Positions 1 through 64,000 of a stretch of 64,000 bases of DNA are shown here, piece by piece. The notes under the pieces are model-generated. The model searched no databases, was not told the DNA's origin, and saw only the letters and a list, made by a program, of their open reading frames with translations. Made by a program: the position numbers and the translations under genes. The stretch is from positions 248,001 through 312,000 of the forward strand of contig NW_013657649.1 in NCBI RefSeq assembly GCF_000142905.1. The letters are read 5' to 3'. Source of the DNA: Thecamonas trahens ATCC 50062 (Eukaryota > Protista > Apusomonadida). Position 1 is the stretch's first letter, and each line of letters begins with the position of its first letter.

Positions 1-3000
1 TGGCGACGGCGTCCGGCAAAGTGGCGGTCCGGTTTACGCAGTCGATGGGTGGGAGCTGGAGCAAGGTGGTGAGCGCAGTGTTTTCGCGGTCAGGTCACGA
101 GCTGCTCTGCACCACGCCGACGTTTGATGAGGCTGTGCGCGGGCCGGTGATGGTGGAGGCGTCATACGACGGAATTCACTACACGCGGTCGCGGTTGGAG
201 TTTATCGTGTTTGACGAGCCAACGTTCAACTCATTCTCGCCGGTGAGCCTGACGCCGTCCAAGGGCGCGATGCTTGAGCTTGCGACCGAGAACGTGACAG
301 ATACCGGCATGTTGGGCGTCAAGTTTGTGGATGCCGTATCAAAGACCGAGGTGCATGCAGCGACGGTGCTGGTCAAGTCGAGCTCGACGGTCCTTGTCTC
401 GCCGCCACCGTACGATCCACAGCAGGGCGACGTGGCGTACTCGGTCGAGCTGACGCTCAACAAGCAGGACTACATCCCGTGCGGCTCCGGTGAACTCTTC
501 CGGTGGGTGCGGGTCAAAGCGGTGTTCCCGCTCGCGGCGCCTTTGCGCGGCGGGACGCCGCTGACGTTTACCGGAACCAACCTCACACCCGATGCCGAGT
601 ACTCGGTCGCGTTCCACGGCGCCAACACGCTAGTCAACTCGGTCCTCACGCCGCTCCTCCACGGTGCAGGTGTCCTGATTAAGTCGTTCTCGATGGCGCA
701 GCTCTCGCGATCGTTTTCGCGCCAGTCGGTGGTGTGGAGCAGCAACGACGAGACGGAAGCCGACGTGAGTGGCGCTTTGGGCTCGAAGAGCAAAAGCTTG
801 TCCAGCTCGTCAAGTTTGCTCGAGGAACAGATGGAAGAAGAAGAAGCAATGAGCGGGAGCGGGGATGGTGACGACTTTGAGTCGATTTCGCTCTCCAGCG
901 CCTCGAGCAGCTCGTCGAGCAGCGGATCTCAGCAGGCGGATGCGTATGGACCAGACGACGATTTCGAGGACTTGGGCGACGACTCATTCTCGCTGGACGA
1001 CATGAGCTGCGGAAGCGAAAGTACGGCCGAGAGCGAGGCTCCGTCTGCGGGCAGTGATGCAGCCGACACTCAATGTGGCTCAAGGTGCTCTTCGTCGGCT
1101 TCTTCGGCCACTTCGTCGTCTTCGTCTTCACTTTGCATCCAGAACGAGGCGATGTTGCCGGCTGCAGCCAAGTCGGTGTCGTCGTCGGCGGACTCGATGG
1201 TCTCGTTCCAGGCTCAGGCCTCTATGGATGTGCGGAGCATGATGGGGGTGCGAACCCAGTCTGCGGCGGCGGCGAAGAGCGGGAAGTTTGGAAGTATGGC
1301 TGGGCAGGCGAAGCGCAGCAAACTGGAGAGCGGGATGGCGTCGTCCCAACTTGCGTCTCAGTCTGAGGGCGCGATGGCTGGCTTTGGAGAGGGGTACGCG
1401 GTTGGGGCCACGTCTTTAGACTCTGACGATGGGGTGACGTCGCTCGCGTATCACAAAAGATTCGAGCTTGCGGTCGAGCCGGCGACGGGCTCTGGGCGCC
1501 ACGAGCACTTTGTCGGCTCGATGAAGGAGCCGCAACGGCCAGGGCAGTCACCGCTCTCGCGCGGCGGGAATAGCAGCTCGTCGAAAGTTATGTCGATGAA
1601 GCGGCAGCGGACCGAGGGACTGCCACCGATCAAGGTCAGGCTCGGCGTGGCGCCACCCCGTGACAGCGGTGTGCTTTGGCTGAGCTCGCTCTTTGAGCTT
1701 GGCGAGATTCACTGGCTGGAGACGCGTGCTGTCGACGAGGTCGAGTACCGCGTGGGCGTGTGCAGTGTGACGATGTTGCGGAGTGTGGAGGTGGTTGATG
1801 CAAGCTACGAAGGGTGGCAGCCGCAGTCGGATGATCTGGTAGGCTATCTCACGGTGGTGTCGCCTGGCCAGTCTGCGGTCTCTGTCCTGCAGATGATCTC
1901 TCTCCGCAGCGTGATGTCGTTCAACTCGCTGCTTGATGCCAAGGCGGCGATCGGGTCGGGCGAGGCGAGTGGCTGGATGAGCAGCACCATGTCGCCGACC
2001 ATATCGCGGCACACCTCGCGGGCTCGCCGCGAGTCGAGCGTGAGCGCGGGTGACAGGCAGACGTTGGGCCGGCACTTGAGCGGGATGACTCGGGAGCGGT
2101 CTACGACGGAGCCGACGGACCTGTTTGACGCGGCCAAGCTGGAAGCGCAACTGGACTCGGTGTTTGTACCAGCGGAGCCGTTAACCCGCGAGGAAGCGAG
2201 CGGGCTTTTGCTGGCGCTTGGTCTGGTGAGCGAACGTGGGATGGAGGAGAGCTACCGCACGTTTTACGCGGGTCACGGGGTGTGGCCACTGGATGTCAAC
2301 TTGATCTCCACCTTTGTCAACATTTTCCACCGGCCTGTACCGATTGATGACGAGCATGACGATGAAGGCAGTAGCAGCGAGGTTGGCGATGGTCACGATG
2401 CCGATCATGCCGCCGACGGCGGCAATGGGCTCTCAGGTTCGATGGTTTGCATCTCGGTTGCGATTGAGAGTGAGACGGTGACGGTGCCGGCGTCGGTCGA
2501 AGCGCGGCGGGTAGTGACCGGAACGGTGTCGTCGTCGGTCTCGGCAGGCGATGGTGCCGCTGGCGGCGGCGGCGGCAGCGAGGTTGACGAGGCGAGTGGT
2601 GTGGGTGATGGAAGCGGGGTGCTCTCGATTTCCATGCTCGGCTATCTCCGGCAGCCGCACGTCCATCCTAACCCACATGTTGGGCGCGGAAGCGGGGGCG
2701 GAGCCAGCGGAGTCGCAAGCAGCAAGGCGCTCGGGCGGAAGCGAAAAGGCGGAAGCGGGCGGACCGGCGGTGAGTCGGCGGCCAAGCTCGGGCTCAATGC
2801 CGACGTCGCAGGCGAAGCTGCAGCAGATCTGCCGGTGCTGCCGATCTCTGTGCGCTATACTTTGAGTCTTGTGCAGGCATCAGGGTCGAGCGCGGTGCGA
2901 GGCAAGATCTCGATCGGGGCCTCGTCGGCGCCGTCGTCGCTCATTTCACACGTGGACGTGACAGGACACTACAACCGTGACGGCAAGGGTGTGCTGTTCC

Positions 3001-6000
3001 TCACCCCTTCTACGACCAACTCGTCAACGACGTTTTCGGACTCGCGATGGGAGGGCATCGTGCCATTGGCAAACTCGGGCGGAGATGACGGAACCGGCTT
3101 TGGCGCCCAGTTTGAGCTCTTTGAGTACGGTCCGACAGCCGGCACAGAGACGCTTCAGTGCCGGTCGCCAGCATTTGAGCGCAGTTTCGATTCTGTCAAG
3201 GCGATCGTTTCGCGGAACGGGACGGCGCTCGCCGACGCGCTGCCGTTCTATCTCCTCAGTGAGCCCGAGGCTGTGACATGCTCGCCGGCGTTTGGGCAGA
3301 TCCGCGGTGCAGGCGACCTTGTGCTCCGGTGGGAGCCGGCACCGGCGAGCCTGGAACTTGTTTCGCTTGAGAGCTACAAAGCCTATCGCGAGGCGAAGGA
3401 CCGCGACGACGAGGCGGCGGCCCAGGGTATGGCTGTGGAGGCGCGGTCAGGCGGGGTGTTGACAGCGCCTGCCGGCGGGGGCAGTGGTGACCGGCGCGGG
3501 TCCAAGGCAGCGGCGGTGGTGGCGAAGCTGCTGCTTGCGGCGCCGCAGGTGGAGATCCAGGTCTTTGTTGACTCGCTGCCGATGCCTGTGCGCGAGGCGG
3601 CTGTGACCGCGAGTGGACTGATTGATACCGAGCGTGTGGAGCAGCGGTACCTGGACGTGATGCGGCTGGTGTACACGTACTCGGGCGGATGGGCACTTGA
3701 CGAGGTTAGTGGCGAGTGGCTGCTGTGCGCGGAGATTCCGCGGCTGGAGGCGGGGCTGGCAGGCTCGCTTGCGGCGCAACTGAGCAAGGCTGTGGGCTCT
3801 CCGATTGCGCCTCTCCTGCTGCGGGTCTCACTCAATGACGGGCTGTCGTACTCGAACCGGCTGGTGCCGTATACGCTTGTGGCGCCGCCGCGCATGCACT
3901 ACGCCGAGCCGGATGCGTCGCCGATTGGCGGAAGCGAGGAGATACGGCTGGTGGGCGAGTTTGAGCTGGAGCCCTCTATCGAGGCAACAACGAGGCCAGC
4001 GGTCGAGTTTTGCAACGTGGCAACTGGCGAGACTGTGGTTGTGAGAGGGAGTGATGTAATGCGGATCTCGCCCCATGTTTTTAAGGTGGTGACTCCTCCG
4101 ATGAGCACCTCTGGCAACGTTCGTGTCTCGCTGTCCTACACCGGTGTACAAATGCGATGTGAGCCACCGGTGCATGTGACGTACTGGCGGAACACGGCCG
4201 AGCTCAAGGCGTTGCGTAAGAAGATGCGGCGCGAGCGGCAGGCGATGCGGCAGGCGCGTGACCGGTTTCTGGCGGACGCTGTCCACGACTCGCAGTTGGA
4301 CGAGATTGTGCATGCTGGGCTGACTTCGTCGGCCTCACTCTCGTTCTCGTCTCAAGCGCTCCACTCACTGGGCAAGGGTCGCGGCGGCAAGGCTGCGACG
4401 GTGCGGTCAGCGAGCGAACTGGGCGCGCTCAACCTCTCGGTCTCGTCGGTCTCGTCAGCCGGCTCACGGAGCGAATTAGTAGAGTCGCGGGCGAGCCAGA
4501 GCTCGCTTGCGCGGCGGAGGCTGAGGCAGTCAGCAGGAAGTGGAGGTGGCGGCCGCGGTGGCCGAACAGGACTGCCACCGCGCTCGCGGCTGCCCAAGGC
4601 GCAGAGCGTCGCCGATGACGAGCTCTCTGAGTGCTCCGAGGCGATTGTCCGTTCATGCGATGAAAGTGAGAGCGGGAGGAGGTCGCCGTCATCATCAGTC
4701 TCGTCGCTCTCACCGGGCTCACCCATTGATGGCGAGCCAGTCGGTGTGGTGCGAAGTGCGGTGCGCCGAGGAGATCCACGGAAGGCGGTGACGACGTCTG
4801 GGGTCGAGGAGCGCGAGTCGCCGAGCGAGCACTCGTCGCCGCTGCCATCGTCAAGGTCGGTGTCGCCGGAGCAGGATGAAGAGGCCGGTGGCGCTCACTC
4901 GAGTTCGAGCGGGGCCGAGTCTAGCAGCGGCGACGGTCTTGAGCTGTTGTCTGACCGTGAGGTTTTGGCGCGGATGGGGATTTCCCTGAAGGATCTCGAA
5001 GCCGAGCGCGAGGCCGATGCGCGGCGCGAGGCCGAGCTTGACGAGGAGCTCAAGGAGATCGAGGCGCGACTGGAGGCGTCACGGAAGGAACAAGATGCGT
5101 TTGAAGCGTCGGAGCAGGCGCGACTGGAGGCGCTACAGGCGGCGATGGCGGAGATTGCGAGGCACGAGGCCGAGGAGATGGTCCAGCTGAAGCGAAGCGA
5201 TGCCAAGGCGTGGCAGCGGCGGCGAAGCAAGCTGGCCAAGCGCGAGCGGAAGCGTGTCAAGCAGCTGCGGTTATGGCAGGAGCAGAAGAAGAGTCGGTGG
5301 GCCAAGGAGCGTGCGCGGCTGGAGGCTGAGGCTGAGATGGTTCGGTTGAAGGCAGCCAAGTCGCGGAAAGCCAAGACGCAGCAGCTGCTCATCAGGCGGC
5401 GCAAGGAGTGGGTTGTGCTCGCGCGGCGGCTGGGCCCAATTGCCTCGGCCCGGGTTGCCAAGCGCCACGCGGCGTTGGCGGCAGAGCGATCTGAGGCACG
5501 CGAGGCCGAGGCTGCAGCGCGGGCGCGAGCGCGTCGCGAGCACATGGCGCGGATGGCCGAGTCGCGGGCGCGAACGGTGGTTGTGCACCGTGCACGCGAG
5601 CGAGCTTGGGATGCCAACGAGGAGCATGCGCGGGCGGTTGTTGATGCTGCGCACCGGCGTGAGGCCGAGCTGTACCAGCAGGTGGAGCGGATAAGACCGG
5701 ACGGCTATTACCGAGCGATGGCAACCATTGCGCGTGGAGCGCGGCTCGAGCCGGTCTCTCGCGCTTCGGCATGGGCGTCGAGCGCAAAGGTTCCGGAGCG
5801 GCTTGCGGCATCCGAGCCGCTGCCATCGATCCAAGTAGCCGGCCCATCGTCGTCGCAGGTCTTTGGCGACGATCCGTTCGGCGGCAGCACCAGCGGCGGT
5901 GGTGGCAGTGGCGACGACGACGATGCCGTGGGCGGAGCACAGCGTGCGCTCACCCACAGCGACCTCATGTCGTCACGACCACCATCGGGCCCTGGGCGTA

Positions 6001-6068
6001 GTCGGACGAGCCGGTGGCGCGAGCATCGCCGCCAGCAGCAGAGCACGCCTCACCGGCGTCGCGCGTGA
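1..6068 (+). CDS. Large IPT/TIG-repeat protein with Ser/acidic low-complexity tracts and a C-terminal charged coiled coil (5' partial)
   Basis: The frame is open from the window start. IPT-like segments: 'VFPLAAPLRGGTPLTFTGTNL', 'LCTTP..GPVMVEASYDG..YT', 'EPDASPIGGSEEIRLVGEF..VVTPPMSTSGNVRVSLS'. E/K/R-rich helical C-terminus. Confidence 0.7.
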   Translation, partial: ATASGKVAVRFTQSMGGSWSKVVSAVFSRSGHELLCTTPTFDEAVRGPVMVEASYDGIHYTRSRLEFIVFDEPTFNSFSPVSLTPSKGAMLELATENVTDTGMLGVKFVDAVSKTEVHAATVLVKSSSTVLVSPPPYDPQQGDVAYSVELTLNKQDYIPCGSGELFRWVRVKAVFPLAAPLRGGTPLTFTGTNLTPDAEYSVAFHGANTLVNSVLTPLLHGAGVLIKSFSMAQLSRSFSRQSVVWSSNDETEADVSGALGSKSKSLSSSSSLLEEQMEEEEAMSGSGDGDDFESISLSSASSSSSSSGSQQADAYGPDDDFEDLGDDSFSLDDMSCGSESTAESEAPSAGSDAADTQCGSRCSSSASSATSSSSSSLCIQNEAMLPAAAKSVSSSADSMVSFQAQASMDVRSMMGVRTQSAAAAKSGKFGSMAGQAKRSKLESGMASSQLASQSEGAMAGFGEGYAVGATSLDSDDGVTSLAYHKRFELAVEPATGSGRHEHFVGSMKEPQRPGQSPLSRGGNSSSSKVMSMKRQRTEGLPPIKVRLGVAPPRDSGVLWLSSLFELGEIHWLETRAVDEVEYRVGVCSVTMLRSVEVVDASYEGWQPQSDDLVGYLTVVSPGQSAVSVLQMISLRSVMSFNSLLDAKAAIGSGEASGWMSSTMSPTISRHTSRARRESSVSAGDRQTLGRHLSGMTRERSTTEPTDLFDAAKLEAQLDSVFVPAEPLTREEASGLLLALGLVSERGMEESYRTFYAGHGVWPLDVNLISTFVNIFHRPVPIDDEHDDEGSSSEVGDGHDADHAADGGNGLSGSMVCISVAIESETVTVPASVEARRVVTGTVSSSVSAGDGAAGGGGGSEVDEASGVGDGSGVLSISMLGYLRQPHVHPNPHVGRGSGGGASGVASSKALGRKRKGGSGRTGGESAAKLGLNADVAGEAAADLPVLPISVRYTLSLVQASGSSAVRGKISIGASSAPSSLISHVDVTGHYNRDGKGVLFLTPSTTNSSTTFSDSRWEGIVPLANSGGDDGTGFGAQFELFEYGPTAGTETLQCRSPAFERSFDSVKAIVSRNGTALADALPFYLLSEPEAVTCSPAFGQIRGAGDLVLRWEPAPASLELVSLESYKAYREAKDRDDEAAAQGMAVEARSGGVLTAPAGGGSGDRRGSKAAAVVAKLLLAAPQVEIQVFVDSLPMPVREAAVTASGLIDTERVEQRYLDVMRLVYTYSGGWALDEVSGEWLLCAEIPRLEAGLAGSLAAQLSKAVGSPIAPLLLRVSLNDGLSYSNRLVPYTLVAPPRMHYAEPDASPIGGSEEIRLVGEFELEPSIEATTRPAVEFCNVATGETVVVRGSDVMRISPHVFKVVTPPMSTSGNVRVSLSYTGVQMRCEPPVHVTYWRNTAELKALRKKMRRERQAMRQARDRFLADAVHDSQLDEIVHAGLTSSASLSFSSQALHSLGKGRGGKAATVRSASELGALNLSVSSVSSAGSRSELVESRASQSSLARRRLRQSAGSGGGGRGGRTGLPPRSRLPKAQSVADDELSECSEAIVRSCDESESGRRSPSSSVSSLSPGSPIDGEPVGVVRSAVRRGDPRKAVTTSGVEERESPSEHSSPLPSSRSVSPEQDEEAGGAHSSSSGAESSSGDGLELLSDREVLARMGISLKDLEAEREADARREAELDEELKEIEARLEASRKEQDAFEASEQARLEALQAAMAEIARHEAEEMVQLKRSDAKAWQRRRSKLAKRERKRVKQLRLWQEQKKSRWAKERARLEAEAEMVRLKAAKSRKAKTQQLLIRRRKEWVVLARRLGPIASARVAKRHAALAAERSEAREAEAAARARARREHMARMAESRARTVVVHRARERAWDANEEHARAVVDAAHRREAELYQQVERIRPDGYYRAMATIARGARLEPVSRASAWASSAKVPERLAASEPLPSIQVAGPSSSQVFGDDPFGGSTSGGGGSGDDDDAVGGAQRALTHSDLMSSRPPSGPGRSRTSRWREHRRQQQSTPHRRRA

Positions 6069-6207
6069 TGGCCCTTTTACGGTTGATCTTGCGCAGTGGG
6101 GATAAACAACCGCTGACGATTTGTCGATGATATGGTGGTGCCGAAGGTGACAGAGACTCGATTTGCCAGACGACCACCCCACGCCACTTGTCGCAAATCG
6201 CCCATTC

Positions 6208-6366
6208 GTACGTTCGGCATGACACCACCACCACCACCACCACCACCGAGTACAGCCCCAGCGAGTCCTCCCTCTCCCCCACAGGACACAGAAGTAGAGC
6301 ACACAGAGCCACCCCGACAAGCACATCCCCCCCCCCCCCCCCTCTCCACATCCCCACTCACCGTAG
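6208..6366 (+). other. Putative 5'-UTR intron of PRIM2
   Basis: GTACGT donor, C-rich body and CTCACCGTAG end 9 nt before the ATG, matching the other introns in this window. Confidence 0.35.
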
Positions 6367-6375
6367 ATTCTAGTC

Positions 6376-8007
6376 ATGCTCGGGGTGGGCTCACGCAAGA
6401 CGGCGGTGGTCTCGTCCAAGGCACACGCGCGCAAGGCGGCAGGCGAAGGATCACGAGCGGCGGTGTTGTCGCTGTATGCGGTACCACCGACGGAAGAGCT
6501 TTCGCTGCAAGAGTTCGAGGAGCTGGCGCTCAAGAGGGTGCAGCTGCTCAAGGCCATTGCGGCGGCCAAGGCGGTGGGCAAGAGCGGGAAGGAGCTGTCG
6601 CTGGCGGTGGGCAAGGCCGTGGACGCCTTCCTGCCCTTCCGGGCTACCTCGCGTGACGAGGCTGAGCGCGAGGACCATATCTCCCACTTTATTCTCCGTC
6701 TGGCCTACTGCCGCACCGAGGAGCTCCGCCGGTGGTTCCTCACCCACGAGTGCGAGCTGCTGCGGTGGCGCATCGGCCGCGAGAGCCCTGCCGCCGTGGA
6801 GGCTTTTCTTGCCCGCGAGAATCTCAACTATCCCTCGCTCACCAACGAGGAGCTGGCACGTTTTGAGGCGCAGCTGACTACCATCTCGACCATCATGAAG
6901 CGCAAGGACGATCGGGCGGCGCTGGCCCAGGCGGCGGAGAGCTCGTTGGCCTCGCTGAAGACGACCGGCAAGCTGGCCAAGGACGCCGGCGGTGTCGGCG
7001 GCGGCATTCGTCTCACGGCCGGCTCGTACTTTAAGGTCCCGTTCGAGCAGGCCATCGAGCTTGTGCAGCGGCGGCAGGTGTTTGTCAACGGCGGATGGGC
7101 GTACGTCCGGCGCAAGGATATGGTGGCCATTGTGGTGGCCGAGTTCCGGTCGCGGCTCTCGCGGTCGCTCGCGGTGGCGTCCAAGGCGCTGCCACAGCTC
7201 TCTGAGGACGAGCGGGTTGTCCCGCTCCTCACCAACCTCTCGCGGCAGTACCTTGGGCCGGACTACTCCAAGACCAAGGTAGAGGGTGCCATCTCGCTTG
7301 ACCAGATCGACACACTTGCCAAGCGGTCGATGCCGCTGTGCATGTCGAACCTGCACTCGCACCTGCGGTCGGCCCACCATCTCAAGCACGGTGGGCGGCG
7401 GCAGTACGGACTCTTCCTCAAGGATATCGGGCTCTCGATGGAGGACTCGCTCAACTTTTGGCGGGCTGAGTTTACGCAGATGATGACGCTGGACAAGTTC
7501 TCCAAGAGTTACGCGTACTCGATCCGCCACAACTATGGCAAGGAGGGCCGCCGCGTCGAGTCGCGCGCCTTTTCGTGCGTTCGCATCATTACGGCCAACG
7601 CACCGGGTCCTGCCGATCACCACGGCTGCCCGTTCCGCCACTTTTCGCCCGAGAAGCTCGCCCACACGCTCACCGCCAAGGGCGTCGGCGGCGCCGGTCT
7701 CAAGGAGATCCTCAACCTCATTGCGGGCCACCACTACCAGATCGCATGCACCCGCTACTTTGAGCTGACTCATCCCGACGCCGAGACCGTCCAGCCGATC
7801 GAGCACCCGAACGCGTTCTTTACCCAGTCCGAGGCGTACTGGCGGGCCAAGCAGGGCTCGTCCGGCGAGGAAGCTAAGCCCAAGCTCCGCCTTGCTAGTG
7901 ATGCGGCTGGCGAGGCAGGCGCTGGCGAGGCAGGCGCCAGTGAGGCTGGGCCGTCTGTTGAGGCTGGCGCTGCGGTCGAGGCCATGGTTGTTGCGGACGA
8001 CGAGTGA
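6376..8007 (+). CDS. PRIM2: DNA primase large subunit (Fe-S)
   Basis: 'DHISHFILRLAYCRTEELRRWF', 'PLCM', 'HHLKHGGRRQYGLFLKDIGL', 'YSIRHNYGKEG', 'HHGCPFRH' and 'IEHPN' are PriL motifs including the Fe-S cysteines. Confidence 0.97.
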   Translation: MLGVGSRKTAVVSSKAHARKAAGEGSRAAVLSLYAVPPTEELSLQEFEELALKRVQLLKAIAAAKAVGKSGKELSLAVGKAVDAFLPFRATSRDEAEREDHISHFILRLAYCRTEELRRWFLTHECELLRWRIGRESPAAVEAFLARENLNYPSLTNEELARFEAQLTTISTIMKRKDDRAALAQAAESSLASLKTTGKLAKDAGGVGGGIRLTAGSYFKVPFEQAIELVQRRQVFVNGGWAYVRRKDMVAIVVAEFRSRLSRSLAVASKALPQLSEDERVVPLLTNLSRQYLGPDYSKTKVEGAISLDQIDTLAKRSMPLCMSNLHSHLRSAHHLKHGGRRQYGLFLKDIGLSMEDSLNFWRAEFTQMMTLDKFSKSYAYSIRHNYGKEGRRVESRAFSCVRIITANAPGPADHHGCPFRHFSPEKLAHTLTAKGVGGAGLKEILNLIAGHHYQIACTRYFELTHPDAETVQPIEHPNAFFTQSEAYWRAKQGSSGEEAKPKLRLASDAAGEAGAGEAGASEAGPSVEAGAAVEAMVVADDE

Positions 8008-8022
8008 TGGGGGGTGTAAATG

Positions 8023-10125
8023 TTACTCGAGATCGTTGTCGTCGTAGTCGGAGTCGTCGAGCTCGTCATCGTCGAGATCGTCGTCGTCGTCATCGTCATC
8101 GTCGTCGTCGTCATAATCGTACGCGTCACCGTCGTCGTCGTCGTACTCGTCGTCATCGTCGTCGTACTCGTACTCGTAGAGGTCATCGTAACCGTCACCA
8201 TCGGCGTCATCGCCATGGTCATTCCCGTCGTCGCAGTCGTCATCATCGTCGTCGTACTCGTCTGACGAATAGTACTCGTACTCGTACTCGGGCGCAGTGG
8301 CCTCGTCGTTGTCGGGGACAGAGGCGGCAGCGGCAGCGGCGGCGGAGGAGCGCGCCGAGGCGACATGGGCGCGAAGCGCGGGGCTGGCGCCGTGCGAGTT
8401 CGTCTTGCGACGGGTGAGCGGAGGGCCGGCAAACGGTTCGACAGACGAGCCGTCCTTCTCGGCGAGGGCGCGACGAAGGCGCCAGATCTCGTACGCCATC
8501 TTCTTCATCTGCGACGCGTCGTAGCCGTCGAGCGACTGGGCAGTCTCGATGGCCTTGGTCTCGAGCTCTGGGGCGGTGGCGGTGGCGGTGGCGGTGGCGG
8601 TGGCAGCGGCAGCGGCAGGCGCGGGAGCAGGCGACGGCGGGGGCGCGGATTGGGCCTGCTCGAGCTGAGCCTTTAGCTCTGCAATCTGGGCACGGTACTC
8701 TGCGTTTTCGCGGAGGAGCTGCTGGAGGCGGGCAAATTGGGCCTTGTACTTGGCGAGGAGCTCGGTCTCGGACGGCTCGATGGCGTTGGGCACGACAGCA
8801 ATCTTGGTGACAGACGAGGCATGGGCGGCAAAGACAAGGGTGTTGTGCGACTCGGCCATCTTGGAGGCCTCGGGGTTGAGGGTGCAGAGGCAGGCGATGC
8901 GGGCGTTGCCAACCAGCGACGGCTGGAGGATGCGGGTGAGCTTGGAGTCACGGAAGGGCAGGTGGCTCGAGTTGTTGCCCTTGGAAAGAATGGACATGAT
9001 GCGCGAGAGAGCAAGGAGCGAGCGGTTGATGTTTGCACCCTCGGAGCGGCCAGAGCCCGCGGTGCCGGTGTCAGAGAGGCACTCGGAGCCGGCCAGGTCG
9101 ATGAGAGTGAGGATGGAGACCGAGACGGCGCCTGACGGGTCGTTGGAGAGGAGGCGGATGCGAAAGACGGTGTGCGAGCGGGAGGAGCGGTTGTTGGCGC
9201 GTGTGGCGCGGTAGTGGCGGGCCTTCTCACCCTTTTTGAGGAACTTGAGCACATCGTCCTCGTCGTGGACCGGTGACGATGTGAGGCCGTCGATGATGAC
9301 GCCCTCGGTCGGATCGTCAAATACCTTGAGGTTGCGGCCGCGCTTCTTGGCCATGAGGTCGTTGACAACTTCGTTGTAGATCTCCAGGTACGAGACCGAA
9401 ATGACGTAGTCCGAGAGCGTGGCGCGGGCGTCCTCAAACAGCTGACGAGCCGCCAGCCGGATGATGCCGGGGTTTTCGGGCGTGCCGAGCATGGTGTGTG
9501 TCTTGCCGGAGCCGGTCTGTCCGTAGGCAAAGATGGTGGCGTTGATGCCACGGGTGGTGTCTGCGACCAGGCCCGTCACCTGCTCATCGTAGATCTCGGT
9601 TGTCTGCGACGCCGGGCCATAAACCCGGTCGAACCCGTAGCTCCGTCCCGGACTGCCATCGGGCCCCAGGTCGGCGATGGTCTGCTCGTCGAACGACCAC
9701 TCGTGCCCCGCGTTGGCGGCAGCGCCGCGGGCTGCACGCCCCGTTCGCGATCCGCTGCCACGTCCACGCCGCACCGCGGTCCCACCTCGGCGCTTGCTTC
9801 GCGCCGGCGGCTTCCGCTTGGCCACGCCACCAACAACGCCTACGTGTGCACCTGCCCGCGAGAGCGAGACCGGTCGCCCGCGTCCACGTCCACGGCCACG
9901 TCCACGTCCACGCCTGCCCGCCTTCTTGGCCGAGCCACTCGCCTTGGCACCCTTGGCACCCTTGGCGCCCTTGGCACCCTTGGTGGTCTTGGTGGTCTTG
10001 GCACCCTTGGCACCCTTGGCACCCTTGGCCTTGGGCTTGGACCTGGCCTTGGCCTTGGGGCGGGGAGTAGCCGGCGGACGGACCCGGACAAGGACTTTGA
10101 TGCGCTCGGGTCTAGAGGAGTCCAT
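8023..10125 (-). CDS. N-terminal motor kinesin (kinesin-7/CENP-E-like) with a basic insertion and an acidic tail
   Basis: 'IKVLVRVRP', P-loop 'AYGQTGSGKTHT', 'SYLEIYNE', switch I 'SSRSH', switch II 'DLAGSE', 'HLPFRDSKLTRILQPSL'. Confidence 0.92.
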   Translation of the reverse strand: MDSSRPERIKVLVRVRPPATPRPKAKARSKPKAKGAKGAKGAKTTKTTKGAKGAKGAKGAKASGSAKKAGRRGRGRGRGRGRGRPVSLSRAGAHVGVVGGVAKRKPPARSKRRGGTAVRRGRGSGSRTGRAARGAAANAGHEWSFDEQTIADLGPDGSPGRSYGFDRVYGPASQTTEIYDEQVTGLVADTTRGINATIFAYGQTGSGKTHTMLGTPENPGIIRLAARQLFEDARATLSDYVISVSYLEIYNEVVNDLMAKKRGRNLKVFDDPTEGVIIDGLTSSPVHDEDDVLKFLKKGEKARHYRATRANNRSSRSHTVFRIRLLSNDPSGAVSVSILTLIDLAGSECLSDTGTAGSGRSEGANINRSLLALSRIMSILSKGNNSSHLPFRDSKLTRILQPSLVGNARIACLCTLNPEASKMAESHNTLVFAAHASSVTKIAVVPNAIEPSETELLAKYKAQFARLQQLLRENAEYRAQIAELKAQLEQAQSAPPPSPAPAPAAAAATATATATATAPELETKAIETAQSLDGYDASQMKKMAYEIWRLRRALAEKDGSSVEPFAGPPLTRRKTNSHGASPALRAHVASARSSAAAAAAASVPDNDEATAPEYEYEYYSSDEYDDDDDDCDDGNDHGDDADGDGYDDLYEYEYDDDDDEYDDDDGDAYDYDDDDDDDDDDDDLDDDELDDSDYDDNDLE
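9880..10060 (-). repeat. Coding tandem repeats: 9-bp (AKG/TKT) units and 6-bp (RG) units
   Basis: + strand (CTTGGCACC)n and (CGTCCA)n arrays inside the kinesin ORF. Confidence 0.85.
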
Positions 10126-10461
10126 GGTGTGTGTATGTGTGTATGTGCGTATATGGGGGTGAGAGGGTGAGACGGTAGGGGAGGGGGTAGGGGGGAGTGT
10201 GCGAGGAAAGTGGGGTGTGGGTGGGTGAGTGTGGAGGGAGAGGAGCTCTCAGGTGGAGGTGGCGGTGCGGAGCGGGAAGTTTGTGAATGTGGCGGTGGGG
10301 CGACCGAGGGAGGCTGTGACACCCGCTGGTGTGGTGGCAAGGAGGGCAGGGCAGTTGCGGCAAGCGAGTGCAAGGAATTTGACCGGGAATATGTAGTGGT
10401 GGTGGTGGTGGTGGTGTGTGTGTGTGGGGGGGGGATACAGGGTGTTGCGCCCACCGCACCA

Positions 10462-12340
10462 TCAGGCATCGGGGTCGGCGGATGCGGCAGCGGAGAGGGC
10501 AGACTGCTCCCCAGCAAAGGTAAAGCCGTCAAAGGCCGACTGAGCGGTGTCGGAGAGCTTCTTCCGGTGTGCGCGGTCGTGGAGAGGCTGGGCAAGGAAC
10601 TCGCCGTCGACATACTGGATGTCGTCCGCGGCCTCGACGGCTGGAATCCACGGCGGGGTAATGGTCTTGGCGAGGAGTGCGTCCCAGTCGATCGAGGCAA
10701 AGAACGGATGTGCCTTGAGTTCATCGACGTCATCGTTTGCGCCGAGACGGAGCGAGGGCTCGCGATGGAGGAGGCCTGCAATGAGCGACTTGGCGTCTTT
10801 GGAAAAGTACGGCGGGTAGTAAACCTGCTCGTAGAGTGTGCGCTCATACATGAGGGTCTTGTTCTCGGTGTAGAATGGCGGAAGGCCGGAGAGCATCTCG
10901 TAGAGAACAATGCCGAGCGCCCACCAGTCGACGCTAAAGCCGTGCGGCTCATTGCGTAGGATCTCGGGCGCGAGGTACTCGGGCGTGCCGCAAAAGGTTG
11001 TTGTGGTGTCGTGCTGGTCGAGGTCCTCCTTGCACAGGCCAAAGTCTGTGATGAGGATGTGACCGTCCGAGTTGATGAGCAGGTTCTCTGGCTTGAGGTC
11101 GCGGTACGCGATGCCAACCGAGTGCAAGTGGCCGATGCCAAGCGCGATCTCGGCGGCGTAGAACCGGGCGCGCGACTCGGAGAACTTCTTGTCGCGCTGC
11201 AGGTGGTAGAAGAGCTCACCGCCGTTGACATAGTCCATGACAAAGTACAGCTTCTCCTCGGTCTGGAATGAAAAGTGGAGCGAGACAAGGAACGGGTGCG
11301 AGGCCGTCGAAATGAGGACGTTGCGCTCCGACTTGACGTGGTCGAGCTCGCCCTTTTTCATGATAGTCTTCTTGTCGAGCACCTTGATGGCGTACACTTT
11401 GTTGTCGGCAATGCCGCGGGCGAGTACAACCTTGCCAAACGAGCCGCGCCCGATGACTGAGAGCAGCTTAAAGTCTGCCAGCGAGACCTTGGTCGCGCCG
11501 TCCACCTCGGAAGCCACCTCGGACTCGGCCACCGTGCCCTCCATGTCATCGACTGAGTCCGGCGCCAGAAAGTCGACCAACTCGCTCGACTTGCGGACGA
11601 CGTCATCCGCCAGCACCCGCGCCATGTACCGATGCAGCGAGACGCGCCGACCCTCGACAAAGTCTGGGTTGAGGTTACCGAGCAGTCGCTTCTTGGGCAG
11701 GCCAAAGTCGACACCGTACTTTTTCTTGACCTGCACCGAGAGTGAGTTCAGGGGAGCAGTGCAAGGGGAGGGGGAGGGGGGGAGGGGGGGGGGGAGGGGG
11801 GGGGATGCGGTGTGTGCGTACCTTGTGGTTGAACTGGTGGAAGTTGCGGTAGCGGCGGTAGATGGACCATGCAGACGGGCCGCACTTGATGGAGAGCTTG
11901 TATACCTGTGGATGAGATGGAGGGNNNNNNNNNNNNNNNNNNNNNNNNNNNNNNNNNNNNNNNNNNNNNNNNNNNNNNNNNNNNNNNNNNNNNNNNNNNN
12001 NNNNNNNNNNNNNNNNNNNNNNNNATGGAGGGGGGGGGGAGAGGGGGAGAGGGGAGGGGAGGGGAGAGTGAAGGCGTGTGTGTGAGTGTGTATGTATGTA
12101 TGTGTGTGTGGGGGGGAGGAAGAGGGTGACGGTGTGGGACGGAGGCGGTGCGTGGGACGTGGCGGCATAGGTGCCTCCACCGTGTGACCTGGCCCAGCCA
12201 CCTGACGACAGCGTTGGCTGGCAAGGAAGGGGAGGGGAAGGGGAACAGGCTTGGCGTACGGTAAATGGCTTGGCAGCATCTGTCTTGACGATGGCGTCGA
12301 CCACCGCCACCTTGTACACCTTTGTTGTGGACGACGACAT
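10462..12340 (-). CDS. SGK3: PX-domain AGC kinase, SGK3-like; exons 12340-12260, 11905-11822, 11730-10462
   Basis: Splicing two GTACGC..CAG introns joins a PX domain ('FTVYKL..W.IYRRYRNF..LPKKRLLGNLNPDFVEGRR..L..YM') to the kinase ('IGRGSFGKV', 'YRDLKPEN', 'TDFGLCKE', 'TFCGTPEYLAPE') with hydrophobic motif 'FDGFTF'. Intron 1 contains an N gap. Confidence 0.9.
11925..12024. other. Assembly gap (N run); other gaps at 12778-12877, 27711-27884, 54143-54651 and 55941-56040
   Basis: N runs, each flanked by G- or C-rich low-complexity sequence. Confidence 0.98.
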
Positions 12341-12929
12341 GGTCGAGCCTGGTGCCCGAGGCGAGAGGTGGTGCCCAACAGTTCATTACCAACGAAGCCG
12401 CAGCCAACAAAGCCGCAGCCAGCGGCCAGCGGCCAGTGGCCAGGGGCAGGGACATAGACCAGGTAGCGAGGCTGATCAGCAACGATGCAATGTACCACGC
12501 AAAGCTCCACCGACCACACTGTCAATGGCTCTTGATGTCGGCGGGCTGATGCGTCAACAATTGGCGACGTTGAGGTCGATGTCGGTGAGGTCGATGCCCC
12601 CCCCCCCCCCCCCCCCCCCCCTCCAAGCACTCCCGTCCGTCGCCCTCCGCCAGCTACCACCGCCAGCCACCGACAACGCCACCGCCACCGCCACCGCCCC
12701 AGCCCCCCCCCACGTCTCCCACACTCTCTCCACCCCCTCCACCGCCCACACACCACAGTCCACGCCACCTCCCACCTNNNNNNNNNNNNNNNNNNNNNNN
12801 NNNNNNNNNNNNNNNNNNNNNNNNNNNNNNNNNNNNNNNNNNNNNNNNNNNNNNNNNNNNNNNNNNNNNNNNNNNNNTCTCCCCTCCCCTCCGTCCGCGT
12901 TGCTTGCAAAGCCAAAGCCTCCCGGACCC

Positions 12930-15185
12930 ATGTCGGCCTTCAACAAGAATGCCTTCTTCGAGGGCGACGATGACGCTGCGCTGGACATGCTCGACGCATT
13001 GCTCCCGCCTCCTGCTGGAGCAGCGGCTGGCGAGAATGCCGAGGCTGAGGCGGGTGCTACCGCTCCGCCCGCAGCTGGTGACGACGTCGTTGCTGCAGAC
13101 AGCCAGACACAGCCGGAGCCAGAGCCAGAGTCGGAGCACGCCGCCAACGGTGGCCAAGGTACCAGCGAGCTCTCGATGGGCCCGTCTGTGGCCAGCACCG
13201 AGGACGACCTGGAGGCCATGATGCGCGGCGCACTGGCAGGGCTTTCTGACGACGACGACGACGGCGGCAAGGCGGCAGGCGCGGCTCGCGCTGGCCGCAA
13301 GCCGGCGCCCGCACCGCTGGACATTGCGGCGGCTAGCCCTGCGTCTCCGCCGGCACAGACGATTGGAGGTCATCTGGTGCTGGAGGCCAAGGCGCCGAGT
13401 GGGTACGTGCCGTCGCCTGTTCCGCAGCCGTCGGGACTCCTCGAGCCATCGGTCAAGTTTGCACCGCCGCCGCCGCTCGACGACGACGACGACCTGATGC
13501 TGAGCTCGCCGGTGACACCGGCCTCGTCAGCCACTCCGGTGTTGGGCGGGAACAAGACCGGTTCGGCCATGTTTGCGCCGCCGCCGCCGCTCGACGAAGA
13601 CGACGACGATGCGTCGACGCTCCTCACCTCTGCGCTCCGCAAAAAGGTGGAGCAGCGGCCGCGGGCGCTCTCGATGGGCCCGCCGCAGGTCTCAGGCTCG
13701 GAGCACGCGTACCCGGTGGTGCAGCAGGCGCGGGCGCCGCCGACGGCCGGTGAGTCTGGGCCTGTCTCGTCCGACGAGGACCTCGACGCTGAGCTCGCGG
13801 CAATGGAGGCCGAGGCCATGCGGGCGGCCGGACTGGAGCCGTCGGACGGGTCGGTGGCAGATGCTGCGCGGCCGGACGACGACGAGGACGTCGACGACGA
13901 CGACGAGCTCGACGTGACCGACAGCGCGGTCGAGGAGCGAAGCAAGGACGACCGGATTCGCGAGCTGGAGGCGCAGATCCGCGAGCTCTCGGGCGCGTCA
14001 CCAGTCGACACGCTGCAAGTCGGAGCGCCAACGGCGGCGGCGTCGCTCGAGGGCGAGCTCGACATGCTGCGGTCGGCCAAAGTCGAGTCGGAAGAAGCGC
14101 TCTTTGACCAGATCTCCGAGCTCCAACAGCGCAACTCGCAGCTCGACGCCGACAATATTTCGCTCCGCGACGAGGTCCACGAGCTCAAGCGCGCCCTCCG
14201 CGAAGTCACTGAGGAGCGCAACGCCATTGACGAAAAGCTCTCAGTGTACAAAGACATCGAGGAGTCACACAAGCTCGAGCTGGACAAGCACCGCAAGCGC
14301 GAGTCGGGCGCCGCCATGGCGCTGCAGCGGCGACTCTCCGAGACCCGCGCCTCGTCGCAGCGCTACGAGCAGAAGCTCAAAAAGTACAAGCGCATCATCG
14401 TGCAGATCCAGCAGGACTACGCCGCGCTCGACGCCTACACCTCGTTTGTGGCCGACAAGGCCCGCGTCTTTATTCGCCGCCTTGGCGTCCTCTACGCCCG
14501 CTCCAAGGACGCCGTCTCGCTCGCAAAGTCGGTCTACTTTAAGCTCGACTACGTCTCGTTCTCGGAACGCCTGCCCAACGTGCTCGGGGTTATCGAGCAA
14601 CGCATCAAGAACAAGGCGTGGAAGGAACGCTTCCTTGTCATCAAGGACAACTTTTGGCTGGCGTACAAGGCCAAGTCCGGCAACCCGACCGTGTGCATCC
14701 GCCTCGACACCGCCTCGGTCGAGATCGTCGATGAGCCGGGCTTCCGCAACTGCTTCACCATCCGAGGCTCGGACAAGAAGGAGACCATGTGGCGCGCTCA
14801 GTCCAAGCAGGAGCTCGACCAGTGGCTTCACGTTCTCTCCAACGCCGCAAAGTTCATGGCTATGAACCTCGAGGGTAAGCCACCGGTCTCGCAGGCCTTT
14901 GCCGCTGCCGCTGCCGCGCTTGGCTCGGAGCTCCCGGCCGCCGCCAAGTCCGGTACCGCCGCCTCGCCCGCAGACTCGATGGGTCTCGACGGTCTCGGCA
15001 CCGCCGCCTCGGTCCAGCCCACCGTCGCCTCCAAGCCCGGTGGCGGCCGCGTCGGCGCCGCCGAGACAAACGTCGCCAACCTCATGACCATCTCGGGCGG
15101 CCAGGCCATCCCGGTCTCCAACTACCCGTATCTCCTTGCACTTGATCGCGACGATGGAGCGTCCAAGATTGTTGCTGCCTTGTAG
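12930..15185 (+). CDS. Coiled-coil and C-terminal PH-domain protein
   Basis: Disordered N-terminus, long heptad region, then PH-like 'KAWKERFLVIKDNFWLAYK..IRLDTASVE..NCFTI..AQSKQELDQWLHVL'. The start follows an N gap, so an upstream exon is possible. Confidence 0.75.
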   Translation: MSAFNKNAFFEGDDDAALDMLDALLPPPAGAAAGENAEAEAGATAPPAAGDDVVAADSQTQPEPEPESEHAANGGQGTSELSMGPSVASTEDDLEAMMRGALAGLSDDDDDGGKAAGAARAGRKPAPAPLDIAAASPASPPAQTIGGHLVLEAKAPSGYVPSPVPQPSGLLEPSVKFAPPPPLDDDDDLMLSSPVTPASSATPVLGGNKTGSAMFAPPPPLDEDDDDASTLLTSALRKKVEQRPRALSMGPPQVSGSEHAYPVVQQARAPPTAGESGPVSSDEDLDAELAAMEAEAMRAAGLEPSDGSVADAARPDDDEDVDDDDELDVTDSAVEERSKDDRIRELEAQIRELSGASPVDTLQVGAPTAAASLEGELDMLRSAKVESEEALFDQISELQQRNSQLDADNISLRDEVHELKRALREVTEERNAIDEKLSVYKDIEESHKLELDKHRKRESGAAMALQRRLSETRASSQRYEQKLKKYKRIIVQIQQDYAALDAYTSFVADKARVFIRRLGVLYARSKDAVSLAKSVYFKLDYVSFSERLPNVLGVIEQRIKNKAWKERFLVIKDNFWLAYKAKSGNPTVCIRLDTASVEIVDEPGFRNCFTIRGSDKKETMWRAQSKQELDQWLHVLSNAAKFMAMNLEGKPPVSQAFAAAAAALGSELPAAAKSGTAASPADSMGLDGLGTAASVQPTVASKPGGGRVGAAETNVANLMTISGGQAIPVSNYPYLLALDRDDGASKIVAAL

Positions 15186-15351
15186 ATGATCAACAAAGCT
15201 GCTTCCCTTGCGCTACACCTTTCCCGTCCTCCTCCCTTCCCTCCCTCCCCCGGCCTCCTTCTCTGTTTCATTCATAAACTGTTCTTCCAACTAACTTCGT
15301 GCACTCTACAGTATCCACTTCTCTTGAAGCCCCCCCCCCCCTATACACACA

Positions 15352-15361
15352 TACACACATA

Positions 15362-15394
<33 letters not shown>

Positions 15395-15395
15395 G
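15352..15395. repeat. (AC)n microsatellite
   Basis: Imperfect ACAT/AC run upstream of the ATG at 15417. Confidence 0.85.
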
Positions 15396-15416
15396 CGCGC
15401 GCAAACGCCTCTCGCC

Positions 15417-18400
15417 ATGTATGCACCCGTGGCAATCCTCACACTTCTGGTCCTTGTCGCTCTCTCCCTGGCTGACGACTTGCCGTGTACGCTTGTGCCC
15501 GACGAAACCGCAACCGATGCAACCTCGCAGCTAGTGGGCTTGGCGACCAACATGCAGCACGCCTACCTTGCGGCGCTGGATGTGGACGAGGACAACGACA
15601 TCGATCTTATCTCGTCGGTTCCACCGCTCAAGTTGATGCGGAACCAGGGAGACAACACATTTGTAGAGGAGAACGCTGCCGCCGCCATGTCCTTCACCGA
15701 GCCGACTGGCTCCGGCATCACCATGGGCCTCGCCGTGGCCGACGCCAACGGTGACTCGCTTGATGACTTTGTCATCGGTTGGCGCGATCGAAACGTCCTT
15801 ATCATGTACTTTAACATCGGGGGCGGGTCATCGGCATTTACGCCTCACCAACTGGCGTCGGCAAGCCAGGTCGGATTCCCCGAGTTCATCGACTGGGACG
15901 GCGACGGCGATCTGGACCTGGTCAGCTTTCTCTGGTCTACCACCGGTCCTGCCCGGGTCTTTATCAACTCGGCCGGCTCATGGCCGACATCGCCGACGTA
16001 CTCGTTTGGCTCATTTACCGCAGTTCATCCGGGCTCTTACGGTGACTTTGATGGCGACAACGACCTGGACATGGTTGTTGGCAACCAAAAGTGGCGCCGC
16101 GACGGCCCGCTCTCTATGACCAACATCGGAACATTACCGGGTGGCCTGATCGGCACCTCATTCAGCTACCAGATCACCACGCCAATCAACTGGAACAGCG
16201 ACGGGCATGACGACGCAGGAGGCGGCAAGGGCTGTTACATTCTTCTTGGCGACGGTGCATTTGGCTTTACCTCGCAGACGCTTCCTATTCCCGACTGTAT
16301 TCCGACCCAAGAGCGAATTGTGGTCGACGTTAACAAGGACGGCGCCCATGACATGGTTTACTCGGCCTCAAACCGGCCCGACATCGGCATTTCGCTACTG
16401 GTCAACGATGGCAGTGGCAACTTTGCTTCCACGATCATCCGCAAGTCGGATCGCGCGGTCCATACGCCGTTTTTCGTCGACGTCGACGGAGATGGTGATT
16501 ATGATGTGTTCACTTCGCCGTGGGATAACTCTGACGTCGACTTTGGCAAGCTCTTCTTCCACGAGAACAGCGCACGTCCAGGCGCACACATGCCTGTCTT
16601 TCGCTCTCTCTGCGTCGTACCCGGGTGCACAACCGTTGATGGGTGCGTGAGCAATGTCATCAGGATTGCCCAGATCCACGGCGCTAGCGATGTCGAGCTC
16701 GCAGCAGGCGTCAACTACACCCAGTGTCCGGTCACGCCCATCACCATCACCAACTCGGCGCTTCGCATCCGGCCCAGAGGATGGTCGAGCCGGACGAGCA
16801 TCAGGTGTGGCCATGCCGGTGTTCTTTTCCGGGTTGAGCACGGTGCCAAAGCGGCTGTTGAGCGACTTGACATATTTGACACTTCGACTTCGTTTACGGT
16901 TGATCCGCAGCCGGCCATCCTGGTCACCGGCACCGCTTCCAAGCTGACACTCTCCAACGTGACCGTGACGAGCGCCGATGCGACCCGTGACGCCGCAGGC
17001 CTCACACTCATTGCATCCATTGTCGATGGCGGGTTTCTCGTGGCGGAAAACTCGGGGTCGCTCGTGGTGGAGAGCTCGGACTTTGTGGGGTGCTCGGCCT
17101 CGGGGTCGGGAGGAGCGATGGCGCTCAAAAAGACCGGCCTGGTGAGCGTGACCAAGACCTCATTTGTGGGCAACAGCGCAGTCGGAGGTGCTGGCGGCGC
17201 GGTGGTGGTTGTGCTCTCGGATGCGGTGATGGGTGATACGCCGCTCGTGTCTATCAGCAACTCGGTGTTTGCTCGCAACGAGGCGCGATACGGCGGCGTT
17301 GCGGCGGTCATCCTCGGACCGACCATTTTGCCGACTCTCGAGGACCACACCTTTCTCCCATGGCAGCCCAATCAAGCGGCAGCGCTTGCGAAGGCGTCCA
17401 ACCTCACGGTCTCGTTTGCCGACGTGATGTTGGCCGACAACGTCGCTAGCTTTGGCGACGTGCTCTATGATTGCTCAGCACCTGTGTCGCTTGGCCCGTT
17501 GGCTCAAGGCTCGGCCCAGGCACCCCGGGGGGGACCGTGCCTGGTGCGTCGTCGGTGTTTGTTTGCAACCCGAGCGACGCGGCGACGCAAGCGTATAGCT
17601 CGGTGCCGTGGGTCACGAGCGTCGGCCCCGAGGCAGGCGCGCTGGTGGCTGCGGCGGCGTCGCCGGCGGTCACCATCAAGCGGGTAGACGCTCCTGCAAA
17701 CGAGCCGGTCCTTGTGATGCCTGGCGAGGAGCTAGGTGGTGTCTCGTTTGGCGCCGATGATGTCTTTGGTTCGCCGACCACTGCGGGGCTGGTCGGCCTG
17801 CTCCCAGCACCTGGCTCGGGCGACGACGTGTTTATGTACGTATCTAATGTGCTCCGCGCGCTGTCGGCGAGCGAGACGGTGGTTGACTTTTCACGCGAGC
17901 GGCTGGCCGCTTCCCATGCAGGCGTTGTCGGCTCGACGGTATACATGAGTGCTGGTTTGGCTGTGGCTGGCGCTGAGGTCGTGTTCATCCCGCGGCCATC
18001 GCTGGTCGTTCAGTTCCCGCTGCAGTTTGTGGCGTGCGGGCCCGGATGGGGCGCGTCGTCGACGACGCCATTTGCTTGCAGCCCGTGCGCGTCCGGCCTC
18101 TTTGCGCCCGACACGTCGATGGAGGCTTGCAGGCCGCTCGACGACTGCCTGCCCAACTCGAAGCGGACACAGTCCGACTCATCAGAGTGCACGTGTAACG
18201 CCGGGTATTGGGCGCCGGCGCTAGCACCCGACACGCCGTGTGTAGTTTGCCCAGTCGGCGGGATTTGCGTCGGGTCGTCGACCGAGATACCAACTGCAGC
18301 GGTGGGTTACTTCAACGTGGCAAACTCGACAGGCTCGGGTGCGCTGGCGGAGATGGCCAAGTGCCCACGGCCGCAGTCGTGCGCCGGTGGCTCCAAGTGT

Positions 18401-19713
18401 GTCACAGGCTCAGAGGGCTTTATGTGCCGGGCGTGCTCAGACGGCTTTTACACCGACGAGGACACCGTGTGTCGAAAGTGCCCGAACGCGGCAGGAGCCA
18501 TGTTCTATGCCTTTGTCTCTGTCCTTGGCGCGGCGGTCGTTTTGGCAACGGCGGTAGTGATGTGGGCAGCGTACGGACGGGGCGGCGGGTCATCTTCGGT
18601 CTGGCGAGTGCCGCACGCAGTCAAGTCGGGCATTCTGTTCTTCCAGATCCTGGCGGTCATCGGCGGCGCCGAGCTCAACTGGCCGTCGCCGCTCAGCTAC
18701 ATCCTGGCGGTCTTCTCGGCGTTCAACCTCTCGCTCGCGCTGTTTGCCTCCGAGTGCGTACTGGTCGACTTTGCCACCATGTACAAGTTTACGGCGCTCA
18801 TTCCGATGGGTATGTTCTTGCTTGTCATGGCGGTGGCGGCGTTGTTCAAGTTTGGGCTTCGATTGCGGCGCGTGGCACTGCCGCGCGTGGCCGAGCGAGT
18901 GCTCTGCATCCTCGGCCCGATGCTTTATATTGCGGCAGCGCATGCATCACTCGTGCTCTTTGACTGCACCAAGTTGCCAAACGGCACTTTTGTGCTCGAC
19001 GCGGACATGGGCGTCGTGTGCTTCGAGTCGGAGTGGATCGAGCTGCTGCCGTATGGCCTCTTTGCGGTTGTCGTGTACGTCATTGGCCTGCCCGCAATCC
19101 TATTCACGCTCCTTTGCCGGGCACGACACTCGCTGCAGACATCCGAGGTGCGCTCCCGACTCGGAGTGCTCTTTCTCAACTTCCAGCCGCAGTTCTACCT
19201 CTTTGAGGTTCTGCTCCTCCTCAAGCGGCTCGCGGTAGTGGCGACGGCCATGTTTTTCTCAGACCTCCACGTCTGGCTCCTCACCATCTTTATGGTTGTT
19301 TTTGCAGTTTTTGCAGGCATCCAGCTCAAATACGAACCGTACAAACTGCAGATGTACAACGACATCGAGATGCAACTCAACCTCGTCATCTGCGCGCTGA
19401 TCATGCTCGGCACGCTCTTCTGGGCCGACAACTTTCCAAACCACACCTCGCTTGTCCTTTTTGCGGTCATCGGCTGCGCTGCAGTCTTCCTAGCCGTTCT
19501 CCTCCTCGTCCGGCTCTTTTCCGTGAGCTTGCGTTCCGGCTCGGCATGACCGCGCAAGTCGACGTCTGCAACGAGCCCGAGGCCAAGGAACACGGCTCAC
19601 CCTCGCTCGGCACCTCCGGCACAAGCTCCGGATCGGGCTTGGCACTGCTCACCCCGCAGCCGGTGGAGTTGAGCTATAGTTCTACCAGCTGCGCAAGCGA
19701 CTTGTCTCCATAG
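15417..19713 (+). CDS. Signal peptide + FG-GAP/VCBS repeats + right-handed beta-helix (PMP-like) + Cys-rich repeats + multipass membrane domain; frameshift at ~17527 and probably at ~19520
   Basis: Repeated 'D.D.DGD.D' motifs, 'F..NSA.GGAGGA', 'C..C..G.F' repeats and ~8-9 hydrophobic helices. ORFs 15186-17687 and 17471-19549 join at a C4G7 run. A plausible tail continues to TAG 19713 after a T4 run. Confidence 0.75.
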
Positions 19714-19877
19714 CATGGAAAACGATGATGAAATGTACAAAGTAGGTGCTGGCTGCAGCGACAACGGTAGCAGAGGCTCCAGAGAGACAGCTCGCTTGCC
19801 TCGTCGTCAGCCATTTCGGCATCGCCTGTTTTTCGCTCAACGGCACTTTTCTTGTCACAAAACCCATCCACAAAGCT

Positions 19878-21539
19878 ATGCTGCGTTCAGTCACGACGAC
19901 GGCGACGAGCCTGACGAGCCTGCCTGCGGTGCTGCGGGCATGCACTTCTGCGCTGCGCGGGTTCTCCTCAAGCGCGTGTGTGAGCGCTGGAGCGTTCAAG
20001 CCTTTCCTCCGCGAGGGCGTCTCGTCGGGGGCGACGGCGGTGGAGGCAGCCCGGGCCGAGTCGCTGGCCGGAGGTGGCGAGAAGCGGGTCGCGGCGCAGC
20101 ACGGCAAGGGCAAGCTGACGGCGCGCGAGCGGCTGGACGTTCTCCTCGACGAGGGCTCGTTCCGCGAGATGGATCCGTTTGTCACCCACCGGTGCTCTGA
20201 CTTTGGCATGGAGGCGTCCAAGGTGCCGGGCGACGGCGTGGTCACCGGCCAGGGCACCATTAACGGGCGCCTCGCCTTTGTCTTCTCGCAGGACTTTACC
20301 GTCATGGGCGGCTCGCTCTCCGAGACCCACGCCGAGAAGATCTGCAAGCTGATGGACAACGCCATGAAGGTCGGTGTGCCTGTCATTGGCCTCAACGACT
20401 CGGGTGGCGCCCGCATCCAGGAGGGTGTTGCCTCGCTCGCCGGCTACGCCGAGGTCTTCCAGCGCAACGTCGATGCCTCGGGCGTCGTCCCGCAGATCTC
20501 TATGATCATGGGTCCGTGCGCAGGTGGTGCCGTCTACTCGCCGGCGCTCACCGACTTTACCTTTATGGTCCGCGACACGTCGTACATGTTTGTCACCGGG
20601 CCCGAGGTGGTCAAGACGGTGACCCACGAGGAGGTGACCCAGGAAGAGCTTGGCGGCGCCAAGACCCACGCCACCAAGTCGGGCGTTGCCCACCTCACCT
20701 TTGAGGACGACATCGAGGCCCTGCTCAAGCTCCGCGAGTTCTACGACTTCCTCCCGCTTTCCAACACTGCCGAGCCGCCGCAGCGCGACTTTTCCGACCC
20801 GCGCACCCGTCGCTCCGAGCAGCTCAACTCGATTGTGCCGGCCGACCCCAACTCGCCGTACGACATCAAGTCGGTCATCACCGAGCTCGTCGACGACGGC
20901 GAGTTCTTTGAGATCATGCCCGACTTTGCCAAGAACATCGTCATCGGCTTTGGCCGCATGGAGGGCAAGACCGTCTCGTTTGTGGCGAACCAGCCCAAGG
21001 AGCTTGCTGGTTGCCTCGACATCGACGCCTCGGTCAAGGCTGCCCGCTGGATCCGCTTCTGCGACGCCTTCAACATCCCCATCGCTACCCTTGTCGACGT
21101 CCCCGGCTTCCTCCCGGGCGTCGGCCAGGAGCACAACGGCATCATCCGCAACGGCGCCAAGCTGCTGCACGCCTACGCCGAGGCCTCCGTCCCCAAGGTC
21201 ACCGTCATCACTCGCAAGGCCTATGGCGGCGCCTACACCACCCTGGCCCCGCGCATGCTCCGTGCCGACCGTGTCTACGGATGGCCCACCTCCGAGGTCG
21301 CCGTCATGGGCGCCAAGGGCGCCGTCGGCATCATCTTCCGCGGCGACTCGGACATTGCCGCCCGTGAGGCCGAGTACGAGGAGAAGTTCCTCAACCCGCT
21401 CCCGGCTGCTCGCCGCGGCTTCCTTGACGACGTCATCGAGCCGGCCGCCACCCGTGCCATCATTTGCGAGGACCTCGAGGTCCTGGCCACCAAGGTCGAG
21501 GAGGGTCCCGCCAAGAAGCACAGCAACGGCCCGCTGTAG
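19878..21539 (+). CDS. PCCB: Propionyl-CoA carboxylase beta chain, mitochondrial precursor
   Basis: Transit-like N-terminus; '[12 protein letters not shown]', '[10 protein letters not shown]', '[16 protein letters not shown]', 'VDVPGFLPG', 'RKAYGGAY', 'KKHSNGPL'. Confidence 0.96.
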
Positions 21540-21781
21540 GCGCCCTGTCGTCCTTCCCCCCCCCCCCCCCCCCCCCCCCACACACGCCCCTCCTACCTCC
21601 AACCCCGTCCCCGCCCACCCGTGTGCACATGTCACAGTGAACAACGGCAGCGTTTGCAGTCCATCAATCTGATCTGATCTTGATTCCGATCCCAACCTCC
21701 TTCCTTCCCCACCCCAGACCGGAGTCAAACCACTCAACTCCATCGCCGTCCCTGCCCGACACTTGAGCCGAGGGCGAGCCG

Positions 21782-22190
21782 ATGGAGTCCACCGATCACA
21801 CCGATGACACCCATGCAGAACCACCTGCATCCGCCACCGCCACCAGTAGCAGTAAGTATCCAAACACCATGCATTCCCGCACCCATCGATTGGCTTGGAT
21901 GAGGGGAGGGTGGGGGAGGGGGGGGGAGGGGGGGGAGGAGCAGGAGAGGAAGAGCGTGGGCGAGGGGGTGGGATCCCTCCCTGTCTTCCTTGCCTGTCAC
22001 TCACTCACAGGTGCGGCATATGCGGTGTGGGCGGGGACGGGGACGGGGACGGGGACGGGGGTGGGGTGGTGGTGGTGGTGGTGGTGGTGATGGTGGGTGT
22101 CGTCGTCGTCATCGTCGTCCTGTCTTGGCTGTGTGTGGGCTCTCTGTGGGTGCGGCTGTGGACAGCGGGCGTGGCGGCTTCGACCGAGGG

Positions 22191-22222
<32 letters not shown>

Positions 22223-25200
22223 TGGCGGGTGGCGGGGACAGTGGTGGCGAGGCAGGGAATACGAGCATGCCGACGGTGGCGGAGATGGTGGAGGAGGAGC
22301 GCGGGCGGAGGCGGAGGCGGGGGAAAGTCGTGGTGTACAACGAGGAGGCACTGCTCAAGTCGCAGTGGCGCGACTCGGAGAAGATGAAGAAGGCCATGAA
22401 GGTGGAGGAGATCGAGGCCAAGAAGGTCCGCAGGGCACACGCCCGCCGTCGTGCCGCCGAGAAGAAGAAAAAGGCCGCAGAGCGGAGGCGCAAGGCAAAG
22501 GCTGCTGCTGCTGCTCGGCGGAAGAAGAAGGCCGCAGAGGCGGCCGCGGCCGCTGCTGCCGCTGCTGCTGCCGCTGCTGCCATGGACCCCGGCGATGCCG
22601 CTACGCTGCAAGACTCAGTCGGCAGTACGGTGGGCGGGCAGAAAGTCGATGCTGGGAGCGGGGCTCAGGCTTCCGCAGCGGGGATGGGTGCCGGTAGTAG
22701 TGGCGCAGCGAGCGTCAGCGCGAGTGCGAGCGCGGCGTCGACGCCGGCGGCTACGCCGAGTAGGGACAGCCGCAATGCGCGGCACCCGCGGCATCCGCAG
22801 CATGGATACGTCATCTACGACGACTACGGCCTGCCGATTGTGGTTGATCAACTGCCGAAGCGCGTCCGCAAGCGAGCGCCGGCGGCGGTAACGTCGGCGC
22901 AGGCTGCGGCTCAGAACAGGCCAATGGTTGCCCGTAAGCTCCTCGACGTTCCGTCACCGCCGACAACACCCGGTCGGCGGGCAGGGCTTGCTCGCCCAGA
23001 CCGCAATTCGCCGCGACTCTCTGCCAAGGCATCGGGCTCGGCGCCACCTTCGGCGTCTAAGGGTAAGGGCAAGAGCAAGGGCAAGAGCAAGGGCAAGGGC
23101 AAGGCGAGTGTGGCTTTGGGCGCCAACGGGTCGGGCGGACCTCCGATGAAGGATGTACTGCGACGGTTCAAGCGGTGGACCAAGACGTACTTGACAAACG
23201 CGGTCGACGTCCTGCCGCAAACCGCCATGCCAAGTACCGTCATTGTCGGCGAGAACGCTGTTGTCCGCCACGGGTCGAGCGTCTTCCTCGACCGGATCAC
23301 CGCGTACAACGAGGCTGAGCTCAAGGACGATCCGGTGGCGCTCGCGCTTGACAAAGCGCTCAGCTGCTTCTCGGAAGACAACCCTCTGACGACGCTTCCC
23401 GGCTTCTCGCCACGCTCGCTCTGGTACCCGTCACTCTCCGAGGTCCTCGACGCTGCTTTTGGCGGCTCGGTCGAGCAGATGGCGCGATCGCTGAGCGCGG
23501 TCGACGCGTCAACCCGGGCTCACCAGGCTGCGCTCCGTAAGGGGCTTATTCGCCCGCGCACTCTGACTGCCACGGTGTCCGCGCCTCGTAGTTCCGCTCC
23601 TGAACAAGCTCTGGCACCGATGGACGTCGTCACCGCCCCACCGCAGCGCTCCCAGCCCCCGCCGGTTTCGACCCGGACCCGTGCCGTTCAAACTGAGATC
23701 ACCCACGTCCAGAGCAAGACTGCCCGCCGCTGGGACGACGTCCAGCGGGTCTCGAGTGAGCTTGACGCCGGCATCATCCCCAAGAATGTCTACGCCGATC
23801 AGCTCAATCCCAAGCGCACCTTTGAGCACTTTATCTCCCGATCGCCGACCAAGACCGCAACCCGTCCCACGGCACCGCTCGCTACCATCGCTGCTACAGT
23901 CGCCACTGCTGCTCCTGCTGCTGGTGAGCCGAAGGACAGCTCTGTCAACACTCTCACGAGCGCGATGAATCCTGCTCCGAGCGATGCACTTCGCAATCCG
24001 GCTGCACTCAGCACTGGCAAGCGCGGGCGCGACGAGGCGGACGAGGCCACTGGCACCGCAGCTGGTCACGGGCCCGGGCCCGTGCCCAAGAAGGCCAAGC
24101 CGATGGAAGGGCCGCAGCTCAAGCTGAGCGCACCCATGGCCGCGCCCGCACCTGGACCTGTGGCGGAGACGCCGGCGCCATCGATGACGGTGGCCGAGAT
24201 GGTGGCGGCGGCTACAGCAGCGGCAACAACCGCGGCAGCGGTGTTGGGCACAGGAGGACCCGCAGGCCGCTCCACCGTATCTGCAACACCAGCTGGAGCG
24301 GCGGTACCGCCGCGAGCGTGCATTGCTTCGACTGCCAGTGTCTCTTCAGCGCCGCCGCTGGCTGCCGAATCCCGGCCACCGCCACCGCCGCCGCCACCGC
24401 CTCCGTCGCTGCCGCTGCCACCCCCGCCACCATCTGTCCCTACCGGGGTTGAAGCGGCGATGGCGAATGAGGACGGCGGGCCGAAAATGATGCTCAAAGG
24501 CGAGGAGCGGTGGACGAGCGGGACTTACGTCAATTGCGATGTGCGCTACTTTAATCTCAAGTGCCTCGGCAAGTTTGACATGGTGTACATCGACCCGCCG
24601 TGGCGGATCCGCGGCAACCAGGTGATGCCGGAGGACGGGCACATCTTCTCCAACTCGCAGCGGCGACGTAACTACGACACGCTCTCGAACACCGACATCT
24701 ACGACCTTGAGATTGGCGAGCTGGTCGACACCGGGCTCATTTTCATGTGGACGGTCACGTCGCAGCTCAAGGTGGCGCTGCAGTGTCTCGAGCACTGGGG
24801 CTTTGACTTTATCGACAAGATCACCTGGGTCCGGCTCACCCACCGCGATAACGTGGCCATGGGCCTTGGCTACTACTTTCTGCACTCGTCAGAAATCTGT
24901 CTGGTCGGCGCCAAGTCGCGGCCAGGTGCGCGTCTGGAGATCATTCCCAAGATCTCGAACGATCTTTTGTTTGCTCGGGTGGGCAAGCCATCCGAAAAGC
25001 CGGTCGAGATGTACGACATCATGGAGCGGATGATGCCCGGCGGGCGCAAGATCGAGATTTTTGCCCGAAACAACAACCTGCGGCGTGGGTGGCTCTCGGT
25101 GGGCAACCTGCTCGGGCCCAACTTTGAGTACGTCAAGGATCGGGTGATGTGTGACGAATGTGCGGCCGGCATCCCCATCGGAACGCGGCGGTTCAAGTCG

Positions 25201-26012
25201 CGGAGCGTGCCGAACCGTGACGTGTGTGCCGAGTGCTTTGCCGGCACCGGCGAGCCAGCACACAACTACTTTGAGCTCGAGCACGCCATCGCGGTCATGG
25301 TCTTCCACAACAACTACACCTGTGATATGTGTGGGATGAACCCGATCTGCGGTATCCGCTTTTCATGCTCGCGCTGCGAGTACGACCTCTGCGAAGGCTG
25401 CTTCGATTTTTCTGTCACCACCTGGGCGGCGGCTGCCGGCGCGGCGTCGCCGTCGGCGGCAGAGCCGTCGATCTTCCACACTCCCGACAAAAAGTCGACT
25501 CGTGTGAGGTCGGCCACCCACGATCCGGCGCATGCCTTTCTCGCCTACGAGGACATGGACGACTCGGGCGGCCTGCCCAAGCACCATGCGCGCTGCACCT
25601 CGTGCTTTGACTTTCCATTGTCGGCTACCGGTTCTTCTGCGTCGACTGCAAACGGGTCTCGCTCTGCCAAAAGTGCTTCTTCCGCCGTAAGGAACCCGGT
25701 CGCCACCTCGCGTCGCACGAGATGCGGTTGCTCGACCGGCCGCGCGAGTCGTGCATCTGTCCGCGCTGCGTCATCGATGTCCACGCCACCGAGCGCGCCC
25801 TCGTCCGCGAGCTGCCGTCGGTCCGGGTTGCCGATCGCGCGCTTGTCCTCGCCCAGCGTGCGGCATCGGCCGCTGCCGCCGACGAGATAATTCATGATGC
25901 GGTGAGCGATGTCGCGCAAGGCGTCGCGGCCGACGCCGTAGCCGACGCTGTTGCCGAGACGATGATCGACGACGCAGCGGCGGCCGTAGCGGCCGAGTCG
26001 ATGGCCGGGTAG
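21782..26012 (+). CDS. MT-A70-family N6-adenine methyltransferase with three C-terminal ZZ zinc fingers (AMT1/MTA1-like); probable exon 1 21782-21851, exon 2 from 22166; frameshift at ~25615
   Basis: 'KFDMVYIDPPW' (DPPW at 24592), 'YDTLS', 'GLIFMW', 'CLEHWG..IDKITWV', 'FLHSSEICLVG', 'SEKP.EMY..ERMMPGGRKIEIFAR.NNLRRGW.SVGN', followed by CxxC..CxxC..CxxC ZZ motifs. Alternative ATG at 22267. Confidence 0.88.
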
Positions 26013-26060
26013 CAGAGAGCACACGGTTCTCACTGAATAAGCTCGCTTGTTTAGCTTGTG

Positions 26061-27562
26061 CTAGTGGGCATGGGCGGCACGGTTGTGCTCGATGCGGCGG
26101 CGGACCTCCTGGTGGCCGATCCCGCGGGCGACGCGGCCGAGGCCGTTGAGCGCTGCAACGCGGAAGGCCTCAGAGTAACTCGGGTAGTTGAAGACTTGGG
26201 TGAGGAAGAGATCGATGGTGCCGTTGAGAGCCATGGCGGTTTGTGCGACGTGAATGATTTCCGTGGCACCCTCGCCGATGGCGGATGCGCCGAGAAGGCG
26301 GAAGGTGTGCGGGCAGAAGAGGAGCTTCAGCAGGCCGTACGAGCCGCCGATCATGGCAGACTTTGCCAGCTCGGCGTAGGAGGCGAGGCCGACCTCGACC
26401 GGAATCTGGGCGGCGGTGAGCTCGCGCTCGGACATGCCGATGAAGGAAAGCTCGGGCACGGTGTAAATGCCGTAAGGGAAGTCACCCTGGGTCTCGACGC
26501 GGTCGGTGATGTCGTCGAACATGTAGTCTGCAACGAGGCGGCCCTGCTGGCCCGAGACCGAGGCGAGGGCAGGGAAGCCGATGCAGTCGCCGGCAGCGTA
26601 GACGTGGCCGACCGAGGTCATGAACTTGTCGTCGACAGAGATGAGGCCGCGCTTGTCGGTCTCCAGTCCGATAGCGGAGAGGTTGAGCGAGTCGGTGTTG
26701 GCCTGCCGGCCGACGGCATACAGCAGGGCGTCGCCAAAGAGGACCTTGCCCGACGCTAGCTCGACGGTGACAGTCTCGCGGCCGTCAGAGCGGACGGTGA
26801 CGTCGCAGGATGAGACAGTCTCGCCGAGCAGGAACCGGGCGCCTTGCTGGCGCATGAGGTGGCAGAGCGCCTCGACCATTTCGGTGTCGGCAAACGGCAG
26901 GATCTGGGTCGGCCGCTGATCGACGACGTAGACGCGTGAGCCCGGGATGATGTTCATCATGGACGCGTACTCCATGCCGATCACTCCGGCGCCGACTACA
27001 ATGAGCGTCCGCGGAATGACCCAGTCGTCGATGAGCATCTCGTCCGAGTCAAATACCTGCTTGGCCTCAAACGGGATGTGGCCCGGGCGCGCCGGGCGGG
27101 TGCCGACCGAGAGCAGGAACTTGTCGGCGGTCACGCGCCGCTTCTCGTCTGACGTCACCGAGAAGCCCTCCATGGCGTTGAGCCGCGCCCGCCGATCGGG
27201 CAGGTGCGACCACGGCTTGCCGATGGCCACAGTGTTCGAGTCGACAAACGAGGCGTGGCCCGGAATGATGTCGATGTGGTTGCGGAGGAGCTGGCTTGAC
27301 ACAATGGCGTGCTCCTTGTCGATCACCGCCTTGACCCGGTTGACAATGTCCTTGACCGTCACCGTCTTGCGCGCCAGCGACGATCCGGTGTAGAACGACT
27401 GGTTGCGGTACCCGGTGAGGTGCAGGATGGCCTCACGGAAGGTCTTGGACGGGATGGTGCCAGTGTGGACACACACACCGCCGATGTCCGCCTCGGCATC
27501 AACCACAGCCACGCGCTTGCCCTTTTTCGCAGCCGCAATAGCACACTTTTGCCCCGCCGGCC
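26061..27562 (-). CDS. sthA: Soluble (Si-specific) NAD(P)+ transhydrogenase, bacterial-type flavoprotein; 5' exon probably in the N gap
   Basis: 'GGVCVHTGTIPSKTFREA' has one Cys instead of the CxxxxC of lipoamide dehydrogenase; 'VGAGVIGMEYASM', 'YAAGDCIGFPALAS', 'GIYTVPELS', 'FNYPSYSEAFRVAALNG'. Acceptor TAG ends at 27563 with CTCAC ~37 nt upstream. Confidence 0.88.
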
Positions 27563-27997
27563 CTATATATCCCCCAGCCACCACCGCCCCATGCTCTTTG
27601 GTGAGTCGTCCTCCCGCGTCTTTGCCTACCGACCGAACAAGAGCCGCTGTCCGGGCGTGCCCCCCCCCCCCCCCTTCGCGCATTGGAGTGGGGAGGAGGG
27701 GAGGGACCGTNNNNNNNNNNNNNNNNNNNNNNNNNNNNNNNNNNNNNNNNNNNNNNNNNNNNNNNNNNNNNNNNNNNNNNNNNNNNNNNNNNNNNNNNNN
27801 NNNNNNNNNNNNNNNNNNNNNNNNNNNNNNNNNNNNNNNNNNNNNNNNNNNNNNNNNNNNNNNNNNNNNNNNNNNNNNNNNNNNCTATCCACCCGCCCGC
27901 CACCCGCCCGCCACCCGCCCGCCACCCGCTGCCTGTCAACCACCCAACCCCTCCCCACCCCTCCCCACCCTCCACCAGCAATCGTCCGTCAGGCGGA

Positions 27998-28930
27998 ATG
28001 TTCCGAATGCGAGTTGGGGACGGGGGGTGGCAGGGCAACATGGCGGTGGTGTGTCCGGCGGTGACGGAGGCTGTAGGCGCGCCGCCGTGCTTGACCTCGC
28101 CGTCGACGGCGTACGCTCCGCTGGCCATTGCGACGCTGATCGTGGTGGGCCCGGCCATCGCAGTCTTTGGCGTCATTCCGAGCCAGACACTGGCCCTGGC
28201 ACCTGCGGGTGCAGTGGCGACGCAGCTAGCGGTTATCGTCCTCGCGGCGGCGTCGCTGGCGGCGCTCATCGGGGCGGCATGGTCGGATCCGGGCTGGCTC
28301 CCGCCGCGGGCGGCAGTGGACGAGCCCGACTACCGCCGGTGGCTTCCTGGGTCCCATCGCGAGCTCCCTGTACGCACTGCTGCCGGTGGCGAAGCTGGTG
28401 TTGCGCTGGTGAGCGGTGAGGCGGAGGAAGGCGTGGGAGACAAGCTGTGTACCACATGCGGCATCTTAAGACCGCCGCGATCGTCGCACTGCCGGACTTG
28501 CAACGTGTGCGTGCTCCGGTTCGACCACCATTGCATCTTTGTGGCCAACTGCATCGGGCGGCGCAACCATCGCTCGTTTGTGGCGCTCCATCTCATTGCC
28601 GGCGTCCTCTGTGTCCTCCTCACCTGCGTCTGCCTCGCATTCGCCATGGCGCACCTCAAGACGGTCGGCCTCCGTTCCTCAGCGGTGGATGTATGGGCAC
28701 TGCGGCTCTTCATCTTTACTGCCTCGACGACCTCCATCTACCTCGCTGGCTACCTGCTCGCCATGGGCGGCGCATACCTCCGCCTCGTCTCCCGCAACGT
28801 CCTCACCAAGGAGTCTCTCAACGGGAGTGGTGATGCAGTCCGAGCCATCTACTCTCGCGGCGTCATCGCCAATCTCTGGACCTTTTTCACCGAGCCCTGC
28901 CCGCCGCGTCTTATCGACCTGCGGCCGTAG
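27998..28930 (+). CDS. DHHC-type protein S-acyltransferase (5' end uncertain, next to a gap)
   Basis: 'SDPG', '[44 protein letters not shown]', four TM segments, 'LTKE', 'YSRGVIANL'. Confidence 0.93.
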
Positions 28931-28954
28931 CCCACTGTCCGCCGTCCATCGCCT

Positions 28955-29111
28955 TCTGCCCACTACCCATCATCGCCCATGATTGCTATCTGCCCATCCC
29001 CGCCCTCTGCCCATCATCGCTCTCTACCCATCCCCGCCCTCTGCCCATCATCGCTCTCTACCCATCCCCGCCCTCTGCCCATCATCGCCGTCTGCCCATG
29101 CCCGCACTCTG
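28955..29111. repeat. Intergenic minisatellite, 17-bp subunits forming a 34-bp dimer (TGCCCATCATCGCTCTC/TACCCATCCCCGCCCTC)
   Basis: Two perfect 34-bp copies plus degenerate flanking subunits. Confidence 0.85.
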
Positions 29112-29275
29112 ACAGTTGGCTCGGTAGATTCGAAAGTGAATGCGACTCGCGACGCCGACCACGCCACGACCACCGCCAAAGCGAGACACACCCACCGCCA
29201 CCAGCCCCCGCACAACCACCCCCACAACACATAGCCCACACCTCTCCCCACCACTCCCACCACCCTCTTCCCCCC

Positions 29276-31477
29276 ATGGCTACGGTCATCGACCTGACCG
29301 AAGACGACATCGACCTGAGCTACCCCGAGCGCTCGCAGAAGTCCCGTGGTCGGCGACATGGGCCAGATGTAGCACGACCACGGCCAGTGGTGGTGATCGG
29401 CGATGAAGATGTTATCGATATCACCTCGTCCATCTCCCGTGGCCGGTGCCGTATCCGCAAGCGCAAGCGCGCACAGGCCGGACAGCCGCAGCCTGCTCAA
29501 CCTGCAGTCGCCCCCAGTCGGCGAGTCATTTCGGCCATCGACGTGCTTGGCGGCGAAGACGCGTTCGAGTTCTTTGCAGGATCGGCGACGCCGTCGCCTG
29601 GGGCTGGTGGTCCTAACGAGGAGTTGGCTGGCGAGCAAGATCTGCAGCAAGCTCCCAAGCGCCATCACACGCTCTCAGCCTCGTCACAGCAGCCGTCACC
29701 TCTGCCGCAGCCGGTGCCGGTTATGGTGGGCCAAACGCAGGCCACAGACACCGCTGGCGAGCAAGAGCTGCAGCAAGCTCCCATGCGCCATCTCACGCCC
29801 TCGGCCTCGTCACAGCAGCCGTCACCTCTACCGCAGCCGGTGCCGGTTATGGTGGGCCGAACGCAGGCCACAGACACCGCAGCATTGGTGCTCAAGAACA
29901 AGATCAGGCAAGCCCGTTCGAGGATGCCGGCCAAGCCGCCGCAGGCGCTGAGCTCGCGGCGCGCTGGGCGGTCAAGCCCGTCGCTCTCCAACTCGATGCC
30001 GAGGCCGCAAGCCGAGAGCACACCGCTGGTCACACGCCCGGACTCGCTGCTTGGCAACAGCCTTCGCCGTAACATCCTGGCGGCACAGGCCGAGAGCAGG
30101 AAGCACCATGTGGCGCTACAGGCGCGCACGCGATTGGCCCGCGCCGCCGCTGCCGAGCCGAGCAACGAGATCACTCCGATCAAAGGCGGCGGTGCGCTGG
30201 CGTCGGCTTTACAGCCGTCAAGGTCCCCTCAATCCCCGCCGCTCGCGCTGGCCCTCTCACCGCACCCGCTGCCTCCGAACCAACCGCGGCCGGCGCCCCA
30301 AGCGCGGCCGTCGCGCAAGAAGCCGTCGCTCATCTCGCGGCAGCTGGAAATGTCGATGGAGATTACCATCAACAAGGACCGCGATCCACTGACCGGTATT
30401 CTCTCACTCGCGTACTTGTTTGACCGATGCCGGCTCTGGCCTCCGCGTTCGCTATGGGAGATGCTGATGTCGGTGGTGAGCACTGCCGACGCCTCGTTGC
30501 CGAGCGGACGCGCTGCGTCGGTCACTGAGCACGCGGTGACAGCCGGCCAGTCTGGGTTCCCCGAGTCGGCACCGGCAGCAGTCGTGCGCATGTGTGGCGA
30601 AGTCCTGCGGCGGATCACTCTCTCATGCGAAGCGAACACGCTCCAGTTTGTGTGGCAACCGGAGAACTTTAAGGTTGTGCGCGAGGCGCTCGACACGATC
30701 GCGCGTGGTGGCGCTGACGGGCACCATGGCAGCGCGGCACTCGTCGGCGTGTGTGCGGTGCAGTATGTCGCCGACGGCAGCGTGGTCCATACCACTGAAG
30801 TCAGCAACACGCTGTTGCGAGTCGAGTCGTGCAGTCTTTGCGCAAGCATGCAGGGCGACGACGAGGGGCTGCGGGGAAACATTGCGGCGATGGTGGCGGC
30901 CGCAGTGGCTGCTGCGGGTTCGCAGGCCGACGTTTGCGACGTGCGCCACGTCTGCGCCATCGCCCAGCAGGCGCTGGCCTGCGGCAGGGCGCACAGCGAT
31001 TTCCGCGAGTTTGACGCGGCCGACGCTGCTAGCCGCGCGTATGTCGCCCTGCCGCACGACGCGGCAAAGAGTCGTGCGCTGCAAACGCTCATCCGCGAAC
31101 TGCCACAGCTGGCGCTGGTGTTGCTCAATAGGCTCGTACAGGATCAGTTTGCATGCGGAAGCACAAGCGCCCAACCCGAGGATGGGACGCCGTTCCCGCG
31201 GCTAGTCCACGCCATCACGGTCACGCTCCGATGCGAGCTTTGGCCGGGCACCGAGCCGCGCCCTTACCACCTAGCCCTGCTGTGGCACTACCTGCAGGCG
31301 GTAGTCTCCACTGAGAAGAGCTCAGTGACGCGACTGGCGGACAAGTGGCAGACGGCCGCGCAGGAGACGGCGGTTGGGCTCGAAGAGCGGTGGAGTCGAG
31401 TGGTAGCCAGTGACCCTCAGGCACGGATCCAGCTGATGCTCATGCGGCGGATGATGGTGGGTGGCGCAGTTCCGTAG
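29276..31477 (+). CDS. Hypothetical protein with N-terminal SUMO-interacting motifs, a Pro/Gln-rich linker and a helical C-terminal domain
   Basis: 'VIDLTEDDIDL', 'VVVIGDEDVIDIT', NLS-like 'RIRKRKR'; long ORF filling the space between neighbouring genes. Confidence 0.65.
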   Translation: MATVIDLTEDDIDLSYPERSQKSRGRRHGPDVARPRPVVVIGDEDVIDITSSISRGRCRIRKRKRAQAGQPQPAQPAVAPSRRVISAIDVLGGEDAFEFFAGSATPSPGAGGPNEELAGEQDLQQAPKRHHTLSASSQQPSPLPQPVPVMVGQTQATDTAGEQELQQAPMRHLTPSASSQQPSPLPQPVPVMVGRTQATDTAALVLKNKIRQARSRMPAKPPQALSSRRAGRSSPSLSNSMPRPQAESTPLVTRPDSLLGNSLRRNILAAQAESRKHHVALQARTRLARAAAAEPSNEITPIKGGGALASALQPSRSPQSPPLALALSPHPLPPNQPRPAPQARPSRKKPSLISRQLEMSMEITINKDRDPLTGILSLAYLFDRCRLWPPRSLWEMLMSVVSTADASLPSGRAASVTEHAVTAGQSGFPESAPAAVVRMCGEVLRRITLSCEANTLQFVWQPENFKVVREALDTIARGGADGHHGSAALVGVCAVQYVADGSVVHTTEVSNTLLRVESCSLCASMQGDDEGLRGNIAAMVAAAVAAAGSQADVCDVRHVCAIAQQALACGRAHSDFREFDAADAASRAYVALPHDAAKSRALQTLIRELPQLALVLLNRLVQDQFACGSTSAQPEDGTPFPRLVHAITVTLRCELWPGTEPRPYHLALLWHYLQAVVSTEKSSVTRLADKWQTAAQETAVGLEERWSRVVASDPQARIQLMLMRRMMVGGAVP
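29627..29880 (+). repeat. 126-bp (42-aa) in-frame tandem duplication
   Basis: Copies start at 29627 and 29753 (GCTGGCGAGCAAGA...CAGACACC) and differ by a few substitutions. Confidence 0.92.
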
Positions 31478-31492
31478 CGCAGTGGACCAGTG

Positions 31493-32269
31493 TCACACAG
31501 AGTGGTCTTTCGACTTATCGCCTAGGAGCGAGAAGCCGTACCGCGGCGCGAGGACAAAGACATAGATGAGCAGACCAAAAACAATGACCAAGGCAAAGAG
31601 GCCGACAATGACGTAAGGATGGCGGCGGGCAAACGATGGCGGCTTGAACCGCTTGCGGGCGGCGTCGGTCCGCCACAGCAGCCGCAGAAACGACTCGTCG
31701 TTGTCCATCGCGGGCTCAATGACGAGTACAAACGGCGGCTCGCTGCGGCTCCGCGCCAGCAGTGCCGGGGCCAGATCGTAAACCGGCTCCTCGCCCGTCG
31801 CCGACGATGGCGGCAGAGCACGAAAGACATGCATCGGGAGCGCCGCGAGTCGCGCCGTCACCTCGGTCATCGTCTTGGCCAGCGGTGCATCCAGCTCCAT
31901 TGGCAGCAGCGAGCCGCCGGCAACGCCCGCCGCCGCCAGAACATCCGCCGCGCGGCCGGCGATCCTCCGCAGTGCTGCCGCAGCCAGCCGCCGTGGCAGC
32001 GACGGATGCGCCACCAGCAGCGCCACCAGCGATGAGTCTGTACAGCGGAGCAGGTGCATATATACCTCTGCCTGCAGCGCATACACCACTGGCTCGCCCT
32101 CGCCTAAACCTCCGTCCTCGGGCGCTGCCGTCTCCAGCACCCGCGGCAGCTCGCTCCGCAAGGTGCCCACAAACCGCGAGGCGTAGGCCACCAGCGTCGT
32201 TCCCCGGGCCACACCCAGGCCGTACACCAGCGTTTCTGGTGGTAGCGGTGGGAGACTGGCCATAGACAT
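31493..32269 (-). CDS. Longin-domain, tail-anchored protein (VAMP7-related, SNARE motif not recognisable)
   Basis: 'LVYGLGVARGTTLVAY..YMHLL..LVALLVA..LPRRLAAAALRRI' resembles the VAMP7 longin domain; C-terminal TM 'YVIVGLFALVIVFGLLIYVFVL'. Confidence 0.6.
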   Translation of the reverse strand: MSMASLPPLPPETLVYGLGVARGTTLVAYASRFVGTLRSELPRVLETAAPEDGGLGEGEPVVYALQAEVYMHLLRCTDSSLVALLVAHPSLPRRLAAAALRRIAGRAADVLAAAGVAGGSLLPMELDAPLAKTMTEVTARLAALPMHVFRALPPSSATGEEPVYDLAPALLARSRSEPPFVLVIEPAMDNDESFLRLLWRTDAARKRFKPPSFARRHPYVIVGLFALVIVFGLLIYVFVLAPRYGFSLLGDKSKDHSV

Positions 32270-32684
32270 GGAACCGTGAAGTGGGTGGGGAGGGGAGGAG
32301 GGGGAGTGAGAGAAGGAGTGGCTCCACTCCCAGAGAACCTGCCTGCATACTCCTTGTCTGCCGCCGTCACCTCGTCGCCTCGCCTCTCCGTCGCCGGCTT
32401 CCGAACCACAACACGACAGAACAGGATAACATGACATGGTGTGGCATGACATGACCTGACATGCGCCACTGTCACGGCCACTGCCAAATACGGCTTGGCT
32501 TGGCTTGCCAGAGACAGCGGAGAGAATGCTATCACCACAAAAAAGTGCCATCCTTGCACGACGGGCTTCCCCCCCCTCCCCCCTCCCCCTCCCCCTACCC
32601 CCCTACCCCCGTCGACGCCAAGCACCACTCCACTCCACTCGTCCACTCGCTCTCACTCTCACCTCTACAAAGACGGGCGGGGAT

Positions 32685-35600
32685 ATGACTCAATCCAAAT
32701 ACGAGGAGCGCTGCTCTGTCAGGCAGACGCCTGTGTTTCTGGAGCATGTTCGAGACGGGGTCCGGTCACGCCTCCTCTCCGCCCTCACTATGACCATGCT
32801 GTTTGCGGTTGTCTCCTTCCTCATCTTTGGCGCCTTTTTCCGCAACCCGCTCCCGCTATACGGCCGTAACATTCCGGCGACGCTTGAGACGGTGCTTCTT
32901 CCAAGGCGTGAGCTGGAGGCTGCTGTGGTGGCCACCGGTGATGGATCGGCCGGAGCGAGGCCAAGCGAGCCCTTTGCCAAGTTTCGCATCGCCAACAAGC
33001 GCGGGTTCGGCGTCAAAGACGCGGTCATCACGGCATCGATTGCGTCGTTTAGTGTCCCTCCACTTGTGGCGGGGACAGTCCGATGCAATCCGCTGGCGGC
33101 CACGCTGCTGGTGCAGCAGTACGCGTATCTCTGTGATGCCCTGCTCGACGGCACCGCCACCACCGATGCCAACGGCGTGGCCGTCTTTGACGCCACCCGC
33201 TTTGCGCCCGGCACGCAGCCAGGCAAGTACAACGTGACCTTTGTCAGCGGGCCGTTCTCGACCTCGGTCGAAGTCACTGTCACCTCGCCGGTCGCTTATC
33301 TCGACTTTACTGTCCCGCCGCTCGCCTCGCTCAGCGACTTTACTGGCGTGTTTATCGGCGACTCGGCGTCGATTCCGTTCTATGTCACTCCGTACGACGC
33401 CGAGGGCAATCCGCTCGCCGGCCGCATTGTACGGCTTGTCTCGCGCTCGATCGACGGCTCGATTGTTATTCCCGTCGACGAGTACCACCCAACCCGTGCC
33501 GACAAGGTCGTCTACCTCCCGCTCCCGCAGTCGGACAAGGTTATTCTCCTCGAGAACAACGTGGCGACAACCAACGCCACCGGCGCCGCCGCCTTTGAAG
33601 CCCTCACCGTCGTGGCTGCCTCGCATCCGGTCGCCTATCTCACTTTTATCTGCGACGGCGCCGCCCTCGACCTCTTTGCCGACGCCTTCCGCCCGCCGAT
33701 TGTGTTCACCGACGCCGATGCCATCACCATTGTCGAGCAGCCGTCGGCAACCGTTGTTGAGGGCCAGCCACTGGCGGTCCAGCCGCGGCTGAGGGTGACC
33801 AACGCCGCCGGGGCCGGCCTCGCCGGACGAACAGCCTTTGCGCTCATCGCCCGCCGCGACGGCGTGCCCGAGCCCGAGTTTCTGCAGTACGTCAATCCGC
33901 TCGAAGACCGCAAGCAGCTGACCAACCCCATTTCGGGCAAGACTGACGCCGACGGCTTTGTCACCTTTGCCAATCTCGGCTTTGGCATCGACGGCCCCGC
34001 CGGCGTCTACACCCTCGTCTTTGTCGTCGACGGACTCGGCTCAGAAGTGAGCCAGGACATTACGGTGACGACGACTGTTGCCACAGTCTCGGTCTCATAC
34101 TTTCCGGTCCTCCCCATTTCAGTCCCGTACGAGGAGGTCAACTTTCCGGTTGTCGCCATCTCGGACGCCAATGGCCGGCCGGTTCCCGGCAAGACGCCCA
34201 AGCTCATCCCCAACCCGCGCGCACGCGGCCAGTCGCACGCTCAGCCTTCACTCGCCAACGGGCTCGCCTTCTTTGACCTGCTTACCGTCACCGCCGTCGA
34301 CTTTGACTCGACGTACGGCGTCGACCCCATTCCGTTCCCGCCGACCCATCTCACCTTTGTTGTCGACGTCGATGGCGTCCGCACCTCGCTCAACGTCTCC
34401 TTTGTCCCGGCGAGTGATCAGTACGTCGCGCCAGTGGCGACTTGGATCGAGACCGTCACCCCGCCGCCAGCGCTCATTCTTCCCACCGACGTCCTCAACG
34501 TCTCGCTCACGCTCCTCAATGCGTTCATGGATCCGATTCCGCTCACTCCGTCCATTCTCTTCTCCAACCCACTCATTCCCTCGGGCATCTTCTTCCAGAC
34601 CGCGGTCCGGCTCGTTAACTCGGCGACGTTTGTCAGCACATATGAGCTTATTCCCGCCACCGCCCAGGTCGACTACTACAACACAACGCTTGTGGACGAG
34701 CCGTGGCGCGCGACTGCCTTTCCATACCTCTTTGGTGTCAATGGGTACACTGGCTCGTTCACCTACCAGATCTCACTCGCGCCCGGCGGGAGTGCCAACG
34801 CCGGCCGGTCCTCGCCGGTTGCCTCGAACCTCTTCGAGGCTGTGCTTTACAACCCGATTTCGACCTATCTTTCTTCGGTCCAAGCCGATCTCTCGGTTAT
34901 CGTCCGCGACGACGCCAACGCACTCGTCCCCAACTCTTACGTCCAGCTCAACGTTCTGCCGTACACCTCGGTCGACGTCACCTTTCTCTCGCTCCTCGGT
35001 GAAGTGCCGCTGACGGGCGTGGTCTCATCGGCCGTCGCAGGCTTCACCAACGCCTCGGGCGTGTGCGCGTTTGGCGCGCCGACGTTTTTGCCCAACGTTG
35101 TCGGCCCGGTCGACGTCTTTTTCTACGCCGGCGGCAAGCTCCTCACCGGGCTGGTCAAGGTCAACGTTCCGCGGGTGGTAGCCAACATCACCATTGTCAC
35201 GCCAGCAGTGTACTTTGATGCCACGGCGCTCGACAGTGCCAACGCCGACGTCATGCCGTTCTTTGTTCCGTTTACCACCCAGCCGCAGGTCCGCCTCCTC
35301 GACGCTGCCGGTGACCCTGTGGTCGGCGCGCGCGCGCTCATTGCCGTCGCTCAGGATCCGACGACCTACAGCTACTTTGAACAGTCGGACGAGGCATTTG
35401 TCGGACGGGTGACCGTAGCGTCTGGAGAGGAAGCCAAGGTTGCCTCGATGTTTTCTCTGCCTTCCGACGCCACCGGCCTTGCTACTTTTGAAGACATCGG
35501 GGTGTGGTACGCGGTCGGCGCCGACGGCTCTCCGCTCAAAACGCCAGCGACGCTCCGTCTGCGGTACTTTTCCGACGGTGGCGCCGGCATCGATGGTGGG

Positions 35601-38600
35601 CCGATTCACGACGTGGGGACGCCCAACACGGTCCGAGTTCTCGATACTGTCACCATTGCCATTGTGCAGCAGCCGTCGTCGGTCGCCTCGCTTGGCGTTC
35701 CGTTTGCAAAGCCGATCACCCTCTCGCTCACCACGGCCTCGGGTGTGGTGCCGGATGTAACGTATGCCACGGTCTCGGTGGTGTCCGGCCCTGTAGTGAC
35801 CAACGCCGACGGCAGCAACACGTCGCTGGCGGCATCGGCGCGGATTTCCCAGTCGCTGTGGCCGTTCCAGGCTCGATCCAAGTTTGTGGTCGATACCAAG
35901 TTCGAGCGCGGCGCCGCCGGGCGGTACGAGCTCGCGGTCTCGTTCCCCGGTGCGCCATCGGTTGTGCTCGAGCCGATCGAGCTGACGTCGCGGGTCTCGT
36001 CGCTCCGGCTGGTGCGCCAACCGCCACTGGTTGTTCCAGTTGGCGGCCTCTTTCGCATCTCGGTGCGGGCGTCGATCAAGAGCGGCGCAGTGCTTGGCGG
36101 AGTGGTTGTCCAGGCGCGGCTCATCCGCGGAACTACGAGCGTGGCCAAGGCCATCCGGCTCGACCAGATCGGACGCAACCGACTCGACGCGTCGCGCGTT
36201 TCCAACGCCACCGATACCAACGGCATTGCCGACCTCTCGCTCACGGTCGAGTCTGCCGAGCCCGGTCTCTTTACCCTCGTCATCACCACCACCGACGGCC
36301 TCGTCGCCTCGCTGCCGTCGCGGCCGTTTCTTGTCACCAACAATGTCAAGAAAGTGACATTGCTCCAGCAGCCGACTGGCCTCGCCAAGCCGCTCATTCC
36401 GACGCGGACCCTCAACGGGCGGTCCGACACGGTTCTCATCACGTCCGAGGGTGACCAAGGCGTGTCGACAATGCAACAGCCGGTTGTTCGGGTGACTGGC
36501 GACCTCGGCGACGCCAAGAACGTCCCGCTCCCCGGCGTCGCCATCGAGGCCGTTGTCGTCCAGTCGTCGACCACAGACGGAAGTCTCTCCGGGACGACCA
36601 TCACCGCGCAGGATGTGTCGCGGCCGGAGCTGCTCTGGAGCCGCGGAACGGCGGTGAGCGACGCCAATGGCGTGGCGCGGTTCTCGGACCTGCGGTTCAC
36701 TTCGGGTGCAACCGGCGCGTACCGGCTCATTTTCCGCGGGCGCGGCATTGAGTCTGTGGCGTCGGCGCCGTTCCTGGTCACCAACGTCCTGGTTCCTGAC
36801 GCGGAGCGGCTCTCATCGTTCCGAGCATTTGTCTTTGTTGTCCTCATCCTCATGCTGCCGATGCTGTATGGCAACATCATGGGCAACTCGCGGTACGCCA
36901 TTGTGGGTGCGGTCATTCTCGGACTCGCCTTTCTGGCCTTCTCGTTGTTTTTCTGGCCAACGCGGTGGCGCCATCGTCGCCCAAGGACGCGTTCGAGGTC
37001 ACGCTCAACGTGGTGACGATTGTGGCGCTGCTCGCGGTGCTAGTCTGGTTCGTGGTGGTTCTCGTCGGCACCTTCCGTGGCGCGGCCACGTTTGTGGAAA
37101 AGCGCGAGGTTCTCGCCTTCGAGACCGTCAAGCGGCTGCTCTCGCCGACCCATGCGAATCAGTACTGGGAGGACAAGCTGCGGGAGGCTGCCGGGTCGCG
37201 GATTCGGCGGTGGCGGATTGCGCTCGCTGACAAGCTCCCGAGTGTGCTGGCCGACAAGATCGACCCCGGCCCGCTCGACGATGGAAGCGGCAACCCGTTT
37301 GAGCCGTTTGAGACCAAGGCTGACTTTGTCTACCCGCAGCGGCTCGTCATTGCCGCGTTTGTGGCGGGCTTTTTTGTGGCAATCATGACGCTCGGCGCGG
37401 TTGTCGCAGTCCTCTGGGTCCGGTACTACGCCGATCTTGCGTTCCAACAGCTGCTCAAGGTCGAGCTTCTCTTGGAGCGGCAGCAGCAGGCACTGCAGGC
37501 TACGGCTGCGGCGTCTGGGCTCGATACGTCTGCAGGCGATCTCAAGGTGGCGCTCTCGGCATCGTCGTCACTCTCGCACTACTTGGTGGGCCTAGTCTCG
37601 TCGCCGGTCTTCACCGAGCTCCGCAAAGCGCTTCTCGACGCCGGTGCGGTGGCGGTGGTAGGCACGCTCATCTTTGTGGGCGTCATGTGGTATCTGCTCC
37701 TTGTCAACTACCGCAAGAACGTGTTTCGGCTCCGGCGCGGGCTGGTGGACAAGGTATTGTACAAGCAGAGCAAGTACAAGGCGCTCCGCGCGCCGGCGTA
37801 CATCGGCATGCAGACGGTGCACACACTTGCCGGCTACGCGACAACCTTCCTCATTCTGTGGATTGTCTTTTCCTCGTCTTTTTCCGGCCAACACGGGCGT
37901 ACGGCGCGTCGCGGATCCTCCCGCTCGTGCTCTCGCTCCTCACGCTCAATCTGCTCATGAAGCTTGTGCAAAAGTTTATCATTGCCAGGTACGTGGTCTC
38001 GAGCGACCACCCGTTCCTCCTCCCGAACCCACGGTGGTGGTCGCTCTATGAGCTCGTCTATACCTTTCTCAACATTGTCAACGGCGTCTCGCTCACGATT
38101 GTGCGGTTCTCGGGCGCGCTCGGCGCGCTCGTCTTTACCTTTTTGCGAATGGACTACCCGGTGGTCAACAAGACCCGCGAGCACGCCGACCCAGGCTTCC
38201 ACGCCTACGTGGCGATGCTCCTCCTCGATCACGTCCACAACAACCCTGTGGTGGTCGTCGCCTCGCAGATCTTCATCCAGTCGCTGCTGTACGGGCGGGC
38301 GCGCGACGGCGCCGACATTGTACCGTACCGGCTGCGGATCGACGACCCGGACTCGGGCTTTCCGTCGCCTCCCAAGCCGCGGCTCTCGCCGACGGCGCGG
38401 CGAGCCCGGCTCCGGTGGGCACTCGCCGTCACCCTCATCAACAATCCGTCGTTGAGGGCAGAGCGCTGGTTTGCACTCGAGGCCGCCGCTGCCGCCCGCG
38501 CCGTCCTCCGCGCTCCAGGCCTGGTCGTCACCAGCCACACAACACTCGACGACGAGATGTTTGTGGGCGCGGTGGCTGCCGGCAACACCGATGGTCAGAG

Positions 38601-38796
38601 GGCAGCGCCGATCGGCGCCAGCAGGGTCGTCTCGACGGCGCCTGCACTCGACGGCGGCTCAAACTCGGCCGACGGCGTTGAGCTCGAGATGTTTCCGGGT
38701 GTGACGGCGGTGTCTGTTGCGCCTGCGCCTTCGCATCACCCCGCCCATGCGTTGTCCGAGAACTCGTCCTCCGAGCACTCGAGCACTCCAGAGTAA
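32685..38796 (+). CDS. Giant membrane protein: N-terminal TM, ~1300 aa of Ig-like (Big-1/invasin-like) repeats, C-terminal STRA6/RBP-receptor-like multipass domain; frameshifts at ~36950 and ~37870
   Basis: Repeats 'TDANGVA.F..L....G.Y.L.F' and 'IVQQP'. C-terminal 'FLNIVNG..R.D..DPGFHAYVAMLLLDHVHNNPV' and 'RARLRWALAVTLINNPSL' are STRA6-family motifs. Three ORFs join at T runs. Confidence 0.78.
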
Positions 38797-38838
38797 ACAC
38801 ATCATCCTAACCCTGCAAGGGAGCGAGTGCTAATTCAT

Positions 38839-41800
38839 TTACTCGTCGTACTCGTACTCTTCGTCGTCGTCCGAGGCAGCGGCCGAGTCGGGCTCAAAGT
38901 CCGACTCTGAGTCGTTGCGGGCCTGGCTCGCCTGCGAAGTGACGAGCGGATCGTCGTCGGCCTCGAGCTGTGCGGCAACGGCACGAAGGGCGGCGGCAGA
39001 GCGGGTCTTGCGCCGCTTGGAGGCACGGCGAGTGGCGGCGCCCGAGGCGCCGGCCGAGTCGCTGTCGTCGCCGCTACAGGCCGAGGCATCGAGGTCGAGG
39101 TCGAGAGCAGCGGCAGCAGTGCGACGGCGGCGGCGCTTGCGAGAGGCTGTAAGCGGCTTGCGGCGAGTCGACTTCAAGCCACGCGCACGCTTGGTGGGCG
39201 AGGCATCGTCATCGTTGTTGCTGTGGCCGGTGGACGCGCGTGAGCGCTTGCGGCGCGAGGTGATGAGCGGGTTGACCGAGACCTCGTCGGCCTCGATGGC
39301 GGCGCGGAGGAGGTGGAGCGCGCTCGCGGCGTGTGGGTTGGCGGCGATGGCAGTGTCGTCGGGCATCTCGGGATCGCCAAACGATGGCAGTGTAAATGCG
39401 GAGGCGGTGGGCGAGGCCGAGCGGTCGATGGTGAGGCGCGACGGGGTGTAACCCTCGCACTTGGCCTCGGTGAGGCCGTAGAAGATCTTGAGCCCGCGCT
39501 TGAGGCGGAGAAGGAGGATAAGGGCGGAGGATGCGTTGATGGCGTCGCGGCAAGAGAGTACCGGGCTTACCTCTGGGTTGCCGTCGACAAAAGCCTCAAG
39601 TGCGCCCTCGATGAGTCCGCCGGCCGATGCGACTAGGCGGTTGACCTCGTAGACGACGTAGAGCACAGCGTCCTCCTTGCGGTAGGGCAGATGGGCAAGG
39701 AGGCCGGCGATAAAGACGAGGTAGTCAAACGGCGGCGGCTGAGCGCGCGACGGTTCAAAGGTGCGGACAAGGGCACCGAGCCAAGCGCAGCGGCGTGGGC
39801 GTGAGGAAGCGACAAGCTGGTACAGGCGGACAAAGAAGGGGCCTGGAAGGGTGACGGCGCCGTCACAGGGCGCCGAAGCAAGGACTGGAGCGGCGGCGGC
39901 CAGTGCCGGGCCAGCTGCGCCCTGGTCAAAGGCGAGACGGACGCCGTCCATGAGGCGCGAGTGGATCATGTCCGAGTCCTTATCGGCGATGTGGGCAAGG
40001 AGGCGGAAGGCCATGTCGGCGAGGGTTGCGGACGAGGCACGGGCGCAGGCGACGGCCATGAGCGGCGGAACAGCGATGATGGGGTGGACAAGGCCTTGAC
40101 GAAGAAGGAGGCCGAGGACCTGGAGGACGGCGGCGCGGACCTGGGCCACCGGCGAGGCGACAAGCGCAAGCACGGCGTCAAAGTGAGTCTGCAGTACGCC
40201 CGACGAGGCCGAGATGTAGGCGAGCTCGGTGTCGGACTCGTCGTCCATGGTCAGGCCTCCCATCCACGCCCGCTTGGCGGTCGTCCCGCGCTTGGCGAGC
40301 GCGGCAGCCTTGAGCGAGAGCGCCTTGCCGGTCACGGCGGCAGCGTTGGTGGAAGCGACGAGGTGCGAGGACGAGCGCTCCTGCTCCTCGGCCGCGAGAA
40401 GCTGGGCAAAGCAGCGGAGGATGGTCGAGTGGATCCGATGCGGCGTCGACGGTGCAAGCCACTTGGCGAGCGCGCCTGCGCGCGAGGTCTTTTCCAGCAG
40501 CGACGGCTTGCGGATCCAGACGTTGCCGGCAGCTTGAAGGGCGCGGAGAAGGACGTTGGCGTCAGGATGGCTCGTAAACTGGAGCATGAGCTCGTAGACG
40601 GCGGTGACCGGTGAGGCGTCCTCGTCGGGTCGAGCAGGGGCAAAGACCGAGGATGGCGAGGATGCGAGCGGGGCGGACGCCAGAGTGGCATCAAAGTCGT
40701 AGTGGCGGACGAGGAGGCCCATGCAAAAGAGGGCGCGTTGGAGGTTGCGGCGCGCCTTCTCGGTAAGCTGGTGGAGCGGGAGGCCGGCGCACTGCGAGGC
40801 AAAGGCGTAGAACTTGCCGAGGACGGCGTCGCGGAGCCGGGCCGCGGAGCGGGTGACGTGAGTTGTGAGGGCGGCGAGTGCCTTGGCCACGCCCGGAATG
40901 ACGTCGGCGGGCTTTTGGAAGAGCGCAGCAGTGAGCTCGGTCTCGGCGAGCGAAGCGAACGAGGCCGCCGGGCGTGGCATGACCGGGAGGGCGAGGGCGA
41001 GGATCTCGGCGGCGAGGGCGAGGGTAGCGAGAGCCTCCGTCGAGGCGCCCGAGGCAGCAACCCGGAGGTACGGCGCGAGCTGGGCGGCGTGCGGAGCGGC
41101 GGCGGCTGGCGAGCCCTGGGCGATGAGAAAGAGAGCGCGCATGCGGACAACTAGCGGCGCGGCGCGGACCTTGGGTGAAAAGCCGGAGAGGTCGTGGGCA
41201 AGGATCTCGTCGACGAGCTGGGAAACAAGGCCGCGGGCTGGCGGGGACGGCGGGGCGCCGACCAGCTCAGCCATGAGGTCGATGAACCACTGGGCCGAGG
41301 AGGCGGCGAGAAGAACCGACGAGGTCTCGGTGTCGGTGTTGTCGTTTGCGGAAGCGTCATCGTCGGAGAGGATGGCGACGAGGGCCAGGATCTGGCCGAT
41401 GCGGGCGCGGAGCGGGAGCGGTGAGTTGTCATCGAGCCAGAGCGAGCGGAAGAGAGCCTTTGTCTTGTCCTGGACCGACTCCTCCTCGTCGTGGATGCGC
41501 GAGGCGAGGCGCTTGAGGACCCAGGGGACCGAGGCATGGCGCGGCGACTTGGCCACAAACTGGCCGAGGACTTTCATGGCGCGAACGCGGACCGAGACGG
41601 CGGTATCAAGGACGCGCGAGGCCATGGCCGAGAGCAGCGCGTCGAGCGAGGGCAATGCAGAGGCGAGGCCTGAAACCTCATCGTCAGCGGCGCGCTCGTC
41701 GTCCGAGTCGACAATGTACATGCCAGTCTTGCGGGACCGGCGAAGCGGGTCAGCGCGCGCGTCGAGCACCTGCATCAGCGCCTCGCCAAGGAGGTCGAGC

Positions 41801-44800
41801 GCGGTCTCGCGGACGCGAGCCGACTCGTCGAGCATGCGGCCGAGGACGGCGGAGCGGACTTGTGGCACTTCAAAATGGGACCAGGCGGTCTTGACGACGG
41901 CGGCGACGGCACGAAGCGCCTGGGTGCGAAGCGAGGTTGACGAGTCCTGCAGCGCAAGAACAAGCGCCGAGAGAAGGGGCGGGAGCGAGCGGGCGAGCGG
42001 GCGGTTGAGCGCGAGGCTGATCGCCAGCTGCTGGGTCCCGAGCAGCGAGGGAACAAGCAGGGTGGGCGAGGCCGGATCAAGCGAGGCGCGCGCGGCGCCG
42101 GCGAGCACCGACTCGGCGCCGGCGTCCGACTGCGAGCGGCGGAGCCCGCCAGGAGCCGAAGGGCGGAGTGCCGAGAGCAGTGACTTGCGCGAGCGCATGT
42201 TTGCGGGGCGAAAGTCGGCAGTGGAGACGTCGATGGCGGCGAGCTCATGGTACACGGTCTTGAGCATCGGCGGGAGCTCCGAGCTCGCCTCCCACTGGGC
42301 GAGGTAGTAGAGACGCGCAAACTTTGCGGCCGGCGCCGACGCAGCCTGGATGGCGAGCGCGTTGGCGAGGAGGACGTGCTGGGCGAGGTCGCGTGGCGGG
42401 GGGATGGTGGTGGCGCCGAGGGCGGTGAGCTTGGCCTGGAGGCCGGCAACGGCACTGGCGTCTCCGCCGCCGAGGCGGACCAAGCGGAGCCGCGACTGGA
42501 GCCGCTTGGCCTCTCGGGCGAGAGCAGAGGCGGCAAGCTCGTCTGCGAGCGCGGTGATGAGGCAGGCGTCGCAGAAGAAGAGAGGCGGGGTGTCGGCCTC
42601 GGCGAGGCCGATGCAGCTCCCGTGGAACCAGCGGGCGCACTCGTCGCAGGAAATCATGAACTGGCCAACGTACTCGATGGCGCACTCGACGCACGAGATG
42701 TCTTCGCCGAGCTGAGCCGGGTCGCCCTGCGACGACGGCAGTGCAGGAGGGAGGCCCGAGGAGAGCGACGATGACGAGCGCTCGAGCTTTGCAAGCGAGG
42801 CGTGGATGGAAGGTGTGCCGTTGGTGTGGTCGTCTTCAGCAGGCGCGGCGGCTGCCGACGTGGCGGCGGCGTGTGGGGCGACAACGGCGGGGATGGCGGC
42901 GGCGGCATGGGCGGCAAGGGTGGCGGCGACGCGGCCGAGGAGCGAGATGCCAAACGCAGCCTGAGCGGTGGGCACCATGCCGCGGTTGCCAGCGCAGCGC
43001 GAAGCAAGCGTGACCGAGATGAAGCGGGCAAGGGCCTCGGCGGCCGGCCACGAGGGGTGGTCGAGAACGGCAAGGACATCAGCGACAAAGTTGTCAAAGA
43101 GCGCCTTGTAGTCGGTGGCGAGATCGGCCTTGCGGGTGCGCTTGTTTGGTGAGCCGGGGCCGCCTCCGCCGAGGACCGAGATGGCCTTGTTGAGGAAGAG
43201 CTCGACAAAGGCGCGGCCCGAGGCGAGCGCGTGCGCGTAGGTTGAACCCTCGGCAAGAGCAACGCTGTTGGCCTCGTCGTCGGATACCGACCCGTTCTCG
43301 TCGTCGCCGTCGTCGTCGCCGTCACCGTGGGAGACCTTGGCCGAGAGTACAGGACACGACTGGAGGAGGAGCATGACAAGGGCCGAGACCATCTGAATGG
43401 CACGCGGCGGCGAGCCTGCCGCTGCCGCCGAGCCCGGGAGAAACGGCACAATCTCATGCTCGATGCGGTACGACCGGAGCCCGCGCCGCGAGACCGGCAG
43501 TTTGTCGAGCGATGTCAGAATGTCCTCGAGAATGGTGAGCCTGTGGAGCGGGTAGCGGGCAAAGATGCTCTGGATGACCGGCAGGGTGGCGAGCTGGAGT
43601 GGCGCGACGCCCTCGACAAAGAAAGTTGAGAGGATCATCGAGGTGAGCCCGAGTACGACGGTGTCCGAGTGAGTGGTGAGCTGAACAAGGGCGCGCCAGG
43701 CAGCAAAGGCGTCGATGATCTTGGTGGTGAGCATGTTGACGGTGCGGAGCTTGGCGGCCTTGCGTGCGCGCGGCGCCTTGCCCCGAGCACCACCAGCGGC
43801 GAGAGGTGCGCTGCTGTTGTCGTCGGACGCATGGTCGCCAACGCCATCGTCGTCGTCGTCGACGTCATCGTCGTCGTCCGACTCGCCGTCGCTCCGACCG
43901 GTGTAGAGCGTGTTGGCGGAAGCAGAGGCCGACGACGGGCGGAGGTACGAGATGTCGTGGGCGGGGAAGATGTTGACGCGGAGATGGGTCTTCGTAAAGG
44001 TGAGGACGGCTTCGATGAGGTCCTCGGAGCGAAGCTGGCGCGGAATGCCGGGGGCGGTCATGATGGCGAGGACAGTGAGGAGGGCCTCGAGGGCGAGCGC
44101 GAGGTGTGGGTGGAGGGGAGCGTTGGCGGACTGGGCATCGAGCGAGAGGACGAGGCTTGACGCTGGCTCAAAGACGCCACGGAGGAGCGCGGTGAGGCGG
44201 AGGAGCATGTCAAGTGGGGCCCGGGCGAGGAGCCGCTGGCGGGCGAGGGTGGCGAGCGCGGCGCGGAATGAGGCCATTTTGACGGCCGGAAAGTGGGCAT
44301 GCAGCTCGTGCGGCGCGCTCCGCACGAGCTCCTCGTGCTCGAGGAGGTCGTCGAGGAGTGGGGTGAACTTGGCAAACGGGGCCGAGGCAAGGAGCGCATC
44401 GGGGCCCGGGCCGTTGTGATGCGAGCCTCCGTAGTCCATGGCGGCAACGCCCGAGTCGGAGCCGGAGCCGGAGCCGGAGCCCGAGTCGGATGGCGGGACG
44501 GCGTTGGCAAGCGGCGGCCATGCTGGAGCCGGTTTGCCCTTGCGCTTGCGGCGCGACGGCGACGTGGCGGGGAGCGCCGGCGGCGGCGACGGCGACGCGG
44601 CGACACCGGTGGCCGACGCGTCGGATGGCGGCGGGGATGGGGCGCTGGCCGGGGCCGGACAAAGGGTCTCGGCCATGTTGCGGATGCGAGCTTTTTTGCG
44701 GCGCTTGCCCTTGCCCTTGCCCTTGCCCTTGGCGAGCTGGGAGTCTTCGTCGTCGGCAGATTTCACGACCTTTTTCGGCCGCGGCGGCTCGGCCACCAAG

Positions 44801-45225
44801 TGCGGCGCCGAGGAAGCAATGGCGGCTACGACGTCGGCAAGTGGACCAGCGGGCGTGATGCGTGCAGCAAGTTCGGGCTTCTCGTCTAGCAGCTCTGGGA
44901 GCGGCCGAGGCACCTTGGCCGCCAGCGGGGAGACGTAGCTCACGTCCGGCACAGCGAGCGAGGCGAGGACGTCGGCCATCACCCGGCGCTTGGTGCTACC
45001 GGACACACGCGGCCCCGTAGCGGCGAGGACAAGCGAGGTAGGCCCAGCAAGGGTGGGCGGCGCAATGTCGGCCGTGGCCAGAATGGATGCGTTGACGGTA
45101 GACGTCAGCGAGGGGGGCCTGCTCGAGTCGTGCATGGCGTGGGGGGTATGGGGGGGGGGGGGGGGGGTGAGGGCGGAGGGGAGTGTGACGCGATCGGAGT
45201 CTGAGGAGGCCAATGGGGCATTCAT
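38839..45225 (-). CDS. NIPBL: Cohesin loader Nipped-B/SCC2 with an internal PHD finger
   Basis: 'SEDLIE', 'IFARYP.HR..ILEDILTSL.KLP.SRRGLRSY', 'IQMVSALV..LLQS', 'P.WPAAE', 'LRTQALRA', 'DESARVRE.A.DLLG', 'DTAVSVRVRA', 'RQGLVHP...VP.L.A', 'LA.LPY'. Start codon uncertain (45225 or 45135). Confidence 0.93.
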   Translation of the reverse strand: MNAPLASSDSDRVTLPSALTPPPPPHTPHAMHDSSRPPSLTSTVNASILATADIAPPTLAGPTSLVLAATGPRVSGSTKRRVMADVLASLAVPDVSYVSPLAAKVPRPLPELLDEKPELAARITPAGPLADVVAAIASSAPHLVAEPPRPKKVVKSADDEDSQLAKGKGKGKGKRRKKARIRNMAETLCPAPASAPSPPPSDASATGVAASPSPPPALPATSPSRRKRKGKPAPAWPPLANAVPPSDSGSGSGSGSDSGVAAMDYGGSHHNGPGPDALLASAPFAKFTPLLDDLLEHEELVRSAPHELHAHFPAVKMASFRAALATLARQRLLARAPLDMLLRLTALLRGVFEPASSLVLSLDAQSANAPLHPHLALALEALLTVLAIMTAPGIPRQLRSEDLIEAVLTFTKTHLRVNIFPAHDISYLRPSSASASANTLYTGRSDGESDDDDDVDDDDDGVGDHASDDNSSAPLAAGGARGKAPRARKAAKLRTVNMLTTKIIDAFAAWRALVQLTTHSDTVVLGLTSMILSTFFVEGVAPLQLATLPVIQSIFARYPLHRLTILEDILTSLDKLPVSRRGLRSYRIEHEIVPFLPGSAAAAGSPPRAIQMVSALVMLLLQSCPVLSAKVSHGDGDDDGDDENGSVSDDEANSVALAEGSTYAHALASGRAFVELFLNKAISVLGGGGPGSPNKRTRKADLATDYKALFDNFVADVLAVLDHPSWPAAEALARFISVTLASRCAGNRGMVPTAQAAFGISLLGRVAATLAAHAAAAIPAVVAPHAAATSAAAAPAEDDHTNGTPSIHASLAKLERSSSSLSSGLPPALPSSQGDPAQLGEDISCVECAIEYVGQFMISCDECARWFHGSCIGLAEADTPPLFFCDACLITALADELAASALAREAKRLQSRLRLVRLGGGDASAVAGLQAKLTALGATTIPPPRDLAQHVLLANALAIQAASAPAAKFARLYYLAQWEASSELPPMLKTVYHELAAIDVSTADFRPANMRSRKSLLSALRPSAPGGLRRSQSDAGAESVLAGAARASLDPASPTLLVPSLLGTQQLAISLALNRPLARSLPPLLSALVLALQDSSTSLRTQALRAVAAVVKTAWSHFEVPQVRSAVLGRMLDESARVRETALDLLGEALMQVLDARADPLRRSRKTGMYIVDSDDERAADDEVSGLASALPSLDALLSAMASRVLDTAVSVRVRAMKVLGQFVAKSPRHASVPWVLKRLASRIHDEEESVQDKTKALFRSLWLDDNSPLPLRARIGQILALVAILSDDDASANDNTDTETSSVLLAASSAQWFIDLMAELVGAPPSPPARGLVSQLVDEILAHDLSGFSPKVRAAPLVVRMRALFLIAQGSPAAAAPHAAQLAPYLRVAASGASTEALATLALAAEILALALPVMPRPAASFASLAETELTAALFQKPADVIPGVAKALAALTTHVTRSAARLRDAVLGKFYAFASQCAGLPLHQLTEKARRNLQRALFCMGLLVRHYDFDATLASAPLASSPSSVFAPARPDEDASPVTAVYELMLQFTSHPDANVLLRALQAAGNVWIRKPSLLEKTSRAGALAKWLAPSTPHRIHSTILRCFAQLLAAEEQERSSSHLVASTNAAAVTGKALSLKAAALAKRGTTAKRAWMGGLTMDDESDTELAYISASSGVLQTHFDAVLALVASPVAQVRAAVLQVLGLLLRQGLVHPIIAVPPLMAVACARASSATLADMAFRLLAHIADKDSDMIHSRLMDGVRLAFDQGAAGPALAAAAPVLASAPCDGAVTLPGPFFVRLYQLVASSRPRRCAWLGALVRTFEPSRAQPPPFDYLVFIAGLLAHLPYRKEDAVLYVVYEVNRLVASAGGLIEGALEAFVDGNPEVSPVLSCRDAINASSALILLLRLKRGLKIFYGLTEAKCEGYTPSRLTIDRSASPTASAFTLPSFGDPEMPDDTAIAANPHAASALHLLRAAIEADEVSVNPLITSRRKRSRASTGHSNNDDDASPTKRARGLKSTRRKPLTASRKRRRRRTAAAALDLDLDASACSGDDSDSAGASGAATRRASKRRKTRSAAALRAVAAQLEADDDPLVTSQASQARNDSESDFEPDSAAASDDDEEYEYDE

Positions 45226-45335
45226 GGGGAGGCTTGTCCGAAAAAGGTCGTGGAATGGAAGGAACAGAGCGACAGAGAGGGGAGGGGGGGGGGGGGGGGG
45301 GGGCACACAACACGTGACAGCACAGCGGACGACGC

Positions 45336-46658
45336 ATGGCGAAAGACGCGAGGAAAGGTGGGGTGGGGCTTGAGGACATGGCTGCGGAGGTTGTTCACCG
45401 CGTTGCGTTTGGCGTGGGCGTCCTTGCTGCGGCTGATGTGGTGGCCATGGCAAGGACCTGCCGCCGGCTGCATGCCATGCTGCTGGGCTCGTCGTACTCG
45501 GCCAGCCGGGCGCATGCGCTCGTCGGCTTTGAGCGATGCGCCGAGGCCGGGATGTGGCAAGGTGCGCGGCTGGCGCTGGAGCTCGAGCTGCGGAGCGAGG
45601 CTGAGGCTGAAGGCGACATCCGGTGGCGGCCGCGGCCGCATGCATGGCTCGCTCCGGTCTTTGCGCCCGGCCTTGCCGGGTCGCCAGGCTGGGCCGATGC
45701 GGTGCGGGCGATGGCAAAGGCTCGGATTGTAGCACCGGTGAAGGACGGTGCGCGGGTGCGGGTGCGGGTGTGGCCAGAAGAGCGGATCGAATGGGACTCG
45801 GTTCCGGACATCGATGACGAGTACGAGTTCGACGCAAACAACGAGGACGAAGACGACGATGACGACGATGACGACGACGACGACGGAAGCAGCAGCAGCT
45901 CTGTGCTCGACGGTGGAAGCAAGATCCGAGATGAGACGATTATCGAGTGGTGCGTGAGACGGAGGCTTGATGCGATGGCGGAAGAGCTGGTGGTGGCGCA
46001 TGCGGGAGAGCTGGCGCCACGGCGGAGGCTGGCGATGCTGCGAGAGGCGGCTGGCGCTGGAATGGCCGGTGTGGTGCGGGGCCTGGTGGCAGCCGGTCTT
46101 GTCGACGCCAGCGAGGAGATGTCCCGGGTGCTGGTTGCGGCTGCCGGTTCCGGACAGGAAGAGGTTGTTGCTGCGCTCCTGACGGTCGAGGGCGTCGATC
46201 CTGCGGCGCGCGGGCAGGGCGCGCTGCGAGCAGCGTGCGAGGCCGGACACGTCACTCTGGTCGAGCTGCTGCTTGCCGACCCACGGGTGGATCCTAGCCA
46301 CGATTCGAGCGAAGCGTTTCTGACGGCGGCGGATGAGGGACATGCCGAGGTGGTGGCACTCCTGCTGTGCGACGGGCGCGTCGACGCCGGCAGTCGCGAC
46401 AACCTCGCGCTGTGCCGGGCAGCCAAGGCCGGTCACACAGCAGTGGTGGAGCTGATACTCGGCGCGCCCGGCGCCGAGCCTGGTGCCGTCGACAACTACC
46501 CGCTGCGATGGGCGGCCAAGAACGGACACGCCGACATTGTAGCGCTCCTGCTCGCGACCGGACTCGTGAATCCGCGGGCACGGCGGAGCGAGGCGCTGAT
46601 TGGGGCGGAGGCGGCCGGGCATGCGCGGGTGGTCGAGCTGCTGCGGGCGGCAATGTGA
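45336..46658 (+). CDS. F-box-like plus ankyrin-repeat protein
   Basis: N-terminal 'LEDMAAEVVHRVAF..DVVAMARTCRRL' is F-box-like; at least six ankyrin repeats 'AL..AA..GH..VV.LLL.D.RVD'. Confidence 0.8.
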   Translation: MAKDARKGGVGLEDMAAEVVHRVAFGVGVLAAADVVAMARTCRRLHAMLLGSSYSASRAHALVGFERCAEAGMWQGARLALELELRSEAEAEGDIRWRPRPHAWLAPVFAPGLAGSPGWADAVRAMAKARIVAPVKDGARVRVRVWPEERIEWDSVPDIDDEYEFDANNEDEDDDDDDDDDDDGSSSSSVLDGGSKIRDETIIEWCVRRRLDAMAEELVVAHAGELAPRRRLAMLREAAGAGMAGVVRGLVAAGLVDASEEMSRVLVAAAGSGQEEVVAALLTVEGVDPAARGQGALRAACEAGHVTLVELLLADPRVDPSHDSSEAFLTAADEGHAEVVALLLCDGRVDAGSRDNLALCRAAKAGHTAVVELILGAPGAEPGAVDNYPLRWAAKNGHADIVALLLATGLVNPRARRSEALIGAEAAGHARVVELLRAAM

Positions 46659-46706
46659 AAGGCAGCGGCGCAACGGAGGTGTTTGTTCAAGATCGTATGA
46701 GCTGGC

Positions 46707-48077
46707 TCAGCGGCGCGAAGTGCCGCAGGCCGAGCAGACGTCGGCCAGGACATCGTTGTGGAGGGTGCAAACGAGGCAGGCCCAGTGGCCGTGCGTGGCG
46801 GCTGCGAGGTCAGCGCCGTGAGGAACGGCGGGCCCACCGGCCTGGCGGCCGCGCGGAGTGGTGCCGTTGTTGGATGGTGGCGGGACCAGTTCGAGGTTCT
46901 GGGCCCATTCCGGTGTAGCGTACGGGTGGCCGGGAACCGGCTGGTCCGAGTATCCATAGGCTGCCGGCGGCGGCGCACTGCGCTGCGGAGGCAGGTCCGC
47001 AGCAGGCGGCGGCGCGCGCTGTGGCACAAGATCGGTGTCAGGCTTGCGGCGGGCCTTGGCCTTGGCTTTGGACTTGGACTTGGGCTTGGACTTGGGCTTG
47101 GACTTGGACTTGGCGTCTGGCTTGGCGACCTCGGAGCGCGACGCGGCGCGCGACTTTGTACGGGCGCGGCGCTCAACCGAGTCGATGGGCGGGCCACCCG
47201 GGTACTTGACCGATGGGGTTGGATGCGGAGTGATGGTGTCGTACGCGTCGGCGTTGGAGGCCTTGTGTGTGGTCTTGTACATGGGTGCCATCTTCTTGCG
47301 GCAGAGCAAGTAGCGGAGCAGGAGGAGGACGACGGCGACAATTGCGGTGATGAGCGAGACAACAGCCGGGAACGTGAGGCCGCCCTTTGACGAGATGACG
47401 ACGAGGACCGAGAGACCGCACGTGCTGCTCGCGGTCTCGCACGCGTCCTTGGCATCGCCCTTGAACACGTTGCCGCACTTGGGCATCTGGAAGTCGTCTT
47501 GCACGTCGAGCACAAAGATGAGGATGGAGAGGATGAGGCCGGCAAGGGCGGCGAGATAGATGACGCATCGCGAAGCCTTCTTCCGCTTGGAGCCCGGCGG
47601 GAGCGGCTTGATGGTGATGGCCATGAGCGAGACAAAGGAAATGAGCAAGGTCACCAGCTTGGCGACAATGACGTAGACCAGCATGGAGACGGCCTGATTG
47701 TAAGCATTGCGCAGGGCGGTTTTTGAGCAGAGCTCCGGCCCAGCACACGGCAAAGCCCAGCTGAGCTGTGGGCAAGCAGCCTCGAGCGAGCGCATGGCGT
47801 CCGAGCCGGCCGATGCCACACACGTCGAGTTAAACGGCTGGCGGAGCAGATCCGAGGCCTTGGCACTGTTTTCGAATACCGAGAGGGAGCATGTGGTGCA
47901 GCAAGCAAAGCCATCTGAGCCGCGTAGTGCCATGCCTAGAGCCGCCAGCACCACCATGTCCACCAGCAGGTTGAGCGTCGCCACCACCACGTAGACCTTC
48001 CGCAGCGTATGGACCCGGTACCGGACACGGTCGTACTCGGCCTGGTCCATGATGGGGGCCTTGCGGTAGATGAACAT
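46707..48077 (-). CDS. Four-TM protein with Cys-rich loops and a C-terminal RanBP2/NZF zinc finger
   Basis: Four hydrophobic helices, a KP/KS/KA repeat, and terminal 'WACLVCTLHNDVLADVCSACG'. Confidence 0.72.
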   Translation of the reverse strand: MFIYRKAPIMDQAEYDRVRYRVHTLRKVYVVVATLNLLVDMVVLAALGMALRGSDGFACCTTCSLSVFENSAKASDLLRQPFNSTCVASAGSDAMRSLEAACPQLSWALPCAGPELCSKTALRNAYNQAVSMLVYVIVAKLVTLLISFVSLMAITIKPLPPGSKRKKASRCVIYLAALAGLILSILIFVLDVQDDFQMPKCGNVFKGDAKDACETASSTCGLSVLVVISSKGGLTFPAVVSLITAIVAVVLLLLRYLLCRKKMAPMYKTTHKASNADAYDTITPHPTPSVKYPGGPPIDSVERRARTKSRAASRSEVAKPDAKSKSKPKSKPKSKSKAKAKARRKPDTDLVPQRAPPPAADLPPQRSAPPPAAYGYSDQPVPGHPYATPEWAQNLELVPPPSNNGTTPRGRQAGGPAVPHGADLAAATHGHWACLVCTLHNDVLADVCSACGTSRR

Positions 48078-48499
48078 GGCGAGAGGGGTGGGGGGGGGGG
48101 GGGGTGGGAGGGGGGAGAGGGGAGAGAGAAGTGGTTGTGGCTATGGCGGTGGTGGTGGTGGCGGTGGCGGTGGCTGGCTCTCTGCTAATTGGCAGTCCAA
48201 GCGATGTCACCAAAGCCGAAGAACCACATCAGTGCGGCAGAGTATGGCGCATCAAGATGTGATCCTGGCATTGATGAGGGTCTGATCAGGGCGGTGCATC
48301 GCACTGTGGGTGGGGGCTGTTTTTGTTTGTGCATGCGTAGGTGGGTGGGTGGGTGTGCGTGCGCATGGGTGGGTGTACCCGTGTGCCTGTCTCGCCATGA
48401 TCGAGTCCTCTACCTGCTGTGGCTTGAGAGACCACCGACTGAACACGTCAGGTCCCACGTGATGGCCCTTCCCCCAACCCCACTCGGCACGTGTTCGCC

Positions 48500-50338
48500 A
48501 TGTGTGTAGTGAGTTGGATGGCGTTGCTGGGCCTGGTTCTGCTGGAAATGGCCGCTGCGGGGGAGAGCCCGTGGTTGGCCCGGCCGCGGGTGGTGGCTGG
48601 CGGAGCGGCGCTGGCCGGGGTGGTCGTCCCGCCAGCGGCGCTGGTCCGGATCACCCGCTCCGGAGTCATGCGGTGCTCGGGCGGACTCATCGGTCGGCAG
48701 CAAGTCATTACTGCAGCACATTGTCTGGTGGGATTAGACGTGGCTACTCTGGCTGTCCGCATCGGAACCAGCTATGCCGTCGCAGGCGGCGAGGGAGTTG
48801 TGCGGGCGGTCGTCGAGACTCTCGTCCATCCGGGGTACGATGGGCGGGTCCGGTCTGGCTACGATGTGGCGATCATGGTCCTCGACGAGGCGGTCGACAG
48901 CAACAAAGTATCTCCGCTTCCGCTGGCGGCTGTACGCCCGCCGAATGGGCTGGATGGGGTGCTAGTCGGCTTTGGTGCCACTCATCCGTCGGGATCGACC
49001 GCCTCGCTCCCAGCCACAGCCCGCTACGGTGATGTGCGGGTTGCTCCGCCGTCCGAATGTGGGTACAAAGGCGGCGTGATCAACGCCAGCCAGCACATCT
49101 GCGCCTCGGCACCCAGCAGGAGCGAGATGACCTCGTGCGCCGGCGACTCGGGTGGGCCGATGCTTGTTCCGGTTCGTGGCGAGCCAACAGCCTGGCTCGT
49201 TGCCGGCGTCGCGTCGTTCGGCTCGGTTGTCTGTGGGAGCGAGGGCCGCAAGGGCGTGTATGTGCGGATTGACGCGGTGGTGGCCTGGATCCGGAGCGTT
49301 GTGCCCGAGGCGCTTGTCGCGCATCCGGGCGCCCGTGGCCAGACGACCGAGCTCGCGCTCTCCGGCGAGGCGCTCGGCCCGGCGCTGGAAGCGGTGGCGC
49401 CAGCCAACGCGACCCGGATTGTTGTGCTTGCAGGCTCTGCATTCGTTCCGCTCGCTGGCGTCGCGCTGGCCAGCGTCGCGCCCAACAACAGCGTGCTGGT
49501 GGTCGGCGAGTCTGGTCGCCTCGTCGTTGATGGTCCGCTCGCGACCGGCGGCGTGCTCGCGCTACGATTCAACAGCTCGCTGGACATTGGCTCTGTCGGC
49601 AGTGTGCTTGCCGGCGGGCTGGCGGTCTCGGCACAGTCGCGTCTGCTGGTGCGGATGGCGCGGCCGAGCCGCGATCCGGCACAGGCGCCGCTGCGGGCCG
49701 GGCCTCGCGGCCTCGCGCTCGCCGGCACACTTCGCATCGAGTTTGACGATCCGTCTGCCACCGCTGCCAACGTGTCTGTGGATGGAGTCGGCACGGTTGT
49801 GGGCGCTGCCACCGGCGAGGCGGTTGGCGACATCGACGCGGTTGAGTTAGTTGGCGTCGACGGCAAGTTGGCCTCGTTTGGCGGCGCCGGGATCCAAGTT
49901 GTGTGTGCGGCATCGGCGTGCACACTGCAGATGCGGCGGAGTCAGGGAAGCGCCGCCGAGCTCAGCCCGGCTGCCATCGCTGCAATTGTCGGTGCTGCAC
50001 TCGCTGGTGGGCTCCTCGCCGGGCTGCTCGGGCTCTGGCTGTGGCGGACGACGCGGATCTTGGGGCGAACAACGCCGGACGCCTCTGACCTGCGGCGGCG
50101 GAAAAGGCGGCGGGGGAGGCGGCAGATCAAGCGGCGGATGCGGCCGTTCTCGGCAGGACCCGTCCTCGTATCTGTGTCTGCCACAGACGTTCCGCAGAGC
50201 TCGTCGTCGGGGTCGTCGGAAACGTCCTCGACTTTGGCTCGGTCGACCTCATCGTCGACGCGGATGCCCGAGTTTATGCGGCTGTCGTGGGTAGGCTCTG
50301 CGAGTAGCACCCCCACCGTTGATCACTGCTCTACGTAG
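48500..50338 (+). CDS. Membrane-anchored S1 (trypsin-fold) serine protease
   Basis: Signal peptide, activation site 'R|VVAG', triad motifs 'TAAHC', 'DVAI', 'GDSGGP', C-terminal TM and basic stop-transfer. Confidence 0.9.
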   Translation: MCVVSWMALLGLVLLEMAAAGESPWLARPRVVAGGAALAGVVVPPAALVRITRSGVMRCSGGLIGRQQVITAAHCLVGLDVATLAVRIGTSYAVAGGEGVVRAVVETLVHPGYDGRVRSGYDVAIMVLDEAVDSNKVSPLPLAAVRPPNGLDGVLVGFGATHPSGSTASLPATARYGDVRVAPPSECGYKGGVINASQHICASAPSRSEMTSCAGDSGGPMLVPVRGEPTAWLVAGVASFGSVVCGSEGRKGVYVRIDAVVAWIRSVVPEALVAHPGARGQTTELALSGEALGPALEAVAPANATRIVVLAGSAFVPLAGVALASVAPNNSVLVVGESGRLVVDGPLATGGVLALRFNSSLDIGSVGSVLAGGLAVSAQSRLLVRMARPSRDPAQAPLRAGPRGLALAGTLRIEFDDPSATAANVSVDGVGTVVGAATGEAVGDIDAVELVGVDGKLASFGGAGIQVVCAASACTLQMRRSQGSAAELSPAAIAAIVGAALAGGLLAGLLGLWLWRTTRILGRTTPDASDLRRRKRRRGRRQIKRRMRPFSAGPVLVSVSATDVPQSSSSGSSETSSTLARSTSSSTRMPEFMRLSWVGSASSTPTVDHCST

Positions 50339-51293
50339 TTGGCCGGGAAGACGCCGACGTTGCCGTTGAGCTCGCCGGACCACCAGCCGTCATCGATCTT
50401 CTCAAGGACGGTAATGACATCGCCCTCGTTGAAAGAGAGCTCGGTGTCGTCGGTGGCCTCGTAGTCGTAGACGGCTGTGCAGGTCTCCTTGGTAGCCGGC
50501 GGGCCCGGTGCGGCCTTGGCCGGTGCGGCGGCGGGCGCCGTCCGCGGCTCGGCGGTGGTCGACGCATCGGCGCCCTCGACCCCATTGTCACCGCCGTACC
50601 CGCGCGAGAACTTGCCGCGCTGGACGTAGTCGGCCTCGGCGGCAACAGTGTCCTGGGCCTTGGCCTTCTCGCGCAGGGCGTGGATGTCCTTGACATCCTC
50701 CACCGCGCCGCGCATCAGGCCTGTCGCCTTGGAGCCCCACCGCTGGTCCTTCTCCGAGATGTCGTTGACGTAATCCGGATCGGTCTCCCAGTCTGCCCTC
50801 CCCCCACCACCATCATCCAGAATCATCTCATGCCTGTTAGTCCGTCTCCGCTCCCAGCTATCGCCTTTGCTGTCCCATCGTCCCCTCCCCTCCCCTGTCC
50901 CCCGCCCCCCACCCGTTCCCCGTCCCCGGCTCCTCGGCCGCCACACCTACCATCATCACTCCCGTCCTATCCTCACCGCCACGCCACACATGCACGCATA
51001 CAACACACACACATATATGTATATATATATACATATTTATATGTACCACACATGTAAGTGTCCCCCCTTCCCCCCCGCTTCCTTCCCCCCACTCCACCCC
51101 CAAACAAGGCGCCACCGTCTGTCTGGTCTTCCTCAGAACTGGCGGGACTTCCACCCCACCCCTCCACACACACACCGCACACCCCCCCCACCCACACACA
51201 CACACTCCCTTTTCTTCTACATACAGAGTCCAGGGTAAAGCCCTTGGTCGCCTTGCCGTGCTCGTGCTTGGTATCGCGGATGTAGACAGACAT
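50323..51293 (-). CDS. CTTN: Minimal cortactin/HS1-like protein (184 aa); exons 51293-51225, 50966-50951, 50792-50323
   Basis: The spliced product has '[24 protein letters not shown]' (cortactin NTA), one repeat-like 'FSRGYGGDNGVE' and an SH3 domain 'AVYDYEA..ELSF.EGDVI..DGWW.G..GVFPANYV'. Donors GTATGT and GTAGGT; 555 nt total, in frame. Confidence 0.82.
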
Positions 51294-51397
51294 GTGAGTT
51301 GGCGAGAGTCAGGTGGCTCGAAAGCCACCGCAGTACCCCGCCCCGCCACCTCGCCCCGCCCGGGAACGGCGCGCAGTTAGGCATCATTTACACGGCA

Positions 51398-54029
51398 CTA
51401 CGCATCACGGGTGGACGCCCGCCGAGTCGAATTCCCCTTATTCTTGACCTTCTTCTTGGACTTGTTCTTCTTCCGCTTCCGCTTGCTCTTCTCCTTCTTG
51501 CTCTCCTTCTTGCTCGCCTTCTTGCTCGCCTTCTTGCTCTCCTTCTTGCGCTTGCTCACAACCTTGGCCGGCTTGTCCAGCTGGGCCAGATCGTACATCG
51601 AGACGAGGTGTGCCTCAACAAAGCGGCCGTCGCGCGACCAAGGCCCGCGCGAGTGGGCCTCGACCCGAAAGGCGTACGCGTTGTCGCGGACGCTGTCGGC
51701 AAAGTGGGCGAGCGCACTGGCAACATCGCTCTCGTCGTCGGCGGGTGGGAGCTGCGGGAGGTGGATGGAACGCGGCATAAAGGCGAGGGCGGCAGCAAGG
51801 AGCTTGACGTCAAAGCCGTCGCCATCGACAAGCTTGGCCTCGCTCGAGACGCGCGGCACGATCGCAACATCAATGAGTGCAGACCGGTTGAGGTCAACAA
51901 CAGTGAGCTCGACGTACGGCATGTGCGGCAAGTTCGGCGAGTTGACATGGACTGATGAGGCCTGGTGTGGCAGGCCGGCGTCAAACGCCTCGGCGTCGAG
52001 CACGATCTGGACGCCAACGCTCTCGGCGGCGGCATCGTCGTCGTCGTCGCTTGTGCCACGCCGCGACACCGACGCCGACGCCGACTTGCGCAATGTCTTG
52101 CGCCGCGACTTGGGCGCGGCGAGCTCGGCGAGCGACGGCATGTCAACCATGCTCGGGTTGCGAATCCGGATTCGCGCCACCCGGCCCTGTAGCACCACCG
52201 TAGTCCGCTCATGGACCGGCAGCGTCGGCAGGGCGCTGGAGACGAGTACCTGCAGCGGCACCGCCTGGGCCTCGGGCACCAGCCGCTGGAACATCGAGTA
52301 TGAGGGGAGATGCGGGACGACGGGATTGCAGCCGAGCGAGAGCTCGGCCATCATGTTGGCCCGCAACCCGCGCTCGAGCGCAAACAGCCTCGCCAGCCCT
52401 GGGTACCGCGAAATCGAGTACGGAATGGTCTGCGAGCCGATGCCGTCCGAGTAGTACTGCGAGAACGAGGTGCCGTACGGAACCAGCAGCCGCCCATCGT
52501 CCGACGACGGTATGACCGAGCTGACCACCACCGAGGTCGCCAGCAGCGCGTCACCCTGTGCGATGCTGTCAAACAGCTCCTCGGCGCCGGCGCGGTACAT
52601 CTTGAGCGTCACCAGCTGGGCCTCGCCCTCGGACAGTTCGACGTAGCGGAAGAGCGATCGCGACGGTGCCGACCCGTGGCGGGCAGCAGACCTGGGCGAC
52701 GACACGTAGACCACAATGCCGGCAATGTCGACCCGCACGCCGTCGGGCACGTGCAGCAGTGCACGGAGCGGGATGTAGTCCAGGACCGGCCGCGGGAGCG
52801 CAAGCGACGGTGCCGCACCCGGTGGAATCCGCCGCACAGACGCCGCTGGGTGGGTGATGTTGAGCGAGAGCTCCCACAGATCACGGTAGTTGTACGACTT
52901 TTTCGACCGGTACCCGGTGACCACCACAAGGTCGCCGACAGCAAGGTCGGCGTACAACTCACGGCACGCCTCCTGCCACACCACAGCCTCGATCCGATAC
53001 GTCAGGTCCTCAAGCACAAATGAGAACTTGAACGGGACCCGCGCCGACGAGCTCGGCCCACCGTAGTACTGAAGCACTTGCTTGCCTGTCACCTTGCCCA
53101 GCAGCGGAGAGCTGCCGACCTTGTTCGACTTGAAGCTGGTGACAGCCTCGGCGAGCGACGGCAGCGGCGTCGCCGCAATCTCGGCCTCGAACGCTGCCAC
53201 CTCGTCTGCGCTCATGTCCAGCGCCCCACTCGCCTGCCACTCTGGTCCAGGCGGGAGCGAGTGGTCGTCATCCAAGTTGAGATATGTGGAGCGGACCTGC
53301 GTCAGCGGAGCAAAGGCCTGCTCGGCCTCGCTCGCCTTGCTCGAGTACACCAGTGGCACGAGAGGATTCACCAAGATCTCGCCCACCGGCCACTCGTCCG
53401 ACAGCGGTGAGACCCGCAGGTTGAGTCCATGTAGAACGAGGAAGCCCGGGCCGCCGACCCTCGTCTCATCGTACCGCACCCGGAGCTCGGTGACCTCGAC
53501 AACGGCCCCGCGCACCAACTTGCCGCTCTCCACCAGCTTCCCAAGCACAGGTGCCAGCACCACCTTGGTCTGCACATCCAGCCCCCACCCCCCCACCTCC
53601 CGCATGCGTGAGTCTACCCGCATGCTCCCCCATCCCCCCCCCCCTTTCCAGCCGTCATGAAAGCGCGCCAGTTTTCGCGCCAGTTTTCAGCCCGCCCTCC
53701 CCCACCAACCCACCCACCCACCTCACGGTGCCCCCCTCCAAGCACCACCACCACCGTACCATATGTGATCCATCCGAGAGGACAATGTCGTATGCGTAAG
53801 GAGCGGCCGGAGGCATGACAGCGCCGACGACGGTGCCGTACTCTGCAGTGGGGGCGAACTTGTAGACGGCGGCCACCTGGACGACCACAGGGGCGGTATT
53901 GCTCTCATCATCAACCACAAGCGACCTTCCCGAGAGCAGCACCTTGTCCACCGCATCCTTACTCAGCACAGAAGCACTCTGCTCTGCCTGCACTGCTTTC
54001 GCACTTGCACGCCGCCGCTTCCCTGCCAT
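51398..54029 (-). CDS. RADX: RADX-like (RPA-related) multi-OB-fold ssDNA-binding protein; exons 54029-53760, 53569-51398
   Basis: A 190-nt GTACGG..GCAG intron joins 'YDIVLSDGSHM|TKVVLAPVLGKLV'. Further motifs: 'YDETRVG', 'LQYYG', 'VVWQEAC.ELY..L.VG.LVVV.GY..KKSY', 'ELSLN..HP', 'DIAGIVVYV'. Confidence 0.8.
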
Positions 54030-54737
54030 GCCAAGTCGGCCCGCACGAGAGGTGTGTGTGTCCGTACCCGTTCCCATGTCCGCAGCCTGGCCGTCGCCCG
54101 CCCGCCCGCCCGCCCGGCCCCCCACCCCTCCGCCCCTCCGCCNNNNNNNNNNNNNNNNNNNNNNNNNNNNNNNNNNNNNNNNNNNNNNNNNNNNNNNNNN
54201 NNNNNNNNNNNNNNNNNNNNNNNNNNNNNNNNNNNNNNNNNNNNNNNNNNNNNNNNNNNNNNNNNNNNNNNNNNNNNNNNNNNNNNNNNNNNNNNNNNNN
54301 NNNNNNNNNNNNNNNNNNNNNNNNNNNNNNNNNNNNNNNNNNNNNNNNNNNNNNNNNNNNNNNNNNNNNNNNNNNNNNNNNNNNNNNNNNNNNNNNNNNN
54401 NNNNNNNNNNNNNNNNNNNNNNNNNNNNNNNNNNNNNNNNNNNNNNNNNNNNNNNNNNNNNNNNNNNNNNNNNNNNNNNNNNNNNNNNNNNNNNNNNNNN
54501 NNNNNNNNNNNNNNNNNNNNNNNNNNNNNNNNNNNNNNNNNNNNNNNNNNNNNNNNNNNNNNNNNNNNNNNNNNNNNNNNNNNNNNNNNNNNNNNNNNNN
54601 NNNNNNNNNNNNNNNNNNNNNNNNNNNNNNNNNNNNNNNNNNNNNNNNNNNCGCCCCTCCGCCGCCCGCCACCCACCCGTCGCTCACTCACCCACAAACC
54701 ACGACCTTTTTTCGGACCTCTCCCCCACCGCCACCTG

Positions 54738-54839
54738 CCTCACCCACACCAACACCCACACCCACACCCACACCCACACCCACACCCACACCCACACCCA
54801 CACCCACACCCACACCCACACCCACACCCACACCCACAC
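54738..54839. repeat. (CACACC)n hexamer microsatellite upstream of the UBE2T ATG
   Basis: About 16 tandem copies. Confidence 0.92.
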
Positions 54840-54847
54840 TCGTCACA

Positions 54848-55615
54848 ATGGCTGCAGCCGAGACAAGACTGGTGCGACGACTTGCGCGAGAGCTGCAGCT
54901 GATGCAGGACGACCCGCCGTATGGAGTTGGAGCGTGGCTTGTGCGCGAGGGCGCTCTGCGCGAGTGGGAGGGCGTTCTGGACGGGCCGGAGGAGACGCCA
55001 TACGCGGGCGGCGCCTTCAAGGTCGCCATCACTGTGCCGGACGGCTACCCGCTCACACCGCCGGTTGTCCGCTTTGTCACCCCAGTCTACCACCCGAACA
55101 TCGACTCGGCCGGGCGTATCTGCCTCGACACGCTCAAGATGCCGCCCAAGGGCGCCTGGCTTCCCTCGCTCAACATCCCCACCCTCCTCACCATGATCCG
55201 CCAGCTGCTCGCCCAGCCGAACCCGGACGACGGCCTCATGGTCGACATCACCGCACAGTACACCGACTCCCGCCCGGCCTTTGACGCTGCAGCCCGCGCC
55301 CACACCCTCAAGCACGCTCTGCCCGATCCGGCTCCGGCTCCGACTCTACCGGCCGCGTCCCCGCCTCCGTCGACTCCTGCCGCCAAAGCACCTCCTCCTG
55401 CCACGTCCTCGCCTCCACCCGCTCCTGCCCCGGTGGCACCGATCGCGCGCCCGTCCGCGAGCCCCTCCGTCACCACCGTCGTCAGCATGCTTGCCCCTGT
55501 CGGCGGCGCGTCGTCAGGCGACTCTTCCATCGACTCGTCCGCCGACTCGGACGATGATGACGCCTGCTCCAACGAGCCGCCAGCCAAGCGGCACAAGCCG
55601 CTATCGAGCACATGA
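54848..55615 (+). CDS. UBE2T: Ubiquitin-conjugating enzyme E2 T (Fanconi pathway)
   Basis: 'YHPNIDSAGRICLDTLKMPPKGAWLPSLNI..L..PNPDD.LM.DI' includes the PPKGAW insertion typical of UBE2T; C-terminal disordered tail with 'PPAKRHK'. Confidence 0.9.
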   Translation: MAAAETRLVRRLARELQLMQDDPPYGVGAWLVREGALREWEGVLDGPEETPYAGGAFKVAITVPDGYPLTPPVVRFVTPVYHPNIDSAGRICLDTLKMPPKGAWLPSLNIPTLLTMIRQLLAQPNPDDGLMVDITAQYTDSRPAFDAAARAHTLKHALPDPAPAPTLPAASPPPSTPAAKAPPPATSSPPPAPAPVAPIARPSASPSVTTVVSMLAPVGGASSGDSSIDSSADSDDDDACSNEPPAKRHKPLSST

Positions 55616-55893
55616 ACTGTGCCTCCCCTCGCCCTCACCCTCACCCATCGCCCCATCGCCCCATCGCCCCATCGCCCCGTTGCCCCAACACGCCACTACC
55701 TCGCCAGTAGCCAGTTCCAATTACCCACCCACAGACTGCAGGTCACATTTAGCTCCCTCGCCCTCGCCTACGCCCACGCCCACGCCCACGCCCACGCCCA
55801 CCTACACACCACTCGCCCCAATACCCTCGCCCACTCACACACATACATACATCCACATACATACATCTACCCCTCCATCCTGCCCCTTACCCA

Positions 55894-57635
55894 ATGGTAC
55901 GCACACACACACACACGCACCACCCTCCCCCCCCCCCCCCNNNNNNNNNNNNNNNNNNNNNNNNNNNNNNNNNNNNNNNNNNNNNNNNNNNNNNNNNNNN
56001 NNNNNNNNNNNNNNNNNNNNNNNNNNNNNNNNNNNNNNNNCCACCCACCCACCCACCCACCCCGCTCCTACCCAAACTCACCCCCACCCCCCACCCCCGC
56101 TCCCCAAGGCCAACCCGCCACCGCGCTCGGTGTCCATGACCTTTGGCGAGGTAAAGGTGCCAGACACCTCCCGCCCCCGCGTCCCGCAGCGGTCAAGCAC
56201 CTCAGGCTCGCTCCTTACCCGCCTGTTTGCCAAGGCCAAGTCAACCTTCCACTCGCCGCCGGCAGGTGACGTCGGCTCGGACGACGAGCCGGCATCGCTC
56301 ACATCGGCCTCGCCGCCTCTTGCTGCCTCGGCCTTGGCCTCGGCCTCGGTTCCAGTGCTGGAGTCAGACTCGCTGGCGGTCCTCCCCAGCGCACCGCCGC
56401 TTGCCGGGCGGAGCAAGGCACGCGAGTCCAAGTTTAGCGGGCTCGACGAGGCCGATCAGGTGGCGGACGAGTTTCTGCGGACGACGTGCTGGTCGGGCAT
56501 TCCGCCGTCGGCCCGCCCGCTCTGCTGGCGCATGCTCCTGGGCGTGGCGCCGCTCAAGGCCTCGCGCCGCGCCGGCGTCCTCGCCCGCAAGCACGCCGAG
56601 TACGCGGCGATGGCGAGCGGGATGGCGAGCGAGGCCGACGAGTTGGCGTCCAAGTATGAGCGCGGCTTGCTGAACCAGATCCACATTGACGTCCTTCGCA
56701 TGGCGCCGTTCATGCCGCTGCTTGTCGCGCCGCAGGTCCAGGCCGCGCTCCAGCGGCTGCTCTTTCTCTGGTCGCTCCGCCACCCTGGCTCTGGCTATGT
56801 GCAGGGCATCAACGACCTCGCCCTCCCATTCTTCATTGTCTTTCTCCGCGGCGCCCTCTTGCCCGAGGCCTTTGACGCCCTTGGTGCGTGGTTGCCGACC
56901 CGGGTCGAAGCCGGTGACTTTACCGCCGCCGCCGCCCTCGCCGACCTCCCGCCTGTGCTCGCCGCACAGGGCGAGCCCGCCCTCGACGCGACTGACGCGC
57001 AGGGCGAGGCTTCGGAGCACGACACGCTGATGTTTGCAGTGGCGGCAGCGTCGCCCGAGGCGCAAGCTTTCGCGGCGCTCCTTCCTGACGACGCCTCGCT
57101 CCTGAGCGCCGAGGCCGACACTTACTGGTGCCTCACTGCACTCCTCGATTCAATCCATGACAACTACATCCAGAACCAGCCGGGCATTCAGCGGATGCTC
57201 AAGCAGCTCGAGCTCCTGGTTGGGCTGATGGCGCCGGACCTGGCAAGTCTCCTCGCCGAGTACTCGATCGAGTACATCCAGTTTGCCTTCCGCTGGATGA
57301 ACTGCCTGCTTATGCGCGAGCTCTCGGCCCACCTTGTGGCGCGGCTCTTCGACACCTACCTCGCCGAGGGCGCCTTTGCCAAGTTCCATGTCTTTGTCTG
57401 CGCCGCGCTCCTCGTCTCGTTTAAGGCCGACTTGATGGCGCTCGCCACGCTTCTCCGCGAGCAGCCCGGCGCCGATCCGGACGGCGCCCACCACGACGTC
57501 TTCCAGGCCCTGCTCTCGTTCTTGCAAGACTTGCCCACCGCAAAGTGGACCGAGGAGAACGTCGAGGTCCTCCTCGCCGAGGCCTACGTTGCCCGCGAGC
57601 TCTACCTCGAAGTTCTCGACCGCGACGTCCGCTAG
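55894..57635 (+). CDS. TBC-domain Rab GAP (Gyp1/TBC1D22-like); probable exons 55894-55896 (ATG) and 56109-57635
   Basis: 'WSGIP..RP.CW..LLG', R-finger 'QIHIDVLR', Q-finger 'SGYVQGINDL..PF', 'EADTYWCL..LLD.I.DNY..QPGIQ', 'QFAFRWMNCLLMRE'. ATG|GTACGC..AAG intron spans a gap; alternative ATG at 56136. Confidence 0.9.
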
Positions 57636-60346
57636 CGCCGGTACAGCCGCCGAATAAGCTGCTCCGACGTGAGTCCCTCAAACGAGTCCCACCCGCCGAG
57701 GTCCGAAATTCGCTGGATGAGGCCCTCGATCATGAGCGCCCGCCCCTTGGCGTCGACGTACGGCGGAAAGGCGGGGAGCCCGGCCTCGAGCCAGATTCTC
57801 AAGTAGAAGAGGCACTGCCGGACCCGCTCGCCCTTGGCAGACTCGCGCTCAATGACGTCGAGGTTGCCAAAGAGCGACTCGGCAACCGCAATGACAATGA
57901 TCTTGATCACCTTATCGTGGTTGGTGGCAGAGCTCGGAATTCTCTCCTTGTACACCTCGATCTGCGCCTGCGACGGCATACGCGACAGACACTGCGTCTC
58001 ATCCCAGTATCCGACCGCGTACCGAGCAATCTGGAGGACGACAGAGCGCGGGAGTCGGGCAAGGTGCTTAAACCAGGTGAACAGCGAGCCGCCGTCCGCC
58101 GTTGTGCCCGCACGCTCGCCGGCCGACGCAGTTGCGACAAGGCCTGCCCCCGCACCCGTGGCACCCGCCGGAGAGCCCGAGCCGCTCCGCTGGCGCAACA
58201 GCGAGCTGTCACTGCCCACGGCGGGCGGCGGAGTTGCCGTCGTGCTCGGCGGCTCGTTGCTCGTGTCCATGTCACCCACGTCTGCGTCCGAGTACGGCAG
58301 CATGGCAGCCAGCCCCTCGCCCGACATCATGGAGAGCCCGGTTGCCGACGTCGAGAGATTGAGCAGCGATCCGTCGGAGGAGTGCGCGCCGCCGCCCGAG
58401 TACGCCCCGCCCCCGTCCGAGTGCGCACCCTGGCCCTCGTCGCGCGACAAGAGCTGCAGCGCAAGGTGGTACCGGTGAGGGGCAAAGACTTGCGGAACAA
58501 GGACCGGTCGATAGACCCGCCGCCGCGGCCCGCGGGCCTTGGACGGCGAGCCGTGGGCCCGGCTCCGGGTCGGCGACGGCGACGGTCGCGGCGACGCTGT
58601 CGGCGTCGTCCGCGTCTTGCGCGGTGTGCCAGCTCCCGGCTCGTCACCGCTCAGGCCGCCCGAGCTCGTGCTAGCGCTCACCAGATCGACCGGCGCCAAG
58701 GCGTGCAACTGCTGGTCGGCCACGCGGAGCAGGGTGACGTACAACTCTGCCACGTCGCCGGAGCGGTCGGTGAGGATGAACGACGAGTTTCCGCCGGCCG
58801 CAACAGCAAGAATCCGCTGGCCACGGATGGGTCCGGCAAGCTCGGCAGGCTCGAGCTGGACCTGGCCCTCGACTGAGCCGCCGGCAAACCCGAGCTGGCC
58901 AAACGAGGCATTGCCAAAGGCGTAGACAACAGGTAGCGGGTGCGGCCCAGCTGACCGCGGATAGCCGAGCACAAGCGAGTGCGCCGAGCCGGCAGCAACC
59001 TGGGTCACAAACACATGGTCGAGCGACCGGACCCGCCGCGGGGTAAACGTCGCCGACGCCCACGGCAGGCCGAGCTGCCCGGCATTCCCGCCGCCAAACG
59101 CGTAGACGTGGCCGCTAGCGGTGGCCACAAGCGTGTGGCCCGACTCGAGTGACGCGCCGGCCGCCACGCTCGCCACCGGCTCTGGCACCGCGCTAAGGAG
59201 CGTGAACGAGTTGCGCTGGACGTGGGTCGGCCCAAGGCCAAGCTCGCCGTGCACATTCGAGCCGGCCACAAACAGCCGGCCGTCGGCAGCGACTGCCAGC
59301 GAATGGTACTTGGACGCTACCAGCCGGTAGACGCCCACCGAGATGAGCGGGCCAGTCCGCACCAGCTTTGGCTCGAGCAGCGTCTTCTCGTTGCCGTGCC
59401 CGAGCTTGCCGTGCTTGCCCGAGCCAAAGGTGTAGAGGTCACCAGTCACCGATGCCACCATCGAGTGGTACGGGCCGGCCGAGATGGCAACGACGTGCAC
59501 GTCGTCCAGCAGGCCACACACCCGCCGCGGCGTCGGCTCGCTCTCCTCGCTCCCGTGCCCGAGCTTCCCGTACCGCCCATCCCCGAAAGAGTACACCGCG
59601 CCCGAAGCTGTTAGCAGCAACGTGTGCGCCGTTCCTGTCGCCACCTGCACCACTTGCTCGTCTGTAGGCAGCGCCAGCCGGATCGGCGTCGTCACGTACG
59701 GCGACGACTCTACGCCCGGCCCGTCCGACCGCAGCGACATCAGCGTCCGGGTCAGCCCATAGCCTTCACTCTCACCGTCGGCACCGCATCCGAGCTCACC
59801 GAGCCGGCTCGCCGCCGAAGAGCCCATGCCATACACCACCAGCGGCGGAAGCGCCGCCAGCCGTCGCATGTGGTGCGCCGCCAGCTCGTCCTCGGACGGC
59901 CCGGGCGCCGCGCACTCGCTAGCCTCCTCCCCCGCCGTTGGCGCAGCCTCGGCAGGCACCACCCCGCACTCACCGTCATCATCGCCGTCCCTGCCCTTGC
60001 TTCGGCCACCGTGTTGGGCGCCAACACCGTCGTCGCCCGGAGCCTTTTCGCCCTCCGGCGCGTCCCTGCCCTCGCCGGCCGCGCCGTCGACAGCAGGCAG
60101 TAGCTGGGCAGCCGTGGATTCGGGCCAGGGGAAGCCAGGGACGTCCACCTCTGTATTCGGTAGCAATGCAGTCTCCGGGTGTGCCAGGGCGGTAACGACC
60201 GTGTGGGCAGGACCAGCCGCCACGCCCGTCAGTGGTGCCGAGGCCAGGAGGACAACAGGGGTAGGAGTGGCCAAGCCCGTCAGCGCCTCGTTGCCACACC
60301 CAAGCTGACCACACCGTCCGTCTCCAAACGCATACAGCGTCGTCAT
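57632..60346 (-). CDS. RCC1-repeat (beta-propeller) protein
   Basis: Repeated 'VYSFGDGRYGKLGHG', 'LYTFGSGKHGKLGHG', 'VAAG..HSL' units. Confidence 0.88.
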   Translation of the reverse strand: MTTLYAFGDGRCGQLGCGNEALTGLATPTPVVLLASAPLTGVAAGPAHTVVTALAHPETALLPNTEVDVPGFPWPESTAAQLLPAVDGAAGEGRDAPEGEKAPGDDGVGAQHGGRSKGRDGDDDGECGVVPAEAAPTAGEEASECAAPGPSEDELAAHHMRRLAALPPLVVYGMGSSAASRLGELGCGADGESEGYGLTRTLMSLRSDGPGVESSPYVTTPIRLALPTDEQVVQVATGTAHTLLLTASGAVYSFGDGRYGKLGHGSEESEPTPRRVCGLLDDVHVVAISAGPYHSMVASVTGDLYTFGSGKHGKLGHGNEKTLLEPKLVRTGPLISVGVYRLVASKYHSLAVAADGRLFVAGSNVHGELGLGPTHVQRNSFTLLSAVPEPVASVAAGASLESGHTLVATASGHVYAFGGGNAGQLGLPWASATFTPRRVRSLDHVFVTQVAAGSAHSLVLGYPRSAGPHPLPVVYAFGNASFGQLGFAGGSVEGQVQLEPAELAGPIRGQRILAVAAGGNSSFILTDRSGDVAELYVTLLRVADQQLHALAPVDLVSASTSSGGLSGDEPGAGTPRKTRTTPTASPRPSPSPTRSRAHGSPSKARGPRRRVYRPVLVPQVFAPHRYHLALQLLSRDEGQGAHSDGGGAYSGGGAHSSDGSLLNLSTSATGLSMMSGEGLAAMLPYSDADVGDMDTSNEPPSTTATPPPAVGSDSSLLRQRSGSGSPAGATGAGAGLVATASAGERAGTTADGGSLFTWFKHLARLPRSVVLQIARYAVGYWDETQCLSRMPSQAQIEVYKERIPSSATNHDKVIKIIVIAVAESLFGNLDVIERESAKGERVRQCLFYLRIWLEAGLPAFPPYVDAKGRALMIEGLIQRISDLGGWDSFEGLTSEQLIRRLYRR

Positions 60347-60684
60347 CTCCACCCTCCCCACGAACCGACCGGTATCGGTCCGAGTCGGGTGTTCCGTCAC
60401 TTGGCTGCCTTTGACCGAGGGGGGGGTGGGAGGTGGGGAGGGGCGGGGGGAAGGCGGAGCGGGACGGAGGCGGTGATCGAGTGTGGCTTGCTGGTCTGCG
60501 GGTGCTGATCGCGATCACGACCTTTTTTCAGCAGCTCCTTGCCTGCCTCTTGCCTGCCTCTTTCCAGACCCTCGCCCGACCTACGACAAGTGGACAAGGT
60601 GTGGAGGTATGGTTGCATGCTGATGGCTTTCATGGGCTCCGGTAGCGCGGAGGCTAGGCCAGCAGCAGGAGGCCGAGAGTTCGA

Positions 60685-60800
60685 GCCAGACTCGCGCCAG
60701 ACATGCGCCAGACTCGCGCCAAACTCGCGCCCTAAGCGATTGTGATGGCGCAGCTCGGAGGACCGGGCACCGGCACCGGGCACCGGCACCGGGCACGGGC
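60685..60800. repeat. Short tandem repeats in the divergent RCC1/TTLL1 intergenic region
   Basis: About four copies of GCCAGACTCGC (11 bp), then (GGCACC/GGGCAC)n. Confidence 0.7.
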
Positions 60801-60944
60801 ACGGCGGCCAGCGGTCACGGACACCACGGACAGTCACTTGACGCCAAAGGCCTAGCCAGCCAAGCAAGGACTCCGTAGAGCTCGTGGTTGTGGAGAGCCA
60901 AGCCGTTGTGGTTGCAGTGTGGCTGTGGGCTGGGCAGGAGCGGC

Positions 60945-62464
60945 ATGGACTCGCGGGTTCGGTGCAAGGTCGACCATGCCAAGGAGGTCATCGTGACCAA
61001 CTTTCGCAAGCGGCGGTGGGTCATTGTGGATGACGATGGTACGGGCGGATGGAGAGATGCGGGAGGGAGGGAGAGGGGGGAGCGACGCATACTCACGTGG
61101 TTGTGATCGGCGCTTGGATGTATCGATTCTGTGGTAATGATCTGGATGCTGGCCAACTCGTTGCTCCCCCCTGCTGGCTCTCTCGCTTGCTTGCCACGAT
61201 CGCACGGTTGCTGCCTGCAGACGACACATGGCACTTTTACTGGGGCACGGGATCAGCGGCGCGCAACACGTTCAATCCCGAGATCGGGTTCCGGCTGGCC
61301 GACAATCAATTCATCAACCACTTTCCAAACCACTTTGAGCTGACCAAGAAGGACCTGATGGTGAAGAACATCAAACGGTACCGGAAGGAGCTGGCCAAGG
61401 AGGGCCGCATGGCCGAGTACGAGGCAAGCGACTTTCTGCCGACGACCTACACGCTCCCGGCCGACTACCACCTGTTCATCGAAGAGTACAAGCGCCGGCC
61501 GGCAACGTCATGGATTGTCAAGCCGGCCGGTGGCTCGCTTGGCTCGGGCATTTTTATCATGAAAAAGCTCTCGCAGCTGCGCAAGTGGAAGGCGCAAAAG
61601 CAGGCGGCCGGCTCGTCGGTCAAATGGGTTGTCTCGCAGTACATTGACAACCCGCTGCTCATCGGCGGGCGCAAGTTTGACCTCCGCATCTACTTTCTGG
61701 TGCTCTCGTACCGCCCGCTGAGGGTGTACATGCACTCGATGGGCTTTGCTCGGTTCTGCACCGCCAAGTACGACACCGAGGTTCTCGATCCCGAGGACCT
61801 AATGCAACACCTGACCAATGTCGCCATCCAAAAGCACGGTGACGAGTACAACTCGGCCCACGGCGGCAAGTTCTCGCTGCAGAATCTTCGCCTCTTTGTT
61901 GAAGGCACCCACGGGCGCGCTGCCGCCCGCAAGCTCTTTGCCGACATCAAGGCCATTGCCTTTCACGCCTTTTCCGCCGTCAAAAACGTCATCAACTCGG
62001 ACCGCCACTGCTTCGAGTGCTACGGCTACGACGTGCTCGTCGACGACACCCTCAAGCCGTGGCTCGTCGAGGTCAACGCCTCGCCGTCGATGTCGGCCAC
62101 AACCCAGACCGACCGGACCGTCAAGCACACCGTCATCAACGACGTCATCAACATGGTCCTCCCCGCAGGCTTTCCCGACCTTGCCGCTTGCAAGCTTGGC
62201 GTCGGCTCCAACCTCGACGCGCCCATGGGTGGTTTTGAGCTCGTTGTTGATGAGCTCAAGGACGCCGCCCGCCCGGGCAGTGCCTCGCCGCGCCCGCCGC
62301 CCTCGTCCGCCGCCGCTAGCACCCGTGTCCGTCGCGCCCGCGCTCGCTCGCGAACTCGCGGATCCACAGCCGGCCGCCCTAGTAGCGCAGCCGGCACTCG
62401 GACGCCGCGGTCGCGCCCGGCCTCGCGGACCTCGTCGTCCCGCCCGGCCTCTCGCCGGCGGTGA
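60945..62464 (+). CDS. TTLL1: Tubulin polyglutamylase TTLL1; exons 60945-61038, 61221-62464
   Basis: GTACGG..GCAG intron in frame. 'INHFPNHFELTKKDLMVKNIKRYRKEL', 'WIVKP', 'YIDNPLLIGGRKFDLRIY', 'HLTNVAIQK', 'HCFECYGYDVLVD..LKPWLVEVNASPS'. Confidence 0.93.
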
Positions 62465-62496
62465 CATCCACGCCACGCGCCGCAACGACTCGGGTA

Positions 62497-64000
62497 CTAC
62501 TCGTACTGCATCTCAAACTCCATAACGTCCTTCTTGGTGACAACGCCAACAAGCTCGCCACGGGTCACCACCCACATGTGGGAGATGACAGCCATCTTGA
62601 ACAAAAAGTCGACCCGCTCCAACGGCGTCTGTGGCACAATCTGGAACGGCGCCTCGTCGACAGCGAGCACGTCAGCTAGATCGCCGGCAAGAGTGAGGCC
62701 CTCCAGGTACCGGAACAGCTCCGGGGAGAGGTGCGGAATGAGCCGAGCGAGATAGCTCGACATGGCCGGTGACGACAGCGCCGGAGGCCCGGTGCGTGAC
62801 CAGACCTGCAGCTTGGCGAGGAGCGCGGCTCGGAGCGGCGAGACGGGTTCGGTGGTGGTAATCGACGCGACCGAGAGCAGGAGCGGTGAGGTCGCGTTCA
62901 CCTGTGGCGAATTGACCTCGATCCACGACTCACGCCGCGCCACGTACGCCATGATCCGCGCCTCGAGCTCGAGCTCCAGCGAGGTCCTGGTCACCGTTCC
63001 GAGAAACGTTTTGTTGGAGGCCGAGTCGACCAGCGGGTACGAGGTGTAGTCGTTGTCGTACAGCGAGTTGAGCACGTCGAGGTACGAAGCGTCGACGGTG
63101 AGGTAGATGAGGTCGGTGCGCATAATGGTCGAGGCTCGGACGGCGTAAGCGTCCTCGTCAACTTGCGACGGCATGCAAGGGATGCCTTTCATGGTGTGCA
63201 TGACGTCGTAGATCGAGACCGTGAACAGGTTTCCGACCGTGTACGCGAGCGTGACCGCGAGAAAGACAGGAACCAGGTGGTGGGTCTGGCCGGTGAGCTC
63301 GATGGCGATAATGGCGGTCGAAATCGACCGCGTCACTCCGCACGTCAGCGCGCCGGCGCCGACAATGGCGTAGCCGGCGGGGTGCAGGTCGAGCCGCGGC
63401 CAGGCCTGCGCCATGATCTCGCCGACCAGCCGGCCAAGGGCGGCGCCCATGGCAAAGACCGGGGTAAACGTTCCGCTCGGAATCGGGAGCACGATAGCGA
63501 CAACCGTGAGAAAAACTTGACCGGGACAAAGACCGCGAGGTCCAGCAGCGACGATGCGAGCTTGTTGTCACTGCTCGCGTGGTCCGACGCCGGCGAGACA
63601 AGCTGATTGATGGTCACCTGCTCGGTCCCGACAAAATACTGGTTGATCGGGTACGAAATGACGGCAGTGAGGAGGGCAACGCCGACCACAAGCCGGTACG
63701 GGTGGGCAGCGAGAGCCGGCGTCGTCGCCCGCAGCCGCACCAGCTTGCCGGCGACATACACAAAAAGGGCGCCGATGACCCCAGCCACTATGCCGATGAG
63801 GGTAAAGCCGACAAACTCAATCCACGAGTACGGAATCGGCTTGGCCTCGGTGCTAAACAAGTTGAGGTTGGGGTAGACGTCGAGGACCGGAATGTTGCCG
63901 AGGCTCCACACAAAGAACACGCCTGTGACCGACGAGATGAACGCCCACGGCAAGAGGCTCACCCGGTAGTAGTCCGAAGTCACTTCGACCGAGAACAGCA
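62497..64000 (-). CDS. CLC chloride channel/transporter with CBS domains (5' partial, frameshift at ~63513)
   Basis: 'LPIPSGTFTPVFAMGAALGRLVGE', 'YAIVGAGA', 'ISTAII.IELTGQ', 'SIYD' and two CBS domains; ORFs join at an A5 run (+ strand). Confidence 0.92.

What the first reader, a model, noticed from the sequence alone, without database searches (positions are those of the whole stretch)
32685..38796. STRA6-like transporter fused to a ~1300-aa invasin/Big-1-like Ig ectodomain
Seen in sequence: bridging two frameshifts gives one ~2000-aa protein. Its C-terminal membrane domain has STRA6-family motifs ('DPGFHAYVAMLLLDHVHNNP' at ~38188; 'RARLRWALAVTLINNPSL' at ~38401). It is preceded by many 'TDANG.A.F..L' repeats. 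Known: vertebrate STRA6 is the retinol-binding-protein receptor, its cytosolic C-terminal helices bind calmodulin, and it has no large ectodomain. Inference: a protist lipid or retinoid uptake or adhesion receptor that carries its own capture arm, possibly Ca2+/calmodulin regulated. The ORF track splits it in three, so automated annotation would easily miss it.
Basis: partly seen in the sequence, partly recalled or inferred. Interest (0 to 1): 0.8.

Follow-up and report, generated by a model that had tools for sequence, protein, structure and literature searches.

The report
Giant STRA6-like receptor with Ig-domain arm
A free-living protist (Thecamonas trahens) has one ~2,040-residue gene that joins a long stalk of about ten bacterial-adhesin-like Ig domains to a membrane domain of the vertebrate vitamin-A receptor (STRA6) family. 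The same design occurs in distant protists, so this "animal" receptor family is older than assumed and once carried its own outside arm.

Summary
Window 32685-38796 (+) is one gene, NCBI AMSG_07193 of Thecamonas trahens.

- **Frame breaks:** the two breaks are single missing bases in T-runs. An uninterrupted ortholog (P0009) aligns colinearly through both. The annotation bridges them with two false introns that delete membrane segments.
- **Membrane domain:** the C-terminal part is a real STRA6-family member. It scores Pfam RBP_receptor 71.7 bits (E 7e-20) and matches zebrafish STRA6 (5SY1), including the main calmodulin-binding helix BP2. A relative with the same architecture folds onto 5SY1 at Z 19.9.
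- **Ectodomain:** about 1,320 residues form some ten β-sandwich repeats. The best structural matches are intimin/FdeC Big_1 domains and macroglobulin MG domains.
- **Distribution:** a search of 1.84 billion proteins found nine more proteins with the homologous arm plus a STRA6-like domain. They include Anaeramoeba flamelloides and Ancoracysta twista. The Ancoracysta protein also carries a class-3 lipase head.

Its claim that annotation would miss the gene does not.

The proposed function is capture of hydrophobic cargo handed to a STRA6-type membrane cleft under Ca2+/calmodulin control. This is inferred, not shown. I class it as a new variant of a known kind.

The parts
32685..38796 (+). Whole gene (about 2,038 codons when read through two single-base breaks). 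The start is either the ATG at 32685 or the annotated ATG at 32790. The stop codon is 38794-38796.
32772..32852 (+). N-terminal hydrophobic segment (signal anchor or signal peptide) that would place the repeat array outside the cell
   Evidence: Hydropathy peak at residues 30-56. Full-length relatives P0011, P0110, P0113 and P0130 have a similar segment near residues 70-90.
32883..34406 (+). Ectodomain repeats 1-4 (32883-33284, 33300-33692, 33678-34070, 34071-34406), Ig-like β-sandwich units ending in the TDANG.A.F motif
   Evidence: Sub-threshold Pfam hits to Big_3_5 and Big_1.
34407..34727 (+). Divergent spacer of about 107 residues without the motif. It may be a tenth, degenerate β-sandwich domain.
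   Evidence: Gap between repeat-HMM matches. Not modelled.
34728..36782 (+). Ectodomain repeats 5-9 (34728-35168, 35184-35603, 35613-35942, 35958-36338, 36381-36782)
   Evidence: The AF2 model is all-β with blocks at pLDDT 80-95. VIA-align gives intimin 1F00 Z 10.1 (rmsd 2.5 Å, 92 residues) on repeat 8 (35958-36338), FdeC Z 9.8, and C3/A2ML1 MG domains Z about 9. Sub-threshold Pfam hits to CarboxypepD_reg (2.5e-4) and bMG3 (1.5e-3).
36825..36953 (+). TM1 and TM2 of the STRA6-like membrane domain, still in the frame of ORF1
   Evidence: Hydropathy, two helices in the AF2 model, and alignment to P0009 residues 745-795.
36948..36952 (+). Frame break 1: a T5 run with one base missing relative to the reading frame
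   Evidence: The P0009 alignment switches frame at 36950-36953 with no residue lost (795/795).
36912..36985 (+). False 74-nt 'intron' of the annotated model AMSG_07193. It is coding sequence and removes TM2.
36953..37870 (+). Middle piece of the membrane domain (TM3-TM6 and loops), in the frame of ORF2
   Evidence: P0009 residues 795-1139 align here at 33% identity. Paralog L001 aligns to its end.
37850..37885 (+). Frame break 2: one base missing, in the T4 run 37868-37871 or the T5 run 37879-37883
   Evidence: P0009 residues 1139/1141 flank the switch. The paralog alignment runs straight through it. Homopolymer runs were located.
37865..37962 (+). False 98-nt 'intron' of the annotated model. 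It is coding sequence and removes a TM segment.
   Evidence: The Pfam match itself starts at 37915, inside this 'intron'.
37915..38466 (+). Pfam RBP_receptor (STRA6) match, profile positions 425-603 of 605
   Evidence: E 7.1e-20, 71.7 bits against a cut-off of 25. Same place found. phmmer to 5sy1_A residues 457-626, E 1.9e-8.
38386..38466 (+). BP2-type calmodulin-binding helix (RAR.RW.L..TL.NNPSL), predicted cytosolic
   Evidence: Matches the 29-residue STRA6 peptide crystallised with calmodulin (5k8q_B, E 0.014). The motif is invariant in all four Thecamonas paralogs. BP2 is the main calmodulin determinant in zebrafish and sheep STRA6 (PMC12714816).
38467..38793 (+). C-terminal low-complexity tail
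   Evidence: No family match.

Best explanation
SHOWN. This is one gene of Thecamonas trahens (AMSG_07193). The protein has, in order, a short N-terminal tail, one hydrophobic anchor, about 1,320 residues of roughly ten Big_1/MG-type Ig-like β-sandwich domains, and a complete STRA6-family membrane domain. That domain has about nine TM helices plus an intramembrane helix and ends in the conserved BP2 calmodulin-binding helix. The two frame breaks are single missing bases in T-runs. They are most likely homopolymer undercalls in the assembly. The architecture is conserved in at least nine other proteins, from distant protists and from metagenomes, so it is an old family and not a local accident. 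INFERRED. The STRA6 topology (N-terminus outside, C-terminus inside) together with the N-terminal anchor places the Ig array outside the cell, directly above TM1. In vertebrate STRA6, a lipophilic cleft receives retinol from the soluble carrier RBP and releases it into the bilayer. I propose that here the built-in arm takes the carrier's place. It would bind a particle, prey surface or lipid carrier and present hydrophobic cargo (lipid, carotenoid or retinoid) to the STRA6-type cleft, with Ca2+/calmodulin on BP2 tuning the transfer. In the Ancoracysta ortholog the arm also carries a class-3 lipase with an intact GHSLG serine motif, which would release such cargo on site.
For: Single gene: P0009 aligns colinearly over all three frames with no residue lost at either break, and paralog L001 runs through break 2. 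Relatives are single ORFs of 5.8-6.2 kb on metagenome contigs, and one is a single transcript in Ancoracysta. STRA6 membership: Pfam 71.7 bits, a 5sy1_A match at E 1.9e-8 and a BP2 peptide match. The AF2 model of fused relative P0139 matches only 5sy1_A (Foldseek E 2e-8, next hit 0.37; VIA Z 19.9, 438 residues, next hit 8.7). Ig arm: the AF2 model is all-β and matches intimin, FdeC and MG domains. Big_1 and MG4 score over the Pfam cut-off in the homologous arms of P0112, P0011 and P0123. Family: the ectodomain is homologous to P0009 (E 2e-100), P0011 (2e-44), P0110 (4e-32), P0113 (3e-22) and P0140 (2.5e-13). All ten fused proteins fall in one clade supported at 98, and their monophyly is not rejected (p-AU 0.48). 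Lipid link: Lipase_3 at E 1.3e-20 in P0112. Retinoid context: the genome has two microbial-rhodopsin genes and one RPE65-type carotenoid oxygenase, and I found no lycopene cyclase. Homopolymer origin of the breaks. Many notes elsewhere in this genome report same-direction, one-base-missing breaks (these are leads only).
Against: No experiment or expression data exist for this gene. The frameshifts could be real, which would make this copy a recent pseudogene. The window's own ectodomain reaches no Pfam threshold (best hits are 21.8 bits for CarboxypepD_reg, 18.9 for bMG3 and 14.4 for Big_1). The STRA6 fold was tested on a relative (P0139), not on the window's joined protein. Calmodulin binding rests on motif conservation only, because the complex predictor was unavailable. 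The lipase head is absent from Thecamonas. Three short paralogs could equally serve retinoid or lipid uptake, so the rhodopsin context is not specific to this gene. Ig arrays of this kind usually serve adhesion, which needs no transport role.
Confidence: 0.5

Rival explanations
1. The protein is an adhesion, gliding or prey-recognition receptor. The Ig array is the working part, binding substrate or bacteria as intimin, invasin and FdeC do. The STRA6-like domain serves only as a multi-pass anchor or as a Ca2+/calmodulin-coupled signalling module, with no cargo transfer.
For: The best structural matches of the repeats are bacterial adhesins (intimin Z 10.1, FdeC Z 9.8). Thecamonas is a gliding bacterivore (general knowledge). 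The arm carries no recognisable ligand-transfer or enzyme domain in Thecamonas.
Against: The arm is always coupled to this one membrane family across very distant lineages. A simple anchor would not need to keep the most conserved STRA6 motifs. The Ancoracysta ortholog adds a lipase, which points to lipid handling.
Confidence: 0.22
2. The two frameshifts are real in strain ATCC 50062. This copy would then be a very recent pseudogene, or it would encode only a secreted or anchored Ig array truncated after TM2.
For: Real slippage mutations also favour homopolymers. No reads or cDNA could be examined here. Three short paralogs remain in the genome.
Against: There is no in-frame stop and no other lesion in about 2,040 codons. 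Both breaks have the same one-base-missing type at T-runs. The same pattern is reported in many otherwise intact genes of this assembly (leads, only partly checked). Conservation against the P0009 ortholog is equally good in all three pieces (41%, 33% and 43% identity).
Confidence: 0.2
3. The annotated model is right: two short GT-AG introns (36912-36985 and 37865-37962) are spliced out, giving the 1,944-aa protein.
For: Both intervals begin with GT, end with AG and have lengths of 3n+2. This is how the NCBI model bridges the frames.
Against: Both 'introns' translate into hydrophobic segments that align residue for residue with P0009 and with paralog L001. The Pfam match begins inside the second one. 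Removing them deletes two TM segments and would invert the topology.
Confidence: 0.03
4. The breaks are bridged by programmed -1 ribosomal frameshifting or by RNA-level base insertion.
For: Both shifts go in the same direction at U-rich runs. Other readers raised 'insertional recoding' for this genome.
Against: The orthologs need no recoding. The sites lie inside TM helices. The first site is not a canonical X XXY YYZ heptamer. I looked for no stimulatory structure and know of none.
Confidence: 0.02

Closest known systems
Vertebrate STRA6 (zebrafish structure 5SY1, with calmodulin) and STRA6-like/RBPR2
   Same: It belongs to the same Pfam family (PF14752). The last about 180 residues of the membrane domain show direct sequence similarity, including the FDPG-type loop, the intramembrane-helix region and the BP2 helix. 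A relative with the same architecture has the same overall fold (Z 19.9). The topology is compatible (N-terminus outside, C-terminus inside).
   Different: It carries an N-terminal anchor plus about 1,320 extracellular residues of Ig-like domains, where STRA6 has only a short N-terminus. It falls in a protist-type clade separate from the animal sequences. The N-terminal half of the membrane domain is too divergent for the Pfam profile. Its ligand cannot be vertebrate RBP4 (general knowledge: RBP4 is a vertebrate protein), and retinol transport is untested.
Intimin / invasin / FdeC bacterial adhesins (Big_1 domain arrays)
   Same: It has tandem β-sandwich domains of the same fold (1F00 Z 10.1, rmsd 2.5 Å; 4E9L Z 9.8 over 287 residues) with the same TDANG-type F-G hairpin motif. 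These form a rod-like extracellular array.
   Different: It is eukaryotic and has no β-barrel or LysM anchor and no C-type-lectin tip. The window's repeats do not reach the Big_1 Pfam cut-off. It is anchored by a STRA6-type multi-pass domain.
α2-macroglobulin / complement C3-C5 / CD109 (MG domain arrays)
   Same: The repeats superpose on MG domains (Z about 9). Pfam MG4 scores over its cut-off in the homologous arms of P0011 and P0123, and bMG3 is sub-threshold in the window.
   Different: It has no thioester domain, no CGEQ motif and no bait region or CUB domain. Only 4 cysteines occur in 1,319 residues.
NCBI model AMSG_07193 (uncharacterized protein, Thecamonas trahens ATCC 50062)
   Same: It is the same locus, already modelled as a single protein with PF14752 recorded.
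   Different: The model starts at 32790 and splices out 74 and 98 nt that are really coding. It therefore lacks about 57 residues, including two TM segments. It has no functional name, and the ectodomain is unrecognised.

Membership tests
STRA6 / RBP_receptor (PF14752) | Profile match above Pfam's gathering score | tested here: met
   71.7 bits against a cut-off of 25, E 7.1e-20, profile positions 425-603 of 605. The same place was found by the genome scan.
STRA6 / RBP_receptor (PF14752) | Direct similarity to an experimentally solved STRA6 | tested here: met
   phmmer against 5sy1_A residues 457-626, E 1.9e-8.
STRA6 / RBP_receptor (PF14752) | About nine TM helices plus an intramembrane helix, N-terminus outside and C-terminus inside | tested here: inconclusive
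   A simple hydropathy scan of the X-bridged read-through gives 8 clear TM peaks after the ectodomain; the amphipathic stretch I read as the intramembrane helix does not register as a peak. The count is consistent, but no dedicated topology predictor was run.
STRA6 / RBP_receptor (PF14752) | STRA6 fold over the whole membrane domain, including the N-terminal helix bundle | tested here: met
   Tested by proxy. The AF2 model of fused relative P0139 matches 5sy1_A (Z 19.9, rmsd 4.8 Å, 438 residues, chain 63-574; next hit Z 8.7). The window's pieces align colinearly with the family.
STRA6 / RBP_receptor (PF14752) | BP2 calmodulin-binding helix | tested here: met
   The sequence motif is conserved (5k8q_B E 0.014; invariant R, W, L, T, L, N, P, L columns). 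Compare the BP2 peptides in PMC12714816.
STRA6 / RBP_receptor (PF14752) | Actual Ca2+/calmodulin binding | not testable with these tools
STRA6 / RBP_receptor (PF14752) | Binds holo-RBP and transfers retinol | not testable with these tools
   This needs biochemistry. The Pfam match does not cover the extracellular loop that binds RBP in vertebrates.
Big_1 (PF02369) invasin/intimin-type Ig-like domain | Profile match above the gathering score | tested here: not met
   The window's best score is 14.4 bits against a cut-off of 34.9. The homologous arms score 40.1 bits (P0112, met) and 34.4 bits (P0011, just under).
Big_1 (PF02369) invasin/intimin-type Ig-like domain | β-sandwich that superposes on a solved Big_1 domain | tested here: met
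   1F00 intimin D1: Z 10.1, rmsd 2.5 Å, 92 residues. 6TPL: Z 9.6. 4E9L FdeC: Z 9.8.
Intimin/invasin adhesin family (whole-protein architecture) | Outer-membrane β-barrel anchor and lectin-like tip | tested here: not met
   No such Pfam matches were found. The anchor is a STRA6-type helical domain.
α2-macroglobulin / complement thioester proteins | Thioester domain with a CGEQ motif | tested here: not met
   No CGEQ motif. No helical TED was seen in the modelled part, ORF1 residues 682-1423, or in the Pfam scans of the whole arm. Only the MG-like domains resemble this family.

The most novel reading that the evidence does not exclude
The STRA6 family did not arise 'from scratch' in animals. It would descend from an ancient, pan-eukaryotic class of giant surface receptors in which a Big_1/MG-type arm, sometimes tipped with a lipase, captures prey-derived or particulate hydrophobic cargo. 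The arm then feeds that cargo (lipids, carotenoids, retinoids) into a calmodulin-gated membrane cleft. Animals would later have lost the arm and outsourced capture to the soluble carrier RBP. In rhodopsin-bearing heterotrophs such as Thecamonas, this could be the route by which chromophore precursors enter the cell.
Probability: 0.25. Interest if true: 0.85.

Novelty: new variant of a known kind. Interest (0 to 1): 0.68.

Why it matters
STRA6 is the only structurally known receptor that takes a lipid from a soluble carrier and releases it into the bilayer. Reviews describe it as made "from scratch" (PMC3546623) or as "animal-specific" (PMC5977736). This work shows three things:
- The family has about 1,500 cluster representatives, including Amoebozoa, choanoflagellates, an apusomonad, Anaeramoeba and Ancoracysta.
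- One conserved branch carries its own ~1,300-residue Ig arm, and in one ortholog the arm also carries a lipase.
- The calmodulin-binding BP2 helix is the most conserved motif across all of these proteins.

Together these give a testable picture of the ancestral role of the family, namely capture-coupled uptake of hydrophobic cargo. They also offer tractable non-animal models for the STRA6 mechanism and its Ca2+/calmodulin control. On the practical side, the public gene model AMSG_07193 lacks two membrane segments and should be corrected.

Tried and rejected
**Word-index protein searches.** These returned only the Thecamonas proteins themselves, so they said nothing about relatives. Queries were ORF1, P0001 residues 1380-1800 and paralog L001. 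The exhaustive HMMER search was needed.

**Profile of the nine repeats against PDB sequences.** Only weak β-sandwich hits came back (best E 0.034). This was not informative alone.

**ESM-Atlas feature search.** It pointed to Big_1, Invasin_D3 and Ig_SMCHD1 clusters at scores of 0.84-0.88, below the 0.9 level. I used it as a lead only.

The calmodulin C-lobe against BP2 test was therefore not run, and no verdict exists.
- The 'atlas' fold library was unavailable.
- An 86-sequence alignment failed. A 50-sequence alignment was used instead.

**Ig part of the P0139 model.** It came out at low confidence (pLDDT 30-44). The packing of the last Ig domain on the membrane domain could not be read.

**Joined sequences.** I did not submit any joined or frame-corrected protein to a search or fold tool. 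The pieces were used by reference. An X-bridged string was used only inside a local hydropathy script. The calmodulin exons were not joined either.

**Readings considered and rejected.**
- Separate genes: no stop or start signal separates TM2 from TM3, and the ortholog is colinear.
- Real introns: the "introns" are conserved coding sequence.
- A thioester α2M-like protein: there is no TED domain and no CGEQ motif.

**Domain tree.** The 210-column tree cannot prove a single origin of the fusion. It only fails to reject one (p-AU 0.48).

**Paralog L001 as a second broken-gene example.** The check was inconclusive. Homolog P0005 aligns to two frames, but with a 125-residue gap.
Full report
**Identity of the locus.** The window is G000:C31:248001-312000 of Thecamonas trahens ATCC 50062. 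The word-index search returned the locus's own NCBI product, "uncharacterized protein AMSG_07193", which is 1,944 aa with PF14752 precomputed. No contig handled here was human.

**The observation.**
- Three + strand ORFs in three different frames cover 32505-38796.
- Their translations show a hydrophobic N-terminus and a long region with recurring TDANG.A.F motifs.
- They also show a run of hydrophobic helices that begins inside ORF1 and continues through ORF2 and ORF3.

**The breaks are single missing bases, not introns or gene borders.**
- Frames step 0 to 2 to 1, which means one base is missing each time.
- An uninterrupted ortholog, P0009 (1,400 aa, from a Logan assembly), was found by the exhaustive search. 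It aligns colinearly in tblastn:
  - residues 653-795 to 36522-36953 (ORF1 frame)
  - residues 795-1139 to 36950-37849 (ORF2 frame)
  - residues 1141-1379 to 37852-38568 (ORF3 frame)
- No ortholog residue is lost at either junction.
- The first switch falls inside the T5 run at 36948-36952. The second falls within 37850-37885, which holds T4 (37868-71) and T5 (37879-83) runs.
- The 6.1-kb gene has only seven runs of 5 or more bases.
- The in-genome paralog L001 also aligns straight through the second break.
- The NCBI model bridges the frames with GT-AG "introns" of 74 nt (36912-36985) and 98 nt (37865-37962). Both are conserved coding sequence, and the Pfam match starts inside the second one. 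The public protein therefore lacks about 57 residues, including two TM segments.
- I cannot decide here whether the missing bases are assembly errors or real mutations. I favour error at about 70%. Nothing else in about 2,040 codons is damaged, and identity to P0009 is equally good in all three pieces. Many notes across this genome also describe same-direction, one-base-missing breaks in otherwise intact genes (leads, not verified by me).
An X-bridged string was used only in a local hydropathy script.

**The membrane domain belongs to the STRA6 family.**
- ORF3 matches Pfam RBP_receptor at 71.7 bits against a cut-off of 25 (E 7.1e-20, profile positions 425-603 of 605).
- phmmer against PDB sequences finds zebrafish STRA6 5sy1_A residues 457-626 (E 1.9e-8).
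- It also finds, separately, the 29-residue STRA6 peptide crystallised with calmodulin (5k8q_B, E 0.014).
- That peptide is BP2, the main calmodulin determinant of STRA6 with Kd below 1 nM (PMC12714816).
- The window's version keeps the R-A-R-x-R-W-x-L-x-x-T-L-x-N-N-P-S-L pattern. This pattern is invariant in all four Thecamonas paralogs and nearly so across 50 family members.
- Hydropathy of the read-through gives 8 clear TM peaks after the ectodomain; I read the amphipathic stretch that follows as the intramembrane helix, though it does not register as a peak.
- To test the fold of the whole domain I modelled P0139, a 901-aa relative with the same architecture, using a 50-sequence alignment. 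The model has pTM 0.60, and pLDDT in the membrane part is mostly 55-94, with one loop (residues 455-514) below 50.
- Its only significant PDB match is 5sy1_A (Foldseek E 2e-8, next hit 0.37).
- VIA-align gives Z 19.9, rmsd 4.8 Å and 438 residues aligned over chain 63-574, against Z 8.7 for the next entry.
- The N-terminal helix bundle, which Pfam does not detect in these proteins, is therefore STRA6-like as well.

**The ectodomain is an array of Big_1/MG-type Ig-like domains.**
- Nine repeats of 110-135 residues align with each other. A tenth, divergent unit probably sits at 34407-34727.
- On its own the window reaches only sub-threshold Pfam scores: CarboxypepD_reg 2.5e-4, bMG3 1.5e-3, Big_1 0.04 and Big_3_5 0.14.
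- An AF2 model of 34728-36953, built on 10 sequences, is all-β followed by two TM helices. Its mean pLDDT is 67, with blocks at 80-95.
- Foldseek returns only multi-Ig arrays, including E. coli α2-macroglobulin, C5, CD109 and titin.
- VIA-align ranks intimin 1F00 first (Z 10.1, rmsd 2.5 Å, 92 residues, on the repeat at 35958-36338). FdeC (Z 9.8 over 287 residues), intimin D00-D1 and C3/A2ML1 MG domains (Z about 9) follow.
- In homologous arms of relatives, Pfam thresholds are met: Big_1 at 40.1 bits in P0112, and MG4 at 27.5 and 26.5 bits in P0011 and P0123.
- There is no thioester motif. Only 4 cysteines and 9 N-glycosylation sequons occur in 1,319 residues.

**The fusion is a conserved family.**
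- A profile of the C-terminal domain of the four Thecamonas paralogs was searched against 1.84 billion representatives. It found 1,505 proteins at E of 1e-3 or better.
- Among the best 150, nine besides the query carry N-terminal regions homologous to the window's ectodomain:

| Protein | Evidence of homology to the window's arm |
|---|---|
| P0009 | E 2e-100 |
| P0011 | E 2e-44 |
| P0110 | E 4e-32 |
| P0113 | E 3e-22 |
| P0140 | E 2.5e-13 |
| P0139 | E 4e-7 |
| P0123, P0112, P0130 | matched by the repeat HMM |

- All nine have PF14752 at the C-terminus.
- Named sources are Anaeramoeba flamelloides (KAJ3425534.1) and an Ancoracysta twista transcript. The rest come from metagenomes.
- On contigs with eukaryote-type neighbours, the genes are single uninterrupted ORFs of 5.8 and 6.2 kb.
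- In a tree of the membrane domain, all ten fused proteins lie in one clade supported at 98, made up of protist-type sequences. This clade is separate from the animal and choanoflagellate group. Holding the ten together costs 0.9 log-likelihood units (p-AU 0.48), so a single origin is not rejected, although it is not proven.
- Short members occur in Cavostelium (Amoebozoa), Salpingoeca, cnidarians, molluscs and fish.
- Within Thecamonas there are three short paralogs of 509-705 aa. Only this gene has the arm.

**A functional clue.** The Ancoracysta protein P0112 has a class-3 lipase domain in front of its Big_1 repeats and STRA6-like domain. The match is Pfam E 1.3e-20, over the cut-off, and the GHSLG serine motif is intact.

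**Proposed mechanism (inferred).**
- The STRA6 topology, with an added N-terminal anchor, puts the Ig array outside the cell, tethered directly to TM1.
- Vertebrate STRA6 accepts retinol from RBP into a lipophilic cleft that opens to the bilayer, with calmodulin bound underneath. This is established knowledge (structure 5SY1; the primary paper was not held in the library).
- I propose that in this family the built-in arm replaces the soluble carrier. It would capture a particle, prey surface or lipid carrier, and in Ancoracysta hydrolyse it. Hydrophobic products would then enter the cleft, tuned by Ca2+/calmodulin.
- A retinoid or carotenoid cargo is plausible but not specific to this gene. 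The genome encodes two microbial rhodopsins and one RPE65-family oxygenase. No lycopene cyclase was found, although three SQS_PSY-family genes are present.
- The main functional rival is a pure adhesion or signalling receptor.

**Literature.**
- No paper in the searchable library combines STRA6 with Thecamonas.
- The combined search of STRA6 with five protist group names and 'premetazoan' (Dictyostelium, Capsaspora, Amoebozoa, Monosiga) listed no STRA6-containing paper among its top 12 results; it required only two of six terms, so absence is not shown.
- The one paper combining STRA6 with "choanoflagellate" concerns sponge gametogenesis and does not discuss protist STRA6 homologs.
- PF14752 appears in one unrelated paper.
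- Reviews call STRA6 made "from scratch" (PMC3546623) and "animal-specific" (PMC5977736).
- The library is incomplete, so prior description elsewhere cannot be excluded.

**Not available.** Complex prediction and the atlas fold library could not be used. Calmodulin binding therefore rests on motif conservation alone.

Noticed in passing
G000:C31:100239-100973 (L001), C52:73486-73809 (L003/L004), C70:66740-66826 (L005): There are three further STRA6-family genes in the same genome, each without an Ig arm. L005:127-1749 is an intact 540-aa ORF and L003:1186-2931(-) is 581 aa. L001 corresponds to AMSG_07129 (509 aa). Other first readers flagged two of them.
   Followed up: partly
L001:2952-3500(-) and L001:1444-3000(-): Paralog AMSG_07129 also seems split into two frames. 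Its nearest homolog P0005 aligns to both ORFs (residues 13-165 and 290-702), so the annotated 509-aa model is probably N-terminally truncated. C4 and A4 runs lie in the overlap.
   Followed up: partly
G000:C11:8724-9374 (L021), C51:111714-112379 (L022), C15:136793-138232 (L023): This heterotrophic flagellate has two Bac_rhodopsin-family genes and one RPE65-family carotenoid oxygenase (362 bits). One of the rhodopsin genes lies inside a 1,080-aa open frame. I found no lycopene cyclase of either type, so retinal may come from dietary carotenoid.
   Followed up: partly
L007:1492-1674(-) (G000:C35): This is the last exon of the canonical calmodulin gene (EF-hands 3-4). The gene is split by introns, so no single-reference full calmodulin was available.
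   Followed up: partly
window 17471-17687; 55281-55284; 57545-57635: Other same-strand ORF chains in the window step down one frame in the same direction as this gene (15186..17687 to 17471..19549; 53899..55284 to 55281..57635 to 57545..58876). The first overlap holds a G7 run. The other two overlaps hold no run of 4 or more bases, so they may be introns.
   Followed up: no
P0112 (Ancoracysta twista EP00164, transcript GFYU01003274): This protein has the order Lipase_3 head, Big_1/MG repeats, STRA6-like domain. No N-terminal hydrophobic segment was found, so the transcript may be 5'-incomplete.
   Followed up: partly
P0120 (EukProt, 1,550 aa); P0057 (Logan, 1,547 aa): P0120 combines a protein kinase, thioredoxin, cytochrome b561 and RBP_receptor in one model. 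This could be a merged gene model or a real fusion. P0057 shows three stretches of RBP_receptor at 232 bits, possibly a tandem duplication.
   Followed up: no
G000:C2:182029-182244 (L024): The only other Big_1-like signal in the genome is 29.5 bits, below the cut-off, inside a 979-aa open frame. It is not related to the STRA6-like genes as far as I checked.
   Followed up: no
window 35025-36476(-), 35606-36916(-): Long antisense ORFs of 436-483 aa lie opposite the ectodomain coding region. They are typical of this 63-66% GC sequence and are not genes.
   Followed up: no
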